DNA of 64,000 nt from an uncultured archaeon (GTDB taxonomy: Archaea > Nanobdellota > Nanobdellia > Pacearchaeales > GW2011-AR1). Both the position numbers and the translations under genes were made by a program. The notes beneath the pieces are model-generated. The model was not told the DNA's origin, did not search any database, and was given only the letters and a program-made list of their open reading frames with translations. Location of the stretch: positions 415 through 64,414 of the forward strand of contig CAIKWG010000003.1 in NCBI GenBank assembly GCA_903831045.1, read 5' to 3'. This document shows positions 1 through 64,000 of this stretch, one piece after another. How positions within the stretch are numbered: the first letter of the stretch is position 1; each line of letters opens with the position of its first letter.

Positions 1-251
1 TCTAGCTCCAGAAAGCAATGTTTCTAAACTCAAAGCAAAGAAGATTGATATCTTCCTAAGTCAAGCAGATGTTGTAATTCCTTTTTATTGTGGAAAAAGT
101 TTATTCACTAAAATGAAATCTTTCAAATACAATATATTCTGTAGAATTAATAATTTTCTAGGACACTATCTTACGATATTCTCTTTCTATCTAAATCCTA
201 AAAAGTTCTTGTTTCATAGATAGACTGTTTTTTTTTTTAATAGAGTTACTC

Positions 252-331
252 CCAGTCTATTAAAAAGACTCAAAATAAATTTTGGTCATTTTTTCACATG
301 GCTTTCGCCAATTTATAAAAAAGACTCACAA
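252..331. repeat. Two 24-nt direct repeats (20/24 identical) spaced 56 nt apart
   Basis: ccagtctattaaaaagactcaaaa at 252..275 and ccaatttataaaaaagactcacaa at 308..331. Confidence 0.5.
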
Positions 332-402
332 TGTCTTCGACATTATGGTCGTGTCCTCAAAGATAAATCTTCTGCGGTTTTTAATAAACTTACAAGTAAG
401 TT

Positions 403-446
403 ATTAAAAAAAAGAAAAAGAAAAAAAATAAAAAATTAAATTTTTT
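403..446 (-). terminator. Oligo-T (on minus strand) termination tract downstream of the S-layer gene
   Basis: Plus strand reads aaaaaaaagaaaaagaaaaaaaataaaaaattaaa right after the stop at 451. On the coding strand this is several consecutive T-runs, the usual archaeal termination signal. Confidence 0.5.
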
Positions 447-450
447 GGAT

Positions 451-2820
451 TTATTGTACTACTAAGTCAGCTGTAGTAGCTGTAGTTCCTTTGTAAGTCT
501 TTCCAACAGTTGTGTCAACAGTCTTAGTTCTTAAGTAAGTTGCAGCGTTTGCAGTGTCGGCTACATCGTAACCAGCAACAACAAGAGCAATCTTACCAGA
601 AGTAGCGCTAGCTACACTCTTAATTAAGAATTGACCTGCACTAACACCAGTTGCAGTTGTGAAAGCTGCACCACATGTATGTGCGGAAACACCTAAAGCT
701 GTAGCAGCAGCTGAGTTTATACAACTACCACCAACAATAATTAGGTTCTTTCCATTGAAATTACTCACTTCAGAATCTTTAGCCAATACATTTCCTAATG
801 TACTAGTTCCACTAACTGTGGCACCAGGAGAAGTTACATATACATCAGCAGTAACTTCGTCACCGTGATATAATATTTTTATGCTGTCTTGACCTGAAGT
901 AGGTTGATCCCATAAGAATTCTGTAGCTAAAGCAGAATACATGAATGATCTATAAACCTTTGTATCTCCAATCTCAAGAGCAGTAACATCTTCATTAATT
1001 AGATCTTTAACTTCTACTTCTTTAGTTGTAGAAGCATCCCATCCAACAGATACTGCAAAGTTGTCACCACTTCCAATGTTTCCATCCTTATCCTCTTCTG
1101 TAAAGTTAAGGTAGAATGTAGCATTGTTATGTCCAGCTTTTCCGTCTCCATCAGGGCTAGTAGTGAAATTAATTACACCCGGAGCAACACTATTGTTAAC
1201 AGATTGAAAAGGTAAGTAAGTTCTTAATCCTTCTTTAGAGTAAAGTTGGTAGAAATTTGTAGAAGAACTGTTTGCAGTTATTACTGCAGATTTACCAACT
1301 CTGTCTATAAATCCAACACCTAATTCGGCGTTACCCATAGAGAATGTATCACCATTCTTAGCTCCTTCTTTCTTTTTAACCCAAGCTCCATCTTTGTAAT
1401 ATTCAATATCAGTTTTGTTGTCTGATCCGTCTAATACAAAGTTTGTAGCCTTCATTAAGTAAGATTCACCTTCAGTAGTTGAAGCATATGATGCTATGAA
1501 ATAAGCATCAGTATCTTTATCGAATGTTATGCTTGATGTGTTTGAAGTACGTAACATGTTTGTTGCGTCCTTACCAATTCCACTAAATGGACCACCTTCA
1601 ACTCCGTATAAGAAGTCAATATCAGCAGCACCATCTTTTAATGGGAAATTATTCAAACTAGCATAGGATGATCCACCTTGTTCTACAGTAATTGTTTCTG
1701 TAGTTGGGTAAGTCATTCCACCATAAGACATTTTAACAATACCAAATCCTGGCATTGTTATTTCAGTATCTTCTGTAAGGAATAAATCGTCATCTGCATT
1801 CCATGCAAGCTTAATGCTTGTAAGTTTAGCAGTCGAAGTACCTAAAGCAGCAGTTGAGTTCACCATATATGCACTAACACCTGGAACGGCTTCGTCATTT
1901 ATTTGAACTTCTGAACCACTTGTAAGTTTTAATTTTCCCTTACCAATACTAAATTCAACACTACTTACTCCAGTGTCCTTAGATACATACATGATATCTT
2001 TGATACCAATATATGAACCATCACTTAATTTGTAAGTTGCGCTTTCAGCTAAACTAGAGGTAGTTTGTCCATTTACAGTTAATTTAACTTCACTGCTTCC
2101 AATGTAAGCAATTGAACATGTATAAGAAGTACCATCAACAGTTATATCAACTGTTTCTCCTTCTGTTAGAATCTTTGTTTCCGCAGAATCTAATAAAGTA
2201 AGAATTAAGTTAGCACCACTTGTACTATTTGAAAGAACATAGTAATTTTTACCCATGAATGGTATATCAGAAGTAACCAAATCTTTGATTAAAGGTTCAT
2301 CACTAAAAGTCAAAGTGTAGTTTAATACATTTGTACCTGAAGCGAATCTAAAACCAACAGTTGGTTGATCAGCAATATAGTCATTGTCTTCCCAAAGAGA
2401 TAATGCAACTGGATTCATATCGATTTTTTGAGTGTAATCAAATTCATCGTTATTACTATCAGTGTATATTCCTTCAGCAAGAAGAGTTGACAATTCACCA
2501 TCATCCAAAGTTGATTGGATTTTAGTTACATTGTCACCTAAGTAAAGCTTTGTAGATGTCTTTTCAAATTTGTAAGAGTCTCCACCACTAGTGCTAGATC
2601 CTCCAGTCTTTGGCATTGAGGCAGCAAGTGTAGTCTGGATATTTCCAGCCTGAGTTAAATCAGTTGGAGAAACACCAGCACCTGTACCATATACAATAGC
2701 CACGTCAGCTACTCCGTTCTGTACGAAGGGAGCAGGGAAACTAGCAGCTGCAGCTCCAGCAATAGTTAAACCAGCCATAAGTGTACTAGCAAAAATTGCC
2801 GAGATTTTTTTGAATTTCAT
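451..2820 (-). CDS. S-layer (surface layer) protein, secreted
   Basis: N-terminal signal peptide (MKFKKISAIFASTLMAGLTIAGAAAA). Thr/Ser/Gly-rich, low in Cys. C-terminal ...NLIIVGGSCINSAAA...KIALVVAGYDVADTANAA resembles the methanococcal S-layer C-terminal domain. Strong SD (GGAGG) 14 nt upstream and a long leader. Confidence 0.7.
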   Translation of the reverse strand: MKFKKISAIFASTLMAGLTIAGAAAASFPAPFVQNGVADVAIVYGTGAGVSPTDLTQAGNIQTTLAASMPKTGGSSTSGGDSYKFEKTSTKLYLGDNVTKIQSTLDDGELSTLLAEGIYTDSNNDEFDYTQKIDMNPVALSLWEDNDYIADQPTVGFRFASGTNVLNYTLTFSDEPLIKDLVTSDIPFMGKNYYVLSNSTSGANLILTLLDSAETKILTEGETVDITVDGTSYTCSIAYIGSSEVKLTVNGQTTSSLAESATYKLSDGSYIGIKDIMYVSKDTGVSSVEFSIGKGKLKLTSGSEVQINDEAVPGVSAYMVNSTAALGTSTAKLTSIKLAWNADDDLFLTEDTEITMPGFGIVKMSYGGMTYPTTETITVEQGGSSYASLNNFPLKDGAADIDFLYGVEGGPFSGIGKDATNMLRTSNTSSITFDKDTDAYFIASYASTTEGESYLMKATNFVLDGSDNKTDIEYYKDGAWVKKKEGAKNGDTFSMGNAELGVGFIDRVGKSAVITANSSSTNFYQLYSKEGLRTYLPFQSVNNSVAPGVINFTTSPDGDGKAGHNNATFYLNFTEEDKDGNIGSGDNFAVSVGWDASTTKEVEVKDLINEDVTALEIGDTKVYRSFMYSALATEFLWDQPTSGQDSIKILYHGDEVTADVYVTSPGATVSGTSTLGNVLAKDSEVSNFNGKNLIIVGGSCINSAAATALGVSAHTCGAAFTTATGVSAGQFLIKSVASATSGKIALVVAGYDVADTANAATYLRTKTVDTTVGKTYKGTTATTADLVVQ

Positions 2821-3080
2821 CGTTATTATTTTATCCTCCTTTCCACCTGTATACGTAGTTGCCTATGACAACCTATATTTTTTCAACCTTTAGCTATAGG
2901 GGGAGCTATCAGTCGAAAGCCTATAGGTTTAACCTAGCGTTCGTGTCCGGCAAACGCATATAAGGTAAACCCCTATAAGAGCACTCCTAAGAGTGTAATA
3001 GGAAAAGCCAGTTTTGCTTTAAAAAGATTGTTATTCATTTTTTCGGTTTGCCTTCTCTAACCCCTCATTTTATAGGGTTT

Positions 3081-3096
3081 ATTTATAAACCTTTCG
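3081..3096 (-). promoter_or_regulatory. BRE/TATA-like promoter element (CGAAAGGTTTATAAAT) for the S-layer gene, implying a ~240-nt leader
   Basis: The same CGAAAG-N-TTTATAAA motif occurs upstream of the rRNA operon and sepF. The TATA core is palindromic, so it could also serve the plus strand. Confidence 0.4.
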
Positions 3097-3198
3097 CTGT
3101 CCCCAGATGTTAGCTACATCTTTTAGACGTTTTTTCAATAAACCCAAAAATATATATATCTAAAAATGATATATATAATAAAATCAGCGAGGTAAAAA

Positions 3199-3546
3199 AT
3201 GACAAAAACCAAGTCAAGAGAGATAGTAATTAAGGAATCAAGAGGAAGCTTTGTAATTTTACCGTCGGCAAATTCTAGAGATTATGATTTTGATGGTTTG
3301 CTATCGTTGAGAAAACTACTCACAAAGGAAAAAGCTCGAATGCTAGATACAATTAAATATAAATCTCCTGGTTCAATCTATGAACTTGCTAAAATTCTCA
3401 AGCGTCCGTTCAAAGGAGTGATGGATGATATCCAACTTTTAGAGAGATTTGGCTTCATAGATCTTATAGAAGAAAGAACAAATAAAAGAATAAGGCACAA
3501 GCCCGTAATTGTTGTGGACACAATGAATATTTCAATAAAAATCTAA
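3199..3546 (+). CDS. Winged-helix DNA-binding protein (putative transcriptional regulator)
   Basis: 115 aa. The segment SIYELAKILKRPFKGVMDDIQLLERFGFIDL looks like an HTH recognition helix plus wing. SD GAGGT lies 6 nt upstream. Divergent from the S-layer gene. Confidence 0.5.
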   Translation: MTKTKSREIVIKESRGSFVILPSANSRDYDFDGLLSLRKLLTKEKARMLDTIKYKSPGSIYELAKILKRPFKGVMDDIQLLERFGFIDLIEERTNKRIRHKPVIVVDTMNISIKI

Positions 3547-3587
3547 TCCTCAATAATCTTTTTATACTCTCAAATCCAATTGACTTT

Positions 3588-4172
3588 ATGAGAAAATTAA
3601 CTAATCCTAAGGATAAGGACAAGAAGCAAAGAAGAAACCAACTTATTCTGGGGATGTTCCTTGTTTTAACCATGATGCTTAGCACTTTTGCCATAGTAAT
3701 TGATTCTCTTCAAAATAAGAACCAAAATTCAGTAAAATATAATGGTTATAAATTTGAAGCTTCAAATGGCTATTGGGCAACCACCGCAGGTCAATATCAA
3801 TTCTTCTTTAAGCTAAACCCTCTTGAAACAAAAAACTTCAGCTCATCTTTTGATAATACAACTCTAAAGCTAGTTCAAAACTACATTGGAAAACCATTGT
3901 ATCTCTATTCACAGGATTCCTATGCTTCCCAAGAGCTTGCACAGAACCTAAAACCTTTTGTGGAAAGATACCAACCAGCGTGCTTTGAAGCAACCAACTG
4001 CCCCCAGGACATCCCTATAAAGGATTGTACCAATAACTTCATCATTTACAAGATATCCAATTCAACTTCAGTTAGACAGCAAGACAACTGCGTTTTCATT
4101 GAAGGAAAGCAAGAAGACTTGGTATATCTGACTGATGAATTCTTATTTAAAATATTAGGAATAAAACAATAA
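3588..4172 (+). CDS. N-terminally membrane-anchored extracellular protein, unknown function
   Basis: One N-terminal TM (LILGMFLVLTMMLSTFAIVI). The ectodomain carries 4 Cys. The post-TM motif Y-x-G-x-KFE is shared with the next ORF. Confidence 0.55.
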   Translation: MRKLTNPKDKDKKQRRNQLILGMFLVLTMMLSTFAIVIDSLQNKNQNSVKYNGYKFEASNGYWATTAGQYQFFFKLNPLETKNFSSSFDNTTLKLVQNYIGKPLYLYSQDSYASQELAQNLKPFVERYQPACFEATNCPQDIPIKDCTNNFIIYKISNSTSVRQQDNCVFIEGKQEDLVYLTDEFLFKILGIKQ

Positions 4173-4202
4173 ATTTATAAGATAAATTAAATTAAGTTAA
4201 AA

Positions 4203-4784
4203 ATGGCAAAAGACAAATCAAATAAGATTATTAAGGGGTTCATTATAGGAATCATAACAGTTCTAATCCTAGTTATAGCAGTTTATTTTTTAATAAGCTC
4301 TCTAAGAACTCAAACCTACGAAGGAGTAAAATTTGAGACAGTGCAATTCGGACAATTAATTATGTATCAGACCGCACTCCCTTATTTCTATCAAGGAGCA
4401 TATGTTCCATATAACATTTATTTAAGAAACAGTCCTAAGAAATTAAAGAATATCGCATTCCCAGATAATTTTAGTTTAATGAAAGTTTCTGGAGCAACAA
4501 TTCCTCTAAACATGACCTGTGATGGAGATTCAACAATTGCTTTAGCAAATCTAGAGATTCTACACAATGTTATAGGTGCTGGTTGGGTAATAGATAACAA
4601 TGCAACCTGTGATGAAAGATATAATCTTTACAAGATAGTTGAAGCAGACAAAACAGAGATTGTAGAAATTTCTCCAAGATGCTATGAAGTTAGAGTAGCA
4701 AACTGTGAGATTCTTCCCGCAACAGAAAGAATAATGATAGAGATATTTGCTAAGAATGCAGAGTTAAACGCTCCTTCAAAATAA
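4203..4784 (+). CDS. N-terminally membrane-anchored extracellular protein, distant paralog of 3588..4172
   Basis: One N-terminal TM (FIIGIITVLILVIAVYFLI). Shares the YEGVKFE motif after the TM. Cys-containing ectodomain. Confidence 0.55.
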   Translation: MAKDKSNKIIKGFIIGIITVLILVIAVYFLISSLRTQTYEGVKFETVQFGQLIMYQTALPYFYQGAYVPYNIYLRNSPKKLKNIAFPDNFSLMKVSGATIPLNMTCDGDSTIALANLEILHNVIGAGWVIDNNATCDERYNLYKIVEADKTEIVEISPRCYEVRVANCEILPATERIMIEIFAKNAELNAPSK

Positions 4785-4914
4785 TTATTTTTCTTAATAG
4801 AAATAATTATTTTGCACTGTTTATGATTAATCCTTTCATATAATTAATTATTATCAAACTAAGATTGAGTGTAGAGTTAATGACGTCTTTACCAGATAGA
4901 GAATATCAAACAAT

Positions 4915-5457
4915 TCACTTTCTCTTCTTCTTAGTTCCGCTATACAAGAATTTAACATCAGAATAAAATGGAATCTCTTTTATCTTGAATATCTTTACCT
5001 GAGCAAACCAAATTCCTAGTATAAACACAGTTGTTCCAATATACCAAATAAACTTATGAGCAAAGTCAAACAGTGGAGCACCATTAATATACATCAAGCT
5101 CATGAAGAATATTCTAAGTATGTTCATAACTAAGAAAATTAAGAATCCTCCTAGAAGCATTTTCATTCTAGGTTTAATTTTAATATTTGGTGTAGCTAGA
5201 TTTAATATTAAAAGGAAGTAATATGCTGAACCAGCAATGCAAGCACCAATAATTTCTATTCTAAATTGATTAATTAAAATAGTATTAATCAATCCGCAAG
5301 AAGTACAAAATGAAGCATCAAAGAATAGTCTCAGCATCCAAAAAACAGGATACACAGTCAATGGAGAAAATATAAAATAAAATATTCCTAATCCTGGTAA
5401 AGCAGCCAAAACTAAAATTAAATATCTAACAAAAATACTTTTTAGATTATTCTTCAT
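4915..5457 (-). CDS. Compact archaeosortase/exosortase-family transpeptidase (pacearchaeosortase-like)
   Basis: 180-aa polytopic membrane protein. It has the three family signature positions in order: Cys (IIGACIAGS), Arg (VMNILRIFF) and His (FAHKFIWYIG). Confidence 0.6.
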   Translation of the reverse strand: MKNNLKSIFVRYLILVLAALPGLGIFYFIFSPLTVYPVFWMLRLFFDASFCTSCGLINTILINQFRIEIIGACIAGSAYYFLLILNLATPNIKIKPRMKMLLGGFLIFLVMNILRIFFMSLMYINGAPLFDFAHKFIWYIGTTVFILGIWFAQVKIFKIKEIPFYSDVKFLYSGTKKKRK

Positions 5458-5496
5458 AAACTAAAAAGAGAAAATAAGTTTAAATATATTTAGAAT

Positions 5497-5772
5497 CTAT
5501 GGATGATCTCTATTATCAGAATTATCCGAGTTAATTTCTCCTAGTTTCCTAGGACTCAACTGAACTAATATCTTTTCTAATAATGCTGTTTGCTTATCTG
5601 TTTCTTCTAATTGATGAAGATAAGTGCAATCTGGTACCATATCTACAAAACTCTCTCCTCTCATTATGCATCTATACTCGCCAGAATCAGACCTAATGAC
5701 CATATTATCACCAGCTTCAGAATGAAGAGGACAATTAAAACTATACTGACATCTTAAGAATTCTTCAGCCAT
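5497..5772 (-). CDS. Small Cys-containing hypothetical protein (start taken at MAEEFL)
   Basis: The ORF-track start at 5799 overlaps the upstream gene. The ATG at 5772 gives the stop-1nt-start junction typical of this contig. No family recognised. Confidence 0.45.
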   Translation of the reverse strand: MAEEFLRCQYSFNCPLHSEAGDNMVIRSDSGEYRCIMRGESFVDMVPDCTYLHQLEETDKQTALLEKILVQLSPRKLGEINSDNSDNRDHP

Positions 5773-5773
5773 T

Positions 5774-7360
5774 TTATCTTCTAGCTCTAACAGCAACAAT
5801 TACTATTGCAATAATAAGAACTACAATGAAAGCACCAAGGCTTACAAGTAACCAATTTGTTTTGATAAAATCAAACAGGTTGAACTTTGAAGATTCAATT
5901 TCAACTGCAACTGATTGTTTCATTGCAAATTCGTTGTTTGAAAGAACATCGATTGAAAAAGTTTGAGCTCCTGTAATTCCTCTCTGAACATCGAATACTA
6001 AACTAATATCTTTAGATTGTCCAGCTTCAAGGATAAATGTGCTTTCGCTAACATCTTTTAATGTTGCCCAGCTGTTAAATCCACTAGCACTAACAGCAAA
6101 CGTTACTTGTTTATCTTCAGTGTTTGTAATAGTTGTTTTAATTATAAGTTCTTTTCCAGCTCTAGCTTCTGAATCCAATGCAGCTGAAATAGCAGGATCT
6201 GAAATTTTACATCCACCATTAACATTAATAAGTAAACTTGAAACAGCTAAATCATCTTGAGAGTTTTTGAAAATATCATCATTTTCATCATAAACTTCAA
6301 CTTCTAGTTTGTAATATTTTTCTTTAATATTCTTTGGAACTGTAAATTCAAAACTAACAGTTTCACTATCGAATGCTTTAATATCTCCAATTTCTACTTT
6401 GCTGTCAATTCCTAATTCTTTATTATAAACTGTAAGATAGGTTGCATCTTGTTTAGCATCTCCAATATTTGTAACTTCAATTTGCATTGTAGTTTTAGCA
6501 CCACAATTTAAAGAAATATTAGAATCTTTTGAAACATCAACACCATTTACAATATAATTTGTAGCAATAACAAAGTCATCTCCAGTTTTTACATCAACTT
6601 GAAGATTATCTTCATCGCAAGTTTCATTGTTATCATAGGCACTATCAGAATCATCTATTGTTCCTTTAGCACTTGCATATAAAACTGCTTTTTGACCCTT
6701 AAAGTTTGCAATCTTTGAATCTAATTTAAAAGTATAAGTTATAGTTTGATCATCACCACTAGCCAAATCAATTTGGTCTATTTTTTTACTTTCGAATATT
6801 TTAACACCTGCTGTAGTGTATAGAGCAATATTAACATCTAAATTTTGCATATCCCAGTTTCCGTTGTTTTCTACAACAACATCAACACTTACTTCATCAT
6901 TAGGATACCAATAACTTTCGTCATCTCCAAATCCAGAATCAACTGTTACACTATCTATGCTAACAGATAAAGATCCAACATTTGAGCATGTATCACAATA
7001 TAATCTTGTAGCTGAAACAGTTCCAGAAGCACTTAGGCTTCCGTTTGTAGCAGTTAAAGTTGAAGTATAAGTTTTTCCAAGATTTATAGAACTTTTATCA
7101 ATAGTAATATTAACAGTCTTGGATTGAGAAGCATTTAGGTTAAATGCAGTTGTATCATAAGTTAAATCAAAAGCACCTGTATCAGTTAAAGTGATACCAG
7201 TTAAGTTTTCAGTTGCGCTAGCACTTACAACAACTTGTCCTTGTCCTGTTTTCCAGTCAACTGTTGTACTAGAAACACTTAAAGCACTAGTCATACTAGC
7301 AAATAAGAATATAGCTAACACACTTGCAATCACGAAACTTAATGTTTTTGTTTTTGTCAT
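5774..7360 (-). CDS. Secreted CARDB-like repeat surface protein with C-terminal TM plus basic tail (candidate sortase substrate)
   Basis: Signal peptide present. Repeated beta-sandwich-like modules (..VSVDVVVENNGNWDMQNLDVNIALY.., ..MQIEVTNIGDAKQDATYLTVYN..). The C-terminus ends ...FIKTNWLLVSLGAFIVVLIIAIVIVAVRARR. Confidence 0.6.
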   Translation of the reverse strand: MTKTKTLSFVIASVLAIFLFASMTSALSVSSTTVDWKTGQGQVVVSASATENLTGITLTDTGAFDLTYDTTAFNLNASQSKTVNITIDKSSINLGKTYTSTLTATNGSLSASGTVSATRLYCDTCSNVGSLSVSIDSVTVDSGFGDDESYWYPNDEVSVDVVVENNGNWDMQNLDVNIALYTTAGVKIFESKKIDQIDLASGDDQTITYTFKLDSKIANFKGQKAVLYASAKGTIDDSDSAYDNNETCDEDNLQVDVKTGDDFVIATNYIVNGVDVSKDSNISLNCGAKTTMQIEVTNIGDAKQDATYLTVYNKELGIDSKVEIGDIKAFDSETVSFEFTVPKNIKEKYYKLEVEVYDENDDIFKNSQDDLAVSSLLINVNGGCKISDPAISAALDSEARAGKELIIKTTITNTEDKQVTFAVSASGFNSWATLKDVSESTFILEAGQSKDISLVFDVQRGITGAQTFSIDVLSNNEFAMKQSVAVEIESSKFNLFDFIKTNWLLVSLGAFIVVLIIAIVIVAVRARR

Positions 7361-7484
7361 GTATTCATTCCGCAGTTACTATGGTTTATAAACATTTCTA
7401 TATTTCAGAATACATAATAATTTCCTAATAAAATACTCTTTCAAAACATTTATATAACTCTCAAACTTATTTATAGACGATAAA

Positions 7485-7877
7485 ATGGTACTAAAATCTA
7501 GAGAGAACCTGATCGGAGCATGGGCATTTGCCATAGGGATAGTGTTGGCAGTGATCATTGGAATCAGTGCAATCTCATTTTTATCCATTGATTCGGTTCT
7601 AAAATACAGCACTCAGATCTATGCAATTCTAGTAATCTTAGGGATTATAGTTGGCTTTTCAATTAGAACAAGTGGTAGAGATAACCAATCTTTCTTAATA
7701 ATAGGAGCAATTATAGTAATTGTAAGCAAATTTGGTATGGATGGAGCCTATGGCTCTTTGATAGGAATAAAGGTAGGAGAAATAGTTTCTTCAACTTTTG
7801 CAGCTCTGTTGGCACTTGCTGCTCCAGCAACAATCATTGTAGCAATCAAATCATTGTTTTCTCTGTCTAGAATTTAA
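7485..7877 (+). CDS. Small integral membrane protein (about 4 TM), unknown function
   Basis: 130 aa, hydrophobic throughout. Its 3' end overlaps the convergent dph2-like gene by 27 nt. Confidence 0.5.
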   Translation: MVLKSRENLIGAWAFAIGIVLAVIIGISAISFLSIDSVLKYSTQIYAILVILGIIVGFSIRTSGRDNQSFLIIGAIIVIVSKFGMDGAYGSLIGIKVGEIVSSTFAALLALAAPATIIVAIKSLFSLSRI

Positions 7878-8471
7878 GCTATTAATATTAATCAAATAAG
7901 TATTCTCCAAATCCATTCTAGGGCAAGCGCTATTTACCCATGATTCAAGTCCGAAGTTTTCAAATTCATGAACATTAATATCATTTGCAACAAAAATATA
8001 GATTTTCTTATCTTTAGTGTTCTTCTTAAAATCAATAGCCCTTGAAATTCTCTGTTGGCCTGGCTTTGTTGAAACCAAAACTCCTATTCTCTTTGAACTA
8101 AGATATTTCAAATAAGCTCCTTTCTCTCTTTTCTTCATTTCTTCAACTTGAGACTCTTTAATCTCCTTTAACCCACTTTCATTAAAAACATAAACCTTTA
8201 GTCCAGATTCATAGGCTAGAGCAACCGGATGAAACTCTCCTTCTCCTATTATTAGTATAGCCTTGCTTCTTTCAGAAAAACTAGGAGAACTACAGCCTAA
8301 AACCTGATTTTCATCAATAATCTTACTATTAAGATATTTTTCGACCTCTTTTGCTAGTTCTTCAAACTGAATAGAATAGCATAAAGAAATAGAATCCTCT
8401 TTAATTGAATCTAAACTTGTAAGATCAACCTTCCCAAAAATCTTTTTTGCAGCCACAAATAGTGCTTTCAT
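7851..8471 (-). CDS. dph2: Diphthamide synthase Dph2-like protein, short form lacking the N-terminal domain
   Basis: Motifs QVLGCSS, IIGEGEFHPVALA, VSTKPGQQR and NSACPRMDL match Dph2 domains 2-3. It is only 206 aa, against about 330 aa for typical archaeal Dph2. Confidence 0.6.
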   Translation of the reverse strand: MKALFVAAKKIFGKVDLTSLDSIKEDSISLCYSIQFEELAKEVEKYLNSKIIDENQVLGCSSPSFSERSKAILIIGEGEFHPVALAYESGLKVYVFNESGLKEIKESQVEEMKKREKGAYLKYLSSKRIGVLVSTKPGQQRISRAIDFKKNTKDKKIYIFVANDINVHEFENFGLESWVNSACPRMDLENTYLININSLNSRQRKQ

Positions 8472-8611
8472 AAATAATTAAGTAAAACTTTAATTTTAAA
8501 GGTTTTGATATGGAGATAAACTATCTTCTAAACAGAATTAACATTTAGATATAGAATTATTTCCTAATTTCCCCTCTAAAACTTCTTTTCCCCTATTATA
8601 AGATAAATAAT

Positions 8612-9010
8612 TTAAAAATCGTCAAAGCTTGAGTCTTCTTTCTTTGGAGCTCTTATCATAATTTCTCTGTCAATCTTTGCGAATGCAGGAGTTATGATGA
8701 TTGTACTCTCTCCAAATCCAGCAATACTACCTTCAAGAGCTTGAACAGTCTTTTTGATTTTACCAATTGCTCTCTTCAGTTCTATAGGATCTTTCTTCTT
8801 AAGAACTCTTATGTCAACAATTCCAATAGTGTAACCTTCTCTTATTGCGTTCAAAACCATGTTAGAATCTTCATAGTCTCTTAGCACGAAAAGTTTCACT
8901 ATCACCTTGTTTTCTTTCTTTTCTTGGTTTAAATCAATTTCAACGTAGTCCTCACCTGAGCTTTCGTATTTTTGATTTCCAAACATTTCTCTTAGTTTTT
9001 TTAGTGCCAT
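8612..9010 (-). CDS. sepF: Cell division protein SepF (FtsZ membrane anchor)
   Basis: 132 aa. DUF552-like core (VIVKLFVLRDYEDSNMVLNAIREGYTIGIVDIRVL...IGKIKKTVQALEGSIAGFGESTIIITP). FtsZ is encoded 3 kb away. Confidence 0.7.
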   Translation of the reverse strand: MALKKLREMFGNQKYESSGEDYVEIDLNQEKKENKVIVKLFVLRDYEDSNMVLNAIREGYTIGIVDIRVLKKKDPIELKRAIGKIKKTVQALEGSIAGFGESTIIITPAFAKIDREIMIRAPKKEDSSFDDF

Positions 9011-9030
9011 GATAGATTTAGAAAGACTGT

Positions 9031-9046
9031 ATTTATAAATATTTCG
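9031..9046 (-). promoter_or_regulatory. BRE/TATA promoter (CGAAATATTTATAAAT) about 26 nt upstream of the sepF ATG; a leaderless transcript is likely
   Basis: The motif is read directly from the sequence. Its spacing to the ATG equals the usual archaeal TATA-to-TSS distance. Confidence 0.45.
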
Positions 9047-9071
9047 TAAGTGTTAACTATATATTAATTCA

Positions 9072-9392
9072 CTATTTTTTTGTAGTCTTAAAAACGTCTT
9101 GTCGAAGAGAATCTGCCTTTTTTTCAAATTCTTGTTCTTGTTTTTCAATTGCATTAATTCTTAAATCAAATAATTTTTTCTTTTCTTCCAATTCTTTTTT
9201 TACTTCTTCTCGTCGGACTTTTATCATAAGCTGACTAATTATTTTATAAACATCGTCGGTAGAATTCTGAACTTCTCTCAAAGCAGCATTGGTTTCTGCA
9301 AGTTCCATTTGAAATGCTTGCTTTTGCATCATAAGATTGTGCATATTCTGTTCAAGAATCTGAAGATTTCTAATATTTTCGTTTTGATCCAT
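9072..9392 (-). CDS. pfdB: Prefoldin beta subunit
   Basis: 106-aa two-helix coiled coil. Sits in the conserved L37ae-RpoP-prefoldin beta gene order. Confidence 0.7.
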   Translation of the reverse strand: MDQNENIRNLQILEQNMHNLMMQKQAFQMELAETNAALREVQNSTDDVYKIISQLMIKVRREEVKKELEEKKKLFDLRINAIEKQEQEFEKKADSLRQDVFKTTKK

Positions 9393-9393
9393 T

Positions 9394-9531
9394 TTATTCC
9401 GCCTTGATAGTCTTTACTTTTGTACGAGGTTTGTAGAAAATTTTAGAACCACATTTAGGACATAAAAATCTTTTTTTAAGATCTTTGCTGTCTATTTTTT
9501 CCCCGCAATTAAAGCATTTATATTCTGTCAT
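9394..9531 (-). CDS. rpoP: DNA-directed RNA polymerase subunit P (Rpb12 homolog)
   Basis: Not in the ORF track because it is under 60 aa. My translation is MTEYKCFNCGEKIDSKDLKKRFLCPKCGSKIFYKPRTKVKTIKAE, a CxxC...CxxC zinc ribbon. It has 1-nt junctions with both neighbours. Confidence 0.8.
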   Translation of the reverse strand: MTEYKCFNCGEKIDSKDLKKRFLCPKCGSKIFYKPRTKVKTIKAE

Positions 9532-9532
9532 T

Positions 9533-9751
9533 TTATTCTAAATAATAGGCATGTGCTGCAAAATTTTTATCGCACTTTGTACAATGCCAAACTCCTTTTT
9601 TAATTCTCTTTGCTCCTTCTCTTTTACAAAGTGGGCAAACTTGTTTTTTCTTTTGTTTTGTTTCAACAGAAACCAATTTATCTCTTGGTCTTTTACCATA
9701 ACGTGCTCCGAATCTTCCTGCTGATTTTGTTTTTTTTGATTTTGTTGTCAT
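9533..9751 (-). CDS. rpl37ae: 50S ribosomal protein L37Ae (eL43)
   Basis: MTTKSKKTKSAGRFGARYG...CPLC...CTKC zinc ribbon. The ORF-track start at 9796 would run into the tRNA-Pro gene, so the ATG at 9751 is used. Confidence 0.85.
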   Translation of the reverse strand: MTTKSKKTKSAGRFGARYGKRPRDKLVSVETKQKKKQVCPLCKREGAKRIKKGVWHCTKCDKNFAAHAYYLE

Positions 9752-9766
9752 TTTTCTTCTATAAAA

Positions 9767-9840
9767 TGGGGCTGCCCGGATTTGAACCGGGGTCAAGAGG
9801 TCCCAAACCTCTGAGGCTAACCAGGCTACCCCACAGCCCC
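9767..9840 (-). tRNA. tRNA-Pro (anticodon UGG)
   Basis: Hand-folded cloverleaf. Acceptor GGGGCTG/CAGCCCC, anticodon stem AGAGG/CCTCT with loop TTTGGGA, T-arm CCCGG-TTCAAAT-CCGGG. No intron and no encoded CCA. Confidence 0.85.
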
Positions 9841-9890
9841 ATTAATAAAAAAGAGCTTAGGGTGATTTATAAATTATTTGATTTATGAAC

Positions 9891-10559
9891 CTATTTTTTC
9901 TTCTCTGCTTTTGCTGCAGGTGTAGTAGCTGCAGGAGCAGCGGCAGCAGGAGTAGCAGTTGCCACAGCAGCTGTTGCTTCCTCTTTAGCCTTAAGTTCTT
10001 GTTTAAGCTTAAGTTCTTGTTTAGCCCTAATATCTTGAAAGTAAATATCCATTTGTTTTTTCTTTTCAGGAGAAGTTTCTGTTGAAATATTTTTAATTTC
10101 TTTATCATATTTTCCTGCATCAACGTCTTTTTCAACATCTTTAGCTAGCTTATTTTCAACTAAAACTCCAAGACTTACGCAACTTCCAATAACTGTCTTA
10201 ACTGAAGTTTTTAGATCGTTACATAATAGATTTTGTTGCTTTGTTTTCGCAACTTTGATTATTTGTTCAATAGAAGCGTTTCCAGCATAAGTTTTTGCTT
10301 GCATTCCAGAACCCTTAGGAAGCCCAACTTCTTTTTTTAATAATTCAGAAACAGGTGGAGAAAAAACCTTAACTTCGAAAGTTTTAGTTTTAACATTAAC
10401 TTCTAATTCAATTGGAACTTTCATTCCACTGAAGTCTGCTGTTGCCTCGTTTATTTTTGCAATAACTTGATTAATAGGAATACCGGCTGGTCCAAGTTTC
10501 TGGCTCAAAGCAGGACCTGGCTTCATTGCCCCACCATCAGCTAAAATTTTAATCTGCAT
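9891..10559 (-). CDS. rpl11: 50S ribosomal protein L11 (uL11) with a ~65-aa C-terminal Lys/Glu then Ala/Pro-rich extension
   Basis: The core MQIKILADGGAMKPGPALSQKLGPAGIPINQV... is canonical uL11 and ends near aa 156. The remaining tail ends ...KQELKLKQELKAKEEATAAVATATPAAAAPAATTPAAKAEKKK. Confidence 0.85.
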   Translation of the reverse strand: MQIKILADGGAMKPGPALSQKLGPAGIPINQVIAKINEATADFSGMKVPIELEVNVKTKTFEVKVFSPPVSELLKKEVGLPKGSGMQAKTYAGNASIEQIIKVAKTKQQNLLCNDLKTSVKTVIGSCVSLGVLVENKLAKDVEKDVDAGKYDKEIKNISTETSPEKKKQMDIYFQDIRAKQELKLKQELKAKEEATAAVATATPAAAAPAATTPAAKAEKKK

Positions 10560-10998
10560 CTTCTTCTCTCCTTATTACTTTAACATTATCTAATTTAAGT
10601 GTAACGGGTAATGGGATAACTGCACCCAATAAACTCACTACTACTTCTTCTTTCTGTTTATCTATTCTTAAAACTTTTGCTTTTTCACCTTTTAATGTTG
10701 CACTAATAATTTCAACAATGTCTCCTTCCTTAATTGAAACAGTTGTAGCTGTTTGTTCAACCATGTTTTTTATTTCTTCATAGCTAATAGTTTTTCCAAT
10801 GATACCTTTAACATATTGTAAATTGTAAACTGCTTCTTCTGCTGATTCTCTGTCTTCAGCTTCGAGAAGAACGTATCCTCTCAATCCATTTGGTCTTGAT
10901 ACAGAAAAAACATTAATTGATTTCTTGATAACTCTGTCTGAAATCATGTCTACTGCTCGTTCTTCTTTGTTTGTTGTTACCTTAATAATGAAAATCAT
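10549..10998 (-). CDS. spt5: Transcription elongation factor Spt5 (NusG)
   Basis: NGN domain (..RGYVLLEAEDRESAEEAV..) plus KOW domain (GDIVEIISATLKGEKAKVLRID). Sits in the conserved SecE-Spt5-L11 neighbourhood. Confidence 0.85.
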   Translation of the reverse strand: MIFIIKVTTNKEERAVDMISDRVIKKSINVFSVSRPNGLRGYVLLEAEDRESAEEAVYNLQYVKGIIGKTISYEEIKNMVEQTATTVSIKEGDIVEIISATLKGEKAKVLRIDKQKEEVVVSLLGAVIPLPVTLKLDNVKVIRREEDAD

Positions 10999-11062
10999 TT
11001 GTCTTTGTCTCCACTACCTCCAATATCTTTAGAAGTAGATATATTTATTTGAAAAAGTTAGT

Positions 11063-11350
11063 TTATAAATTTTTGGTTGTATCATCAAGAGGCTTTAGAT
11101 GAACAAGTTCTCTTTCCAGAGGACTTAATTTCTGTGAAGAAACCCATTTTAGATTTAGGTAGTCTGATTTATCTTCAATATTTTTTAATGCAACAAAATA
11201 AACCCTTTCATCATTATTTAGAAGAAGAAATCCATGAACTCTGCTGGTTCTTTTAGCATATCTTGCTCCAAGGTACAACGCTTCCTCAGGTTCTGATTTT
11301 TTTATAGAAATTCTGTAGGTTTTACCATATTCTAAATTATTAGTTTTCAT
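11063..11350 (-). CDS. Hypothetical protein inserted between secE and spt5
   Basis: 95-aa ORF with typical local composition. No family recognised. Confidence 0.4.
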   Translation of the reverse strand: MKTNNLEYGKTYRISIKKSEPEEALYLGARYAKRTSRVHGFLLLNNDERVYFVALKNIEDKSDYLNLKWVSSQKLSPLERELVHLKPLDDTTKNL

Positions 11351-11372
11351 TTTATATCCAAAAAGTTTCTAT

Positions 11373-11540
11373 TTAACTGAACAATTTCATTATAACTGAA
11401 AAAATAAATCCAAAGAATCCAATTACTAAAATACCAAGAGCAGAAATTTTTGCAACAGTTTCGAATTCCTTTTTTGTTGGTTTTCTCATGGTAAACCAAA
11501 CTCTTCTGCATTTACCAAAAAACTCTTTTGCTTTTCCCAT
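11373..11540 (-). CDS. secE: Preprotein translocase subunit SecE (Sec61 gamma)
   Basis: Not in the ORF track (55 aa). My translation is MGKAKEFFGKCRRVWFTMRKPTKKEFETVAKISALGILVIGFFGFIFSVIMKLFS, a basic N-terminus followed by one TM. The position upstream of spt5 is canonical. Confidence 0.75.
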   Translation of the reverse strand: MGKAKEFFGKCRRVWFTMRKPTKKEFETVAKISALGILVIGFFGFIFSVIMKLFS

Positions 11541-11578
11541 AATTAATTTTAGTCAAAATAGTTTTTAAAGTTATTCAA

Positions 11579-11984
11579 TTAAGAAATTTCCTTCAAAAGA
11601 ACTTCAACTCTCGCTTTGATTCGTCTAATTAAATCTTCTCTCTTTTTATCTTCATTTCCATAATAATCCTGGATATTCCATTTAACGATTTTCTTTTTAT
11701 CATTTTTTTCTATATCTCTAAAAATTGAAAGAGGCACATCATTGGCAACAATAATTATCACATCTGCCCACATTAACAATCTATGACTTAAACATCTTCT
11801 TTTTTTTAGGCAATCTCAGTCTAAATTTCTTCCCAGCATTTATTATTTGCCTATCCATTGGATGACCTGGAAATAGTCCTCCACTTTTTGCATTGTTTTT
11901 AGAATTTTTATTTAATTGATTAAATAGAGCTTCCGCAACCTTACTCCTAAATCTATTCCATTTGCAAACGAAAAGAATGTTCAT
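11579..11984 (-). pseudogene. Low-molecular-weight phosphotyrosine phosphatase/ArsC-type gene split by a frameshift at an A8 tract
   Basis: The N-terminal ORF carries the P-loop ILFVCKWNRFRS (CX5R-S). The C-terminal ORF carries ..WADVIIIV.. and WNIQDYYG (the DPY-like acid loop). The frames change at the homopolymer 11800..11807. Confidence 0.65.
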
Positions 11985-11993
11985 AATTATTAT

Positions 11994-13100
11994 CTAATCA
12001 CTTTCAATAAACTCAATTCCCAATTCATCTTCAATTTCCTTGTGTCTAAGTTCTAAATCAGAATGTCCAAATATTTGTGAACTTTTAACTCCAGTCACAA
12101 TTAAAAGAACTCTAATTGATCTATCCATATCTGGAGAAATCTTTGCACCCCAGATCATCTTAGCATCTGGGCTTAACTTATCTCCAACTGTTTTGATTAT
12201 TTCTTTACACTCTTCTAAACTCATATCTGGCCCACCAATAATATTTACCAAAGCCCCACTAGCATCTGCAATATCCACGTCAAGTAATGGGTTTTGAATT
12301 GCTTTTTGAATTGCATCTCTTGCACGAGTTTCTGTATCTGATTCTCCCATCCCAATCAGTGAAACTCCCCCGTTAGTCATAACTGTTCTAATATCTGCAA
12401 AATCTAAATTTACTAAACCTGAAGTTGTAACCAATTCAGTTGTTCCCTTAACAGCATTTGTTAAAATTTCATCAGCAATCTTAAAAGCAGTATGCAAAGG
12501 TAATTCTGGAGCAAGTTCTAACAATTTATCATTTGGAATAACAATCAAAGTATCAACAACTGCTTGCAATCTTTCTAATCCATCCATTGCATTTTCAATT
12601 CTTTTTTGTCCTTCAATTGTAAATGGCATTGTCACAACACCAATGGTCAATGAACCTTGTTTTTTTGCCAGAGCAGCAATTACAGGAGCAGCACCAGTAC
12701 CAGTTCCTCCCCCCATACCGCAGGTTAAGAAAACCATATCTGCACCAGCAATCTTTTTCTTAATATCAGCTTCAGATTCTTTTGCAGCTTCCTGTCCAAC
12801 CTTTGGATTACTTCCAGCACCAAGTCCCTGAGTTAATTCTTTTCCAATTAGAATTTTATGATCTGCGTTAGCATAGAGTAAATCCTGAGCGTCCGTATTA
12901 ACAGCAATTAATTCTCCTCCTTTAATCCCAATTTCTCTCATTCTAGAAAGCGAGTTATTTCCACCACCACCAATTCCAATAACCTTAATCTTAGCAGCTT
13001 GTTTCTTAATTATTTCTTCAAGCTCTCTATCAATCTCTCTAACCTCTTGAGAAATATTTGCAGTATCTCTCTGCGCCTCTTTATCGTAATAAGCATCCAT
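11994..13100 (-). CDS. ftsZ: Cell division GTPase FtsZ
   Basis: GIGGGGNNS, NTDAQDL and the tubulin signature GMGGGTGTGAAPVIA are all present. Confidence 0.95.
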   Translation of the reverse strand: MDAYYDKEAQRDTANISQEVREIDRELEEIIKKQAAKIKVIGIGGGGNNSLSRMREIGIKGGELIAVNTDAQDLLYANADHKILIGKELTQGLGAGSNPKVGQEAAKESEADIKKKIAGADMVFLTCGMGGGTGTGAAPVIAALAKKQGSLTIGVVTMPFTIEGQKRIENAMDGLERLQAVVDTLIVIPNDKLLELAPELPLHTAFKIADEILTNAVKGTTELVTTSGLVNLDFADIRTVMTNGGVSLIGMGESDTETRARDAIQKAIQNPLLDVDIADASGALVNIIGGPDMSLEECKEIIKTVGDKLSPDAKMIWGAKISPDMDRSIRVLLIVTGVKSSQIFGHSDLELRHKEIEDELGIEFIESD

Positions 13101-13158
13101 GATTGGGAAAGAATTTCTGTCTTTATAAAAATTGTTGTGTTATTTTCTAGAGATAATT

Positions 13159-13827
13159 TTATTCGTTCTGAACTGTTTCTTCTTCTTTTTTAACAGCTTT
13201 CTCTTCTATTTCCTCAACAGAAACTTCAAGATTTAATAATTCTTTATATTTGTCCTTAAATAATACAATAAACTTATCCCATCCCTTGGGAGCTTTCATC
13301 TTTAGTGCTGTTCCTTCAATCTTATATTCAAAATTTCTTCTAAAGAAAAATTCATTAACGGCCATAATCTTATCGTTGATATTATCTATTTTTCTTAGAA
13401 TGTTCAATTCATAGATAACATCTTTACCAGCCAGAGGATTGTTAAAGTCAACCATTACTCTTCCACCAGAAACAGTTAAAACTCTTGCAAGTTTTCCATC
13501 AAAATTAAAAACTGCTCCAGGAATAGGGTTAACCTGTTGTTGTCTAAATGTAACAAGAGGAAGCATTTGAATCATTTTTGGATCTCTCTTCCCAAATGCC
13601 TTGTCTGGAGTTAATTCTATTTTATATTCTCCAACTTCTTTTCCAATAAGGTAATCATCAATTGAATTAAGAAACATTCCTTCTCCAAGTGCAAACACAA
13701 ATGGTTTTGCATCTCCTTTCAAGCCGGATTTACCAAGATCTTCTTTCTTATTAGAATCAAAAATTTCTCCGTCTTGCAGTTTTGCAGTGAATTCAACTTC
13801 AATAAAATCTTTCTTTTGTAAAGGCAT
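13159..13827 (-). CDS. FKBP-type peptidyl-prolyl cis-trans isomerase (long archaeal/SlyD-like type)
   Basis: FKBP core with an IF insert (..FVFALGEGMFLNSIDDYLIGKEVGE..., ...GGRVMVDFNNPLAGKDVIYELNI..). Confidence 0.8.
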   Translation of the reverse strand: MPLQKKDFIEVEFTAKLQDGEIFDSNKKEDLGKSGLKGDAKPFVFALGEGMFLNSIDDYLIGKEVGEYKIELTPDKAFGKRDPKMIQMLPLVTFRQQQVNPIPGAVFNFDGKLARVLTVSGGRVMVDFNNPLAGKDVIYELNILRKIDNINDKIMAVNEFFFRRNFEYKIEGTALKMKAPKGWDKFIVLFKDKYKELLNLEVSVEEIEEKAVKKEEETVQNE

Positions 13828-13913
13828 AGAAAGAAAATTAAAACAAGGTTTATAAAATTAATGGACAAATAGCATCTAAATCTTTTATTCAATTATTTCT
13901 CCTCAACTAAAAC

Positions 13914-13921
13914 TTTATAAA
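13914..13921 (+). promoter_or_regulatory. TATA box (TTTATAAA) about 26 nt upstream of the aIF5A ATG; a leaderless transcript is likely
   Basis: Read from the sequence. There is no SD between the TATA box and the ATG. Confidence 0.4.
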
Positions 13922-13942
13922 CTCAATTTTTTTCCATACATT

Positions 13943-14332
13943 ATGGTATTAAAAATCATTGATGCGGTAGAAGCAAGAGCTGGTGCAAATATTCTTCTTG
14001 AAGGTATTCCTTATACAGTAAAGAAAATGGATGTATCTAAAACAGGAAAGCATGGGCATGCCAAATGTAGAATTGAAGCAGCACATATGATTAATGGGAA
14101 CAAAAAAGTTTTCGTTGTTCCAGGTCACGATAGATTTGAAGTTCCAATGGTTAATAAAAGTAAAGCTCAAGTTCTCTCAGTTAATGGAGACAAAGCAAGT
14201 TTAATGGATTTAGAATCTTTTGAAACAATAGAAATGGACATTTCTGAAGAAGCAAAGCCAGAAGTAGTTGAAGGTTGTAATGTTGAATACTGGGATATTG
14301 AAGGAATTAAAATAATTAAGAGGAAAGTCTAA
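13943..14332 (+). CDS. eif5a: Translation initiation factor 5A (aIF5A)
   Basis: Hypusination loop SKTGKHGHAKCRI is present. 129 aa. Confidence 0.9.
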   Translation: MVLKIIDAVEARAGANILLEGIPYTVKKMDVSKTGKHGHAKCRIEAAHMINGNKKVFVVPGHDRFEVPMVNKSKAQVLSVNGDKASLMDLESFETIEMDISEEAKPEVVEGCNVEYWDIEGIKIIKRKV

Positions 14333-14497
14333 ATGGCAACTAAAATTATTGAAGCTCAAAATAGATTATTCAAAAATATTTTTGTTTGTAAAAATTGTAA
14401 GGCTAAGATAAGATCTGATTCTCAAAGAATTCTTAAGGGCAAGGTAAAATGTAGAAAGTGCAAATGCACAAGATTTAGACCAATTAAAAAGAAATAA
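14333..14497 (+). CDS. rpl40e: 50S ribosomal protein L40e (eL40)
   Basis: Not in the ORF track (54 aa). My translation is MATKIIEAQNRLFKNIFVCKNCKAKIRSDSQRILKGKVKCRKCKCTRFRPIKKK, a C4 zinc ribbon. It starts immediately after the aIF5A stop. Confidence 0.75.
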   Translation: MATKIIEAQNRLFKNIFVCKNCKAKIRSDSQRILKGKVKCRKCKCTRFRPIKKK

Positions 14498-14606
14498 ATT
14501 CAATAATTGAATTTATTTCATGCAATTAATCAATTGAAAGAAATAAATCTAATATCTAACCGCCACTCTTTTAAACTCTCTTTTACTAATTAATCTAGGT
14601 GACAAA

Positions 14607-16013
14607 ATGAATTTTATGATCTTAGATTTAATATTATTAGCCATTTTTTTAATTGCAATCGTTAGCTTTTTAATCATTAGAAGAAAAAATCTAAAGCGAG
14701 AGGGTTTACTTTTTTTATACAAAACAAATTGGGGAGTTAAAATAATAAAACACTTCGGTGAAAAAAATAAAAAACTTCTCAAGGTTCTGAGTCATGTTTC
14801 TGTTTGGCTAGGTTATGCTCTAATGGTAGGAATGATTTATCTATTCGGAAAAATAGTTTGGTTATATCTTTTTAATGCTGACGCTGTTAGAGCAATTAAG
14901 GTTCCTCCAATTATGCCTCTAATTCCATATCTTCCACAAATATTCAAACTAAGCTTCCTGCCCCCGTTCTATTTTACCTATTGGATAATAATTCTAGCAG
15001 TAATTGCAATAACTCATGAATTTTTCCATGGGATATTTGCAGCTGCAAGCAATGTAAAAACAAAAAAAACAGGATTTGGATTTTTTCCATTTTTCTTCCC
15101 AGTTTTTTTGGCAGCATTTGTTGAGTTAGATGAGAAGGTTATGACTAAGAAATCAAATTTTTCTCAGAGGGCAGTTTTGTCTGCAGGAACATTTGCAAAT
15201 ATTTTAACTGCAATATTAGGACTTCTTCTTCTCTGGGGATTCTTTGCAGCAGCATTTGCTCCAACAGGAATTGTTTTCGATGACTATGATTATACAATAA
15301 AAAATATTTCTAATATCACGATGATTAATGGGGTTACTCTCGTGAATCCTTCTTACTCGCAGATAGCAGGGCTAATCAAACCTGCTAATAACAGTATTTA
15401 CATCGGGGATCAGGAATTTAAAAAAGTCACGGGGTTTTCTCAGGATAAAACTCTAATTGCTCTATACTATGAATCTCCTGCAATAAAAGCCGAGCTCTAC
15501 GGACCAATTGTAGAGATAAATAATGCAAAAACAAATAGTTTAACTGCATTTCAAACTGAAATGGCAAGGTATTCTCCTGGAGATCCAATAACCATAACAA
15601 CAATTGTGAATGGAGAAGAAAAAGAATATAATCTTTTCCTAGGACAAGATCCAACAAATAAAGATAAAGCCTGGTTGGGAGTTGCAGTCTATGAATCTCA
15701 AAAGGGAATTGTATCAAGCATTGTTTCTTTCTTTAGCTCCTACAAGGACCCACACATTTACTACCAACCTAAGGTTGAATGGTTCCAATTTGTCTACGAC
15801 TTGCTGTGGTGGTTAATATTGATTAGTTTTAGTGTAGCATTAGTGAACATGTTGCCAATGGGTATCTTTGATGGAGGAAGATTCTTTTATCTAACTGTTC
15901 TAGCCATAACTAAAAAACCAAAAATAGCGGAAAAATCCTTCAAGGTTATAACTGCTGTTCTTCTGGCATTATTATTGCTGATAATGGTTTTCTGGGTTAA
16001 AGGAATGATTTAG
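14607..16013 (+). CDS. Site-2 protease family (M50) intramembrane zinc metalloprotease
   Basis: HEFFHG (HExxH) sits in a TM segment. The second signature VNMLPMGIFDGG (NxxPxxxxDG) is also present. Polytopic. Confidence 0.8.
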   Translation: MNFMILDLILLAIFLIAIVSFLIIRRKNLKREGLLFLYKTNWGVKIIKHFGEKNKKLLKVLSHVSVWLGYALMVGMIYLFGKIVWLYLFNADAVRAIKVPPIMPLIPYLPQIFKLSFLPPFYFTYWIIILAVIAITHEFFHGIFAAASNVKTKKTGFGFFPFFFPVFLAAFVELDEKVMTKKSNFSQRAVLSAGTFANILTAILGLLLLWGFFAAAFAPTGIVFDDYDYTIKNISNITMINGVTLVNPSYSQIAGLIKPANNSIYIGDQEFKKVTGFSQDKTLIALYYESPAIKAELYGPIVEINNAKTNSLTAFQTEMARYSPGDPITITTIVNGEEKEYNLFLGQDPTNKDKAWLGVAVYESQKGIVSSIVSFFSSYKDPHIYYQPKVEWFQFVYDLLWWLILISFSVALVNMLPMGIFDGGRFFYLTVLAITKKPKIAEKSFKVITAVLLALLLLIMVFWVKGMI

Positions 16014-16061
16014 TTTTTTTGGAATATAAATCTTTAAAAATATTCTAATTATTGAAAAATC

Positions 16062-16310
16062 ATGGAAGATAAAAATAAACTAGAGATAATGTTAACAAGT
16101 AAAGAAAGAATAAAATCCAATTCGTCTCAAGTTTATTATGAAAACGGAGGACTTGCAAATCAAGAAAAGACTTTTTTATCTAGCAAGTTAAAAATATTGA
16201 ACTACTTTAAACATGCTGAGATTCCACTTCTAATTGAAAGAGATGCTAGTATAAAAATAATTCCGAGAAGTTCAATATCCTATATTGAAATTTACCCGCA
16301 GACTGAATAA
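16062..16310 (+). CDS. Hypothetical protein
   Basis: 82-aa ORF. No family recognised. Confidence 0.35.
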   Translation: MEDKNKLEIMLTSKERIKSNSSQVYYENGGLANQEKTFLSSKLKILNYFKHAEIPLLIERDASIKIIPRSSISYIEIYPQTE

Positions 16311-16355
16311 GCTCTTTTAGAATAAATTTAAAACTCCTTTCTACTAGTTTCTATA

Positions 16356-17345
16356 ATGTCAAATGCTAGAAAAAGAATAAGAAAAGAAACCTATGAACCA
16401 GTTGGAAAACATTCAGCCGTGCAGCTGTGCACTTGGACAAAAAATTCTTTGAGGGATGAAGGAGAATGTTTTAAGCAAAAATTCTATGGAATTAAATCTC
16501 ATCAGTGTTGTCAAATGACCTGTTCAATATTCTGTAATAATCGTTGTATCCATTGTTGGAGAGATATATCCAACGCTCAGGATAAGTTTCCAGAGAAATA
16601 TGATTCTCCAAAAGAAATAATTGAATCAGCTATAAAAGCTCAGAGAAAACTTTTAACTGGGTTTAATATAAATCCAAATTCAAAAAGTAAACAGCTTTCT
16701 AAAGCCAATCAAAATAAATTAAGGGAAGCTCAAAATCCAACTCAATTTGCAATTAGTCTAACTGGAGAACCAACACTTTATCCAAAAATTGGAGAATTAA
16801 TTTCTGAAATCAGAGCAAGAGATTGTACTTCTTTTATCGTGACCAATGGACTTCAGCCAGAAGTAATAAAAGATTTAATAAAAAACAATCAACTTCCGAC
16901 GAGATTATATATTTCGGTAAATACTTCTAACAAAGAAGCATATCAAAAGTTTCATAGAAGTCTAAAGAAAGATGCCTGGGAAAAATTAAACGAAACATTA
17001 AAGTTAATTTCAACAATAAATCAAAAAAATAAAACTGTTTTCAGAATAAATCTAATCAAGGATTTAAATATGGATGACAAATTTATTTCAGAATTTGCGA
17101 ATTTAATAAAGCTTTCAAAACCTGCATTCATAGAGATAAAGGGATTTATGTCCGTTGGGTTTGCAAGAGAAAGATTGGGCTATGAAAGAATGCCTCTGCA
17201 TAGAGAGATATTCCTTTGGATAAAAAAATTAGAAAAAGAATTAAAAGGTACAGGGTATAAACTTCTTAATCAACATAAAATTTCTAGAGCCTATGTTCTA
17301 GGAAAAAATAAAGCTGATTTATTAATTAAGAAAGAGGATTATTAA
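16356..17345 (+). CDS. taw1: tRNA 4-demethylwyosine synthase Taw1 (TYW1 family radical SAM)
   Basis: Radical SAM cluster motif CNNRCIHCW, plus upstream auxiliary Cys residues (QLCTW...CFKQ...CCQMTC). Size and overall layout match Taw1. Confidence 0.8.
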   Translation: MSNARKRIRKETYEPVGKHSAVQLCTWTKNSLRDEGECFKQKFYGIKSHQCCQMTCSIFCNNRCIHCWRDISNAQDKFPEKYDSPKEIIESAIKAQRKLLTGFNINPNSKSKQLSKANQNKLREAQNPTQFAISLTGEPTLYPKIGELISEIRARDCTSFIVTNGLQPEVIKDLIKNNQLPTRLYISVNTSNKEAYQKFHRSLKKDAWEKLNETLKLISTINQKNKTVFRINLIKDLNMDDKFISEFANLIKLSKPAFIEIKGFMSVGFARERLGYERMPLHREIFLWIKKLEKELKGTGYKLLNQHKISRAYVLGKNKADLLIKKEDY

Positions 17346-17346
17346 C

Positions 17347-17565
17347 TTACTTTTTATTATAGGCATGAGTGATAATCTTATACCCTATCATCGGATGTCT
17401 TATCCAAGCTAAACAACCACCAAATCTGCAAAGAGGATTATAAACTTCTTCACGTCCTCCAAGTTCTCTAAGATGTTCTTTAACATAACTATTTTCTTCC
17501 CCTTCTTTAGCAAATTCAAAATCTTTCAAAGCTAAATTATACCCTTTAACAATTTTTTCAATCAT
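17347..17565 (-). CDS. Hypothetical protein
   Basis: 72-aa ORF. No family recognised. Confidence 0.35.
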   Translation of the reverse strand: MIEKIVKGYNLALKDFEFAKEGEENSYVKEHLRELGGREEVYNPLCRFGGCLAWIRHPMIGYKIITHAYNKK

Positions 17566-17609
17566 ATCTTTAATAAATTTTAGAACTATTTAAATTATTC
17601 TTTTTGAAA

Positions 17610-17999
17610 TTAGGGAGAATAAATTCCTTCATCAAATCCATATTCAAATTTTGCTATTAATCTTCTTGCTTCTAAAATTTCTTCTTCATTATTAGAAACT
17701 TGTAATGTACTAGTAGCTTTATCCACATGTTTGAAAATATTATTAATCTCTTCTTGAAATGCAAATTCTAGTTCTAATTCATAAGCAGTTAATAGGTTAT
17801 GAGCTTTGCTCATTTCAATATGCTCTATATTTCCCATTTTCAAACTTGAGCTTTTTGCGAATTTTTCTAACTGAGATTCAGAATATATTCTTCCAGAAGG
17901 TAATTGAATATAACTTGATAAATTTTCTAAAATACGTTTGTATCCTTTATTTTCACATTCTTCAATGTATGCTCTAATTTCTTGAATATTCTCTATCAT
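17610..17999 (-). CDS. Hypothetical protein (helical)
   Basis: 129-aa ORF. No family recognised. Confidence 0.4.
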   Translation of the reverse strand: MIENIQEIRAYIEECENKGYKRILENLSSYIQLPSGRIYSESQLEKFAKSSSLKMGNIEHIEMSKAHNLLTAYELELEFAFQEEINNIFKHVDKATSTLQVSNNEEEILEARRLIAKFEYGFDEGIYSP

Positions 18000-18030
18000 C
18001 TTTTAATTAAAACTAATAATATTTTGAAAA

Positions 18031-18849
18031 TTAATTTTCAAAATATCTTTTTATTTCATCATAGCCTCTTTTAATCATAGGCTTATAATCATCGAAAGAA
18101 ACCTTTGAGAATTTAGATAAGTTTGGTTCAATCAGAATTAAATTTTTTATATATTGAGCTTTTGCATTGGTTTGGTTTTCTATGAGATAATGAATTGTTG
18201 ATCTAACAACTTTTAAATTTCCTTCAAGTAGTGAAAATAAACTTTGTTGTTCTTGATTATATTCATGTGTCTTCTTATGATTGATAACGTTGCAAGCAAC
18301 CTTGATATTGTTCTCTTGGGCGTATTCTACTGGAAGATTTGAGAATACTCCACCATCAATGTAATATATACCTCTTATTTTCTTTGGTTTAAACAATCCT
18401 GGAACTGAAATAGAAGCCATTACAGCTTCATAGATGTAAACGTTATCTACCTTAGTAAATAGTTTTCCAAGACCTGTTTTAACATTTGTAGCCATAATTT
18501 TCAAATCGATTTGTGTGTCTTTCATTTTTCTGTTTTCAAATAACTTTTTCATAAAGCTTTTTAGGTGATCATAATCCTTTTTATTTTCTCCAAGACTTAT
18601 TTTCATTTGATAAAATCCCTTAATTTTAACCTTGCTTGTTAACTCTTCAATTTCTTTAGAATTTTTACCGATTGCATAAAGCCCAGAAACAATGGCTCCC
18701 ATGGAAGCTCCCAGAACTTCAACTGGTTTAATATTTTTTTCTTCAAGGTATTTAATAATTCCAATGTGAGAAATTCCATAGGCTGCACCTCCAGATAAAA
18801 CAAGTGATACTTTTTTACCTCTTATTTGTCCTAAACTAAACTTTTTCAT
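18031..18849 (-). CDS. Patatin-like phospholipase
   Basis: Oxyanion GGAAYG, nucleophile elbow GASMGA (GxSxG) and the catalytic Asp motif YIDGGVFSN are all present. Confidence 0.8.
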   Translation of the reverse strand: MKKFSLGQIRGKKVSLVLSGGAAYGISHIGIIKYLEEKNIKPVEVLGASMGAIVSGLYAIGKNSKEIEELTSKVKIKGFYQMKISLGENKKDYDHLKSFMKKLFENRKMKDTQIDLKIMATNVKTGLGKLFTKVDNVYIYEAVMASISVPGLFKPKKIRGIYYIDGGVFSNLPVEYAQENNIKVACNVINHKKTHEYNQEQQSLFSLLEGNLKVVRSTIHYLIENQTNAKAQYIKNLILIEPNLSKFSKVSFDDYKPMIKRGYDEIKRYFEN

Positions 18850-18928
18850 TTTCCTCTTCTACTTTTAATTCTACTCTATTACTTAAAAATATATGCCTTA
18901 GAATTAGTAATTTTTTAGTAGAGAGATT

Positions 18929-19246
18929 TTATTGATTATGCTTAAGATAATGATTAGCAGAAAAATATTCTCCTACCAAAAACGGACTAAAATACCAATG
19001 ATTCTTAATATCTTTTTTTAATCTATTAGCTTCATCAACTTTTCTTTCGATTGTAGGCATATCTTTAATTTTGTGGGAAGTTTCATGTGCTCCATAAATA
19101 TTAGTAAAGAGAAGAGAAAAACCTATAACTGTTGTTCCAAATACTTTTAGAAATAATTTAGGATCAAATGGAAATTCTGGGAAGTTTGAATCATCTCTAT
19201 GATAAGAATTAAATAAAGGATTAAATGGTGGTGGGATAATTATCAT
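18929..19246 (-). CDS. Small membrane protein with an HExxH-like motif (start taken at MIIIPPPF)
   Basis: One TM (VFGTTVIGFSLLFTNIYGA) directly followed by HETSH. 1-nt junction with the upstream ORF. Confidence 0.4.
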   Translation of the reverse strand: MIIIPPPFNPLFNSYHRDDSNFPEFPFDPKLFLKVFGTTVIGFSLLFTNIYGAHETSHKIKDMPTIERKVDEANRLKKDIKNHWYFSPFLVGEYFSANHYLKHNQ

Positions 19247-19247
19247 T

Positions 19248-19598
19248 TTACAAATAAACAATTCCACTTTTAGTCAATGCAACAAATCTAACGCCCATTG
19301 GCAAATTAATCAATGCAGAAACCAATGCCATGTGCTCTTTTCCATCACCAGATGCAAGAGAAAGTGCAACTTCCATTCCTTCAAATTTACCTTTGAGCTT
19401 TGCTGATAATTCGTCTCGCAAATCAATTAATTTTTTATCCAAATCTACTTTAATAAACTCAAATGGTTTTTCAGAAGTAAAGGTTTTTGCAAAATCATCA
19501 CCGATAATAAAAACCTTATCCCACTCAGAATGTTTCATTAAACCCGAAACCTGAGCCCAGGTTCCTTCTCCTTTTGAAAGCAGTGCAACTAATTCCAT
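19248..19598 (-). CDS. Hypothetical small alpha/beta (Rossmann-like) protein (start taken at MELVALL)
   Basis: Alternating beta/alpha pattern. LSLASGDGKEHMALVSALI loosely recalls CARF-type ligand-binding loops. This is weak, motif-level evidence only. Confidence 0.4.
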   Translation of the reverse strand: MELVALLSKGEGTWAQVSGLMKHSEWDKVFIIGDDFAKTFTSEKPFEFIKVDLDKKLIDLRDELSAKLKGKFEGMEVALSLASGDGKEHMALVSALINLPMGVRFVALTKSGIVYL

Positions 19599-19599
19599 T

Positions 19600-19932
19600 T
19601 TATAATAATCTGTCTCCCCCATTTCCTCTTAATATGCTAGAACCATAATTACCCGAGCTTGAAAAATAATTCTGTACATGAGCATAATAAATCTCTCTTT
19701 CTCTTAGACTTTTTTTTGCTTCTTCTTCACTAATCTCTTTAATTTTATAACCTTTTTTTACCGAATATTCTCCATTTTCATTTTGAGCAAATTCGATGTT
19801 CTTAATTTCTTCCTGAGTTGAGGTTATACTTTCTAATTTTCCTTCTTTAAGTCTGAGAATATTAATTGGAGTTAAAATGAAAGAAGGTTTAGCATTTAAT
19901 TCGGTTAATTTGAAATAAATCTCTTTTTCCAT
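19600..19932 (-). CDS. Hypothetical protein
   Basis: 110-aa ORF, first gene of a three-gene unit joined by 1-nt junctions. Confidence 0.4.
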   Translation of the reverse strand: MEKEIYFKLTELNAKPSFILTPINILRLKEGKLESITSTQEEIKNIEFAQNENGEYSVKKGYKIKEISEEEAKKSLREREIYYAHVQNYFSSSGNYGSSILRGNGGDRLL

Positions 19933-19994
19933 AATCTTGAATAATTATTTCTGTTTATAAGTATTATTGTAGTCTTTTATAATTTGAGGCATAC

Positions 19995-20270
19995 TCATTT
20001 TTTATTTTCTTTATTTTTGTAAAAGCATTTATAGAAAGTGAGATCACTATATCTATCCTTATACCAATTTAAATAAGTTTTCTCATCAATTCCTTCTAAA
20101 AATTTTTCCATTTCTTCTTTAAATTTAAGAGGATTATTCATTTTAATATCAAGATACTTATTTAATGGACTTTGATTCATCCCATTTAAATTACATTCCC
20201 CTAGATGAGGACATGGCTTATAATCTCCAATTCCATCCATGCCAAACATGCAAGTATATTGTTTTTCCAT
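19995..20270 (-). CDS. Hypothetical Cys-containing protein
   Basis: 91-aa ORF. No family recognised. Confidence 0.35.
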   Translation of the reverse strand: MEKQYTCMFGMDGIGDYKPCPHLGECNLNGMNQSPLNKYLDIKMNNPLKFKEEMEKFLEGIDEKTYLNWYKDRYSDLTFYKCFYKNKENKK

Positions 20271-20363
20271 AATCTTTTTTTCTTTTCAAATATATTTAAA
20301 CTTTTAGGTAATAGAGTTATCACTATCCTTAAATCAAATTAACATTTTAGAAAAATGAAAACA

Positions 20364-20382
20364 GATAAAAGTAGTAGAGAGG
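20364..20382 (-). other. 3' half of the 23S pre-rRNA processing helix (perfect 19-nt complement of 23230..23248)
   Basis: Plus-strand gataaaagtagtagagagg here equals the reverse complement of cctctctactacttttatc at 23230..23248. Confidence 0.7.
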
Positions 20383-20404
20383 ATTCCTGATTTACTAAAA
20401 AAAC

Positions 20405-23215
<2,811 letters not shown>

Positions 23216-23229
23216 CCTAGTAAGGAAAA

Positions 23230-23248
23230 CCTCTCTACTACTTTTATC
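23230..23248 (-). other. 5' half of the 23S pre-rRNA processing helix
   Basis: Perfect 19-nt inverted repeat with 20364..20382. Followed by a small hairpin GTTTTCC-TTACTA-GGAAAAC. Confidence 0.7.
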
Positions 23249-23383
23249 ACTGAACATTAAGAATACCAGGATGCTCCCTAGTATTCAAATGAATATGTTC
23301 TCAAATAGATCCCGAAAACTTTTCGGAACCTGTTTTTCACATCTGAAAATTTTCAGATTTTTTTGTGAATATGATAGTGATGT

Positions 23384-23629
23384 TTAATATTCGATGATTT
23401 CTACTTTCTTATCGAGGTAATGTTCCATTCCGTGTTGAACTGTCTTTATATAATGTGAGTATGAATCTAAATAATCTGTTCCTTCTGATAAAATGTTCAT
23501 CCTTAATTTTCCTTTAATTTCATCTGAAATTTCAAATCTAATAACTTTGACTTTTTCATTTCCAATTTCATCTACTTCTAATCTTCCTTCTGATTTTCCG
23601 TCAATTATTATTTCTAAATTTTTTTTCAT
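23384..23629 (-). CDS. Hypothetical 81-aa protein encoded inside the 16S-23S spacer (between tRNA-Ala and 23S)
   Basis: Clean ATG-to-TAA ORF. Its AT-rich, Lys/Glu/Ile-rich composition matches the other CDSs and not the rRNA. A weak AGGA lies upstream. Confidence 0.5.
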   Translation of the reverse strand: MKKNLEIIIDGKSEGRLEVDEIGNEKVKVIRFEISDEIKGKLRMNILSEGTDYLDSYSHYIKTVQHGMEHYLDKKVEIIEY

Positions 23630-23665
23630 TTTGTTTTTCCTTTAATTTAATTAGAAAAAATTCAA

Positions 23666-23736
23666 TGGACCCGCCGAGAATCGAACTCGGATCTCATGCG
23701 TGCAAGGCAAGTGTTCTACCATTGGACTACGGGCCC
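23666..23736 (-). tRNA. tRNA-Ala (anticodon UGC) in the rRNA spacer
   Basis: Acceptor GGGCCCG/CGGGTCC including the G3:U70 Ala identity pair. Anticodon loop CTTGCAC. T-arm CCGAG-TTCGATT-CTCGG. Confidence 0.85.
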
Positions 23737-23841
23737 ATAACGCCTTCGAGCGTCCATAAAAAAAGCCCGTGGCCTTATATAATTTTTTCTAATAAGATGA
23801 GTATGTAGAAACAGAGTCATAACGAACATTGTAAAAATATT

Positions 23842-25289
23842 AGGAGGTGATCCATCTGCAGGTTCCCCTACAGATACCTTGTGACGACTTAACCTACCTC
23901 ATCATGCTAAGGTTCTCCTCATAAGAGTTTCACCATAGTATAACTCGGTTGGTTTGACGGGCAGTGTGTGCAAGAGACAGTGACATATTCACCGGACGTT
24001 GATAACATCCGATTACTACGAATTCCAGTGTCATGAAGCTGAGTTACAAGCTTCAATCTAGACTAAGATAGACTTTAAGAGATTGGCTTCACCTTTCGGT
24101 GTTGCATCCCATTGTATCTACCATTGACGCGCGCGTGTTGCCCAGGGGATTAGGGCTGTACTCACCTAACGTAGCCCGTACTTTCATCCTGGTTACCCAG
24201 GCAATCTGTATATTGTACACTTAGTAAATATACACACGGGTCTTGTCTGTTACCTGATTTAACAGGTCACCTCACGGCACAGACTGACGTCGGCCATGCA
24301 ACTCCGCTCAGCGTGTCAGGTAAGCCCTTTAGACTGACCTTCATCCTGCTGTCGCTCCTGGTGAGGTTCACGGTGTGGAATCTAATTGAACCGCACGCGT
24401 CACTCGTTGTAGTGTCTCCCCGCCAATTCCTTTAAGTTTCGGCCTTGCGACTATACTTCCCAGGTAGCACACTCTCCGGCTTCCCTTCAGCACCAATACC
24501 TCTCGAAGAGGTACTAATGTTTAGTGTGCAGTGTTTACTGCTAGGACTACACGGGTATCTAATCCGTTTTGCGCCCCTAGCCTTCATCCCTTACTGTCAG
24601 AACTGTTCTCGGAAGATGCCTTCGCTATTGTGAGTCCGTTTAAGATTAACGCATTTTACCGCTACTTTAAACGTACTTCTTCCGTCTACCAGTCTCTAGC
24701 TTGGTAGTACTTCCCGCGCGCCCTACATTTGAGATATAGGATTTCACAAGAAACTTATCAAGCAAGCTACGGATGTTTTAGACCCAATAAAAATGGCTGC
24801 GACTTGGACCGCGGGTATTACCGCGGCGGCTGGCACCCGTCTTACCCAGTCCTTATTCGCCAAACTTTTTACATTTGGCAAAAGCATTCCATATTGGAAC
24901 GCACTTTGACTCAAACTGTCACACTTTCGTGTATTGCAGATGATTCCTAACTGCTGCACCCCGTAGGGCTGGGAATAGTGTCTAAGATTCCCTCTCAGGG
25001 CCTCTCCGCTAAGAGCCCTTACGGATCATCGGCTTGGTGGGCTATTACCCCGCCAACAACCTAATCCGCCGCAGCCCCATCCTTAAGCGCGAGTTTGAGA
25101 GATAAGTCATTCCAGGGCATATCTCCTATCAAGCGTTAACCTCAGTTTCCCGAGGATATTCTTGACTTAAGGGCAGGTTAGCTACGTGTTACTGAGCAGT
25201 TCGCCTTCTCACTTTCGAAAAAGAAAGAAAAACTTGCATGTCTAAGCGCAAGTCAAAGAGCCGCAGCCGCCAGCAGGATCAACTGGAAT
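23842..25289 (-). rRNA. rrs: 16S ribosomal RNA (about 1.45 kb)
   Basis: The reverse complement starts ATTCCAGTTGATCCTGCTGG and ends GGGGAACCTGCAGATGGATCACCTCCT. It contains GTGCCAGCCGCCGCGGTAATACC. Confidence 0.95.
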
Positions 25290-25567
25290 TAAACAACTTC
25301 ATATTTCCGTCGATAAATCAACAGAATCCATTGCGCGATTTGTTTCATAAGATTACAAATCACTTCACACAATCTCCTACCATAGGCTGTATTTACAACA
25401 TTTTATATTATAACGCAGCTTATCACTAAAAATTATTATGAGAATTAATAAATTAATTTCAAGATGAGTTTTAGAATAAGCTAACTGCTTCTACATACAT
25501 CATACCTTAGACTGTTTTAAGTGTATTAAGGCACTCATCTTAATTAATAAATAACTCAAAAAGATTT

Positions 25568-25584
25568 AGTTTATAAATCTTTCG
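25568..25584 (-). promoter_or_regulatory. rRNA operon promoter candidate (CGAAAGATTTATAAACT)
   Basis: BRE/TATA-like motif about 280 nt upstream of the 16S 5' end. It matches the motif upstream of the S-layer gene and sepF. Confidence 0.45.
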
Positions 25585-25669
25585 TTGATGTTTTGCTTTT
25601 TTGTCGTCAGAAAAATAATAAATGCAAAAAAACAAGAAATTTTAAAAATCCCCCACACTTTTATCCTCT

Positions 25670-25903
25670 ATGACAGACGCAAATTATATTCAACAGCGAA
25701 TGAATGAGATACAACAGGACCAGAGTTTCTCGTCGGTATTGGGTCAAATTCTTTCAGGAAAAGCAGGTTACAAACCTGTTATTGAAATGAAAAAGATTCC
25801 CATCAAGTGCAAACAATGTGGACTCATACTCGAAGAACATATGAAATTCTGTTGGGAATGTGGAACAAAGATTGAGAAACCCGAGAAAGCAAATCAGCCA
25901 TAA
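25670..25903 (+). CDS. Zinc-ribbon protein, unknown function
   Basis: C-terminal CKQC...CWEC motif. 77 aa. Confidence 0.45.
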   Translation: MTDANYIQQRMNEIQQDQSFSSVLGQILSGKAGYKPVIEMKKIPIKCKQCGLILEEHMKFCWECGTKIEKPEKANQP

Positions 25904-26349
25904 ACTCTTTTTCTAGTTTCATCAAGAGATAATTTTTTAGGATAATCTAATTTCATAACATTCTTAACATTTCCCTCAACATCAATTTCCCAAATTGGAT
26001 AGCCTTTAGAAAAGATAGCTTCAGCCTCTCCAAAAACTCCAAGCCCCCACATTCCATCTTCAAAAGGTAGAAATATTCCTGCATTCATTTTAGGAAGAAC
26101 AATATCAAAATAATATTTCATTCCGTTTCCAAGTTCTTCTTTCCAAATTTTATAATTCTCTTGATGATGAAGTTGATTTGGATTTTCTAGATAATATTCT
26201 GGAAATTCTTTTTTAATTATTTCCGCAAGTTCTCTTTCCTTATCGGTGTTGTAGAAATTAACAGGATGTCCAAAATAGATTGAAGGATATTTTATCAAAG
26301 ATTCAGTTAAAGCAATTCTCTCTTTTATTTTATCAGAATGTTGTTTCAT
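25894..26349 (-). CDS. Hypothetical protein, last gene of the paralog-array operon; possibly nucleoside 2-deoxyribosyltransferase-like fold
   Basis: 151 aa with a 1-nt junction to the array. IYFGHPV...NAGIFLPFEDGMWGLGVFGEAEAIFSKGYPIWEI loosely resembles NDT/DUF4406-type Rossmann proteins. Low certainty. Confidence 0.45.
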   Translation of the reverse strand: MKQHSDKIKERIALTESLIKYPSIYFGHPVNFYNTDKERELAEIIKKEFPEYYLENPNQLHHQENYKIWKEELGNGMKYYFDIVLPKMNAGIFLPFEDGMWGLGVFGEAEAIFSKGYPIWEIDVEGNVKNVMKLDYPKKLSLDETRKRVYG

Positions 26350-26350
26350 T

Positions 26351-26650
26351 TTATTTTTTTAAGTAGGCTGTAACAGTTATTAGTTCTTTACTGTTATCCC
26401 ATCCTCCTCTTAAAGGCATTCCATATTGTCTATAAGAAACCCTTTCATGGGCTTCAGCTACAAATAAATAATCTACTCCTAAAGATTCCATCTTGTTTGC
26501 ATGGATTTCAATTCCTAATTCGTCAATTGTTTCTGTTCCAAAATGAATTAAATCTCTAGGGTTAACTTCAATTTCTGTGGGAATAATTTTATCTTCTACT
26601 ACTTTTGCTTCAAGAAAACTTTTTTTATCTCTAACTAAATATTTTATCAT
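26351..26650 (-). CDS. Array paralog 5 of an unrecognised ~100-aa family
   Basis: Shares MIKYLVR..FLEA, DLIHFGTE, GVDYLF and TAYLKK with its four neighbours. Confidence 0.7.
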   Translation of the reverse strand: MIKYLVRDKKSFLEAKVVEDKIIPTEIEVNPRDLIHFGTETIDELGIEIHANKMESLGVDYLFVAEAHERVSYRQYGMPLRGGWDNSKELITVTAYLKK

Positions 26651-26651
26651 T

Positions 26652-26966
26652 TTATTTTTTTAGATATTCACTCTTATGTTTCTTTTTTAGATAAGCTGTT
26701 ATGTCCCTGATTGTTTCTGAACGTGTTCCACATGGTCCAACTGAATAAATTATTTTTTCATGTTCTCCGGAAAAGAATAGATAGTCTATCCCTTTTTCTT
26801 CCATTTCTTTTGCATACTCTTCAAGATTATTATCATTAACCAAATCAGTTCCAAAATGGACTAACTCTTGAGGATTAATTTCCACTTTTGTTGGATGCAT
26901 GAGACATGCAAAATATTCACATTCCAAAAAATTTCCTTTTTCTCCTCGTACTAAATATTTTATCAT
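26652..26966 (-). CDS. Array paralog 4
   Basis: MIKYLVRGEKGNFLE..ELVHFGTD..GIDYLF..ITAYLKK, plus a short KHKSEYLKK tail. Confidence 0.7.
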   Translation of the reverse strand: MIKYLVRGEKGNFLECEYFACLMHPTKVEINPQELVHFGTDLVNDNNLEEYAKEMEEKGIDYLFFSGEHEKIIYSVGPCGTRSETIRDITAYLKKKHKSEYLKK

Positions 26967-26967
26967 T

Positions 26968-27300
26968 TTATTTTTTTAAGTAAGAAGTTACTCCTCTTAT
27001 GCTTTCTGATTGTAAAAAATCTTTAGGAACACTATATTCTGGATCATTGCATTTTTCTACTTTATGTTCAAAACTTCTAGAATATTCAGAAAGAAGAATA
27101 TAATCCACTCCCTGGGTTTTCATATTCTCTGAGTAAGCATATAAATCCCAACCATTGGTAATAATATCAGAACCAAAATGAACTAAATCTCTCGGATTAA
27201 CTTCAATTTTTGTAGGACTTATTATTACTCTTTCAGCACTATTTTCTACTATAGCCTCCAAAAAATTTCCCTTTTCTCCTCTAACTAAATATTTTATCAT
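26968..27300 (-). CDS. Array paralog 3
   Basis: MIKYLVRGEKGNFLEA..DLVHFGSD..GVDYIL..VTSYLKK. Confidence 0.7.
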   Translation of the reverse strand: MIKYLVRGEKGNFLEAIVENSAERVIISPTKIEVNPRDLVHFGSDIITNGWDLYAYSENMKTQGVDYILLSEYSRSFEHKVEKCNDPEYSVPKDFLQSESIRGVTSYLKK

Positions 27301-27301
27301 T

Positions 27302-27604
27302 TTATTTTTTTAAGTAGGCTGTTACCGCTCTAAGCTCTTTACTAGATATCCAGCTTCCTTCAACAAATCCTAATTGTTTATATGAAACCTTTTCATGAAT
27401 AGGAGAAAGAAATAGATAATCTACTCCTAAATTTTCCATTTTTGTAGCATATGCTTTTATATCTGAATCCTTTATTACTTCTGTCCCAAAATGTAGTAAA
27501 TCTTGTAGACTAACTTCATTTCCTGTAGGTACAAATTTAGGTCCATTTTCAAGGTTAGCTTCTAAAAAGTTTTTTTTATTTCCACGTATTAAATATTTTA
27601 TCAT
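27302..27604 (-). CDS. Array paralog 2
   Basis: MIKYLIRGNKKNFLEA..DLLHFGTE..GVDYLF..VTAYLKK. Confidence 0.7.
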   Translation of the reverse strand: MIKYLIRGNKKNFLEANLENGPKFVPTGNEVSLQDLLHFGTEVIKDSDIKAYATKMENLGVDYLFLSPIHEKVSYKQLGFVEGSWISSKELRAVTAYLKK

Positions 27605-27605
27605 T

Positions 27606-27929
27606 TTAATAAAAATTCTTCTGAATGTAAGAAGTTACCGCTACCATAGTTTTAGAAGTGAGTGATGAACCATTGTAAACCTTATGTTGCATATTGTTTA
27701 CTAACTCTTCATTTGGAGAAACAAATAGATAATCTACTCCTTCTTTCTCCATTTTTTCTGAGTATTTTTTTAAATCAGAACTATTAATTATGTCCGTTCC
27801 AAAATGGAATAAATCTCCAGTTTGAAAACAACATTTATTCTCCAGAGGAATAAACTTATTCTCTTCTAATTTAGCTTCCAAAAAAGCTCCTTTTCCAAAT
27901 CCATTTTTACTTCTAACTAAATACTTCAT
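27606..27929 (-). CDS. Array paralog 1 (most divergent)
   Basis: MKYLVRS..AFLEA..DLFHFGTD..GVDYLF..VTSYIQK. Confidence 0.7.
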   Translation of the reverse strand: MKYLVRSKNGFGKGAFLEAKLEENKFIPLENKCCFQTGDLFHFGTDIINSSDLKKYSEKMEKEGVDYLFVSPNEELVNNMQHKVYNGSSLTSKTMVAVTSYIQKNFY

Positions 27930-27981
27930 AATTTCATTTAATCCAGAACCTTTTTAAGCATTTATGTAAGAAAAAATATAT

Positions 27982-28791
27982 TTAGTAATCTTCTGAATCT
28001 TCTTCGCCAGAAGTCCACCAATCTAGTTCAGGGATGTCTGCTTCTATTCCTCTATTCTTGCAATAGCCCTTAGCTAAAAGATAATAAATTAATCCAATAC
28101 TCTTTGGACTTTTATTGTTTCCAATTATAATTTGATCAACGCCGTGTGCAAAGTTATTTGTTCCACAAATCATTAGAACTTTTTTCTTTACATCTAGAGT
28201 ATCTTTCAAAGCATTTTTTTCAAGCCAATGGTCTGTAATAATTGTTAATTCATGTTCAAAGAAATTTTCTAAGTTAGTATTTGTTAAAATTCCTGCAGGA
28301 TATTTCTTTGTGAAAACTCTAATTCCAGTTAATTCGCTGAACTTCTTTGCAACATTCCAAGCAGATTGTCTTCTACAAACTAAAATAACATCTTCAGGTG
28401 CAAATTTAGAAAGATATGCAATTCCTTCTTTTAATTTTTCATCAATTAAATCTGTATTAAAAATTGCTAATCCATCCGCTCTTCTTCTATAAACAAAAGG
28501 TTTCATATCTGGAGTCACAACTCGTGTTCCAAGATAAATTCCTGTCTTAACATAATCATCAAGAGGTACAAGCATATCTGCTTTCTTCTTTGCTTTAATT
28601 TCTTCCTTAAGAGCTTCAGTGTCAACTCCACCTTCAACTTTTTCCTTTAATTTTTCAAGTTTTTCTTGAATCTTTTTCTTTTTCTCTGTTTTTGTTGCTT
28701 CAAGAGATTCTGCCTCAGCAGCTTTTACTAATGCTTCGCCAGATAATTCTCCATCAGGAGTAGCTTTAATCTCTTCTTTCTTCTTTGCCAT
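27982..28791 (-). CDS. rps2: 30S ribosomal protein S2 (uS2) with a ~70-aa Lys/Glu-rich N-terminal extension
   Basis: Core LVPLDDYVKTGIYLGTRVVTPDMKPFVYRRRADGLAIFN... is canonical uS2. The start is taken at MAKKKEE (28791) because a TATA box lies about 26 nt upstream. Confidence 0.85.
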   Translation of the reverse strand: MAKKKEEIKATPDGELSGEALVKAAEAESLEATKTEKKKKIQEKLEKLKEKVEGGVDTEALKEEIKAKKKADMLVPLDDYVKTGIYLGTRVVTPDMKPFVYRRRADGLAIFNTDLIDEKLKEGIAYLSKFAPEDVILVCRRQSAWNVAKKFSELTGIRVFTKKYPAGILTNTNLENFFEHELTIITDHWLEKNALKDTLDVKKKVLMICGTNNFAHGVDQIIIGNNKSPKSIGLIYYLLAKGYCKNRGIEADIPELDWWTSGEEDSEDY

Positions 28792-28810
28792 ATTCATTAT
28801 CAATAAAATT

Positions 28811-28823
28811 AGTTTATAAAGAT
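28811..28823 (-). promoter_or_regulatory. TATA box (CTTTATAAACT) for rps2 and the downstream array
   Basis: Centred about 26 nt upstream of the ATG at 28791. This excludes the ORF-track start at 28836. Confidence 0.45.
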
Positions 28824-28874
28824 TGTGATGGACCAAACCAAAAGATTTATTTATTTCTCAATTAAGCTTAAATT

Positions 28875-29243
28875 ATGGGAAAAGAAGAATTAAAAGAACT
28901 TATGGGAGAATTTTGGATAAATCTTAAACGGGATTCTAAGACAAATTACATCATCTGTCCAAATATGAACTGTGATGGATTTTCCAAAGATAATTTACAA
29001 TGTACTTCTTCTGGAACCTATGTTCCAGCTTGTCCAGAAAAGGACAAGGGTTTTAGAGTTTTGCATTGCCATTGGGGTCATCCAACCAAGCTCCCTCTTG
29101 ATGAATGTGAATGGTGCAGAGTTGATTGTCGTGAGGATAATTGCCATTCTTCAAATTTCAATTTAATGAGTGGAAAATATTCAAAAATACCTCTTGAATT
29201 ATATGACGAATTTTTGGAAAAAGAATTTGTTAGTAAATTATAA
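28875..29243 (+). CDS. Cys/His-rich hypothetical protein (putative metal-binding)
   Basis: 122 aa with 12 Cys, including CPNMNC, CHWGH and CEWCRVDCREDNC. It is the only plus-strand gene between eno and rps2. Confidence 0.45.
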   Translation: MGKEELKELMGEFWINLKRDSKTNYIICPNMNCDGFSKDNLQCTSSGTYVPACPEKDKGFRVLHCHWGHPTKLPLDECEWCRVDCREDNCHSSNFNLMSGKYSKIPLELYDEFLEKEFVSKL

Positions 29244-29259
29244 GAATTGTGTTAGAATT

Positions 29260-30417
29260 TTAATCTTTTATATTCTTCTCAATCTCAATCAATCTCTTTA
29301 TTTTGGCCTCACGTTCAGGTCCGGTTATTCCGCATTTAATAAAATCAGCTTCAAATCCAACAGCTAAATCAGCAAGGATATTCTCTGAAGTTTCTCCACT
29401 TCTATGAGAAAAAATCATTTTAATCTTGTTTGCTTTAGCTAATTCAACAACTCTCTTAACTTCCATCAATGAACCGCACTGATTAGGTTTAACAATTAGA
29501 GCGTTAATTGATTTCATGTCTATTGCTTTCTGTAATCTTTTAGAATTTGTTACGGTCAAATCATCCCCCACAATTAATCTGTCCGGAAATTTTTCAAGCA
29601 AGCTTGCAAATGCTTTGAAATCTTCTTCTTCAAAGGGATCCTCAATATATCTAATATTAAAGTTTCTTAACAAATTAAGAAGATAAAATAGCTGTTCATC
29701 CGCAGTTCTTTCTAGCTTTGGATTGGAATAATAATATTTTTTTCTTTTATGAAATGAAGATGAAGCAATGTCAATTCCAAAATCAATTTTAAATGAACTT
29801 AAAATTTCCAAAACTTCTTTATCCCCAAGCGAAGTAATCCAAGCATCTTCATCATTTTTCTTGCTAGAAAACTTTTTGTCTTTTTTCTTTATTAAAAATT
29901 CAAGTTCTTTTTTTATTTTCTTATTTAATTCAAATCCAGCTTTAGCTCCCACCGGAGGAATAAGTAAAAATTCTTGAAAATCAGGCTTTGTTCCATCGGT
30001 TGTAGAATGCAAACCTCCTCCAATGCAATTTCCAACTAATCTAGGAATTTTTTTAGAATTTGGATTAATAATCTCCCAAATTTCTTTTTTTTGCTCTTTT
30101 GCCATTGCTTTCAAAGCACAAGATTCAAGTGCAAAGAGAGTATTAGCACCAACATGTCCTTTTACAACATCTTCAATTCTTCGTAGGTCATCAAATTTTT
30201 CTAGAACATCTGTAGAAAAATATTCACTTAGTTCCTTAATTTTTTCAATATCTCCTTCAAGATTATTTTTATAGGATTTAGCTTCATATTTTCCCTTGGA
30301 TTTGCCATTTGGAGCAGAAGAACTAAATTTCCCAAAATCTGTTTGAACAGAAATTTCTATTGTAAAATCCCCCCGAGAATCCTTAATTTTTTTAGCACCT
30401 ACTTTCTGGATAATCAT
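29260..30417 (-). CDS. eno: Enolase (short, divergent)
   Basis: Signature positions are retained: SRGDFTIE, PNGKSKGKYEA, QEFLLIP, DIASSSF, IEDPF, GDDLTVTN, VKPNQCGS, SHRSGETS, IKCG. It is 385 aa against a typical ~430 aa. Sits in the conserved rpoK-eno-rps2 context. Confidence 0.75.
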   Translation of the reverse strand: MIIQKVGAKKIKDSRGDFTIEISVQTDFGKFSSSAPNGKSKGKYEAKSYKNNLEGDIEKIKELSEYFSTDVLEKFDDLRRIEDVVKGHVGANTLFALESCALKAMAKEQKKEIWEIINPNSKKIPRLVGNCIGGGLHSTTDGTKPDFQEFLLIPPVGAKAGFELNKKIKKELEFLIKKKDKKFSSKKNDEDAWITSLGDKEVLEILSSFKIDFGIDIASSSFHKRKKYYYSNPKLERTADEQLFYLLNLLRNFNIRYIEDPFEEEDFKAFASLLEKFPDRLIVGDDLTVTNSKRLQKAIDMKSINALIVKPNQCGSLMEVKRVVELAKANKIKMIFSHRSGETSENILADLAVGFEADFIKCGITGPEREAKIKRLIEIEKNIKD

Positions 30418-30461
30418 AAATTAGAAAGTAAATCAAGATTAATAAAGTTTATGAGAGGAGT

Positions 30462-30836
30462 TTATTCTTCTCTTTCATTATCGCCAACAACAGTTTCTTC
30501 AATCTCATCTTCAGGACTTGCCATAGCCATTATTTCGCCTTCTTCAACAATTTCCTTTTCTTCCTCTTCTTCAGAATGTTCTTGATCAGATTCGCTCGGT
30601 TGTCTAACAACAACTCTCTTTAAACCTTCATCCTTTCTTTCTGGGAAAGGTTTTTTAATAGAAATAGGTAGAGCATTTGACATTAATTCAACTTCAGCAA
30701 TTTTAATTGCATCAAAATGTAATTTTTCTAAATCTTCGTCGCTAATCTTAATTAAAAGTGGAGCATTCATAGCAATTTGCAGAGCCCTAGCACCAATAAT
30801 TCTTGCTCTCTCGTATTTTGTAAATGTTTGTTCCAT
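30462..30836 (-). CDS. rpoK: RNA polymerase subunit K (Rpb6 homolog) with a ~60-aa acidic C-terminal extension
   Basis: Core TKYERARIIGARALQIAMNAPLL...IAEVEL..ALPISIKK. The tail is Glu/Asp-rich (SESDQEHSEEEEEKEIVEEGE...EDEIEETVVGDNEREE). Confidence 0.8.
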   Translation of the reverse strand: MEQTFTKYERARIIGARALQIAMNAPLLIKISDEDLEKLHFDAIKIAEVELMSNALPISIKKPFPERKDEGLKRVVVRQPSESDQEHSEEEEEKEIVEEGEIMAMASPEDEIEETVVGDNEREE

Positions 30837-30855
30837 GTATTATATCAAATTTTGT

Positions 30856-31665
30856 TTATTTTAAAGCCTTTTCTATTTTCTTTTCAAGCTCAACTACTGA
30901 TTTTGCAGCAATATCAATAACATCTTTCATAATTTCAAAGTCAATTGCATTAGATTCTCCTTTCTGAATCGAAGAAATAACTCCGCCCTTAATTCCAAAA
31001 GTTACTCTAGCATCGCATAAATCTTCTTCTTCTCTTGAAGGATCAACTAAAAAGCTTTTTCCAACTTTATGAACAGTGATTGTAACAGGCATTTCTTTTT
31101 CCAATGGTAAACTCTTATCAGTCATATGTTTGTAATCTGCTTTTCCTGTTTCTTCATTATAGCCCGGTATTTTTGCAATTTTTAAAGCAGCAACTGCTCC
31201 GATTCCAGCAGCATCTAATAAATTACCATCGTCATTTATTGAATAAATATCAACATAAACATTCCAAACTTTTTCTCCTTCGGTTATACATAATTTTTCC
31301 ATTTGTATAAATTTACTTTCTCTAATATATCTATCAATTAATCTACCAACTTCAATTGCAGGGAATTTAGGAGGTCCAGCCTCGTATCTAGGTGAACTTA
31401 AAGGTAATAATTCTGCTGTAACAATTAAATTTCCTTTATCTGCAGAATCTGGGTAAGGAGTTCCAACATCCATCTTAACTCCAACTAGAACTTCACTTTC
31501 ACCAACTTTAACTCTTACAGAACCTTCGGCCTTATTACTAATACCCTTTTCAATTACAATATCTCTAAATTCTAAAAGGTCTCTTTCGTCAAATCTTTTT
31601 CCGCTTTCTAAATATTCTCTTATTCTTTCTCCAGTTGTTCCGGGAGTTGTCATAACTTTATCCAT
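30856..31665 (-). CDS. rrp42: Exosome complex component Rrp42
   Basis: RNase PH-like fold. Position after rrp41 is canonical. R(E)DGR-type N-terminal motif (RFDERDLLEFRDI). Confidence 0.8.
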   Translation of the reverse strand: MDKVMTTPGTTGERIREYLESGKRFDERDLLEFRDIVIEKGISNKAEGSVRVKVGESEVLVGVKMDVGTPYPDSADKGNLIVTAELLPLSSPRYEAGPPKFPAIEVGRLIDRYIRESKFIQMEKLCITEGEKVWNVYVDIYSINDDGNLLDAAGIGAVAALKIAKIPGYNEETGKADYKHMTDKSLPLEKEMPVTITVHKVGKSFLVDPSREEEDLCDARVTFGIKGGVISSIQKGESNAIDFEIMKDVIDIAAKSVVELEKKIEKALK

Positions 31666-31666
31666 T

Positions 31667-32374
31667 TTAATTAAAAGCCTCCTTTAGTGCTTTCTTTTGA
31701 ATTTCATAAATTTCTTCTATTGCTTTTTTACCGATGTCTAAAACTTCTTTTAATTGTTCTGGTCCAATTTTTCCATCCAACTGAAGATGAGTAATCTTTC
31801 CATCAGGAGTCATTGAAACAGGAATATCTGTAGGTCCTTCTCCTTCTTCAAAATCTTCTTCTTCTTTTGTTAAATCAACAACCAGTGTTTTGTCTAATTT
31901 TCCAACAGAAACACTACAAACTAGATTTTTCATTGGAACTCCAGCGTGAGCCAAAGCCATTGAAGCAGCGTTTATTCCTGCACATCTTGTTCCAGCATCT
32001 GCTTGAATAATGTGAATAAAAATATCAATAACTTGTCCTGGGAATTTGTCTAACATTAAAACAGGTTCAAGTGCCCATTCAGTAATCTTACTAATTTCTG
32101 TACTTCTTCTGCTTGTTCCTGGTTTGATTCTATCAGAAACAGAGAAAGTCATCATATTATAAGAACATCTCAGAACACCCTTTGCAGGATCTTGTTGATG
32201 TTGAGGATGCATTTTCTTTGGACCATAAACTGCTGCAATAGCGATTGTGTCTCCAGATTGATAAATTGCACTTCCATCTGCATTTGGAATTACTCCAACT
32301 CTTGCTTTGATTGGTCTTAGCTCATTAAGCTTTCTTCCATCCGGTCTCTCAAAATTTTCTGTTTTTTTTGCCAT
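31667..32374 (-). CDS. rrp41: Exosome complex exonuclease Rrp41
   Basis: RPDGRKLNELRPIK.., ..ADGSA.., ..DAGTRCAGINAASMALAHAGVPM. The start is taken at MAKKTENF, which gives a 1-nt junction with rrp4. Confidence 0.85.
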   Translation of the reverse strand: MAKKTENFERPDGRKLNELRPIKARVGVIPNADGSAIYQSGDTIAIAAVYGPKKMHPQHQQDPAKGVLRCSYNMMTFSVSDRIKPGTSRRSTEISKITEWALEPVLMLDKFPGQVIDIFIHIIQADAGTRCAGINAASMALAHAGVPMKNLVCSVSVGKLDKTLVVDLTKEEEDFEEGEGPTDIPVSMTPDGKITHLQLDGKIGPEQLKEVLDIGKKAIEEIYEIQKKALKEAFN

Positions 32375-32375
32375 T

Positions 32376-33086
32376 TTATTCGTCGTCCTCCAAATCTTTT
32401 GAAACTTCTCTCTTAGGGGCAAGTCCGCCTTGCGATTTGAACCAATTTTCAACTTCTTCAGTTAATCCTTCAATATAAGATTTTTCTACAATGTGCATAA
32501 TTGCTTTTTTTGCTTTTAATTCTCCTTCAATTGAATCTCCCTCGATTAAAACTCTTCCGTTTTGTCCCACAGTAATATCGCATCCAGTATTATCCTTAAT
32601 TAAATTAATCATGCTTCCTTCTTTTCCAATAACTCTTGGAACTTTATTTGGATTGATTTCAAAAATTAAACCTTCATCAATTTTTCCAAGTCCTTTAGCT
32701 TTCAAGGATAAATCGATTCCTCTTTTGTTCATTGACCAAATCTTAGCAACAAGCATATCTCCAATATCAAAAACTTCTTCCAAAGCATCTTTATTTACAT
32801 ATTGTGGAACTTCCATAACTGTTAAGAATGCATTTTCAGGAGCACCAATATCAACAACCCATCCATTAAAAGTAATATTTTCAATCTTTCCAATAACTAC
32901 ATTTCCTCGTCTTGGAGAATAGGTCCCTGACACAGGAATTATTTTTAATAATTTGTTTGCTTCTTCAATAAGTCCATATTTAAGAGCGTAAATCTTTCCT
33001 TCTCGTTTTTCTGTCCATTCTCCTGGCAAATAATCTTCACCTTCAGCAATAATCTCTCCAGGTATGGCAATTTTTCTTTCTGTCAT
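32376..33086 (-). CDS. rrp4: Exosome RNA-binding subunit Rrp4 (S1 + KH)
   Basis: S1 motif (GNVVIGKIENITFNGWVVDIG). KH motif (VPRVIGKEGSMINLIK). Gene order is canonical. Confidence 0.85.
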   Translation of the reverse strand: MTERKIAIPGEIIAEGEDYLPGEWTEKREGKIYALKYGLIEEANKLLKIIPVSGTYSPRRGNVVIGKIENITFNGWVVDIGAPENAFLTVMEVPQYVNKDALEEVFDIGDMLVAKIWSMNKRGIDLSLKAKGLGKIDEGLIFEINPNKVPRVIGKEGSMINLIKDNTGCDITVGQNGRVLIEGDSIEGELKAKKAIMHIVEKSYIEGLTEEVENWFKSQGGLAPKREVSKDLEDDE

Positions 33087-33101
33087 TTTCTATAAATAAT
33101 T

Positions 33102-33347
33102 TCAATTAATCTCCTTTTTAAAGTATTCGTTTTTCTTAATATGATTGGGGGATAAACTATTTCGAGCTTTAGGGAAATAATTATTTTGTTTTTTTTCAAA
33201 AGAATAATAAAACCTTTGTTTATCTTCTCTATTTTTTTCTGCTTTGTAAAGAGGTTTTTCTAAGAGAATTAGATTTTCCATATTAAACTTTGATAAATCA
33301 CTTAGAATAAAGGCATAACCTAATAATAATCTTCTTAAACTACTCAT
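33102..33347 (-). CDS. Hypothetical protein between sdo1 and rrp4
   Basis: 81-aa ORF with a 1-nt junction to sdo1. No family recognised. Confidence 0.35.
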   Translation of the reverse strand: MSSLRRLLLGYAFILSDLSKFNMENLILLEKPLYKAEKNREDKQRFYYSFEKKQNNYFPKARNSLSPNHIKKNEYFKKEIN

Positions 33348-33348
33348 C

Positions 33349-34020
33349 TTATTCTTTTATTTCTGCAGTCAATGCACTTCCGTGTGTCATTGAATTTAAT
33401 TTGTCATAGAACTCCATAATTAATCCTGCAGGGATGCTTACAATAACTTCTAAACTTCCATCATTAAGCCAGTTCTCTTTTTCAAGATATTGAGCAAGTA
33501 GACCATAAACCTTTCCAGTTTGAATTGCAGGTACGGTTATTTTGATTCTTTTCTTTTCAACCTTAATTGGAAGAATTGTATTTAGTTGTTCTAAAATTGA
33601 AGCAAGTTGATTTTCTATTGGCGTATTCTTAATAATTACCTTTGCTTCTTCAAGAGCATTCTTAATTCTATCTGGAGAATGTGGCCTATTGCTCTGAGGG
33701 TCAATCGCATTTTTAACCAAGAAATCTACAACTTGTTTAACTCTCTTTTCTCTTTCTTCATCTCTATGTTCTTGGTCAACTGAAATATCCCCCTGTTTAA
33801 CAATTAATTTTCCAACTTCAACTGGATTGCTTGTTCCAAAAGCAATTTCTAAATCGTTTTTAGAAGCAACATCTCCTTTTTTAATATCAAGAAATACTTT
33901 GTCAATTTCAAGTGCAAAATAATCTGTTTTACCTTTTTTAAAATTAAGAGCAGTATCCATATCTACCAAAACTTCAAAATGTTCTTTTCCTTTTCTTATT
34001 TTTGCAGTTGTTTGACTCAT
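33349..34020 (-). CDS. sdo1: Ribosome maturation protein Sdo1 (SBDS family)
   Basis: N-terminal FYSH-like region (KIRKGKEHFEVLVD...). Size matches. The position between psmA and rrp4 is canonical for the exosome superoperon. Confidence 0.8.
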   Translation of the reverse strand: MSQTTAKIRKGKEHFEVLVDMDTALNFKKGKTDYFALEIDKVFLDIKKGDVASKNDLEIAFGTSNPVEVGKLIVKQGDISVDQEHRDEEREKRVKQVVDFLVKNAIDPQSNRPHSPDRIKNALEEAKVIIKNTPIENQLASILEQLNTILPIKVEKKRIKITVPAIQTGKVYGLLAQYLEKENWLNDGSLEVIVSIPAGLIMEFYDKLNSMTHGSALTAEIKE

Positions 34021-34739
34021 TTCAATTCTTCAATTTCCTTCCCTTCTAATCTAGTGATTTTGCCTTCTTTTCCCTCGATGTAAACCAATTCAAACTTATC
34101 AATTTCGAATTTGTCAGTTTTCATTTCTTTGAATAAATCTAGAGCAATTTTAACACCCTTTTTAATTGTTAAATCTTTTTTATATCTCTCCCTAAGTTTG
34201 TCTCTAATCTTTTCATCATTTTCTCCAATTGCATTTGTATAATATTGAAAATAATTTCCAGTAACATCACTTACATATAGGTTACCTTTTTCTTTATTTA
34301 TTCCAGCAATCATTAGTGAAGCTCCAAAGGGTCTTGCTCCGCCATATTGAGTAAACTGCTGTTTTAGATGAGAAATTTCTTTAATTATTAATTCTGTTTC
34401 AATGGGAGAATCATAGGTTAATCTATTTTGTTGAGAAAGTAGTTGAGCCTTATCAATTAAAACTCTTGCATCAGAAACAATTCCAGCAACACTTGCAATG
34501 ATATGGCTGTCAATTTCATAAATCTTGGTTGCAGACTCTTTTACTATCAGTTTATCTGTAAGTCTTTTATCTGCTAGAATAAAAACACCATCTGTACATA
34601 CCATGCCTATACTAGAACTTCCTAGCCTAACTGTCTTCTCAGCATATTCTACCTGTAAAAGATGTCCATCTGGAGAAAACATAGTAGCAGCTCTATCATA
34701 ACCCATTTGCTGATGTTGCATGTCTATTGGCATATCCAT
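34017..34739 (-). CDS. psmA: Proteasome alpha subunit
   Basis: The N-terminal YDRAATMFSPDGHLLQVEYA signature is diagnostic. Confidence 0.9.
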   Translation of the reverse strand: MDMPIDMQHQQMGYDRAATMFSPDGHLLQVEYAEKTVRLGSSSIGMVCTDGVFILADKRLTDKLIVKESATKIYEIDSHIIASVAGIVSDARVLIDKAQLLSQQNRLTYDSPIETELIIKEISHLKQQFTQYGGARPFGASLMIAGINKEKGNLYVSDVTGNYFQYYTNAIGENDEKIRDKLRERYKKDLTIKKGVKIALDLFKEMKTDKFEIDKFELVYIEGKEGKITRLEGKEIEELK

Positions 34740-34871
34740 TTTTAGAATTTGATAATAATTTATCTCTCCCTTATCCTATACTTTAATTTGAAGAACAAAC
34801 TATTTTTAAAGTTTTGGGTTTAATTTTTACAAAAATATAATCTTTTTATACTCATTTTTCCATCTGATTCA

Positions 34872-35045
34872 ATGAAAACAGAGCCAATTTTGGAGATAAT
34901 TGGAGGACTTATTGGAATAGCAATTGCAGTTATATCAATTCTAAACAATAATTTTTTCACACTATTTTTTGTGATAGTTTCAGCAATTATTTTTCTAATT
35001 TTTAAGATTGTAGAGAGATATCAATCAAAGAGATCAATTTCTTAA
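34872..35045 (+). CDS. Possible small two-TM membrane protein (57 aa)
   Basis: Not in the ORF track. My translation is MKTEPILEIIGGLIGIAIAVISILNNNFFTLFFVIVSAIIFLIFKIVERYQSKRSIS. It overlaps the pop5 3' end by 12 nt and fills an otherwise empty 290-nt gap. Confidence 0.3.
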   Translation: MKTEPILEIIGGLIGIAIAVISILNNNFFTLFFVIVSAIIFLIFKIVERYQSKRSIS

Positions 35046-35309
35046 TCCCTTTACAGTTCCGCTTACTTTCACAACTTCTATCTTTTCAGGCCAGACAGCA
35101 AAGCTTGCTCTAACGTGTTCTAGAGACTCTCTGTTAATGCATATTATTCCAGAATTTCCCTTATCCTCAATCCAAGATAGAGCTGCCTTAGATAATCCTA
35201 AAACTCCAATAAAATCTTTGATTGAGTAGTTTACATTCTTTTTGATATCTTTTCCTCTAACCAAAAGATACCGTTTATTTTCTCTATGAGCAGGTTTCAG
35301 TGCTTTCAT
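35034..35309 (-). CDS. rnp2: RNase P protein component 2 (Pop5 homolog)
   Basis: MKALKPAHRENKRYLLV... matches the Pop5 N-terminus. Size and position upstream of psmA are canonical. Confidence 0.7.
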   Translation of the reverse strand: MKALKPAHRENKRYLLVRGKDIKKNVNYSIKDFIGVLGLSKAALSWIEDKGNSGIICINRESLEHVRASFAVWPEKIEVVKVSGTVKGLRN

Positions 35310-35339
35310 ATTATATCCAAGAATTTTAAGTTATTAAAT

Positions 35340-35561
35340 TTAATCTCTAATCTTATCTCTATTCTCATAAAGGAATTTTTTTATGGTTCCTTTGGGTACG
35401 CAAAGAATAGCGCTCTGATAATCAACTTTAGGGTTATCATTGTTCATTAATTCATAAAAATATCTCTCACTAAAAATAGAATTAGTCATTGGGTCTGAAC
35501 CAAGATGTGCATCCAAAAAATTTCCTTTATCTAAAAATCCAATATGAACTCCTTCCTGCAA
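35340..35561 (-). CDS. C-terminal fragment ORF (TTG start in the track), probably the continuation of 35666..36490 after a frameshift
   Basis: The reading frame stays open upstream to 35707, with no ATG/GTG/TTG upstream of the track's TTG start at 35561. It contains EGVHIGFLDKGNFLDAH, resembling the His region of NlpC/P60-type Cys peptidases. Confidence 0.4.
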   Translation of the reverse strand: MQEGVHIGFLDKGNFLDAHLGSDPMTNSIFSERYFYELMNNDNPKVDYQSAILCVPKGTIKKFLYENRDKIRD

Positions 35562-35665
35562 AAAAACAAATCCGGAAGATTCTTCTAAAAACTTTTTGAA
35601 TAGAGGATTTCTAAAATTTCTATCTGTTACAAGATAATCTACTGGAAATTCATATTCTCTAGTCT

Positions 35666-36490
35666 TTATTTTTTTATAAAATCTCCAGTGTAAAACTTTT
35701 TTTCAGCTCCATAAAAATATTCGCGAGAAGTATCCTGTGTATTTTCGGCAAGATAAATAGTTTCAAAGCCTTTCTTTTTCAAAAAGTCTGAAATTTGTGA
35801 AGCCCTTGAAAGGGATGCTAGATGAAAATTTCTTTTTTGTGCTCTTGACATGGATTCAAGCATAAACGAAGTGCAATCAATTGGTTTTAATCCTTCTTTC
35901 ATAAATTCTTTTGCTTTTTTCTGATTATAAAATAAATGATCTTTCATCAGGAATGCCGCTCCAAAATATTCCAAACTGTCCAAAAAGGTTTTAACTTCTT
36001 TTTTGCATTCCTCTTTTTCTGGAGCATATACTTTTTTACCCTCGACCCATTCAGAATTTTCTAGTTGGATTCCATTCATTCTATTCAATCTCATTCTTTC
36101 ATATTTTTTTTCTGGAGTTGCCAGTTCTGAATTATACTCCTGGATTAAACATATCAAATCTGCATTTTCCTCTCTAGTTTTCTTTTCTTTTTTATAAATA
36201 TCCTCAGCAGAGACTAATGTTTTTTCTAGAAACTGACTTGCCTTTTCATTTATTGTAGGGATTATAGAATCTTCTGGGGGTAATACTTTTTGTCCTTTAA
36301 TACCATTGAATGGAACAGAATAAAGAACCTCAGTGTTTCTTATCCCATTTTCTTCTTCATGAATGTCTACTAATTCTAATGTTAAAGAAGAAAATGGAAC
36401 GCTATTTACCTTTCTTTCATATCCGCCTGGACTAACAAATGAAAGTCCTGCAATTAAAGCTATTTCCAAGCCTAGTTTTGCTAGCTTCAT
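35666..36490 (-). CDS. Secreted or anchored hypothetical protein, possibly the N-terminal part of a papain-like (NlpC/P60-type) enzyme
   Basis: N-terminal hydrophobic signal. IDCTSFM resembles the DCSG catalytic Cys motif. The stop codon directly follows an A7 tract. Confidence 0.5.
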   Translation of the reverse strand: MKLAKLGLEIALIAGLSFVSPGGYERKVNSVPFSSLTLELVDIHEEENGIRNTEVLYSVPFNGIKGQKVLPPEDSIIPTINEKASQFLEKTLVSAEDIYKKEKKTREENADLICLIQEYNSELATPEKKYERMRLNRMNGIQLENSEWVEGKKVYAPEKEECKKEVKTFLDSLEYFGAAFLMKDHLFYNQKKAKEFMKEGLKPIDCTSFMLESMSRAQKRNFHLASLSRASQISDFLKKKGFETIYLAENTQDTSREYFYGAEKKFYTGDFIKK

Positions 36491-36570
36491 AAAAAGTGGG
36501 AGTCTATGAATTTTTTAAGTATTTGTGTGTTGGTAAATTATATAAACCAATTCTTCATTTTATAATCGAA

Positions 36571-37917
36571 ATGGAAATATGTACAGTTGGCGGTTTTGAA
36601 GAAGTTGGAAAAAATATGACTGCCGTTAAAGTAGGGGAGGATGTTTTCTTGTTTGATGCTGGTCTTTATTTGCCCGGAGTAATTGAATTGCAAGATAGAT
36701 TAGAAGAAAATTCATATAATGAGAAAAACCTACGAAGAGTGGGAGGAATCCCAAATGATAAGGTTCTTGATGAACTAGGCTGGTCTAGTAAGGTAAGAGC
36801 AATTTTTATCAGCCATGCCCATCTAGATCATGTTGGAGGAGCACCCTATGTTGCACATAGATACCCCAATGCTACAATTTTTGGAACTCCGTTTACAATG
36901 GAAGTTTTAAGATCTCTTCTAGATGATGAAAGCATCTCAATTCCGAACAAAATAAAAATTGTACAACCAGATTCTATTAGCAAGATTGAAGGAGCAAATC
37001 CAAATATAAAAGTTGAATTTGTTCATACTACTCATTCCACAATTGATTGTACTTTTGTTGCATTGCATACTCCAGAAGGAATATTTTTCTATGGGTTAGA
37101 CATGAAATTCGATAATCATCCTACTCTTGGAAGGCCTCCAAATTATAAAAGATTAAAAGAATTAGGAGAAATGGGAGTGAAGTTGGCAGTAGTGGATTCT
37201 CTATATGCAAGTACAGAAAGAAAACCTGGTGGAGAAAAAGTTGCTTTGCATCTTTTAGAAGAAGCATTTTCAAGAGTTGAAAATAAAAACGGAGCGTTTT
37301 TTATAACTACTTTTTCTTCTCATATTGAAAGATTAAACAATATTGTCAATCTTGGAATGCGAACAAATAGGGAAATTGTTTTTCTAGGAAGAAGTTTAAA
37401 TAAATATGTTCAAGCAGCAATAAGAGTTGGCAAATGTCCTTTTAAAGATAAAATAAAAATTTTAAGATATCGAAGACAGATTAATTCTTTTTTAACTAGA
37501 TTGCAAAAAGATAGAGGTAAATATTTAATAGTCTGTACTGGACATCAGGGTGAAAAAGATTCAATGTTAGATAGAATCTCTAAAGGAACAACTGAATTTC
37601 AATTTAAAGAGGGGGATAATTTAATATTTTCATCAAGCGTTATTCCAACAGGAATTAATATTGAATCACGAGAAAAATTAGATACAAAACTGAGAAAAGC
37701 AGGAGTTAAACTTCAGATAGATGTTCATGTGCATGGTCATGGAAGTAGAGAAGATCTAAGAGAATTTTTAACACTTATTAAACCTCAAAATGTAATCCCA
37801 GCGCATGGAACTGTTGAGCAAGAGCAACCTTTTATCGACCTTGCTAAAGAATTTAACTACAAATTTGAAAAGACTTCATTTCTAGCTAAAAATGGACAAG
37901 TTTTCACATTCCAATAA
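36571..37917 (+). CDS. rnj: Archaeal RNase J (beta-CASP metallo-beta-lactamase ribonuclease)
   Basis: MEICTVGGFEEVGKNMTAV, and HAHLDHVGG (HxHxDH). About 448 aa with no KH domains. The start is taken at the internal ATG and not at the track's alternative start at 36496. Confidence 0.75.
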   Translation: MEICTVGGFEEVGKNMTAVKVGEDVFLFDAGLYLPGVIELQDRLEENSYNEKNLRRVGGIPNDKVLDELGWSSKVRAIFISHAHLDHVGGAPYVAHRYPNATIFGTPFTMEVLRSLLDDESISIPNKIKIVQPDSISKIEGANPNIKVEFVHTTHSTIDCTFVALHTPEGIFFYGLDMKFDNHPTLGRPPNYKRLKELGEMGVKLAVVDSLYASTERKPGGEKVALHLLEEAFSRVENKNGAFFITTFSSHIERLNNIVNLGMRTNREIVFLGRSLNKYVQAAIRVGKCPFKDKIKILRYRRQINSFLTRLQKDRGKYLIVCTGHQGEKDSMLDRISKGTTEFQFKEGDNLIFSSSVIPTGINIESREKLDTKLRKAGVKLQIDVHVHGHGSREDLREFLTLIKPQNVIPAHGTVEQEQPFIDLAKEFNYKFEKTSFLAKNGQVFTFQ

Positions 37918-37949
37918 ATCTTTTTAAACATGCTTTACTTCAAAATAAC

Positions 37950-38468
37950 ATGCCAGAAATAAAAGAAGATGATTTCCTAATTGAAAATCAAGATTTAATC
38001 GGGGCAATAAATGCCTCTCTTGCAAGAGGAGAAACACTAAAGGATGCAATGATGGCCTTGTATAATTCTGGTTATGAAAAGACTAAAATTGAAGAAGCTG
38101 CAAAAGCCTACATTGCTCTTAGCAAAAATCCGGATAAATCTAACGAACTGAAGACTGCAATTTCTGCTACACCAATAAAAAATGAAATTAAAAAAGAAAA
38201 AGTAAAAAAAGTTGGTATTCTGGATAAAGCCTTGGCTGCAAGAGCAGTTTCATCTGGAGCAATCACTGGAGGAGGAGCAACTTCAGAAGTTACTCAGCAT
38301 GTTTCACAATATGAAGCTAAACAAAAAGCAAAGCCTAAGGTTCAAAATAATTCTAACCTTGTAACTTTTTTACTTATTTTCCTTTTAGTATTTTTATTAT
38401 TAATACTTGGTGCTGTTTTCTTGTTTAAGGAGGAACTAGTAGATTTTTTTAACAGACTTTTCGCCTAA
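37950..38468 (+). CDS. Tail-anchored hypothetical protein
   Basis: 172 aa with a C-terminal TM (LVTFLLIFLLVFLLLILGAVFLF). Confidence 0.45.
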   Translation: MPEIKEDDFLIENQDLIGAINASLARGETLKDAMMALYNSGYEKTKIEEAAKAYIALSKNPDKSNELKTAISATPIKNEIKKEKVKKVGILDKALAARAVSSGAITGGGATSEVTQHVSQYEAKQKAKPKVQNNSNLVTFLLIFLLVFLLLILGAVFLFKEELVDFFNRLFA

Positions 38469-38469
38469 A

Positions 38470-39012
38470 ATGTCGCTAATATATGAGCCTGCTGAAGACT
38501 CTTACTTGCTATCTGAAACTTTGGAAAAAGAAGTTCCAACTCTTTTAGAGGAAAATTCTGAATTAAAAGTTCTAGAAATTGGAAGTGGATCTGGATTTCA
38601 ATTAAAGACTCTTCTGCATCTTGGAGTAAAACAAGAAAATATTTTTGGCTGTGATATTAATCCAGATGCAATTCTTCACTGTCAAAATCTAGGATTTAAT
38701 GTAATTGAATCAGATTTGTTTTCTAAAATAGATGGAAAGTTTGATTTAATAATTTTTAATCCTCCATACCTACCATTAGAAAAAAATGAAGATGAAGAAT
38801 CACAACTAGCTACAACCAGTGGAATAAAAGGTTCAAAATTAATTAATAAATTTTTGAAGAAAGCAGCTTCTTTTCTGAATCCAAATGGAGAGATAATTAT
38901 TCTAACTTCCTCATTGACCAAGGGAATAAAATGGAGAGACTATAAGAAAGAACTTCTCACAACAAAAAAACTATTCTTCGAAGGCTTAGAAGTTTGGAGA
39001 GTAAAGCTTTAG
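38470..39012 (+). CDS. HemK/Mtq2-like N5-glutamine methyltransferase
   Basis: SAM motif LEIGSGSG and catalytic IIFNPPYLP (NPPY). Confidence 0.75.
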   Translation: MSLIYEPAEDSYLLSETLEKEVPTLLEENSELKVLEIGSGSGFQLKTLLHLGVKQENIFGCDINPDAILHCQNLGFNVIESDLFSKIDGKFDLIIFNPPYLPLEKNEDEESQLATTSGIKGSKLINKFLKKAASFLNPNGEIIILTSSLTKGIKWRDYKKELLTTKKLFFEGLEVWRVKL

Positions 39013-39222
39013 TTTTTCATCAATACTAAAGATATATTCTTCTTCATCGTTTAATATGAGGTGATAATATCCGTGGGCTTTTCCTTGTATTAATATTCCT
39101 TCAAATTTTTCATCTTTTTCGTTTTCTAGAATTATTTTCTTATCAAGATATCCTTTTATAACTTGTATTCTTGAAGCATGTTTATCAGGTAATTCAATTT
39201 CAAATTTATTTTCAATTCCCAT
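38986..39222 (-). CDS. Hypothetical protein
   Basis: 78-aa ORF. Convergent 27-nt overlap with the methyltransferase gene. Confidence 0.3.
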   Translation of the reverse strand: MGIENKFEIELPDKHASRIQVIKGYLDKKIILENEKDEKFEGILIQGKAHGYYHLILNDEEEYIFSIDEKLKLYSPNF

Positions 39223-39274
39223 AAAAAATTTATTCTAAAGATATATTTAAGGTTTTATTTTTTGAAGTATATAG

Positions 39275-40072
39275 TTATTTTATCTTCTCTTCAAAAGTAG
39301 CCTTCTTTTCAACATAAAAAACTCCAAGAGGAATCCTGGTCTTAGGAGCTAATTTGTTATAATCAAATTCTCTAGCTCTTTTTATTGCTGAATCCAAATT
39401 TTTTGGATTGTGCTTTTTATCTTTCAGAAAATAAGTGTGCTTTTTGTAATTCACATCTGGATGAAAAATGATGCATGGTTGAATTATTTCAATAAATTTA
39501 AATCCTCTGTGCTTACTTGCTTCTTTTAGCACATCTTCTATTTGTTTTACGTCAGCAAAAACTCTTGCAACAAAGCTTGCTCTAAGAGAAATCATTAATT
39601 CGATTGGATTTAATGGAGGGTTTGCCACCCCTCTTGGAGTTGTTTTATCTGCAAAACCAATTTCTGTAACTGCAGTTGGTTGTCCAACAGTCAAAGCAAA
39701 CACCTGATTATTATGCACTATAAAAGTCATATCCACATTATATCTTGCAGCATGAATCAGATGTTCAATTCCTTCGCAATAGGCATCTCCATCTCCAGCA
39801 AAACCAAAAATATTAAGCTTAGGATTTCCAACCTTCATTCCCAATGCAGTGGGTAATCCTCTTCCATGAAGACTATTAATTCCATTTAGATTGACATAAT
39901 CATAAATTTTTGCATGGCATCCAATTCCTGTAACCATAGCAAAATCATCTTTCCTCTTCCCTCTTTTAATTTCCTTTTCAATATGATTTTTGAAAGCTGC
40001 AAAAATTTGAAAGTTATAGCATCCCGGACACCAAGTTGGTTTTATAGTTGTTGATAAGTTTGGAGTTGTCAT
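39275..40072 (-). CDS. 2-oxoacid:ferredoxin oxidoreductase beta subunit (TPP-binding)
   Basis: WCPGCYNF, GIGCH, and GFAGDGDAYCEGIEHLIHAARYNVDMTFIVHNNQVFALTVGQ. Confidence 0.85.
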   Translation of the reverse strand: MTTPNLSTTIKPTWCPGCYNFQIFAAFKNHIEKEIKRGKRKDDFAMVTGIGCHAKIYDYVNLNGINSLHGRGLPTALGMKVGNPKLNIFGFAGDGDAYCEGIEHLIHAARYNVDMTFIVHNNQVFALTVGQPTAVTEIGFADKTTPRGVANPPLNPIELMISLRASFVARVFADVKQIEDVLKEASKHRGFKFIEIIQPCIIFHPDVNYKKHTYFLKDKKHNPKNLDSAIKRAREFDYNKLAPKTRIPLGVFYVEKKATFEEKIK

Positions 40073-40073
40073 T

Positions 40074-40628
40074 TTATTTTATCACCTTCAGTATTTCAGG
40101 AATTTTATCTATTGAATCAAAATGCCCTTGTTTCTTTTTAATTATTATTTTTGCTCCTAGCTTGTCTTTGAATTTTTTTGATTCATCAATATGTACTACT
40201 GGATCATCGTCTGAAAATATTGCAGTAAAATTGTCTGTATGCCTCTTAATTCTTGCAAAGTCAATCTTAGTGTTTATCCAAGGGTGTGCGATTGCAATTT
40301 CTGCTGGATTGAGATTCATTAAATCAAACCATCCTGCAACAAAAACGCAACCTCCAATATTTTTTTGTTTTGGAAGTTTTTCTAAAAATCTCATTATTGT
40401 TTGACATCCAATGCTATGGCCCACAAAATATGTTTCTTCATCAAGTGAATCTGTAGGAATGTTCTTTTCCATATATTTAACCCACTCTTCAATCTTTGGA
40501 TTATTTGTATCTGGCATATCAAAGATGTAAACAGTTATATCTTTTCTTGCTAATTCTTCTTTCAGCCAATTATACCATTCACCCTCGGAATCTCCTCCCC
40601 AACAATGAATCAGATATACTTTTTTCAT
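40074..40628 (-). CDS. Alpha/beta serine hydrolase (YdeN/RBBP9-like)
   Basis: 184 aa. Nucleophile elbow GHSIGC. A later DDPVV and a terminal GHF complete the likely triad. Confidence 0.6.
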   Translation of the reverse strand: MKKVYLIHCWGGDSEGEWYNWLKEELARKDITVYIFDMPDTNNPKIEEWVKYMEKNIPTDSLDEETYFVGHSIGCQTIMRFLEKLPKQKNIGGCVFVAGWFDLMNLNPAEIAIAHPWINTKIDFARIKRHTDNFTAIFSDDDPVVHIDESKKFKDKLGAKIIIKKKQGHFDSIDKIPEILKVIK

Positions 40629-41239
40629 TTTTTCATTTCCTCTTCTTTTAATTTTTTTATTTTATTTTTCAAATGTTTTTTTAATTTTGGTAAATTTTTT
40701 TCCCAATCCTCTTTTAATAATCCATAAAGATTTGAATCATATATCTTCTTATCTGCTCTTCCAATAAGTTCTTTTTTTAAAACTCCCTCAAGCTTATATC
40801 CTATTGCTCTCTGAGTTGCATTTGAAGCTTTATTTAAAGTGACAACTCCAGATTTTAATTTTCTTAGTTTCAATTTATTGAATGCAAATTCATTTGCTGC
40901 TATCTTTGCTTCAGTCATATAACCTCTTCTCTGATATTTTTTACTAATCCAAGAACCAGTTTTAGCAGTTTTGTCTATTTTCCTTATACTTTCTATAGAC
41001 ATGCCCCCGATAACTTTCTTTTCAGATTTTAGTTCAATAACAAAACTATGCCCTTGTTTATCTTTTTCTTTAGACTCTTTTATTTTTTTATTTATCCATT
41101 CAAAAGCATTTTTTTGTTTATATGGAAATGGAACGTTCATGTATATTGCAATTTCTCTGTTGTTCAATCCTTCAACAAGGTCTTTCCAATCACTAATTTT
41201 TGGTTCTCTTAAAATTAATCTTTCAGTTTCTAATCTCAT
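40625..41239 (-). CDS. GNAT family N-acetyltransferase (RimJ/RimL-like)
   Basis: LETERLILREPKISDW start. RRGYMTEA acetyl-CoA loop region. Confidence 0.7.
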   Translation of the reverse strand: MRLETERLILREPKISDWKDLVEGLNNREIAIYMNVPFPYKQKNAFEWINKKIKESKEKDKQGHSFVIELKSEKKVIGGMSIESIRKIDKTAKTGSWISKKYQRRGYMTEAKIAANEFAFNKLKLRKLKSGVVTLNKASNATQRAIGYKLEGVLKKELIGRADKKIYDSNLYGLLKEDWEKNLPKLKKHLKNKIKKLKEEEMKK

Positions 41240-42723
41240 TTTATTCTTCTCCCTATTTCTTCCTTTAATTCATCGGATAAAAAAGGTCTTCCGTCAAATC
41301 TAAGAATTTTATTTTTATCTTCAATTGTGATGCCAGTTTTCTCTTTTACCAATCCTGCAAGTTGAGCAGTTGAATTATTTTCAATTAAAATTATATTTTT
41401 TCCCTTGATTAAGTTCTCAACTTCTTCTGCAAAGGGTTCAATCCAAATTACTTGTAAAGCACAAACGTCCAGTCCATTAATTGAATCCAGAACTGCTCCT
41501 TTTGTTGAACCCCAGAAAAGAAGGATATTCTGTGAACTTTTATTTCCATAAATTTTTATTCTTTCAAATTTCTTACTTTCTTCAATAATGATTTTTCTTT
41601 TTTCTAATCTTGCCAAAACATTTTTTCTAATCTGCTCAGCATCTTCTGTTGCACAACCCTGTGCATCCGTTTCATAACTATTAAATCTTCTAAGAGAAGT
41701 TGATTTGGCTGATTTGATTAGGATTGGTTCTCCTTCAGAACAGTAAAAACTTTCTGCAATATGTTTATCTCCCAGAAGAATTGCCGGGATTTTAAATTTT
41801 TGAGAAAAATAAAAACACTGATTTGCCGCTTCGGATGATTCTTTAGCATCTCCAGGAGCAACTACTATTCTGCTAAACTCTCCATGTCCAGAATGTCTTG
41901 CAAGATTCAAGTCTCCTTGACCAGTATAGGTTGCAACTCCTGTAGCGGGCCCAGGACGTTGAGATAAATAAATAACGAGAGGAATCTCTGCAATTCCAGT
42001 TAAACTCAATGCTTCGGTCATTAGATCAAATCCTCCTCCGGACGTTCCAATCATTGTCTTTGCTCCAACAATTGAAGAGCCGATTCCCGCATTAATTACT
42101 GCAATCTCATTTTCCAGTTCAATTGTTTTAATTTTTTCAACCATCGCTAGTTGATCCAAAATTGGAGTTGCAGGAGTCATAGGATAGGCATAGTAAACTT
42201 CAAGTCCAGAATTCACGGCGCCATTGGCAATTCCTTGATTTCCATTATAGAATTTTTTGTCATTTTCTTTAATTTCGGGTAAATTAATTTTTAATTCTTC
42301 ATCTCCATAGCCTTTTCTAGCATCTTTAACATTTTCTTCAAATTTTTTTTCAAGCTTTTTTAATTTCTTTTCTAAAATCTTAAATTCAAAATTAAATATC
42401 TTAAAAATACTTCCAGCAAAATACATGTTTGAATAATCTCCTTTCAAAATTTTTCCATTTTCTTTTAGCTTTTTGCCATGTAGGAGTTCAGTATTTTTAT
42501 CTAATGCTACAATTAAATCATAGGAAGATTCATTACTCATAACTGGTTTGTCAGAAAAAGTAAGCACATTGAAATTATGCCCGCCACGAATTAAACTTTG
42601 GTAATCTCTTGAATAAAAAACATAAAAGCCTCTTTCAATAAGAGCTTCTGCAAGCATTGAAGTTAGAATGTTTGGTCCCTGTCCTGCTTGTCCTCCAAAA
42701 AGAATATTGTATTTCATTGACAC
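41236..42723 (-). CDS. 2-oxoacid:ferredoxin oxidoreductase alpha subunit (gamma-alpha fusion type)
   Basis: N-terminal gamma-like GGQAGQGPNILTSMLAEAL. The central region ..YAYPMTPATPIL.. matches the alpha domain. Confidence 0.8.
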   Translation of the reverse strand: MSMKYNILFGGQAGQGPNILTSMLAEALIERGFYVFYSRDYQSLIRGGHNFNVLTFSDKPVMSNESSYDLIVALDKNTELLHGKKLKENGKILKGDYSNMYFAGSIFKIFNFEFKILEKKLKKLEKKFEENVKDARKGYGDEELKINLPEIKENDKKFYNGNQGIANGAVNSGLEVYYAYPMTPATPILDQLAMVEKIKTIELENEIAVINAGIGSSIVGAKTMIGTSGGGFDLMTEALSLTGIAEIPLVIYLSQRPGPATGVATYTGQGDLNLARHSGHGEFSRIVVAPGDAKESSEAANQCFYFSQKFKIPAILLGDKHIAESFYCSEGEPILIKSAKSTSLRRFNSYETDAQGCATEDAEQIRKNVLARLEKRKIIIEESKKFERIKIYGNKSSQNILLFWGSTKGAVLDSINGLDVCALQVIWIEPFAEEVENLIKGKNIILIENNSTAQLAGLVKEKTGITIEDKNKILRFDGRPFLSDELKEEIGRRIK

Positions 42724-42841
42724 CTCAATTTTCTTAGCAAATTGGATATTATAAAGTTTTTTAAGTTAAGAATTACTAGACAAATCACTACAAATATTCT
42801 TATATAGTCTGTATATTTCAAAAAATTAAGGGGAATAGAAA

Positions 42842-44008
42842 ATGGTGAAGTTCGCACATATGGCAGATATCCATCTTGGAGGATGGAGGCAAGAGGCATT
42901 GCAAAAACTAAATTTTCAATCTTTTCAAAAAGCAATTCAAATTTGTATAGATAAAAAGGTGGATTTTGTATTAATAGCAGGAGATTTGTTTGATTCAGCC
43001 TATCCTCCCATTGAAATTCTCAAGGAAACTTTTGCAGAATTTAAGAAGCTCCATGAAGCTAGAATTCCAGTTTTCCTTATTGCAGGTTCTCATGATTATT
43101 CTGTTTCTGGTAAAACATTTCTGGACGTTCTAGAAAAAGCAGGCTTTTGTAAAAATGTTTTTAATGCTGAGATTAAAGAAAATGAAATCTTGCTTCATCC
43201 AACAATATTCCAAGGAATGGCAATATATGGCTATCCTGGAAAAAAGTCTGGACTAGAAATAGATGAACTAAGGAGACTTAAATTAGAAGAAACTCCTGGC
43301 TTATTCAAAATACTAATGCTTCACACAACCATTGACAAGGCAAAAGGAATGCTCCCAATTGATTCTATAGAAGTAGACAAACTTCCAAGGGCAGATTACT
43401 ATGCTCTGGGGCATCTTCATGTAGATTTTAAGTATCAAAACTTTGTTTATTCCGGTCCAATTTTTCCAAATAATTTTCAAGAATTAGAAGCTCTTGGCAA
43501 TGGAACTTTTTATCTTGTTGATCCTTCAGAAGATCAACCTTTAGAAAAAGTAAGTCTCAAGCTAAAGGAATTAGAATCAATTCATATTGTAATAAGAAAT
43601 GCTCATATTGCAACAGATAGTATAATTGAAGAATTAAAAAAAAGAGACCTTAAAGATAAAATTGTTCTACTAAGATTGGAAGGAGAATTAAATGACCAAC
43701 AGCCTGCGGATATTAAGTTTCAAAAAATAGAAGATTTTGCATACGAGAAAGGAGCATATTTTGTTCTGAGAAATACTCATGATTTAAAATCTAAAGAATC
43801 AGAATTTGATTTGGAAGTTCATGATTCAGAAGATTTGGAAGAAGAAACAATTAAAAATTATTCAACAGAGAATCCCTCTAAATTTAATTCTCTAATTCCT
43901 AGACTAATTGATAATCTTTCAATAGAAAAACAAGAAGGAGAAACTGTTGATAGTTTTAATAAGAGACTTTTAGAAGAATCAAGTAAAATTTTGGGGTTTG
44001 AAAATTAA
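42842..44008 (+). CDS. mre11: DNA double-strand break repair nuclease Mre11
   Basis: Phosphoesterase motifs FAHMADIHLG, IAGDLFD, GSHD and GHLH. Confidence 0.85.
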   Translation: MVKFAHMADIHLGGWRQEALQKLNFQSFQKAIQICIDKKVDFVLIAGDLFDSAYPPIEILKETFAEFKKLHEARIPVFLIAGSHDYSVSGKTFLDVLEKAGFCKNVFNAEIKENEILLHPTIFQGMAIYGYPGKKSGLEIDELRRLKLEETPGLFKILMLHTTIDKAKGMLPIDSIEVDKLPRADYYALGHLHVDFKYQNFVYSGPIFPNNFQELEALGNGTFYLVDPSEDQPLEKVSLKLKELESIHIVIRNAHIATDSIIEELKKRDLKDKIVLLRLEGELNDQQPADIKFQKIEDFAYEKGAYFVLRNTHDLKSKESEFDLEVHDSEDLEEETIKNYSTENPSKFNSLIPRLIDNLSIEKQEGETVDSFNKRLLEESSKILGFEN

Positions 44009-46057
44009 ATGATACTAAAAAAAGTTGTTTTGGATAATATAAGAAGTTACATTCACGAAGAAGTGAATTTCAGTATAGGTTCAACTTTACTTGCAGGAGA
44101 CATTGGTTGTGGAAAAACATCAATTCTTCTTGCAATTGAATTTGCTCTCTTCGGCTTGCAACCTGGACAAAGAGGTTCTTATCTTTTAAGAAATGGAGCC
44201 GATGAAGGAGGAGTAAAGTTAGAATTTTTAGTAGACGGAAAAGAAATAATTGTTGAAAGAACTCTGAAAAAAGGAAAAACCATTTCTCAGGATTATTCTG
44301 CAATAACAATCGATGGAGAAAAACAAGAACTTGCAGTAACGGAACTTAAAAATAGAGTTCTAGAAATTTTGAATTATCCTAGAGAATTTGCAAAAAAACA
44401 AAACCTGCTTTACAAATTTACAGTTTATACTCCACAAGAAGAAATGAAACAGATAATCCTTGAAGATCCAGAAACACGAGTTAATACTCTGAGGCATGTT
44501 TTTGGAATTGATAAGTATAAAAAAATTATGGAAAATGTTGCTCTCGTTAGATTAAAGCTAAGAGAAGAAAAAAGAATGATGGAAGGGATAACAATGAATC
44601 TTGAAGAAGACAAACTTTTAATTGAAAAAAAGCAAAAAGATGTGGAAGACATGAAATCCGCACTGGTTCTTTTAACTGGAGAGCTTTTAATTGAATCCGA
44701 AAAAAAACGTGAAAAAGAAAAAGCGGTTAAGGAAGTTCAAGAGAAGATAGACGAAAAAAGAAAACTTTCTGAAGAACTAGCCAAATCAAAGATAATGCTG
44801 ATGTCAAAAAAAGAAACTCTCTCTACCAACGAGAAAACACTTGAAGAACTCAGCCATGAAATTCAGGAATTTGAAAAACTTCAATTCAATCCTCTCAAAT
44901 TCCAAGAGATAGAAGATGAAATTTCTAAAATAAAAAAAGAAAAGGAAAAACTATCGGTCACCTCTCTTGATTTAAATTCAAAAATAGCTGCTATAAAATT
45001 CAAAATAGAAGAAAATTCTAAACTTAAAAATAAAATGTCTAATCTGGATGTTTGTCCAACTTGCCTGCAAAATGTCGACGCAGTTTATAGAGCAAATGTT
45101 TTAAATAAAACTCACAATGATATCAGTTCTCTTTCTAATCAAGTTCAAGCACTTGAAATAGAGAAGATTTCTTCCGTAGAAAAGACAAAAAAGATAGAAT
45201 TAGATTTGGATATAAAGCAAAGAGAACTGACCGAATTAAAAATATTAAAGATGAAATATGATGGAATTAAAGATAAGAGGGAGAAATATAGAAAATCCAA
45301 CACTCTAATTCAAGATTTAAGAAAAGATATTGCTCTTCTAAATAATCACAATAGATCTCTTAATGATTCAATAATGAGTCTTTCTAAATTTGATAGATTA
45401 TTTGAGGATAAAGAGACAGAACTTATGAACGCTCAAAGGCAAGAACGTCTGGCTGAAATTAAACTGGCTGAACTTAAGAAGGAAATAGAGTTCTTTTCAA
45501 GATTGATATTAGAGCTAAAAGATAAAATTAGGAAAGTTGAAGAAATAAAGAAAAAACTAACTCACATCTCGGAATTAGAAACCTGGTTGGGTACAAAATT
45601 TATTCCGGTTGTAGCTTTTATTGAAAATAATGTGATGAAAAAATTAAAATCTGAATTTTCTAAACTATTTTCTGAATGGTTTTCAATACTTGTACCCGAA
45701 TCATTTAATGTTCGGTTAAGCGATAACTTTACTCCAATTATTGAGCAGCAGGACTATGAAATAGATTATGCCTATCTTTCTGGAGGAGAAAGAACAGCCA
45801 TTGCCTTGGCCTATAGACTAGCTTTAACTCAAGTGATAAATTCTCTGATGTCTAGACTAAAAACACGTGATTTAGTGATACTGGATGAACCAACCGATGG
45901 TTTCTCAGAGCAACAATTGGATAAAATGAGAGAAGTTCTGGATCAGCTTAGAGTAAAGCAGTTAATCATTGTTTCTCATGAACAAAAGATAGAAAGTTTT
46001 GTAGAAAATGTGATTAGATTCAAAAAGCAACATGGAGAAAGTTACAGGGTTCAATAG
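44009..46057 (+). CDS. rad50: DNA double-strand break repair ATPase Rad50 (short coiled coil)
   Basis: Walker A GDIGCGKTS, zinc hook CPTC, signature LSGGERTAIALAYRLAL and Walker B LVILDEPT. It is 682 aa. Confidence 0.85.
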   Translation: MILKKVVLDNIRSYIHEEVNFSIGSTLLAGDIGCGKTSILLAIEFALFGLQPGQRGSYLLRNGADEGGVKLEFLVDGKEIIVERTLKKGKTISQDYSAITIDGEKQELAVTELKNRVLEILNYPREFAKKQNLLYKFTVYTPQEEMKQIILEDPETRVNTLRHVFGIDKYKKIMENVALVRLKLREEKRMMEGITMNLEEDKLLIEKKQKDVEDMKSALVLLTGELLIESEKKREKEKAVKEVQEKIDEKRKLSEELAKSKIMLMSKKETLSTNEKTLEELSHEIQEFEKLQFNPLKFQEIEDEISKIKKEKEKLSVTSLDLNSKIAAIKFKIEENSKLKNKMSNLDVCPTCLQNVDAVYRANVLNKTHNDISSLSNQVQALEIEKISSVEKTKKIELDLDIKQRELTELKILKMKYDGIKDKREKYRKSNTLIQDLRKDIALLNNHNRSLNDSIMSLSKFDRLFEDKETELMNAQRQERLAEIKLAELKKEIEFFSRLILELKDKIRKVEEIKKKLTHISELETWLGTKFIPVVAFIENNVMKKLKSEFSKLFSEWFSILVPESFNVRLSDNFTPIIEQQDYEIDYAYLSGGERTAIALAYRLALTQVINSLMSRLKTRDLVILDEPTDGFSEQQLDKMREVLDQLRVKQLIIVSHEQKIESFVENVIRFKKQHGESYRVQ

Positions 46058-46131
46058 GGATTTCTTCACCAAAAACTTTATAAAATATCTTTTTCTCTAA
46101 CTTCTGTATAAATTGTTCTAATGAATTAAAA

Positions 46132-46794
46132 ATGGACGAAGACATAAAGAAAAATATTCTAAAAACCGGAACTACTATTCTGGGAATTGTATGTAAGGAT
46201 GGAGTTGTAATAGCTGCAGATAGAAAGATGACTGTTGGCGGTTCAATTGTCATGGGTAAAAATGCAAGAAAAGTTTTTCCAGTTAATGACTATCTAATCA
46301 TTGCAGGAACAGGTATTGCTGCGGATATTGATAGAGTTCCAAAGATTCTAGCTGCTGAGCTCAAATTAAAAGAATTAAGATCAAAATCAAGACCAACAGT
46401 AAAAGAATCTGCTTCACTTTTAGCAAATATGAATTATTCTGGTATAAGACAACCTTCAATGATTCCTCAACAAGCAGGATTTCTACTTGCAGGATTAAAC
46501 GAAGATGGCTCTGCAGAATTATACACCGTTGAACCCGCAGGAAGTGCATTTTTAGTAGAAGATTATGATGCTAATTTTGGTTCAGGTATGCCCTATGTTC
46601 TAGGATATTTAGAAAGACAATATAAACAAGGAGTTTCAGTAAAAGAAGGAATTGAACTTGCTAAAGAAGCAATTAAATCTTCTAGTCAGAGAGATACTGC
46701 TTCAGGACATGGAATTGATTTATACACATTAACAAAAGAAGGAATCAAAAGGGTAGTTGCTCAAACAGTTGACTCTGTTTACAAAGATCAATAA
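46132..46794 (+). CDS. psmB: Proteasome beta subunit
   Basis: Short propeptide followed by the active-site G/TTILGIVCKDGVVIAADRK. Confidence 0.9.
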   Translation: MDEDIKKNILKTGTTILGIVCKDGVVIAADRKMTVGGSIVMGKNARKVFPVNDYLIIAGTGIAADIDRVPKILAAELKLKELRSKSRPTVKESASLLANMNYSGIRQPSMIPQQAGFLLAGLNEDGSAELYTVEPAGSAFLVEDYDANFGSGMPYVLGYLERQYKQGVSVKEGIELAKEAIKSSSQRDTASGHGIDLYTLTKEGIKRVVAQTVDSVYKDQ

Positions 46795-46806
46795 TTATAT
46801 TCTAAA

Positions 46807-48690
46807 ATGGACATTTTAAAGAACGTAACCGAAAGACTAAGAGGAGAAATAAATGAAGCGAACTTCGAGGGAGCAAACATTGTTCTCTACACGCAGAATG
46901 AAAATTTCTTCAAGAATGGGGAATCAAAGATAAAAGAAATTGTAAATGAAATTAAAAAAAGAGTTGAACTAAGAGCGGATCAAAAAATTCTAAGACCTCA
47001 AGAAGAAGTTGAAAAGAAAATAAGAGAAATTGTTCCAGCAGATGCAGAAATAACAGACATTATATTTGATTTTCATAGAAGTATCGTAGTAATTGAAGCA
47101 AAAAAACCAGGTTTAGTAATTGGAAAACAAGGTTCAATTCTAGATGATGTTAGAAGAGAAACACTCTGGACACCTCAGGTTCAAAGATCTCCTGCAATTA
47201 AAAGTAAAATTACCGAGAATATTCGTGAAGTTTTATATGCCAACAATAATCAAAGAAGAAAATTCCTAAATGAGATTGGTCAAAAAATTTATTCTGAATG
47301 GAATCCTGATAAAAAAGACGGATGGATTAGAATCACCTTCATGGGAAGTGCAAGAGAAGTTGGAAGAAGTTGTTTATTGCTTCAAACTCCAGATTCAAAA
47401 ATTTTACTAGACTGTGGAATTAATGTTGCAGGTCAAGGAGCAGATAAATTTCCAGTATTTGATATTCCCGAATTTGATATTTCTAGACTGAATGCGGTTA
47501 TAGTTTCTCACGGTCACCTTGATCATGTTGGTCTAATTCCTTATTTGTATAAAATGGGTTATACAGGACCAGTTTATATGACAACTCCAACTAGAGATAT
47601 TGCCGCTCTAATCTCTTTAGATTTTATTGGTGTGGCCTACAAACAAGCTGTAACTCCTCTGTTCAGTTCGTCTGATATTAAAGAAATGGTAAAACATTCA
47701 ATCTGCCTAAATTTCAACGAAGTTACCGACGTTACTCCAGATGTGAGACTTACTTTTTACAACTCAGGACATTGTTTGGGTAGTTCTTTGGTTCATCTTA
47801 ATGTTGGAAATGGAGCTCATAATTTACTTTATACTGGAGATTACAAATATGGAAAATCAAGATTATTGGACCCAGCAGTTACCACATTCCCAAGAGTAGA
47901 AACAGTTATTACAGAAGCTACCTATGGTGCAAAGGAAAATGTTTTACCGCCTAGAGCTCAATCAGAAGAACAATTGTTAGCTCCAATAAAAAGAACAATT
48001 GAACGTGGAGGAAAAGTTTTGATTCCAGAATTGGGATTGGGTAGAGCTCAGGAAACAATGCTTGTACTTGAAGATGCAATCAGAACTGGAAAACTTCAAA
48101 AAATTCCAATTTATATTGATGGTATGATCTGGGATATTAATGCAATTCACACAGCCTATCCAGATTTTTTAAGTGCAAATGTAAGAACTCAAGTTTTCCA
48201 AGATAATAATCCATTTTTATCAGATTTATTTTCAAGAGTAGGTTCACCTCATGAAAGAAAGCAAGTTATTGAGGGTGGACCTTGTGTTGTTCTTGCAACT
48301 TCAGGTATGTTGGTTGGTGGAGCATCGGTAGAGTATTTTAGACATTTTGCATCTAATCCAAAAAACTCTCTTGTGTTTGTATGTTATCAGGGTGCAGGTT
48401 CTCTAGGACGACAAGTTCAGGAAGGATTGAAAGAAACAAAAATGATTGTTGATGGAGCAGAGGATAGAGTTGAAATTAATTTCGAGGTTACAACTGTAGA
48501 AGGTTTCACTTCACACGCAGGAAGAAATGAGATTATAGGATTCTTTAATAACATGAGACCAAAACCAAAAAGAATAATTGTTAATCACGGTGAAATCTCA
48601 AAATGTTTAGACTTATCATCAGCTTTATACAAATTGCATAAGGTTGAAACCAATGTTCCAAGAGGATTGGAAACATTGAGATTAAGATAA
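46807..48690 (+). CDS. fttA: aCPSF1/FttA (KH + beta-CASP ribonuclease, transcription termination factor)
   Basis: N-terminal KH repeats (..GLVIGKQGSILDDV..). HGHLDHVG. 627 aa. Adjacency to psmB is canonical. Confidence 0.85.
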   Translation: MDILKNVTERLRGEINEANFEGANIVLYTQNENFFKNGESKIKEIVNEIKKRVELRADQKILRPQEEVEKKIREIVPADAEITDIIFDFHRSIVVIEAKKPGLVIGKQGSILDDVRRETLWTPQVQRSPAIKSKITENIREVLYANNNQRRKFLNEIGQKIYSEWNPDKKDGWIRITFMGSAREVGRSCLLLQTPDSKILLDCGINVAGQGADKFPVFDIPEFDISRLNAVIVSHGHLDHVGLIPYLYKMGYTGPVYMTTPTRDIAALISLDFIGVAYKQAVTPLFSSSDIKEMVKHSICLNFNEVTDVTPDVRLTFYNSGHCLGSSLVHLNVGNGAHNLLYTGDYKYGKSRLLDPAVTTFPRVETVITEATYGAKENVLPPRAQSEEQLLAPIKRTIERGGKVLIPELGLGRAQETMLVLEDAIRTGKLQKIPIYIDGMIWDINAIHTAYPDFLSANVRTQVFQDNNPFLSDLFSRVGSPHERKQVIEGGPCVVLATSGMLVGGASVEYFRHFASNPKNSLVFVCYQGAGSLGRQVQEGLKETKMIVDGAEDRVEINFEVTTVEGFTSHAGRNEIIGFFNNMRPKPKRIIVNHGEISKCLDLSSALYKLHKVETNVPRGLETLRLR

Positions 48691-48731
48691 ATATTCCTCA
48701 AATTTAAAAACTCCTTTTTCCTTCTACTGAT

Positions 48732-49619
48732 ATGAAGCACAACGTAAAAATAACATTAATAATTCTTTTGATGTTTTTATTAACACAATTTCTTGGACTC
48801 TTTGTTATTAATTATTATCTTCAACCAGGACATGTTTTACCTTATAGCATGGGGGTGCAAGATGTTCCTCAGGAATCAACCTGGAATGTTCTTTCAATTG
48901 TTATAGCTTTTATCTTTGCAATTGGTATTTTTTTCCTCTTTAAAAAATTTAAATCAAAATTTGTTCTAAAACTTTGGTTTTTTATTGTAATAGTTATTGC
49001 TCTGGGATTATTTTTTACAGCACTTTTAGATTTGCCTAAAGGATTTGCTTTTTTAGGTTTAATTTTTGCATTACCTCTTGCCCTGTCCAAGGTTTATGAT
49101 GGAAATATAGTTTCTCATAATTTATCCGAACTAATGATTTATCCAGGAATTGCAGCAGTATTTGTTCCAATTCTAAATTTCTGGGGAATAATCATCCTTC
49201 TCGTTTTAATATCTATTTATGATATGTGGGCAGTTTGGCAATCTAAGATTATGCAAAAGATGGCAAAATACCAAATGGATGAATTAAAAATATTCTCGGG
49301 CTTTTTAGTTCCATATTTAACTAAAGCTCAAAGAGAGAAAATAATGGCAATGAAAGCAAAATCCAAGAAGGAGAAACCAATGAAAGTTAATATGGCAGTT
49401 TTGGGCGGGGGGGATGTTGTTTTTCCAATAATCACTGCTGGAGTTATGCTTAAACTCTTTAATCCATATGTTTCCTTCTTTGTAATTGGAGGAGCACTTC
49501 TAGGCTTAGCGTTATTGATGAGTTTTTCAGAAAAAAAGAAATTTTATCCAGCAATGCCATTCATAACTGTAGGAATGTTTATAGGCTTATTAATCGCTTG
49601 GATTACAGGTGTCTTCTAA
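48732..49619 (+). CDS. Presenilin/signal peptide peptidase homolog (A22 intramembrane aspartyl protease)
   Basis: Polytopic. Has YD (LISIYDMWAV), GxGD (LGGGDVVFP) and a PAL-like motif (YPAMPF). Confidence 0.7.
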   Translation: MKHNVKITLIILLMFLLTQFLGLFVINYYLQPGHVLPYSMGVQDVPQESTWNVLSIVIAFIFAIGIFFLFKKFKSKFVLKLWFFIVIVIALGLFFTALLDLPKGFAFLGLIFALPLALSKVYDGNIVSHNLSELMIYPGIAAVFVPILNFWGIIILLVLISIYDMWAVWQSKIMQKMAKYQMDELKIFSGFLVPYLTKAQREKIMAMKAKSKKEKPMKVNMAVLGGGDVVFPIITAGVMLKLFNPYVSFFVIGGALLGLALLMSFSEKKKFYPAMPFITVGMFIGLLIAWITGVF

Positions 49620-49979
49620 GCTTTTTCTATTTCTAGCAAGTTGAAATCCAGTAATAATTACCCTTTCAGAATCATCTTTTTTGTCTTCTTCATTAATTTC
49701 AAAACACTTTTTAATTATATCCCCTCGAGTTTTTTCTTCTACTTTATTTAAGGCTCCAGGAGGAATAAAATAAGCTATATTTTTCTTAGTTTTTTTAAGA
49801 ACATAACCGCCTTCATCTTTTACCACAACTGGGTTAAGTATACAAGTAGAATAGTAGGACGAAGAAATCTTAAATTTGCTTAATTTACCTGCCACAATCA
49901 CTTCTTGGCCTTCTTTATCATAATAATTAATTTCTACGTATTTGCCCTTGAACATCTCCTCTAATTCAGAATTGGCCAT
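49590..49979 (-). CDS. Hypothetical protein
   Basis: 129-aa ORF. Its 3' end overlaps the convergent gene by 30 nt. No family recognised. Confidence 0.4.
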   Translation of the reverse strand: MANSELEEMFKGKYVEINYYDKEGQEVIVAGKLSKFKISSSYYSTCILNPVVVKDEGGYVLKKTKKNIAYFIPPGALNKVEEKTRGDIIKKCFEINEEDKKDDSERVIITGFQLARNRKSLEDTCNPSD

Positions 49980-50109
49980 CTAATATTTCCTAGGGAAAGG
50001 TATTATATAAACATTTATTCTTCTCAGAATATAGCTTGGTTTTGTCACCCCTTATAAAACACAACATTACCAAAACATTTATAAACCCCTGGATAATAGT
50101 AACATTACA

Positions 50110-50361
50110 ATGGATAATCAAACACCAGAAAGATCACTTGAAAGATATAAATCAATCGTAGATTACTTCATAGCTAATCCTGACAGACTAAATGAATCTA
50201 ATAAGGATTATATAAATTCTCTTACTTCTCCTCTTTATTCTCTTAAAACTCAAGCTTCTACAGAAATAAAGGCAGAAGCTTCAGGCCTATTAGATAAAAT
50301 AGATTCTTGGTTAGGTAGAGAGTTAATATTCGTATTCCCAAAGGAAGGAGCTAAGAAATAA
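50110..50361 (+). CDS. Hypothetical helical protein
   Basis: 83-aa ORF with a 1-nt junction to the next ORF. Confidence 0.4.
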   Translation: MDNQTPERSLERYKSIVDYFIANPDRLNESNKDYINSLTSPLYSLKTQASTEIKAEASGLLDKIDSWLGRELIFVFPKEGAKK

Positions 50362-50362
50362 A

Positions 50363-50722
50363 ATGGCAGTAGAATTAACTTATTTATGCATGAATCATCC
50401 TTGGAGATGGGCCAACAATATTAAACAGATTATCAATAATACTCCTACAGACAAGATTTCTACTATCCTAAATGAATGCGGAGAAATGTATTTACAAGCT
50501 TTTAACTTAAGTGATAAACAATTATTACACTATGACTTTGATTCTATGAGTCCTGAGGTTAAAGAACATTTTAAGGATGCATTTTTAGATGCAAATAATG
50601 AAAATAAAGCACAATATTTAGAAGATGTTGAAAAAATTTATTCTCTCTGTAGAAATAGAGCTAATCAATTAAATGTAGATATTTCAAAGTTGCCAGAAAC
50701 ACTGGGAGAACTTACAAAATGA
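50363..50722 (+). CDS. Hypothetical helical protein
   Basis: 119-aa ORF. No family recognised. Confidence 0.4.
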   Translation: MAVELTYLCMNHPWRWANNIKQIINNTPTDKISTILNECGEMYLQAFNLSDKQLLHYDFDSMSPEVKEHFKDAFLDANNENKAQYLEDVEKIYSLCRNRANQLNVDISKLPETLGELTK

Positions 50723-50740
50723 AAAGAGGTCTAAAATAAA

Positions 50741-51514
50741 ATGATATTAAAAGAAGAATTAGTAAACAAAATCAAAGATTACTTTGACTTGAACATCTAT
50801 GAAACAAAGGTTTGGTTAGCATTGCTGACTAAAGGAACTGCTTCAGCAGGAGAAATTGCTTCTCTTTCAGGTGTTCCAAGATCAAGAACCTATGATGTTC
50901 TAGAGTCTTTAGAAAAAAAAGGATTTGCTCTAGTAAAGCTAGGCAAGCCAGTTAAATACATGGGTGTAAAGCCAAATATAATTCTTGAAAAATTAAAGAA
51001 CAATGTAAGAAAAGATGCAGAAGACAAAGTAGTGAGTCTTTCTAATCTAAAATCTACTGAAGAATACACACAATTAGAAGAATTATACACTGTTGGGATA
51101 AATCCAGTAAAAAGAGAAGACCTTTCAGCATCACTAAAGGGTAGATCAAACATTTCTAATCATCTAAGAGAAATTCTAGAAAATGCAGAAAAAGAAGTTA
51201 TTATCTGTACAAATGCAGAAGAATTCAAGATGAAGGAAAAATTATTCAAAGAAACAATTGAATTACTAGGAAAAGCTAAGATTAAAGTTAAAATTGCTCT
51301 TTCAGGTAATGACGCACTAATCAAAGCAATATCAGAAGATTTAGGAATCAAAATCAAAAAAATAAATGTTGACGCCAAGTTCTTTATTGTAGATAAGAAA
51401 GAAATTCTATTCTATCTAACTAAAGAATCCACAAAAGAGGATACAGCGATTTGGTTAAACTCTGATTTTTTTTCAACTGCATTTGCAGACCTCTTTGACA
51501 TGGCTGTTAACTAG
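50741..51514 (+). CDS. trmB: TrmB family transcriptional regulator
   Basis: N-terminal wHTH LNIYETKVWLALLTKGTASAGEIASLSGVPRSRTYDVLESLEKKGF. Confidence 0.75.
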   Translation: MILKEELVNKIKDYFDLNIYETKVWLALLTKGTASAGEIASLSGVPRSRTYDVLESLEKKGFALVKLGKPVKYMGVKPNIILEKLKNNVRKDAEDKVVSLSNLKSTEEYTQLEELYTVGINPVKREDLSASLKGRSNISNHLREILENAEKEVIICTNAEEFKMKEKLFKETIELLGKAKIKVKIALSGNDALIKAISEDLGIKIKKINVDAKFFIVDKKEILFYLTKESTKEDTAIWLNSDFFSTAFADLFDMAVN

Positions 51515-51527
51515 AGAGCAATCTAAA

Positions 51528-52109
51528 ATGACTACTATTCATATGTATGATTTTGATGATTATCTTAAATCTCAAGGTTATAAACTTCTTAAAACTATGA
51601 ATTATTCAAGAATTGTAAACATAGCTGAAAACAGTCAAGGAGCAAAAACAATTATCAAAAGAGATAAAGGCCATCCAACTGATGATCAAACTTTAGTAGA
51701 AAATGGAGTTTTAACCAGATTAAATGGATTAGAAAGACTTCCAAAAAAAATTTTATTCAGAAGAAATCTGGAAAAACAAATTACTCCTACATTTAGAAAA
51801 GAATTGACTCCAGGTTTAAAAGATTATTTTCTAGAAGAGCAATTTATTGATGGGAATGTATGGAACTTCGAGCAACTTTCTACCTCAGAAGAGCAAAAGT
51901 TGATAAACCTAGTAAAAACATTCCATAAGGAAGGATATTCTAGAATGGACCTAAGAAGAATTAATTTTATTCTTAACCCAAATCAAGAGTTATACTATGT
52001 TGATTCAGGAAATTGTGTACGGAAAGACGATAAGAATTTTAAATATCATCTTGCAGATGATTTACGTACTTTAGATAAATTATTAGAGATGTCTCAGGGG
52101 GTTTTCTAA
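51528..52109 (+). CDS. Small protein-kinase-fold protein (Bud32/RIO-like), paralog A
   Basis: KTIIKR (beta3 Lys), LVENG (helix C Glu), hinge YFLEEQFIDG, catalytic-loop-like FHKEGYSRMDLRRINFIL, and YYVDSG (DFG-equivalent). The start is taken at MTTIHMY. Confidence 0.5.
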   Translation: MTTIHMYDFDDYLKSQGYKLLKTMNYSRIVNIAENSQGAKTIIKRDKGHPTDDQTLVENGVLTRLNGLERLPKKILFRRNLEKQITPTFRKELTPGLKDYFLEEQFIDGNVWNFEQLSTSEEQKLINLVKTFHKEGYSRMDLRRINFILNPNQELYYVDSGNCVRKDDKNFKYHLADDLRTLDKLLEMSQGVF

Positions 52110-52110
52110 A

Positions 52111-52704
52111 ATGCTAAACACAATTATTAAATTAGTTCATTCAGACTATTGTCTGAAAAAAATGGGATACAATTTTCTAGAAAATCTATCTAGTGTAAGA
52201 GAAGTAAATCTTGTTGAAAATAAGGATGGAATAAAAACAATCATCAAAAGAGATTGTGAAGGATGGTATCCTCAAACATTGGTAGAAAATGAAATTCTCG
52301 AAAAGTTCTCTGGATTGGATATGCTTCCTAGAAAAATTTTGTTTAAAGAAGATGTTAGTGAAGGAATTGTCCAAGAGTATTGTCCTTTTGGAGGATACGT
52401 GTTGTCCTATTTTCTAGAGGAAGAATATATCCAAGGAAAAAAATATAATTATGAACAATTATCAGCAAAAGAAGAACAAAAACTTATTAATTTAGTCAAT
52501 AATTTGCATGAAGAAGGTTATGTAAGAATGGAGATTGAAAGAGCTTCTAATTTTATAATCACTCCAGATGGACTTTTATATTATATTGATTCGGGGTCTT
52601 GTGCAAAAAAAGATGACCCAGATTTTAAAGATTTAATGAAAAAAGATTTAGTTTCTTTAGACAATTTATTAAAAAAATCTCAAGGAGTAAAAAATGACCT
52701 CTAA
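52111..52704 (+). CDS. Small protein-kinase-fold protein, paralog B (catalytic Asp position is Glu)
   Basis: Collinear with paralog A: KTIIKR, LVENE, YFLEEEYIQG, LHEEGYVRMEIERASNFII, YYIDSG. Confidence 0.5.
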   Translation: MLNTIIKLVHSDYCLKKMGYNFLENLSSVREVNLVENKDGIKTIIKRDCEGWYPQTLVENEILEKFSGLDMLPRKILFKEDVSEGIVQEYCPFGGYVLSYFLEEEYIQGKKYNYEQLSAKEEQKLINLVNNLHEEGYVRMEIERASNFIITPDGLLYYIDSGSCAKKDDPDFKDLMKKDLVSLDNLLKKSQGVKNDL

Positions 52705-53416
52705 AATAATTCTTCCAAATACTTCTCTATGCTCTATTGTTAGAGATGAAAAAAACAATCCTGCAGGAGGAATTAAAAGATTTATTGAAGCTCATGTTCC
52801 ATTTGTTGAAGAAGCAGTAATTGTTGATACTGGTTCGCTTGATGGAACACGAGAAATTCTAGAAGAAATGCAATCAGTATATCCAAATCTAAGAGTCTAT
52901 GATCATAAATTTGATGGATTTGGAAATGCAAGAAATCACTCTCTAACTAAAGTAAAAACAAAGTATGCTCTGGTTCTTGATGCAGATGAATTGCTCTGTC
53001 AAGAAAGACCTAGAAATGACTGGGAAGGAATTAGAAATTATCTCCAAGAACATGAAGATTTCAAACTTGCAGAATTTGGTTTTGAAAATGTATTCTCAAA
53101 AAGAGAACCTTTATCTTTTAATCCAGAATGTTGGAAGATGAGACTATTTCAACCCTCTCAAACTGAACTAGAAGGAGCTCTCTGGGAAAATCACATGAAC
53201 TTTGAAAGGCAACGTACAGATAAGATAAAGGGTGTTTCAATCAAACATTTTCTACCAAGATCCAATGGAATTTCTGCTAAAAAATATAATTGGTATGAAG
53301 ATGGCTATGAATATTTATTTATCGAAGGAAAAGTTAAAACAGGCATTGCTCCATCACAAACTGCTGGTTTTCATAAATGGAAAGAATATAATTCCCACAG
53401 AGACGAATATTTTTAA
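52694..53416 (+). CDS. Family 2 glycosyltransferase
   Basis: SIVRDEKNN..., VIVDTGSLDGT, and LVLDADE (DxD). Confidence 0.65.
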   Translation: MTSKIILPNTSLCSIVRDEKNNPAGGIKRFIEAHVPFVEEAVIVDTGSLDGTREILEEMQSVYPNLRVYDHKFDGFGNARNHSLTKVKTKYALVLDADELLCQERPRNDWEGIRNYLQEHEDFKLAEFGFENVFSKREPLSFNPECWKMRLFQPSQTELEGALWENHMNFERQRTDKIKGVSIKHFLPRSNGISAKKYNWYEDGYEYLFIEGKVKTGIAPSQTAGFHKWKEYNSHRDEYF

Positions 53417-54690
53417 TTTGAAATAATTTCTATTTTATCAATATACATTTGAGCTATTCTATTTTTATTCTTAGTCTTCCATTTATCCAAGAATTTTTTC
53501 AAATCAAAGTCCATTTTAAGCTTGGAATAAATTTTTTTCTTTTTAATAAAAGTGTTTTTATGTTCTGCCTTGAATTTTTTTACATTTGCTTTATCTTCAA
53601 CAAACGGTCCTTCCAGAATAATCTCTTTTTTGGGTCGAGCAACAAAGTAGAATCTAGCGGCCTGTTTTGAGTTATAATTAAATCCTTTTTCTTTTATCTC
53701 AAAGAACTTTTTTATTTCATCTTCCGCATGTCTGTAGAACTTAAAGAGCTTGGAACCTGCAATGTCTCCTTCCTGTTTTTTAGTAGATGCTTGTACTAAA
53801 ATAAAATCGTTCTTCTCTTTAGTTGCTTTTTCTTTTATTTTGGCTAAATCAATTTTTTTAACTTCAAAAAATTCTTCCGAAGGATTTTTCAAAAATTTGT
53901 TGCATTCTTCTTGAAATTTAACAAATGTTTCTTTTGAAAGAGCAGCCAATGCATTTCTTTGCTTATAGGTAGGATCAACTAGAATAACTGGCGAATTTAA
54001 TTTTGAACTATTCATATCAATCATAACTCTATCTTTTCTATAATATTTTTCCACGTCAATTACTAACTTTTCTTTAACTTTTGCCATTGCTTCTATAAAT
54101 TTTAAAAAAGTTTTATACTTATAAATTAAAAGTTCAAGAGAGTAACCAGAGAACCCATTAATATAAGACTCTGCCCCATAAGTTCCTGTTCCATGGCAGA
54201 ATGCCTTTGCAAGCAATATCTCATCAAGAACTTTTTTATTTCTAATTTTTTTATTAATGTACTTCACATGTGAATAGGATAAATCAGTAATATTTCTTGC
54301 TTCTTTAGGATTATTAACTTTAACCACCGGGACAACTTCAAAATAAAATTTTTCTCCAATTTTAATTCTAAAATAATCTCGTGAACCATGAATCTCTTCC
54401 ATCCTAGCCATATTGCCTAATATTTTTTTTGTGAGAACGGATAATTCTTTTTCTGAATATTTTTTATCAAATCTAACAAATAAATCTATATCATAGTTCC
54501 CCTTCTTCATCATTGTACTCTTAGCAAAACTTCCTCCAACAAAGATTTCTGCATCAATTTTCATCTGTCTGGATTTATTCTTAAAATAAATTAAAAATTT
54601 ATCCAACTCTTTTTGTAAAAAATCTATTTCTTCTTTGTCCGGTTTAATCTTTTGTAGAACCTCATTCAAAACAGAATTAATCTTTTTCAT
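53413..54690 (-). CDS. cca: CCA-adding enzyme (archaeal class I tRNA nucleotidyltransferase)
   Basis: GGSFAKSTMMKKGNYDIDLFVRF catalytic motif. 425 aa. Confidence 0.8.
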   Translation of the reverse strand: MKKINSVLNEVLQKIKPDKEEIDFLQKELDKFLIYFKNKSRQMKIDAEIFVGGSFAKSTMMKKGNYDIDLFVRFDKKYSEKELSVLTKKILGNMARMEEIHGSRDYFRIKIGEKFYFEVVPVVKVNNPKEARNITDLSYSHVKYINKKIRNKKVLDEILLAKAFCHGTGTYGAESYINGFSGYSLELLIYKYKTFLKFIEAMAKVKEKLVIDVEKYYRKDRVMIDMNSSKLNSPVILVDPTYKQRNALAALSKETFVKFQEECNKFLKNPSEEFFEVKKIDLAKIKEKATKEKNDFILVQASTKKQEGDIAGSKLFKFYRHAEDEIKKFFEIKEKGFNYNSKQAARFYFVARPKKEIILEGPFVEDKANVKKFKAEHKNTFIKKKKIYSKLKMDFDLKKFLDKWKTKNKNRIAQMYIDKIEIISN

Positions 54691-55081
54691 CTTCTTTTGG
54701 TTCCCTTCTATTTCCCAAGCTAGTAGCTAAATCAATTATATATTTTCCTTCTTCTAGTCTATAGACTAGCGGTCTTTCTTTTTGGAATAAATTAGTTATA
54801 TCCAGTTCAAACTTTCCTGCACCGGTAACTCTAACTGATTCAAAATCAAGAATTACAGGAGAGTCAGCTTCTTCAATACCAGCAATCTCTCTAACTTCTT
54901 TTTCAATTCTTTCTCTATCTGCTTCTGGAAGTTCAAGCTCAAGTTTTCTATGCTTCAGTTTTTCAAATTGATCTTCACGAATGTAAAAGAAGAATCTACT
55001 TTTACAACTGGAGCATCCCTCAATTATTTCTTTACTCCCAGTAGGGATTATTCTAGAACACTTCACGCACTGATGAGGCAT
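54677..55081 (-). CDS. Zn-ribbon protein of the conserved archaeal GTPase/DUF2073/Zn-ribbon triad
   Basis: MPHQCVKCSRIIPTGSKEIIEGCSSCKSRFFFY. Confidence 0.6.
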   Translation of the reverse strand: MPHQCVKCSRIIPTGSKEIIEGCSSCKSRFFFYIREDQFEKLKHRKLELELPEADRERIEKEVREIAGIEEADSPVILDFESVRVTGAGKFELDITNLFQKERPLVYRLEEGKYIIDLATSLGNRREPKEDEKD

Positions 55082-55169
55082 AGTATATTATTTAACTCCT
55101 TTAATTTAGTTAAGAACAAGTATTATTTAAATTTGTTTGTATTGTTTTTTCGGTCCAGCACTAGAAATT

Positions 55170-55580
55170 TTACTTATTTAACAATAATTCAATCTTTTTT
55201 GGATTACGTTTAATCTCTTTAACAATACTAGCAGGTCCAATAATAGTAATTGCAGCCACATCTCCCCCACTAAGAATGTTTACAAATCCTTTTCTAAATC
55301 TATCAATAACATTTGACCTTTCGTCAGAGCCAATAACAGCCAATTCAATTCCCTTAAAATCTTTAACATGGCCAATCATAGCCATTGTATCTCCAATAAG
55401 TCTTGATTCTTCTTCAGCTTTTAATTTTCCCTGTAAGATTATTATATTATTCCCTAGAACAATATTTAGAATCTTTCTAATTCTATCATCTGCACCAAGA
55501 GATTTTATTTCAGAATATGGTATAAACTGAATTGCGAATCCCTTTATTTCACCTAAATGTCTTCTTCCCTCTTTTGTCAC
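55170..55580 (-). CDS. DUF2073-like protein of the triad
   Basis: 136 aa. ..IRKILNIVLGNNIIILQGKLKAEEESRLIGDTMAMI..FKGIEL pattern. 1-nt junction with the GTPase gene. Confidence 0.55.
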   Translation of the reverse strand: MTKEGRRHLGEIKGFAIQFIPYSEIKSLGADDRIRKILNIVLGNNIIILQGKLKAEEESRLIGDTMAMIGHVKDFKGIELAVIGSDERSNVIDRFRKGFVNILSGGDVAAITIIGPASIVKEIKRNPKKIELLLNK

Positions 55581-55581
55581 C

Positions 55582-56226
55582 TTATTTCACCTTTTTTGAA
55601 AGTTTAAATATTGCATCATAAAATTCATCTAAATTTTTCCCATACTTTGCACTCAATCCAACTACTGGATATTCTGGAAAAGCATCCTGAATCTTCTTCA
55701 CATCTGCTTTGTTTAGATCAGATTTATTTGCAACAATTAAAACAGGAATTTTTCTAGCAACCAAATTTCCAATAATAGTTATATTTACTTGATTGTAAGG
55801 ATTTTCAGTTGCATCTAAAACAATAACAACTAAATCCATATCATCCAGCCATTTAATACTTTCAATAATTCCCTGAGTTGCTTCCTTAGCTCTGTTCTTT
55901 GCATCCTGCTTATTCATTTTATATTTTAAGAAGTCTTCATAATCTACCTTGGTTGTAATTCCAGGAGTATCAATCATTTTGAAAGTCATTTTCTTTCCCT
56001 TGTAGCTAATCTCTACTTTTTCCTTAAACTGAACATTTCTTGTCTCGTGTGGAATCTTAGAAACCGACCCAATTTCTTCACCTGTAAAGTCTTTACATAT
56101 CCTGTTAGCCAGACTAGTTTTTCCTGCGTTTGGAGGCCCGTAGAACCCCAATTTAATATCTTTCTTATTCTTGAATAGGGCAGGCATAAGTCTTCTTAAA
56201 ATGCTTGTAATAGTTTTTTTTGCCAT
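55582..56226 (-). CDS. Small GTP-binding protein (Era/Arf-like) of the triad
   Basis: G1 GPPNAGKTS, G3 DTPG, G4 NKSD, G5 SAK. Confidence 0.75.
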   Translation of the reverse strand: MAKKTITSILRRLMPALFKNKKDIKLGFYGPPNAGKTSLANRICKDFTGEEIGSVSKIPHETRNVQFKEKVEISYKGKKMTFKMIDTPGITTKVDYEDFLKYKMNKQDAKNRAKEATQGIIESIKWLDDMDLVVIVLDATENPYNQVNITIIGNLVARKIPVLIVANKSDLNKADVKKIQDAFPEYPVVGLSAKYGKNLDEFYDAIFKLSKKVK

Positions 56227-56234
56227 TATAGGAA

Positions 56235-59200
56235 TTATGGTTTAGTTTGTTTATTAACTTTTTGCCCAATATTTGCTTTCTTGTTTAATTGAACCTGAGC
56301 AACAATGGTTCCAATAGGATAGAGGAAGAGTAGCAACAAAAAGGCACCTACTTTTCCAAATTTAGTAATATCCTCTAAAGCGTTTGAGTATTTGATGTAT
56401 CCAATTATTAAAACCACAGCGCAAACTATTATTATTCCGGGTGCAACAAATGAAGGAATATATTGACTAAGATAAATTCCTCTTAGACTAAACCAATAAA
56501 ATATAGCAATAACTAGAGAAAACATTAAATTTGGTAAGAGCAATAATATAAATCTTGGAGCTTTCTTTGTAATCTTTCTTAATTCATGTGAACTAATAAA
56601 TAACCAGATTATCCAGTATAATCCTAGAGTAATTATTCCTAAAAATACATGCCAGAATATGCTTCTTCTTTTGATTCCTTTATTGAATTGAACTGGTTGA
56701 CCATTTGCTTCTTTAACAGCTTCAGCTTTTCCTGGTTTCCACATTCCAGTATTTTTACCAAGATATTTTCTCATTACATATCTAATTTGCTCTGTAGACC
56801 ATTTAGCCTTTCTCAGTTTATCTCTAATCTCTTCTTCTGGAACTCCAGAAGTTTTTTGATTGTTAATATAAGTGATTAGATTGTACAGATTATTTCTATT
56901 CGGAAATAAACTATGTTCATATTTTTTATCATACCATCTATGCAGAACTACATATACTATTATGCCGATTATAATTACCACTGCAAATAAAATAGCTAAT
57001 ATCCACCAAGGAGTTGGTTCTGGTTCTGTTATATCCACTCCCAGATTAGGTAAGCTTGACATTACTGGAGAAATGAATAATGGAAGGCCAACAAAATCGA
57101 TATCTTCTGTTGTGGAAAAACTAATTGAGGTTTTATCATTAATCTTAACATAATAAAAACCATTACCCTTAGAAACAGGAGTGCTAAATTGTAATCCTGC
57201 TAAATCTTCCACAATTAAATAAACATTCTCTTCAAGAGGAGCTTTTGGAGTAAATGTCAAACTAAAAGTTTTTGTAAATGGAACTAAATCTGAACCATAC
57301 TTGTAATCGGTTTCTTTCATAGAAACCTTTGTGTCTAAATTTAACTGATTCCAGGATAAAATACCGTCGATATATTTGGTAGAATTTGCTGGATCGTATC
57401 TTTCTCCAGTTATATTAGATAAATAGGCTAAATTGATGTCCCCTTTTTCTGAATAATAGGAAATAGAATTTGTTGAAGTTTGAATTATTCCTTCTGGTAA
57501 CTCAAGAGCATTTAATGCATTAACTATTGTCAGATAGTCGCTTTCATTTGTTGCTTTATTAAAATATGATTTCAATGCATTTATTTGGCTTTCAACATAA
57601 GTTAAATTCAAATCTTCACTAATCTTAAGACTATTAAATGAATCAAAATTTGAAAGTTGAGTTTTAATTGTTGCTAGGTTTCTTTCCAGTTCTATCAAAG
57701 TGGCATTGCCAGTTTCTTTAGCAGATTGAACAGATACTGTAAATGTTTTAGAAAATATTCCTCCCTCTCGTGTTTCAATTCCAACCATCAACTGGTGATT
57801 TCCTCCTTCAAGGTAAGAATAACTAATCTGATTTGCAACTGTCTCTCTAGTTTTATTTTCTCCTTCAAATAGCCAAGCATATTTTATTGGAGTACTATCT
57901 GAAAGGAAGTTAACCTTGAAAACTGTAACGGAAGCAATTGGAACTCGTGTTGGAGTTAGTGTCATTGAAACATTTTTAATCTGTAACTTTTCATTCATTA
58001 AACTAGTTCCATTTAGATTCATTGTGTAAGAAATATTTCCTAATCTTGATGGAAGTTTGAAAAAATCATCAATAAAAAAATATTGATAACCAGAATTTAT
58101 TTTGGATGGAACTTTTTCAAGAATATTAAACTTATTATCTTCTATCCCTGGTAAATCCTGTTGATCATATTTTATTGAAAAATTTCTAAGAGTAATGTTC
58201 TGGGGAGCATTGGCACTTACTCTTATTGGAACATAGCATCCATTTGTACAGTCATTTGAACCATAACGTGAATAAATGTAATAGCTTGCTAGAAATGCAA
58301 GGTCTTCTCCACTGGTTGAGCCACCAATTAAATTTAAAGAGCCAACAGACCCAAACTTTTTTGGTTTTGCGAAAATATCATAGGCTGCAGTTCCATTCTT
58401 AATTGGAAGTCCAGAGAATCCGCAACCATTTGTAAGAGAATGACCTTTAGTTTTATATTCTCCTCCAGTTCCTTCTGAATATAAACAAACATAATACTCT
58501 CCTGCATCTGAAGTTAGATAATCCACTCCGCATGAAACTTCTCCACCTGAGCTAGTTATGTTAGTCTTGTTAATTGCACAATCAGCAACTTCAACTCCAT
58601 ATTTAGTATACATATTCATTTTAATCTTACTTGCTCCGAGGCTCTTCTCTACAACCCAAGCTCCAAGTTGATATCCAGGAGCTTCACTCAGATTAATCTT
58701 CTGACATAATGGATTAGAGGTGATTGCTAATTCAACATCACTAGCTGAAGCATTATAGCATCCAGTGTAATTTCCTCCAGAACAAACTGCACTTGAAGTT
58801 TTACTATTTGAAAATTCATAACTATCATCATCCAAAATATCTACCTTTAATTGATTATCACAGTTTTCTCCAGCACTACTGTCAATATTAAAATTTATTG
58901 AGTTTATGCTATCAAGAATTCCTCTAAATTCTATACCAAATGTAATACTCTCTCCTTTAGCAAGACTATAAGTTTTTGAACTCAATTTTTCTTGAGATTT
59001 ATAATTGTCTCCGCAGCCAACAACATCGCAACTAAAAATATAATTCTTATTTTTAGAATTATTTAATAATTGAAATAAACTAACATTGTTCCCTTGATTA
59101 TCCTTGAATTGTTCTTCAAGAGATTGATTCTGGAAGCTTATATTCATATATCCAGTTAAATAGGAGCCAGGACCATAGGTTTTTATTATTGTAACATTTC

Positions 59201-59294
59201 CTTTGCCCAAACTAAAGCTAGCAGAAGTAAAAGATATCATTACAATTAATAAAATAGAAAATAAAAAAATTGCATTTGCATTAGACTTTCTCAT
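56235..59294 (-). CDS. Large surface protein: signal peptide, ~740-aa ectodomain, TM, cytoplasmic linker and a C-terminal DUF4234-like multi-TM module
   Basis: SD GAGGTGAT upstream. Mid-protein TM WWILAILFAVVIIIGIIVYVVL. The C-terminal FLGIITLGLYWIIWLF motif is typical of DUF4234. Confidence 0.6.
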   Translation of the reverse strand: MRKSNANAIFLFSILLIVMISFTSASFSLGKGNVTIIKTYGPGSYLTGYMNISFQNQSLEEQFKDNQGNNVSLFQLLNNSKNKNYIFSCDVVGCGDNYKSQEKLSSKTYSLAKGESITFGIEFRGILDSINSINFNIDSSAGENCDNQLKVDILDDDSYEFSNSKTSSAVCSGGNYTGCYNASASDVELAITSNPLCQKINLSEAPGYQLGAWVVEKSLGASKIKMNMYTKYGVEVADCAINKTNITSSGGEVSCGVDYLTSDAGEYYVCLYSEGTGGEYKTKGHSLTNGCGFSGLPIKNGTAAYDIFAKPKKFGSVGSLNLIGGSTSGEDLAFLASYYIYSRYGSNDCTNGCYVPIRVSANAPQNITLRNFSIKYDQQDLPGIEDNKFNILEKVPSKINSGYQYFFIDDFFKLPSRLGNISYTMNLNGTSLMNEKLQIKNVSMTLTPTRVPIASVTVFKVNFLSDSTPIKYAWLFEGENKTRETVANQISYSYLEGGNHQLMVGIETREGGIFSKTFTVSVQSAKETGNATLIELERNLATIKTQLSNFDSFNSLKISEDLNLTYVESQINALKSYFNKATNESDYLTIVNALNALELPEGIIQTSTNSISYYSEKGDINLAYLSNITGERYDPANSTKYIDGILSWNQLNLDTKVSMKETDYKYGSDLVPFTKTFSLTFTPKAPLEENVYLIVEDLAGLQFSTPVSKGNGFYYVKINDKTSISFSTTEDIDFVGLPLFISPVMSSLPNLGVDITEPEPTPWWILAILFAVVIIIGIIVYVVLHRWYDKKYEHSLFPNRNNLYNLITYINNQKTSGVPEEEIRDKLRKAKWSTEQIRYVMRKYLGKNTGMWKPGKAEAVKEANGQPVQFNKGIKRRSIFWHVFLGIITLGLYWIIWLFISSHELRKITKKAPRFILLLLPNLMFSLVIAIFYWFSLRGIYLSQYIPSFVAPGIIIVCAVVLIIGYIKYSNALEDITKFGKVGAFLLLLFLYPIGTIVAQVQLNKKANIGQKVNKQTKP

Positions 59295-59405
59295 TTATCA
59301 CCTCTCCCATCGATAATAAAATTAGCAAAAACAACTTTATAAATATTGGTTTTAGACTAAACTATTTCAAAAATTGTTTTTTAATTAATAGAATAAATAA
59401 AACTC

Positions 59406-62375
59406 TTACTTTCTTTTCTTTTTAGAATCAGAAGTTTTATGCTTTGCTTTTTTCTTTTTATCTATTACAAAGATGTAATAGATTATTGCAACGATAACCA
59501 AAGCAATAACCAAATTAACCCAAGTAAATCCAGATAATTGAACCTGTGCAGGACAAGCAATTGTATTTTGTCCAATCTTACAATTTGAACTACTGTTTGT
59601 TGGATCATAATACCATTTTCCATCTGACCATAGAACGTGGTCTCCTGTTCCTGGATTAGTTGCATGACCAACATTTGTTACATCCCAAAACATTGTCGCA
59701 TTCCAAGTATAACTTAAGAATCCATCATTACAATTATCCCCACTCTTATCTTCTAGGAAATTACAACTTCCAACTCCAAGAGTATTAACACTTGGCCCAC
59801 ATACCCCTTCAGCCCAAACGCAAGTACATTCCACACCCGGAGTACTACAATTAATTGTTTCAACAACTTGGCTTCTATTTGCTACACTACAAATATCCTG
59901 TGTACATTGACCAGAATCTTCATAATCTGAACAAACTTTTCCATCTGTTCTAAACAATTCACAGGTCACAGTGTCTTCAACAAATACTTCTAAAATATCA
60001 TCATTTTTGAAAGATTTACTTTGAGTGTCATACCCAATTATAAAGTAGAATTCATAATTTTTATCTGCATCATCTGTAGCAGCGTCTAAAAATGTTTGAT
60101 AGCTAGTAGTGAATGTTCCAACAGCTGTTCCATCTGATTGTATTGTTGCAGTTATGGTGGTTATATTATCATCAAACACTATATCTTTTTCTTTAATGTT
60201 TATACTTAATGTTGCACCTTCTACTGGATTAGTAATTCCAGAAATATGGATTTTGAATGTTGTAACATTTCCATTAACTAAAGTATAATTATCTATCCAT
60301 AAAGTTCCTACTGAGTTTCTCCATTCTCCTGAAGCAGTTGTAATATCCATTTCTATTTCTGTTTGACAAATAGAACTACATCCATCACCATTAGCTATGT
60401 TTCCATCATCACAGGCTTCTCCCGTGTCTAATATGGAATTTCCACAAACTTCTAATTGGCAGGTTGCATTACATCCATCTCCTCCAATTAAATTTCCATC
60501 ATCGCAGGTTTCTCCACTTTCAATTATAGTATTATTACAAATAGGATTAGGGGTTTCAACCTGACAAATAGAACTACATCCATCATTGTTAACTAAATTT
60601 CCATCATCGCAACCTTCTCCATCCTCTTTTGCTCCATTTCCACAAACAGCTGCAGGGGTCATTGTAACTAATAGTTCGTCTGAAAAAGAAGTAGTTATTC
60701 CATTGATAGTTAATGCTTTAATGATAAACTTAAGAGGGTCTCCTTCTAAGAAATCTCTACCTAAATCCATTTTTTCTTTATTTACTATAAATGTAATCCC
60801 TGTGCTTCCACTGCTAACAGTTCCAGTTATAGTCTCAATAGGATCATCTCCTCCAATAGCATCTTTTTCATAAATATTAAAACTAGCAGGTAAATTGTCA
60901 CAACCAACAATTCCACTAATAGTTGCTGTTGAACTAGCAGAAAATCCTTCTGCAAAAGTAAGAGAATCAGGGGACCAAGTCATAGTAGCCCCATTAATAT
61001 TGCAAACAGAACTTTCATTCTGGCAATTAAGGTCACATCCATCCCCATTAACATAATTTCCATCATCACATTCTTCTCCTTCTTCAGTGATATAATTTCC
61101 ACAGGTACTCCCAATAGGAATCATTGTAACTGCTAATTCGTCTGAGAAAGATTTAGTTGCACTTCCAACTTGTAATGTTTTAACAATAAATTCAAGAGGA
61201 TAATCTTCTGCATCTTTTCCAGCATTAACTTTTGTGCTATCTACAGTAAAAGAAACACTAGCTCCACCATTGTTAACATTAGTTCCAGTTAAAGTTTCAA
61301 TTGGATCATCTCCTCCAACAGCATCTTTTTCATAAATTTGAAAACTAGTGGATAATCCTGTACAACCAATCATCCCACTAATTGTTGCTGTTGAACTAGC
61401 AGTAAGTCCTTCGTTAAAGGTAAGAGAATTAGGAGACCAAGTCATAGTAGCACCACTAAGGTCACAAACAACCAAGTCTTGAGGCTTTATACTCACATTC
61501 ATCCACTGTGAAAAATCTCCTCTAATTTCAAGTGTTTCATTAGTGTACTCTGAAGTTGCATAATCTAAATATAATGTAGCTCTTGGAGTGAATAAGGTGT
61601 AATTTGTAACAGAACTAATATCCGATTTTGAAATAACCCAATTAGCGATTATTTCTCCTCCAGTTCGAACAGTTGTGGTATTCTGCCAGATAGAATTTAC
61701 TCCGTTATAAATATCAACTCGTACTTGTCTTCCGTCCCCATTTCTTATTCCCGTTATTTTAACATTTCCTGAAAGACTACTAGCTGGAAAAGCACTTGAA
61801 TCAAATGTTAGATGTTCGGTTGGTTCATTAGTGTATTCTGTAAATAACCCTTCATCCCACCAACTAGCAGTTGCGGAATCAAATGTAGGAAGACAATCAT
61901 AAGCACAGTTTGTATGATTTTCTCCATTAAGGCAAGCCCCGTCATGATTACATCCAGTAAGAGTCAAAGAATTAGCACTAAGCTTATCGATAGATATTGC
62001 AGCCACCTTAAATCTAAATGAAAGTACTTTATTTATTGCAGTAGCGGGTACGGTCCAGGTTCTTTCAAAATTCTGTGAGGTTGCTGTTCCAGATATATCA
62101 CAAGAAGAATTGAACGCTGCTCCACTTGATTCAATTATATCAATGCAATAAGCTTGACCATTAGTTGATTCAAATTCTGCGAGGCCAATGCTAATAGATA
62201 TTTTTACATTCTGTGTTGTTCCATCATTCTTCACAAACAAAGAAGTTTGATTCCAATTTCCAGTAATAGAATCTCCTGCTCCTGCACTTACAAAACCTAC
62301 TACCATTAAGAATAAAAATAGACTTCCAAAAACTAAACTAAAACTTTTACCCCTCATTTTACATTTAATTAACAT
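59406..62375 (-). CDS. Giant secreted Cys-rich-repeat adhesin-like protein with C-terminal TM plus Lys-rich tail (true start probably M7 at 62357)
   Basis: Four CGNG..E.CDDGN...GDGC...C repeats (Myxococcus-type/DUF4215-like). An internal ~154-aa duplication. The C-terminus ends ..GFTWVNLVIALVIVAIIYYIFVIDKKKKAKHK.... A TATA box at 62389..62397 is too close to the first ATG. Confidence 0.65.
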   Translation of the reverse strand: MLIKCKMRGKSFSLVFGSLFLFLMVVGFVSAGAGDSITGNWNQTSLFVKNDGTTQNVKISISIGLAEFESTNGQAYCIDIIESSGAAFNSSCDISGTATSQNFERTWTVPATAINKVLSFRFKVAAISIDKLSANSLTLTGCNHDGACLNGENHTNCAYDCLPTFDSATASWWDEGLFTEYTNEPTEHLTFDSSAFPASSLSGNVKITGIRNGDGRQVRVDIYNGVNSIWQNTTTVRTGGEIIANWVISKSDISSVTNYTLFTPRATLYLDYATSEYTNETLEIRGDFSQWMNVSIKPQDLVVCDLSGATMTWSPNSLTFNEGLTASSTATISGMIGCTGLSTSFQIYEKDAVGGDDPIETLTGTNVNNGGASVSFTVDSTKVNAGKDAEDYPLEFIVKTLQVGSATKSFSDELAVTMIPIGSTCGNYITEEGEECDDGNYVNGDGCDLNCQNESSVCNINGATMTWSPDSLTFAEGFSASSTATISGIVGCDNLPASFNIYEKDAIGGDDPIETITGTVSSGSTGITFIVNKEKMDLGRDFLEGDPLKFIIKALTINGITTSFSDELLVTMTPAAVCGNGAKEDGEGCDDGNLVNNDGCSSICQVETPNPICNNTIIESGETCDDGNLIGGDGCNATCQLEVCGNSILDTGEACDDGNIANGDGCSSICQTEIEMDITTASGEWRNSVGTLWIDNYTLVNGNVTTFKIHISGITNPVEGATLSINIKEKDIVFDDNITTITATIQSDGTAVGTFTTSYQTFLDAATDDADKNYEFYFIIGYDTQSKSFKNDDILEVFVEDTVTCELFRTDGKVCSDYEDSGQCTQDICSVANRSQVVETINCSTPGVECTCVWAEGVCGPSVNTLGVGSCNFLEDKSGDNCNDGFLSYTWNATMFWDVTNVGHATNPGTGDHVLWSDGKWYYDPTNSSSNCKIGQNTIACPAQVQLSGFTWVNLVIALVIVAIIYYIFVIDKKKKAKHKTSDSKKKRK
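60654..61469 (-). repeat. Internal tandem duplication within the 989-aa gene (two ~118-aa modules, aa 303-420 and 457-574)
   Basis: VCDLSGATMTWSPNSLTFNEGLTASSTATISGMIGC... versus VCNINGATMTWSPDSLTFAEGFSASSTATISGIVGC.... The similarity is also visible in the DNA. Confidence 0.8.
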
Positions 62376-62460
62376 AAATGTCTTTTATAAATATTTCTGA
62401 GATTTTTGAAAACTTTAGATTGTTAAAATTTATGGTTTCGTCGTAAAAAAGAATAATAAT

Positions 62461-63825
62461 CTAATCTGGCAATTGTTTTTCAAATTTAGCTGTAGATTTT
62501 TCTTTAGGGGAAATATAATTTATAACATACACGCCTCTGGCAAAAGAATTAATTTTATCCGAAGGAATAATAATTTTACCTTCTCTATTTAATTCTATTT
62601 TCTGTTCATGAACCAATCTTCCAGAAAGGTCATAGACATTTAATATTCCATCTTCACCAAATTGTCCACTATTAATAACAACATTCAAATCATAACCTGC
62701 GGTCACAGGATTTGGAAATATATTTAATTTCTTTTCAAGAGGATTAACAATATCTTCGGTTCCACTTACAGGATTTCCTGGTCGTGATGTTATGAGATAA
62801 GGATTTTTGAAATTTAATGTTGGGGGGGTATTATTATGCATGATAAACTTTATTACCGGGAATTCCCCATAGATCCATGCTTCATTGACGGGGCTTTGAT
62901 AATAGTTTAGTCTTTCAATTTTAACAATGTCTCCTTCATTGTTTCTCATTGAAACATCTCCAGGAAAAACTCTTTTGTCCGTCTGTGGTTCTATAAAATA
63001 CCAATCATCAAAATTAGTTGGGTCTTCTCCAACAAGAATTCCATTCATTGCATGTCCTACTCCTGGTGTAGAAGTTGTTTCAACTTGATAAACTGGAAGA
63101 TTAAATAATCCATTTTCATTACTCATGTTAATTAGACCACTAAGATATTCATAACTATAAATTCCATTTTTGATGTCCTTTGCTTTTTCTAGTCCAGCAA
63201 ATTTTAACCAGAATCTTGTAGAATATTCTGAACAATCCCATCCTTCACGATAAGAGGTATTAGTATCATCCAATTTTACAAGTTTTTCAAAATAGTCAAT
63301 CTTTTCTTGTTTTGTTAAATAATTCCAGTCGCTTGGAGCATAAAGGGTTGTTCCATTCATTACTGATTGAATTATTGAAGCATCTGTTGAATTTGTTATT
63401 CCATCTCCGTTTACATCTCCTCTGTAGGAAGTGTTTCCATTCTGAATTGCTTGAACATCTGCAAATTCATTAATTACGTGATTCCCATTAACATCTTTAC
63501 TTCCATAATATTCTCTTTCTCCCATGTCTTTGTCTCTATAACCTGGTCTAATGAAAGGGTTTACAACCTGGTCTCCATACCAGCTTCCGGTTGTACTCTT
63601 TAGTCTGGGCATTTCATCTTCATAATTAGCTGTATTAATACTAGAATTATAGCTCCCGGTAACAATTCCCTGAGGATTCTCTGCAGTCACGTGTCTAGGA
63701 GAGAAGATTTTGGTCTGACTTTGGGCTTCTATCTTATTTGGAGCAAGTGCCAAAGCACCTAAAGTTGCACCTAAAAAAGCAGCCTTTTTCACACCTTTTG
63801 TTAGTCTATCTGTAAGCTTTTTCAT
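62461..63825 (-). CDS. Secreted transglutaminase/papain-like protein with dockerin-like repeats and a T9SS-type (Por) C-terminal sorting-domain-like module
   Basis: Signal peptide present. Dockerin-like DVNGNHVINEFADVQAIQ and GDVNGDGITNSTDASIIQ. Cys/His/Asp-like WDCSEYS, GVGHAMNG, FIEPQTD. C-terminal FPNPV...VYDLSGRLV...GVYVINY...KFEK. Confidence 0.6.
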   Translation of the reverse strand: MKKLTDRLTKGVKKAAFLGATLGALALAPNKIEAQSQTKIFSPRHVTAENPQGIVTGSYNSSINTANYEDEMPRLKSTTGSWYGDQVVNPFIRPGYRDKDMGEREYYGSKDVNGNHVINEFADVQAIQNGNTSYRGDVNGDGITNSTDASIIQSVMNGTTLYAPSDWNYLTKQEKIDYFEKLVKLDDTNTSYREGWDCSEYSTRFWLKFAGLEKAKDIKNGIYSYEYLSGLINMSNENGLFNLPVYQVETTSTPGVGHAMNGILVGEDPTNFDDWYFIEPQTDKRVFPGDVSMRNNEGDIVKIERLNYYQSPVNEAWIYGEFPVIKFIMHNNTPPTLNFKNPYLITSRPGNPVSGTEDIVNPLEKKLNIFPNPVTAGYDLNVVINSGQFGEDGILNVYDLSGRLVHEQKIELNREGKIIIPSDKINSFARGVYVINYISPKEKSTAKFEKQLPD

Positions 63826-63918
63826 CTTATTTAACTATGTAGTAGTAACTTATAAAGGTTTCTATGAATAGTATAATTTGAAAGAAAAGGGGATATTTAA
63901 TGGTTTTGGAGAAATGGG

Positions 63919-64000
63919 TTATAACTCCCCTCTAATCATCTCAATTACCTTGCCACTTATACTTTTAACGGGTTTTTCTAGAACTTCTTCATCTAAATCT
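63919..64000 (-). CDS. 3' end of a gene running off the window (unknown product)
   Basis: Open frame ...DLDEEVLEKPVKSISGKVIEMIRGEL-stop on the minus strand. Too short to identify. Confidence 0.3.
   Translation of the reverse strand, partial: DLDEEVLEKPVKSISGKVIEMIRGEL

Follow-up and report, generated by a model that had tools for sequence, protein, structure and literature searches.

Among archaeosortases, the mechanism has been studied by experiment only in ArtA. The Haloferax enzyme is the precedent for cleavage plus lipidation of the substrate and for a Cys/Arg/His triad, and whether ArtA itself performs the lipidation is unresolved (PMC6098224; bioRxiv 10.1101/2023.06.07.544157). Between one and 52 ArtA substrates are found per genome, and in a 2018 review archaeosortases are described for part of the Euryarchaeota only (PMC6098224). 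A pairing logic based on one adjacent target with conserved residues in its transmembrane (TM) helix has been described for JDVT-CTERM and the myxosortase MrtJ (bioRxiv 10.1101/2023.06.07.544157). Closest of all to the locus described here are two NCBIfam models, NF033505 ("pacearchaeosortase") and NF033506 ("PACE-CTERM-PROT, putative S-layer protein"). Our literature search on pacearchaeosortase, PACE-CTERM and paceosortase found no paper on the family and no experiment; one review treats archaeosortases and Pacearchaeota, separately.

We have analyzed a 64-kb stretch of DNA (the window). It carries an archaeal rRNA operon (SSU/LSU) and, on the basis of these archaeal rRNA genes and of the labels of the nearest genome loci, its host is a freshwater Pacearchaeota-type DPANN archaeon. 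With a probability of roughly 80%, the window carries a dedicated NCBI-curated sorting pair, a pacearchaeosortase and a PACE-CTERM protein, with one enzyme acting on one substrate. The two genes are an ordinary member of an already known, catalogued Pacearchaeota gene pair. The features of the locus are collected in Table 1.

Table 1 Coordinates of the putative sorting pair and of neighbouring features in the window
Feature	Position	Strand	Basis
Anchorless S_layer_C-type protein	451..2820		PF05124, 38.3 bits
Neighbour gene, ~190 aa	3588..4172	plus	present in 65/81 loci
Neighbour gene, ~190 aa	4203..4784	plus	present in 73/81 loci
Pacearchaeosortase, 180 aa	4915..5457	minus	NF033505 and TIGR04178 matches
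Intergenic stretch with AT-rich TATA-like box TTTAAA	5458..5496	minus	read by eye
Four-Cys ORF, 91 aa, cytoplasmic-looking	5497..5772	minus	ORF reading, comparison with close relatives
PACE-CTERM protein, 528 aa, secreted, CARDB/Ig-like multi-domain	5774..7360	minus	NF033506, Pfam CARDB
Putative C-terminal sorting region of the 528-aa protein	5777..5869	minus	tail HMM, alignment, motif counts
Predicted Sec-type signal peptide (MTKTKTLSFVIASVLAIFLFASMTSALS...) of the 528-aa protein	7280..7360	minus	read from translation

The enzyme and its neighbouring surface protein

The three minus-strand ORFs, the motifs and the C-terminal tails are present where the preliminary description had placed them, with one tail quotation corrected (see below). 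The archaeosortase HMM search that it had proposed gave scores above the cutoffs for the 180-aa protein, both with NF033505 (216.9 bits, cutoff 80; residues 7-173 over positions 3-164 of the 167 of the model) and with the exosortase/archaeosortase signature TIGR04178 (29.4 bits, cutoff 23; residues 68-155 over positions 2-93 of 97). The 528-aa neighbour matched NF033506 with 378.7 bits (cutoff 110; residues 23-527 over positions 111-625 of 627). With NCBIfam E-values of 1.7e-64 and 5.8e-113, respectively, the match signal of enzyme and surface protein is far above chance. Given these matches, the system is already curated by NCBI and the GenBank proteins are already named, so the earlier idea that the recognition signal might be new had to be abandoned. 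As a finding the pair has little weight, since an automatic run of the NCBI annotation pipeline would suffice to name both genes.

The ordered Cys, Arg and His residues on which the family assignment had first been proposed were confirmed. The motifs GACIAGS, NILR and FAHKF start at residues 71, 112 and 132 of the enzyme, and the proposed catalytic residues Cys73, Arg115 and His134 (the only His of the protein) were invariant in the 18 sequences of one alignment and in a wider set of 104 homologs. The 180-aa protein is thus a predicted polytopic membrane cysteine protease of the exosortase/archaeosortase family, with this Cys/Arg/His set as putative catalytic triad. Its AF2 model (pLDDT 80.3) has five long helices (2-19, 24-45, 76-87, 94-124 and 130-156) and a hairpin, and the hydropathy segments likewise agree with a polytopic protein, whose topology is tentative in the N-terminal third. 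In this model Cys73 and His134 would lie on the outer side, opposite the basic loops 88-99 and 157-180. A search of PDB sequences with the enzyme profile found nothing at E<=10, and Foldseek comparison of the AF2 model against PDB gave no match with E below 2, so we found no solved homologous fold for the enzyme. The Pfam family PF09721 (Exosortase_EpsH) did not match the window enzyme at E<=1; a precomputed match exists in a few relatives.

At least 738 homologs of the enzyme were found, and those named by NCBI are all called pacearchaeosortase. Among GTDB species-representative genomes, 462 matching stretches encode a relative, and nearly all of the 80 that were kept are labelled Pacearchaeota, Woesearchaeota or Nanoarchaeota. 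The enzymes of the window subclade (identity >=67%) share a 5-residue CxxC insertion in loop 48-58 that is unique among the 104 enzymes. In the window enzyme the two residues are Cys51 and Cys54, located in a predicted beta-hairpin loop and common to the close relatives.

The 528-aa protein also passes the Pfam CARDB model (25.4 bits, cutoff 22.7), and its predicted signal peptide has, by eye, a basic n-region, a hydrophobic core and an A-x-A-like site. Its exact C-terminal end is FIKTNWLLVSLGAFIVVLIIAIVIVAVRARR, which can be divided into a juxtamembrane FIKTNW, a TM helix of ~22 residues and a basic RARR end (...WLLVSLGAFIVVLIIAIVIVAV-RARR). When the window sequence was left out in building a tail HMM, the HMM still matched this tail with E=1e-10. 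The basic end is found in all of the 74 family tails, the [IL]TG motif (usually as GITG) in 40 of the 74 and an intramembrane Asn in about 90%; the window tail has neither of these last two. From the typical family collar NWYLWGIG (NWYLWGIGxLN in most relatives) the window tail retains N-W alone. Within its subclade the tails conserve F-I-[KRQ]-x-N-W, and the variant tail is also found in the relatives L081 and L122. No conserved Cys was found in the PACE tails examined. On sequence similarity, the window tail is a variant homologous to the family tail.

Conservation of the gene pair and its surroundings

In 74 of the 81 loci (the 80 genome loci plus the window) the enzyme gene is directly preceded, on its own strand, by a gene for a homolog of the surface protein; the gap is 21-103 bp in 22 of those 74. 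In the window the surface protein gene ends 316 bp upstream of the enzyme gene, also on the same strand. The DNA between both genes may consist of nothing, a small ORF, a gene for a PAP2 lipid phosphatase (37/80 genome loci and 17/36 metagenome loci) or up to 3.6 kb, and order and strand are kept. The NF033506 match together with this same-strand adjacency makes the 528-aa protein the likely substrate of the enzyme, as had been proposed for the CARDB-like neighbour in the preliminary description. The pairing of enzyme and target is inferred from the same one-target adjacency logic applied to JDVT-CTERM and MrtJ.

We also searched with the tail HMM ~0.9 Mb of flanking DNA plus the 64-kb window and found no convincing unrelated protein (the best other match had E=0.021). 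Metagenomes scanned by the tail alone yielded 36 loci, in which the 33 assessable tails were all located on the protein family of the 528-aa protein. The enzyme gene follows the tail in 27 of the 28 metagenome loci that extend far enough, and 8 of the other 9 contigs end first. As 16 consensus-like tails served as seed for the scan, and not the full 61-tail alignment, it favours tails of the predominant NWYLWGIG type. At one locus, L117, a canonical tail is found and no enzyme lies within 4 kb; there, the enzyme and both ~190-aa neighbour genes are missing together. Taken together, these searches predict that the enzyme has the 528-aa protein as its sole substrate. The surroundings are also syntenic across these small genomes, including SepF, diphthamide synthase, a 130-aa membrane protein and the two ~190-aa genes, and adjacency by itself therefore counts for less than it would in shuffled genomes.

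The proteins encoded by the two ~190-aa genes, which are convergent with the enzyme gene, have an N-terminal anchor and Cys residues and matched no Pfam or NCBIfam family. Pairwise comparison gave a weak match (E=0.001) that covered only the N-terminal anchor and so did not establish them as paralogs. The S_layer_C-type gene is located 2 kb from the pair.

The small ORF between both genes has 100 aa if a TTG is taken as the start (5497..5799) and 91 aa if the start is the ATG at position 5772. It has four conserved Cys (8, 14, 35 and 49) and a conserved C-terminal helix, and no Pfam or NCBIfam family matched it. A phmmer search of the 80 genome loci found nothing at E<=1e-3, and the relatives were found by reading the gap between enzyme and surface protein genes in close relatives. 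Homologs are restricted to two of these, L083 (55% identity) and L085 (45%), while L025 matches weakly (29% in the alignment; E=0.001 by pairwise BLASTP). The ORF is frameshifted in L081 and L082 and absent from L084 and L122. It had been pointed out earlier as a Cys-containing ORF between enzyme and substrate, and it does exist there, but as a conserved part of the system it fails, being broken or deleted in close relatives. By this comparison, it is a lineage-specific, dispensable insert outside the sorting system.

By eye, the enzyme gene and the surface protein gene each have their own TATA-like box, so that the operon-like block of the preliminary description need not be an operon. That of the enzyme, TTTAAA, is ~21 nt from the ATG and is also found in L081, a relative with 77% identity. 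This spacing would fit a separate leaderless transcript of the enzyme, for which, in a window genome of 31% GC, it is weak evidence. Metatranscriptome and metagenome contigs covering positions 1..9000 gave a depth of 0-7 at the locus, and an A-rich stretch near 400-440 drew thousands of unrelated contigs.

Proposed sorting mechanism and alternative explanations

Cleavage, cleavage site and lipid acceptor are here extrapolated from a distant subfamily, Haloferax ArtA with its PGF-CTERM S-layer glycoprotein. By this analogy, the surface protein would be exported by Sec, after which its C-terminal helix would retain it in the membrane for a short time. There the enzyme, itself embedded in the membrane, would recognize this helix together with the aromatic collar located just outside (FIKTNW in the window protein). 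Attack by Cys73 near the outer membrane face would remove the helix and the RARR tail, and the new C-terminus would then probably be transferred to a membrane lipid. The 91-aa ORF and the 989-aa surface protein discussed below would stand outside this one-to-one system.

The enzyme might also be a protease only, with the surface protein clipped and then either released or kept non-covalently, for example via an S_layer_C-type protein, and no lipid involved. The second, anchorless S-layer-type protein of the window would suit this possibility, as would the unsettled role of ArtA itself in lipidation (PMC6098224; bioRxiv 10.1101/2023.06.07.544157) and the gene content, as there is no lipid-related gene at the locus and no PAP2 gene in the 64 kb of the window. 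We regard it as unlikely, given that a transpeptidase would be expected to have just this Cys/Arg/His triad (bioRxiv 10.1101/2023.06.07.544157) and that the intervening PAP2 gene of many relatives is a hint of lipid chemistry. Less probable still is that the helix is a permanent type-I anchor and the enzyme acts elsewhere, their adjacency being just a gene order that became fixed in the streamlined genomes of DPANN archaea. The synteny of the flanking genes, the separate TATA-like boxes and a window tail devoid of the commonest family motifs all speak for a permanent anchor. However, gene order and strand are kept despite the widely varying intervening DNA, the conservation of the tails, including the Asn within the helix, exceeds what a passive anchor needs, and neither the flanks and window nor the metagenome scan provided another tail-bearing candidate substrate. 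Furthermore, the variants of enzyme loop and tail change together in the clade of the window.

The preliminary description had gone further and taken a 989-aa protein (59406..62375) as another substrate, on the basis of a motif, F-[IT]-x-[TV]-N, shared with the 528-aa protein; the enzyme would then process both and perhaps others. Both proteins do end in a TM helix plus basic cluster with an Asn near the helix start, but this type of end is generic, because a third protein (56235..59294) has one as well. The string quoted as the end of the 989-aa protein (GFTWVN...IDKKKK) is present, but it is not terminal, stopping at residue 976 with 13 further residues (AKHKTSDSKKKRK) after it, and this tail has no Trp after the Asn. 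The shared motif was found in only one of the 74 family tails, that of the window itself. Moreover, the 989-aa protein gave no match with the family tail HMM when the filters were switched off (--max) and matches up to E<=10 were allowed, nor with NF033506, and every metagenome tail recovered by sequence belongs to the one family of the 528-aa protein. It was rejected as a second substrate on these grounds, and one-to-many sorting, already largely refuted, is very improbable.

Returning to the dedicated one-to-one pair, the system of the freshwater subclade could be a variant shaped by co-evolution, with PAP2 as the mark of a lipid-donor step, a joint reading that we put forward only tentatively and consider rather doubtful. 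The subclade enzyme may have gained an extracytoplasmic CxxC loop and the tail may have lost [IL]TG and the intramembrane Asn and kept F-I-K-x-N-W. If so, recognition in the family would be set by the outer loop of the enzyme and the juxtamembrane collar. The PAP2 gene located between the pair in nearly half of the relatives could mark the lipid-donor step of an archaeosortase-type anchoring. These organisms are commonly regarded as incapable of a lipid synthesis of their own.

With neither a published description nor a solved fold found, such a small one-to-one system is a convenient minimal pair to ask how exosortase-type enzymes recognize a TM signal and whether they attach the lipid themselves. 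Two handles on these questions are offered by the PAP2 gene that recurs next to the pair and by the variants of enzyme loop and tail that change together.

Comparison with known systems

With ArtA and PGF-CTERM the window pair shares the TIGR04178 signature, the conserved Cys/Arg/His and, as substrate, a major surface protein with C-terminal TM helix and basic cluster. The window enzyme is ~120 residues shorter than ArtA, no ArtA-subfamily model was among its NCBIfam matches at E<=1 and there is no PGF motif in the tail of the surface protein. ArtA serves several substrates in some genomes, whereas the window enzyme has one adjacent substrate. The size of about half ArtA, pointed out in the preliminary description, is not unusual: the NCBIfam models of ArtD (TIGR04175), XrtH (TIGR04177), XrtX and XrtY have 150-168 positions. 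These minimal enzymes have a weak similarity to the window enzyme in the catalytic core, and its scores are far below the subfamily cutoffs (ArtD 17.6 vs 125, XrtH 21.1 vs 86 and XrtX 25.4 vs 170 bits). Their cognate signals also differ from the PACE tail; ArtD, for instance, pairs with VPXXXP-CTERM. JDVT-CTERM and MrtJ are similar in having one target per genome beside its enzyme and conserved residues inside the TM helix. However, the MrtJ enzyme family is unrelated (Rce1/CPBP-type, versus exosortase-type here) and the JDVT-CTERM signature motif has an invariant Cys, not conserved in PACE tails.

From the norm of NF033505/NF033506 the window pair departs together with its subclade, by the CxxC insertion of the enzyme and by a tail with neither [IL]TG nor the intramembrane Asn. 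It agrees with that norm in other respects, both proteins being far above the cutoffs over nearly the full model length, with the gene order that is the norm in the family and relatives labelled Pacearchaeota. Of the archaeosortase systems seen here, none is smaller or more strictly one-to-one than this family, which uncultured DPANN archaea carry widely.

A named enzyme family and its predicted fold

The 180-aa protein matches nearly the whole NCBIfam model NF033505 "pacearchaeosortase" (216.9 bits, E=1.7e-64, cutoff 80) and, at 29.4 bits, clears the cutoff of 23 for TIGR04178, the broader exosortase/archaeosortase signature, while it stays far under the cutoffs of other subfamily models (ArtD 17.6 bits against 125, XrtH 21.1 against 86, XrtX 25.4 against 170); no ArtA-subfamily model is among its NCBIfam matches. 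The 528-aa protein is recognised by NF033506, "PACE-CTERM-PROT, putative S-layer protein" (378.7 bits, E=5.8e-113, cutoff 110), and also passes the Pfam CARDB cutoff. The core of the preliminary description, an archaeosortase-family enzyme with an adjacent substrate, was therefore right and held in the HMM search, and its novelty was not, since the pair is already curated under its own names. The system is thus known as a database family, and the literature searched contained neither a description of it nor a mention of the two family names. A 2018 review describes archaeosortases as present in a subset of Euryarchaeota (PMC6098224). The enzyme has at least 738 homologs in the protein collection, called pacearchaeosortase wherever NCBI gives a name, and 462 matching stretches of GTDB species-representative genomes encode a relative; the 80 stretches that we kept are labelled nearly all as Pacearchaeota, Woesearchaeota or Nanoarchaeota.

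The motif strings first noticed in the enzyme were all found (GACIAGS from residue 71, NILR from 112, FAHKF from 132), as was the C-terminus of the 528-aa protein exactly as quoted, confirming that observation. These motifs give Cys73, Arg115 and His134, the last being the sole histidine of the enzyme, and this triad does not vary across 18 diverse homologs, nor across the 104 enzymes taken from the genome and metagenome loci. Further invariant positions are Y12, Y27, T34, G76, R97, N112, W138, W150, P163 and D167. An AlphaFold2 model built from the 18-sequence alignment (pLDDT 80.3, pTM 0.73) has helices at residues 2-19, 24-45, 76-87, 94-124 and 130-156, a C-terminal helix at 165-177 and a beta-hairpin at 48-68; no solved structure resembles the enzyme in sequence or fold searches. 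The most basic segments, 88-99 (4 K/R) and 157-180 (8 K/R), would be cytoplasmic by the positive-inside rule; for the part beyond residue 45 only, Cys73, His134 and the hairpin would then lie on the outer side and Arg115 within helix 4. The small size, remarked on before, is unexceptional at about 180 aa, as the ArtD, XrtH, XrtX and XrtY models span 150-168 positions.

Positions of the features discussed (window positions unless a relative's locus is named)
Feature	Position	Strand	Remark
A-rich low-complexity stretch	about 400..440
789-aa secreted protein	451..2820	-	S_layer_C
S_layer_C protein, relative L081	7503-9887
S_layer_C protein, relative L117	5035-7533
First ~190-aa protein	3588..4172	+
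Second ~190-aa protein	4203..4784	+
180-aa hydrophobic protein (enzyme)	4915..5457	-	ORF reading
CxxC-containing 5-residue insertion (FCTSCG), enzyme residues 50-54	5296..5310	-	predicted outer hairpin loop
Small ORF, 100 aa from TTG or 91 aa from ATG at 5772	5497..5799	-	ORF reading
528-aa protein (predicted substrate)	5774..7360	-	ORF reading
130-aa polytopic membrane protein	7485..7877	+
rRNA operon	20396..25289	-
Third protein with C-terminal helix and basic end	56235..59294
989-aa protein	59406..62375	-
454-aa protein	62461..63825	-
PAP2 gene, relative L001	7299-7925	-	opposite strand to the pair
PAP2 gene, relative L086 (metagenome)	4148-4765		opposite strand to the pair

The gene pair and the DNA that separates it

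We compared the 80 genome loci and the window (81 loci). In 74 of them the enzyme gene is preceded, on its own strand, by a gene for a homolog of the 528-aa protein, and contig ends cut most of the others. The spacing between both genes falls in three classes: an empty gap of 21-103 bp (22 loci), a gap of about 260-500 bp (the class of the window) occupied by a single short, unrelated ORF on the same strand, and one of about 600-1100 bp or more that contains a gene of about 205 aa on the opposite strand. This last gene encodes a lipid phosphatase of the PAP2 superfamily (PF01569, 74.1 bits). It separates substrate and enzyme genes in close to half of the relatives, with 37 of 80 genome loci and 17 of 36 metagenome loci, and the whole 64-kb window has none. 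The two main genes keep their order and their strand despite this turnover, which argues for a functional link between enzyme and surface protein beyond frozen synteny, although the wider neighbourhood is syntenic too, so that adjacency by itself weighs less as evidence. The ~190-aa neighbour genes adjoin the enzyme gene in 65/81 (first) and 73/81 (second) loci and the 130-aa membrane protein gene is conserved in 56/81, the window counted in each.

The small Cys ORF in the window, whose ATG immediately follows the stop codon of the upstream gene, had been noted before between enzyme and substrate. It has no family match and no match at E<=1e-3 in the 80 genome loci; its relatives were identified by reading the substrate-enzyme gap in close relatives. 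L083, with an enzyme 96% identical to that of the window, has a 76-aa homolog only 55% identical, L085 (enzyme 80%) one of 95 aa and 45% identity, and the more distant L025 a weak match (pairwise E=0.001). The ORF is broken by a stop and indels in L081 and L082 (enzyme 77%), and absent from L084 (82%, 32 bp gap) and L122 (67%, 30 bp gap), so its relevance to the system was not sustained. The copies share four Cys and, at the C-terminus, a helix (YLHQLE.EDKQTALLEKIL), and the ORF probably encodes a genuine small protein, which may bind metal. By these comparisons it is fast-evolving, dispensable and outside the conserved system.

The putative sorting tail and its carriers

The family tail has the consensus ...GF.GITG......NWYLWGIGxLNVILVIIIIIVAVRVARK, with no invariant short extracellular motif; the positions conserved at 90% or more (one Asn and three aliphatic residues) sit in the helix. 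A basic end is present in 74/74 tails, [IL]TG in 40/74 and N-W in 30/74. The window tail matches a profile of the 73 others at E=1e-10, so it is homologous, but as a variant that keeps N-W and has neither [IL]TG nor the intramembrane Asn. The recognition motif F-[IT]-x-[TV]-N proposed in the preliminary description occurs as written in just 1/74 tails, but it did point to a real clade-level juxtamembrane element, F-I-[KR]-x-N-W, common to close relatives of the window (L081 FIRTNW, L122 FIKDNW); more distant loci have FIQNNW (L025) and FIKANW (L067). Among the 104 enzymes compared only that of the window carries a pair of Cys in its hairpin loop, and a CxxC loop is common to its close relatives (enzymes P0004 FCQAC and P0010 FCGDC, locus L122 FCESC). 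The lineages with the CxxC loop are those whose substrate tails have the F-I-K-x-N-W variant, a co-occurrence in a single clade which suggests that enzyme loop and juxtamembrane segment may evolve together.

The 989-aa protein, proposed before as a second substrate, was not reported by the tail profile with all filters off at E<=10 and has no NF033506 match. The string quoted for its end is present but stops at residue 976, and 13 residues (AKHKTSDSKKKRK) come after. It has four acidic repeats rich in cysteine (TIGR02232 myxo_disulf_rpt, 119.7 bits; DUF4215) and ends in a TM helix and a long Lys-rich tail, not of PACE type; a C-terminal helix with a basic end is a generic feature, found also on a third protein of the window. 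Each locus carries one tail family, and over the roughly 0.9 Mb of DNA that flanks the loci in the 80 genomes, the best match outside it had E=0.021. As an independent search, the tail by itself was run against metagenome contigs (patterns NWYLW[GL]IG and LN[VIF][IVL]L..., which favour the main tail type) and gave 36 loci. Of these, 33 reach far enough upstream to be judged, and in each of them the protein that bears the tail is homologous in its body to the same family; the enzyme gene follows in 27/36, the contig ending first in 8 of the other 9. The one true exception is locus L117, where the enzyme and both ~190-aa neighbours are jointly missing between the substrate gene and an HVO_A0114-like gene. 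Over these locus flanks and contigs, and with the main tail type favoured, tails confined to one protein family and followed by the enzyme fit the pattern of a dedicated one-to-one system in the sense of bioRxiv 10.1101/2023.06.07.544157.

Proposed processing and the host cell surface

By analogy with Haloferax ArtA, the surface protein would be exported by Sec and held transiently in the membrane by its C-terminal helix, Cys73 would attack near the outer face, the helix and RARR would be taken off and the new C-terminus probably transferred to a lipid. One-step lipidation by archaeosortases is undecided even for ArtA (PMC6098224; bioRxiv 10.1101/2023.06.07.544157), so an enzyme that acts as a protease only stays a live alternative to this cleavage and transfer. 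TATA-like boxes lie 21-24 nt upstream of the ATG of both substrate and enzyme genes and would fit separate leaderless transcripts, with little weight given to such boxes at 31% GC.

The window is archaeal, with a complete archaeal rRNA operon (LSU, spacer tRNA, SSU) that accounts for a GC rise to 0.40-0.42 over a background of about 31%, and with neighbours typical of archaea (L11, L37ae, prefoldin, SepF, diphthamide synthase). Near-identical DNA was found in lake-water and freshwater metagenomes. An apparent depth of up to 57,000 at the A-rich stretch, where unrelated metagenome and metatranscriptome contigs aligned in their thousands, was rejected as an expression signal, being an alignment artefact of low complexity. 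Close to the enzyme gene, the two ~190-aa proteins contain Cys and N-terminal anchors, their family being unassigned, and the 130-aa membrane protein, also without an assigned family, is encoded on the other strand, upstream of the substrate gene. In addition, the end domain of the 454-aa protein matches Por_Secre_tail, a sorting domain of the bacterial T9SS (TIGR04183, 35.7 bits, cutoff 23), with Pfam PF18962 under its cutoff (24.6 bits); the protein also has a weak dockerin match just short of the threshold (22.7 bits against 22.9).

What is new is modest: in this freshwater clade, the variant form of CxxC loop and tail, and in relatives, a PAP2 gene that recurs between the genes for substrate and enzyme. 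The 789-aa secreted protein lacks a C-terminal anchor and scores above the cutoff of Pfam S_layer_C (PF05124, 38.3 bits against 23.9), and its position ~2 kb from the sortase locus is kept in relatives. The genome thus has two S-layer-type candidates, one anchored (PACE-CTERM) and one not, reminiscent of the two-subunit SlaA/SlaB layout.

Follow-up and report, generated by a model that had tools for sequence, protein, structure and literature searches.

A lineage-specific operon of tandem orphan paralogues beside rps2 in a DPANN archaeon

Analysis of a 64,000-nucleotide stretch of DNA (the window) showed that a DPANN (Nanoarchaeota/Pacearchaeota-like) archaeon carries a lineage-specific operon built from an orphan protein family. 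Five consecutive minus-strand open reading frames of 99–110 aa and a sixth gene of 151 aa occupy positions 25894–27929, as claimed in a preliminary description of the sequence, and their coordinates were confirmed. DPANN genomes are tiny, and five paralogues of one gene are therefore a notable investment. As a whole, the observations are best explained by an orphan operon encoding a repertoire of specific hairpin-display binders, a reading that we put forward tentatively.

Layout of the array and of related loci

Alignment of the five copies confirmed the shared motif framework described earlier; 21 columns are invariant, and the copies are 41–58% identical to the first one. The tip of a predicted β-hairpin defines four or five old subtypes (A, B, C and D/D'). 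No additional copies of the family were found elsewhere in the window. The features of the locus are as follows.

20396–25289, archaeal 16S-tRNAAla-23S operon, downstream of the array
25670–25903, plus strand, zinc-ribbon gene (77 aa), convergent, conserved downstream flank (95–99% identity in relatives)
25894–26349, minus strand, 151-aa gene, coupled to copy 5 by TAA-A-ATG, member of a separate conserved DPANN/CPR family
26351–26650, minus strand, copy 5 (99 aa), subtype D', 58% identical to copy 2
26636–26666, plus strand, junction repeat copy 4/copy 5, two mismatches to the 31-nt string
26652–26966, minus strand, copy 4 (104 aa), subtype B, short GPCGT hairpin
26952–26982, plus strand, junction repeat copy 3/copy 4, exact 31-nt string
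26968–27300, minus strand, copy 3 (110 aa), subtype A, longest hairpin, containing CNDPEYSVPKDFLQSE
27286–27316, plus strand, junction repeat copy 2/copy 3, exact 31-nt string
27302–27604, minus strand, copy 2 (100 aa), subtype D, the copy modelled with AlphaFold
27606–27929, minus strand, copy 1 (107 aa), subtype C, hairpin containing VNNMQHKVYNGSSLTSK, start MKYL as is typical of first-position copies
27930–27981, minus strand, array leader, 52 nt between rps2 and copy 1
27982–28836, minus strand, rps2, conserved upstream flank of the variable slot (90–98% aa identity in relatives)

The 151-aa gene and the convergent zinc-ribbon gene share 10 nt at the 3' end of the former. Related loci were compared by the order of subtypes, where 151 denotes the 151-aa gene.

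Window: C-D-A-B-D'-151
L004: B-A-151
L001: 73aa-C-151
L089: D-87aa-A-151
L090: B-151
L092: C-B, without 151

Relatives carry one to five copies of differing subtype and order, always in the slot between rps2 and the zinc-ribbon gene. The adjacency to rps2, singled out earlier as unexpected, is thus that of a shared syntenic slot and is not evidence for a ribosomal function. The L089 array also contains an unrelated 87-aa gene, joined by the same TAA-A-ATG junction. Conservation of the family in related genomes, which the preliminary description had raised as a check, was observed subtype by subtype: identity was 54–85% within subtypes versus 32–54% between them. Orthologues of copy 1 (C) in L091, L092 and L001 were 54–65% identical, that of copy 2 (D) in L089 was 78% identical, and those of copy 4 (B) in L092, L004 and L090 were 62–77% identical. 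Type A was 83–85% identical across genomes (83–84% for the copy 3 orthologues in L004 and L089, with dN/dS of 0.13–0.19). Among orthologues, whole-gene dN/dS was 0.13–0.44 and hairpin dN/dS 0.09–0.73.

Earlier, the segment that differs between copies had been called hypervariable. This part of the description did not hold, because the segment is conserved between orthologues in other genomes and is subtype-specific; the combination of a conserved scaffold with a variable segment was supported. Active hypervariation of the hairpin segment, by a DGR-like system or other targeted mutagenesis, would fit a segment that is different in every copy, and DGRs are common in DPANN and CPR. The hairpins are nevertheless kept between orthologues, the copies differ by indels and unrelated sequence rather than by adenine-specific substitutions, and neither a template/variable repeat pair nor inverted repeats were found in the 64-kb window, where the repeats in the array were paralogous segments and junctions only. 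DGR-type hypervariation is effectively refuted, and we give targeted mutagenesis of the segment a negligible probability.

An assembly artefact, or open reading frames that are non-coding, is hardly more credible. A short-k-mer assembler might in theory misjudge copy order because of the exact 31-nt junction repeats. However, each copy is unique (36–58% aa identity), the same subtypes and multi-copy arrays occur on independent contigs from other samples, dN/dS among orthologues is well below 1, and the structure model is confident. The array is therefore not an assembly expansion, and this candidate was rejected.

Junctions, leader and gene ends

The stop-1nt-ATG arrangement claimed for the junctions was found at all five internal junctions, each of which reads TAA-A-ATG, and the string of about 30 nt said to be common to three of them was recovered as a 31-nt repeat with three occurrences. 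Shuffled sequence gave 0.00 matches to this string versus three in the array, and a longer junction repeat of 75 nt reached up to 89% identity. The TAA-A-ATG junctions and the junction repeats together support translational coupling and near-identical gene ends. Copy 4 ends in the tail KKKHKSEYLKK, which resembles what a second YLKK-stop gene end would leave behind.

Within the 52-nt leader, a T6 run immediately follows the rps2 stop and is succeeded by a TATA-like element (TTACATAAA, 27969–27961), an A/T box (CTTAAAAAGG, 27958–27949) and a three-codon uORF (ATG-AAA-TTA-TGA, 27937–27926) whose stop overlaps the copy 1 ATG. Putative promoter and terminator roles were assigned to the leader elements from the archaeal consensus; a sigma-70 promoter scan is not relevant to this leader. 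The window and 6/6 distinct related loci (seven contigs) share a conserved stretch of 40 nt ahead of the first copy, irrespective of its subtype, and in L001 the leader sits after a 73-aa gene instead of rps2, moving with the array. When metagenome DNA was scanned for the leader pattern, nine stretches were returned, two of which were real, both being already-known loci. A promoter-like element had previously been placed either in the rps2 TATA box or in the 52-nt gap. The conserved TATA-like leader favours the gap, and since it lies ahead of the array in all related loci, L001 among them, the array is probably independent of the rps2 promoter.

First-position copies start with MK (7/7) and internal copies with M[IV]K (7/7), and subtypes B and D were found in both states. 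The first codons thus track array position rather than subtype, which suggests recombination at the conserved gene ends, and the C-terminal tails are likewise mosaic. Against recombination, the dependence of the 5' codons on position might instead stem from selection acting on the context of re-initiation.

Distribution, predicted fold and conservation of the small family

The family of about 100 aa had been described as matching nothing known, and profile, PDB and Foldseek searches agreed. With the five window copies and 39 members, no significant match was obtained in Pfam-A, NCBIfam, PHROGs or PADLOC, the best scores being scattered single matches to unrelated families (E ≥ 0.00036), and a PDB sequence-profile search gave chance-level matches only. 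When 1.84 billion proteins were searched exhaustively by HMM, the family fell into 31 clusters at 50% identity, and 23 clusters at 90% identity were found among 5.8 billion proteins. Scans of viral contigs did not find it, and a literature search found a description of neither this family nor that of the 151-aa protein. The proteins are soluble and mildly acidic, with a median pI of 5.8. No signal peptide or membrane segment is visible in the sequences, and a secreted or surface role was rejected on this ground; a role as chromatin protein was rejected on the pI of about 5.8.

Distant members are single-copy and lie in unrelated, housekeeping-looking contexts (M50 peptidase/TYW1, SNF2 helicase, downstream of rps2). 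Neither the neighbouring ORFans nor the C-terminal extension of the 190-aa fusion protein P0103 had a profile match. These contexts bear on a reading in which the family is a conserved cellular factor (e.g. ribosome-, RNA- or translation-associated) of the eno–rps2 neighbourhood that was duplicated and subfunctionalised here. It is favoured by the position of P0108, a distant member about 39% identical, downstream of eno...rps2 in another lineage, by P0103 adjoining TYW1, which flanks eno in L119, by purifying selection, and by weak Foldseek top matches that include long-hairpin ribosomal proteins (TM about 0.35 or less). The family is, however, extremely rare at 31 clusters, and it is missing near rps2 in most of the related DPANN loci that hold this gene, one distant lineage keeping the position. 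Close relatives differ in copy number and composition, the acidic to neutral character of the proteins sets them apart from most RNA or ribosome binders, and the array has its own leader. We regard such a cellular factor as unlikely.

An AlphaFold model of copy 2 (pLDDT 89.7, pTM 0.77) predicted four N-terminal β-strands, one helix and a long C-terminal β-hairpin (order b-b-b-b-a-b-b), the variable segment forming the tip of the hairpin. Foldseek comparison of the model covered PDB and the viral BFVD, so that a cellular structural relative could exist, and gave no match at E ≤ 0.001 or TM ≥ 0.5, the best matches having E 0.14 and TM 0.35 in PDB and E 0.19 and TM ≤ 0.39 in BFVD. Strands and hairpin base are conserved, and the hairpin tip (9–35 residues) and two loops differ between subtypes; conservation was 0.62–0.75 for the strands, except b3 at 0.44, versus 0.25 for the hairpin.

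Conserved polar residues in the close group (R7, E15, H38, D42, D62, Y63, T95 and Y97), together with probable co-expression with a putative nucleotide-salvage enzyme, might point to small enzymes or small-molecule/nucleotide binders whose subtypes differ in ligand specificity. Across the full family, however, H38 is replaced by N, S or P, D42 by E, Y or H, and D62 by E, A or H. Across 39 sequences R7 and Y97 alone never vary, and E15 and T95 are kept in at least 90%; this set is small for a catalytic site and fits a scaffold better. Foldseek gave no pocket-type fold match. Enzymatic or ligand-binding function appears improbable, more so than the cellular factor.

The 151-aa gene, proposed role and comparison with known systems

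The 151-aa protein belongs to a distinct family that is widespread in DPANN and CPR and also occurs on some viral contigs. Its model (pLDDT 95.3) has a three-layer α/β fold, and Foldseek aligned it with DNPH1, Leishmania NDT and ThsB/TIR at TM 0.40–0.45 and probability 0.8–0.95, with E of only 0.02–0.1. The NDT-like fold suggested loosely beforehand is weakly supported by structure and not by sequence profiles: 38 members gave no Pfam match at E ≤ 5, including PF05014, searches of NCBIfam, PHROGs and PADLOC gave none either, and hhalign against a neighbouring PF05014-like (NDT-like) cluster was not significant (probability 0.8%). The N-terminal β-strand motif IYFGHPV resembles IYLIHPV of neighbouring NDT-like genes, and E108, invariant within a G-x-G-V-F-G-E-A-E segment, is a candidate catalytic Glu. 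In other DPANN the neighbours include DeoC and an NDT-like gene. The usual neighbours there (DeoC, NDT-like, LigD_N and the 470-aa ORFan) had no tblastn match in the window, and a TIR/ThsB (Thoeris) identity found neither a PADLOC match nor an effector-like neighbour in 66 analysed loci.

The small proteins could be accessory, regulatory or specificity subunits of this NDT/DNPH1/TIR-like enzyme, with subtypes that tune, inhibit or redirect it. The last small gene is coupled to the 151-aa gene by TAA-A-ATG in the window, L004, L001, L089 and L090, and the many polar residues that never vary in the 151-aa protein are enzyme-like. Yet the L092/L093 C-B array of a close relative runs directly into the zinc-ribbon gene without a 151-aa gene, a small-family gene lies within 8 kb in 0/80 151-aa loci of other species, no 151-aa neighbour accompanies the distant small-family members (L003, L085, L088, L117 and L120), and in other loci a different partner, a 470–550 aa ORFan, is coupled to the 151-aa gene. 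The fixed partnership on which the co-occurrence check turned was thus not borne out; the 151-aa protein is not an obligate partner of the array, and we doubt the subunit reading about as much as that of a cellular factor.

With low confidence, we favour a set of hairpin-display binding proteins, of immunity or adaptor type, that is reshuffled by recombination. The array would be transcribed from its own TATA-like leader, translated through termination–reinitiation across the TAA-A-ATG junctions, and reshuffled by homologous recombination between near-identical gene ends. A common scaffold would display a subtype-specific hairpin, each subtype recognising a different partner molecule, and by analogy the small proteins may act as immunity, inhibitor or adaptor proteins in encounters with hosts, competitors or viruses. 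The 151-aa protein would be a pre-existing neighbour, a nucleotide- or nucleoside-processing enzyme co-expressed with the array and dispensable to it. Against a binder repertoire, nothing nearby resembles a polymorphic toxin or defence gene, the distant single-copy members in housekeeping-looking contexts also suit a conserved cellular role, and selection among orthologues is purifying, not diversifying.

The molecular basis of DPANN interaction with hosts and viruses is largely obscure, and the array is relevant there. It offers a fold that is predicted with confidence and has no solved counterpart, a design of scaffold plus specificity hairpin, and, in the differing subtype sets at one locus in relatives, a natural experiment; binding screens could therefore test the function. 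The very narrow distribution of the small family may limit its general importance. The 151-aa NDT/TIR-like family is a second uncharacterised family, common to both ultrasmall radiations, DPANN and CPR, and may represent a missing step in their nucleotide salvage.

Several known systems invite comparison. PII/GlnK and ribosomal protein uS10, the best Foldseek PDB matches, likewise project a long β-hairpin or loop from a small α+β core, but at TM of about 0.33–0.37, E ≥ 0.14 and no sequence similarity; the b-b-b-b-a-b-b order of the small family also differs from the ferredoxin-like b-a-b-b-a-b. The 151-aa protein resembles the NDT/DNPH1/TIR-ThsB flavodoxin-like superfamily in its predicted three-layer fold, the IYFGHPV motif and an invariant acidic residue (E108), although it differs in the lack of a profile match and in weak Foldseek E and TM. 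Shufflon and cassette systems include type I R-M hsdS inversion and integron cassette arrays. As in these, conserved junctions flank variable modules, order and content differ in relatives, and a foreign 87-aa gene has entered L089; unlike these, the array has no recombinase or integrase and no attC-like or inverted repeats, and its modules are all complete, co-oriented genes expressed together.

The best available analogy is a binding or immunity-type array. Zhang, Aravind and co-workers reportedly described, in 2012, tandem "polyimmunity" arrays of polymorphic-toxin/CDI-type immunity genes, and orphan cdiI arrays exist. No toxin gene or domain, secretion gene, defence model or known immunity family was detectable or lay near the array; trans-acting toxins are possible. 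The array further differs in having single-copy family members in housekeeping-like contexts, a DPANN host, and an operon that ends in a nucleotide-enzyme-like gene. It shares with polyimmunity loci runs of tandem, heterogeneous paralogues of one small cytoplasmic family on a common scaffold with divergent recognition segments, a repertoire that differs among related genomes, conserved gene ends that could permit recombination, and purifying selection within each type. It is conceivable, if less probable than the broader binder reading, that these new-fold hairpin-display binders are an archaeal counterpart of bacterial polyimmunity from an unrelated family, wired to a nucleotide-processing enzyme, in which an ultrasmall DPANN symbiont would use a recombining, genome-specific repertoire of immunity, anti-effector or adaptor proteins to deal with variable host, competitor or virus molecules.

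Organisation of the array and orphan status of the small family

The ORF list for the window matched exactly the five consecutive minus-strand ORFs and the 151-aa gene of the preliminary description. These lie between rps2 and a convergent zinc-ribbon gene, with an archaeal 16S–tRNAAla–23S operon also downstream.

Features of the array and its surroundings (window coordinates)
27982-28836, minus strand: rps2, upstream of the array
Right after the rps2 stop: T6 run, putatively archaeal terminator-like
27969-27961, minus strand: TTACATAAA, leader element, putative expression signal
27958-27949, minus strand: A/T box, leader element, putative expression signal
27926-27937, minus strand: three-codon uORF (ATG AAA TTA TGA), its stop overlapping the first array ATG
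27606-27929, minus strand: copy 1, 107 aa
27302-27604, minus strand: copy 2, 100 aa
26968-27300, minus strand: copy 3, 110 aa
26652-26966, minus strand: copy 4, 104 aa
26351-26650, minus strand: copy 5, 99 aa
25894-26349, minus strand: 151-aa gene, 3' of copy 5
25670-25903, convergent: 77-aa zinc-ribbon gene, downstream of the array (Pfam zinc-ribbon families, best E 4.5e-5, under their curated cut-offs)
23665-23737: tRNA-Ala, rRNA operon
20396-23213: 23S rRNA, rRNA operon

When aligned, the five copies share 21 invariant columns, with 41–58% identity to copy 1, and no further copies were found elsewhere in the 64-kb window. The claim of stop-1nt-ATG junctions with a recurring ~30-nt string was borne out: TAA-A-ATG occurs at all five internal junctions, and a 31-nt string has two exact occurrences and a third with two mismatches (0.00 expected), the two best junctions having 75 nt in common at 89% identity.

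The small family is genuine, rare and without annotation, and is new to every resource queried, in keeping with the first failure to recognise it. HMM profile searches of Pfam, NCBIfam, PHROGs and PADLOC returned no matches for the five window copies or 39 family members, a PDB sequence-profile search gave chance-level matches only, and no relatives were found on IMG/VR viral contigs. Among 5.8 billion proteins, a word-indexed profile search recovered 23 clusters, including the five of the window itself; exhaustive HMMER searching of 1.84 billion representatives, using a profile built from 22 sequences, gave only 31 matches at E<=1e-3. Where a source is named, it is a Pacearchaeota or Nanoarchaeota MAG. 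Distant members are single-copy, and only the window and its close relatives show tandem expansion and coupling to the 151-aa gene.

Contexts of distant small-family proteins
P0103 (Pacearchaeote): between M50 peptidase and TYW1; 190 aa, with an unannotated C-terminal extension
P0022: adjoins an SNF2 helicase
P0114: adjoins a PIN/RHH pair
P0111: among membrane ORFans
P0108: downstream of eno...rps2, in the order rps2>85aa>72aa>P0108<LigD_N

Because P0108 also lies 3' of eno...rps2, the post-rps2 slot recurs. Beside P0103, on contig L085 (8053-12566, minus strand), are 13 small co-oriented ORFans, only one with a Pfam match (ASCH), which may form an integrated element.

Three other features of the window were recorded. 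An 81-aa ORF (23384-23629, minus strand) lies inside the rRNA operon spacer between tRNA-Ala and 23S rRNA, where a protein gene would be unusual; it had no Pfam match and has two protein homologues (63–69% identity) in other metagenomes, one on a contig of 42,036 bp, also the length of the longest contig with a 151-aa homologue. The interval from rps2 to enolase contains, on the opposite strand, a 122-aa Cys/His-rich ORF (28875-29243, plus strand) with no Pfam match and 72–78% identity across related loci. Direct repeats at 60356-61470 (73 nt in four copies, 190 nt in two) have a minus strand rich in Cys/Asp/Gly codons and probably encode repeats of a large secreted or surface protein.

Predicted structure and conservation

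AlphaFold2, given a 22-sequence alignment, produced a confident model of copy 2 (pLDDT 89.7, pTM 0.77) with the order b1 (3-7), b2 (13-19), b3 (23-31), b4 (36-45), helix (46-58), b5 (63-78) and b6 (84-99). This order places the variable 25–35 residues between GVDYLF and TAYLKK in the distal part of the long b5–b6 hairpin. Foldseek found nothing at E<=0.001 in either PDB or BFVD, the best PDB matches being GlnK/PII and ribosomal proteins at TM of about 0.33–0.37. Mean top-residue frequency over 39 sequences was 0.62–0.75 for the strands, with b3 lower (0.44), and 0.25 for the hairpin, which like loops 8-12, 20-22 and 46-50 is variable and indel-rich. The predicted fold is an orphan in which the scaffold is conserved and the hairpin differs by subtype.

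Across the family just two residues, R7 and Y97, never vary; E15 and T95 are retained by 90% or more of the sequences, and H38, D42 and D62 are substituted in distant members. This pattern is more in keeping with a scaffold than with a catalytic site, and the scarcity of family-wide invariant residues argues against catalysis, which bears on a main rival reading, that the family comprises ligand-binding proteins or enzymes.

Subtypes, repertoires and gene ends in related genomes

The family is conserved in related genomes: other samples yielded seven related contigs that cover six distinct loci, with flanks nearly identical to those of the window (rps2 90–98%, enolase about 90% and zinc ribbon 95–99% amino acid identity).

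Array content by locus (A, B, C, D/D', small-family subtypes; 151, 151-aa gene)
Window: C-D-A-B-D'-151
L004 (and L112): B-A-151
L001/L002: 73aa-C-151
L089: D-87aa(unrelated)-A-151
L090: B-151
L092/L093: C-B directly into the zinc-ribbon gene, without the 151-aa gene
L091: one C copy in a different context, flanked by a 149-aa ORF (unrelated) and an 80-aa ORF (convergent); 151-aa and zinc-ribbon genes both absent

The identity matrix separates the subtypes cleanly, with 83–85% (A), 62–77% (B), 54–65% (C) and 78% (D) between genomes and 32–54% between subtypes. The segment had been described as hypervariable, a term that does not suit it: the hairpin sequence is a subtype signature conserved between orthologues, and Nei–Gojobori dN/dS on orthologues indicates purifying selection (0.13–0.44 for whole genes; 0.09–0.73 for the hairpin alone, which has few sites). 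No DGR-like template/variable repeat or inverted repeat was found within the window. The segment thus diverged long ago and is now maintained; it is the repertoire of subtypes, not the hairpin, that varies between genomes. Hypermutation of the hairpin and an assembly artefact as origin of the array are both effectively excluded.

The 87-aa gene of L089 (571-834) and the 73-aa gene of L001 (5728-5949) are unrelated helical ORFans in the same rps2-downstream slot. The former is embedded in the array through identical TAA-A-ATG junctions; foreign small genes can therefore be accommodated in the slot.

Expression from the rps2 TATA box, one of two initial suggestions, is disfavoured by the leader. 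Every locus has a conserved 40-nt stretch ahead of its first copy (TTAyATAAATGyTTAAAAAGGTTTTnGATTAAATGAAATT-ATG), which in L001 follows the inserted 73-aa gene rather than rps2, so the leader travels with the array. As it also carries terminator- and promoter-like signals, the array is probably its own operon, not an rps2 extension. Judged from sequence, TTACATAAA and the A/T box would place the start site at the coding start or immediately 5' of it. The uORF occupies the same position in L001, L004 and L089-L092, its frame kept through substitutions (GTG AGA TTA TGA in L091, ATG GAA TTA TGA in L001), and may be a leaderless mini-ORF feeding re-initiation.

The gene ends are mosaic. Start type follows array position regardless of subtype: the seven copies in first position begin MK(Y)L, each of the seven internal ones has an additional codon (M-[I/V]-K), and B and D are found in both forms. 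Window copy 1 (type C) and a type D gene of L089 both have the tail ...K[N/D]FY-stop, their orthologues ending in ...YLKK-stop instead, and the duplicated YLKK end of copy 4 looks like a scar. The simplest reading would be reshuffling of the array by homologous exchange whose breakpoints fall within the conserved codons at the two gene ends; alternatively, the position-linked first codons may reflect selection on re-initiation context. The array shows purifying selection, a genome-specific repertoire and mosaic gene ends.

The 151-aa protein and possible roles of the array

The 151-aa family is uncharacterised, highly conserved and common to DPANN and CPR/Patescibacteria. It has 79 homologous clusters (46–84% identity), no Pfam domain in its own region, members in 87 GTDB species (Woese-, Pace- and Nanoarchaeota, and CPR/Patescibacteria) and distant relatives on 14 IMG/VR contigs. 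Many polar residues are invariant, including E38, D98, E108 and R148. The AlphaFold model is very confident (pLDDT 95.3), and its weak Foldseek matches (E 0.02–0.1, TM 0.40–0.45) fall consistently on ThsB/TIR, DNPH1 and nucleoside 2-deoxyribosyltransferase; the NDT-like fold first guessed therefore stands as a weak likeness, whereas sequence-level membership in any of these families was not supported. Recurrent DPANN neighbours are DeoC, LigD 3'-phosphoesterase, an NDT-like protein (PF05014, E 6e-5, below cut-off) and a 470–550 aa ORFan with no Pfam match, often overlapping the 151-aa start or stop, whose sequence can be read as having metallophosphoesterase-like motifs. From this context, a putative role in (deoxy)nucleoside/nucleotide salvage is a reasonable inference.

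In six species, eno–rps2 lies at most five genes upstream of the 151-aa gene, which was thus probably already downstream of rps2, the small-gene array now standing between them in the window's lineage. A fixed partnership did not hold up: the gene is absent from the L092/L093 array and from beside the single L091 copy, and none of 80 other loci examined has a small-family gene within 8 kb of it. This independent distribution weakens another main rival, that the small proteins are subunits of a 151-aa enzyme, despite the TAA-A-ATG coupling. The small-family proteins are soluble and mildly acidic (median pI 5.8), and their acidity, with the rarity of the family and the variable array content, weakens the remaining main rival, in which a cellular factor from the rps2 neighbourhood was duplicated.

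The array is relevant to DPANN biology and protein-fold discovery, tempered by the very narrow distribution of the small family. By analogy, we tentatively favour the possibility that the small proteins serve as specific binders, whether as immunity proteins, inhibitors or adaptors, as their design and population pattern are typical of such repertoires.
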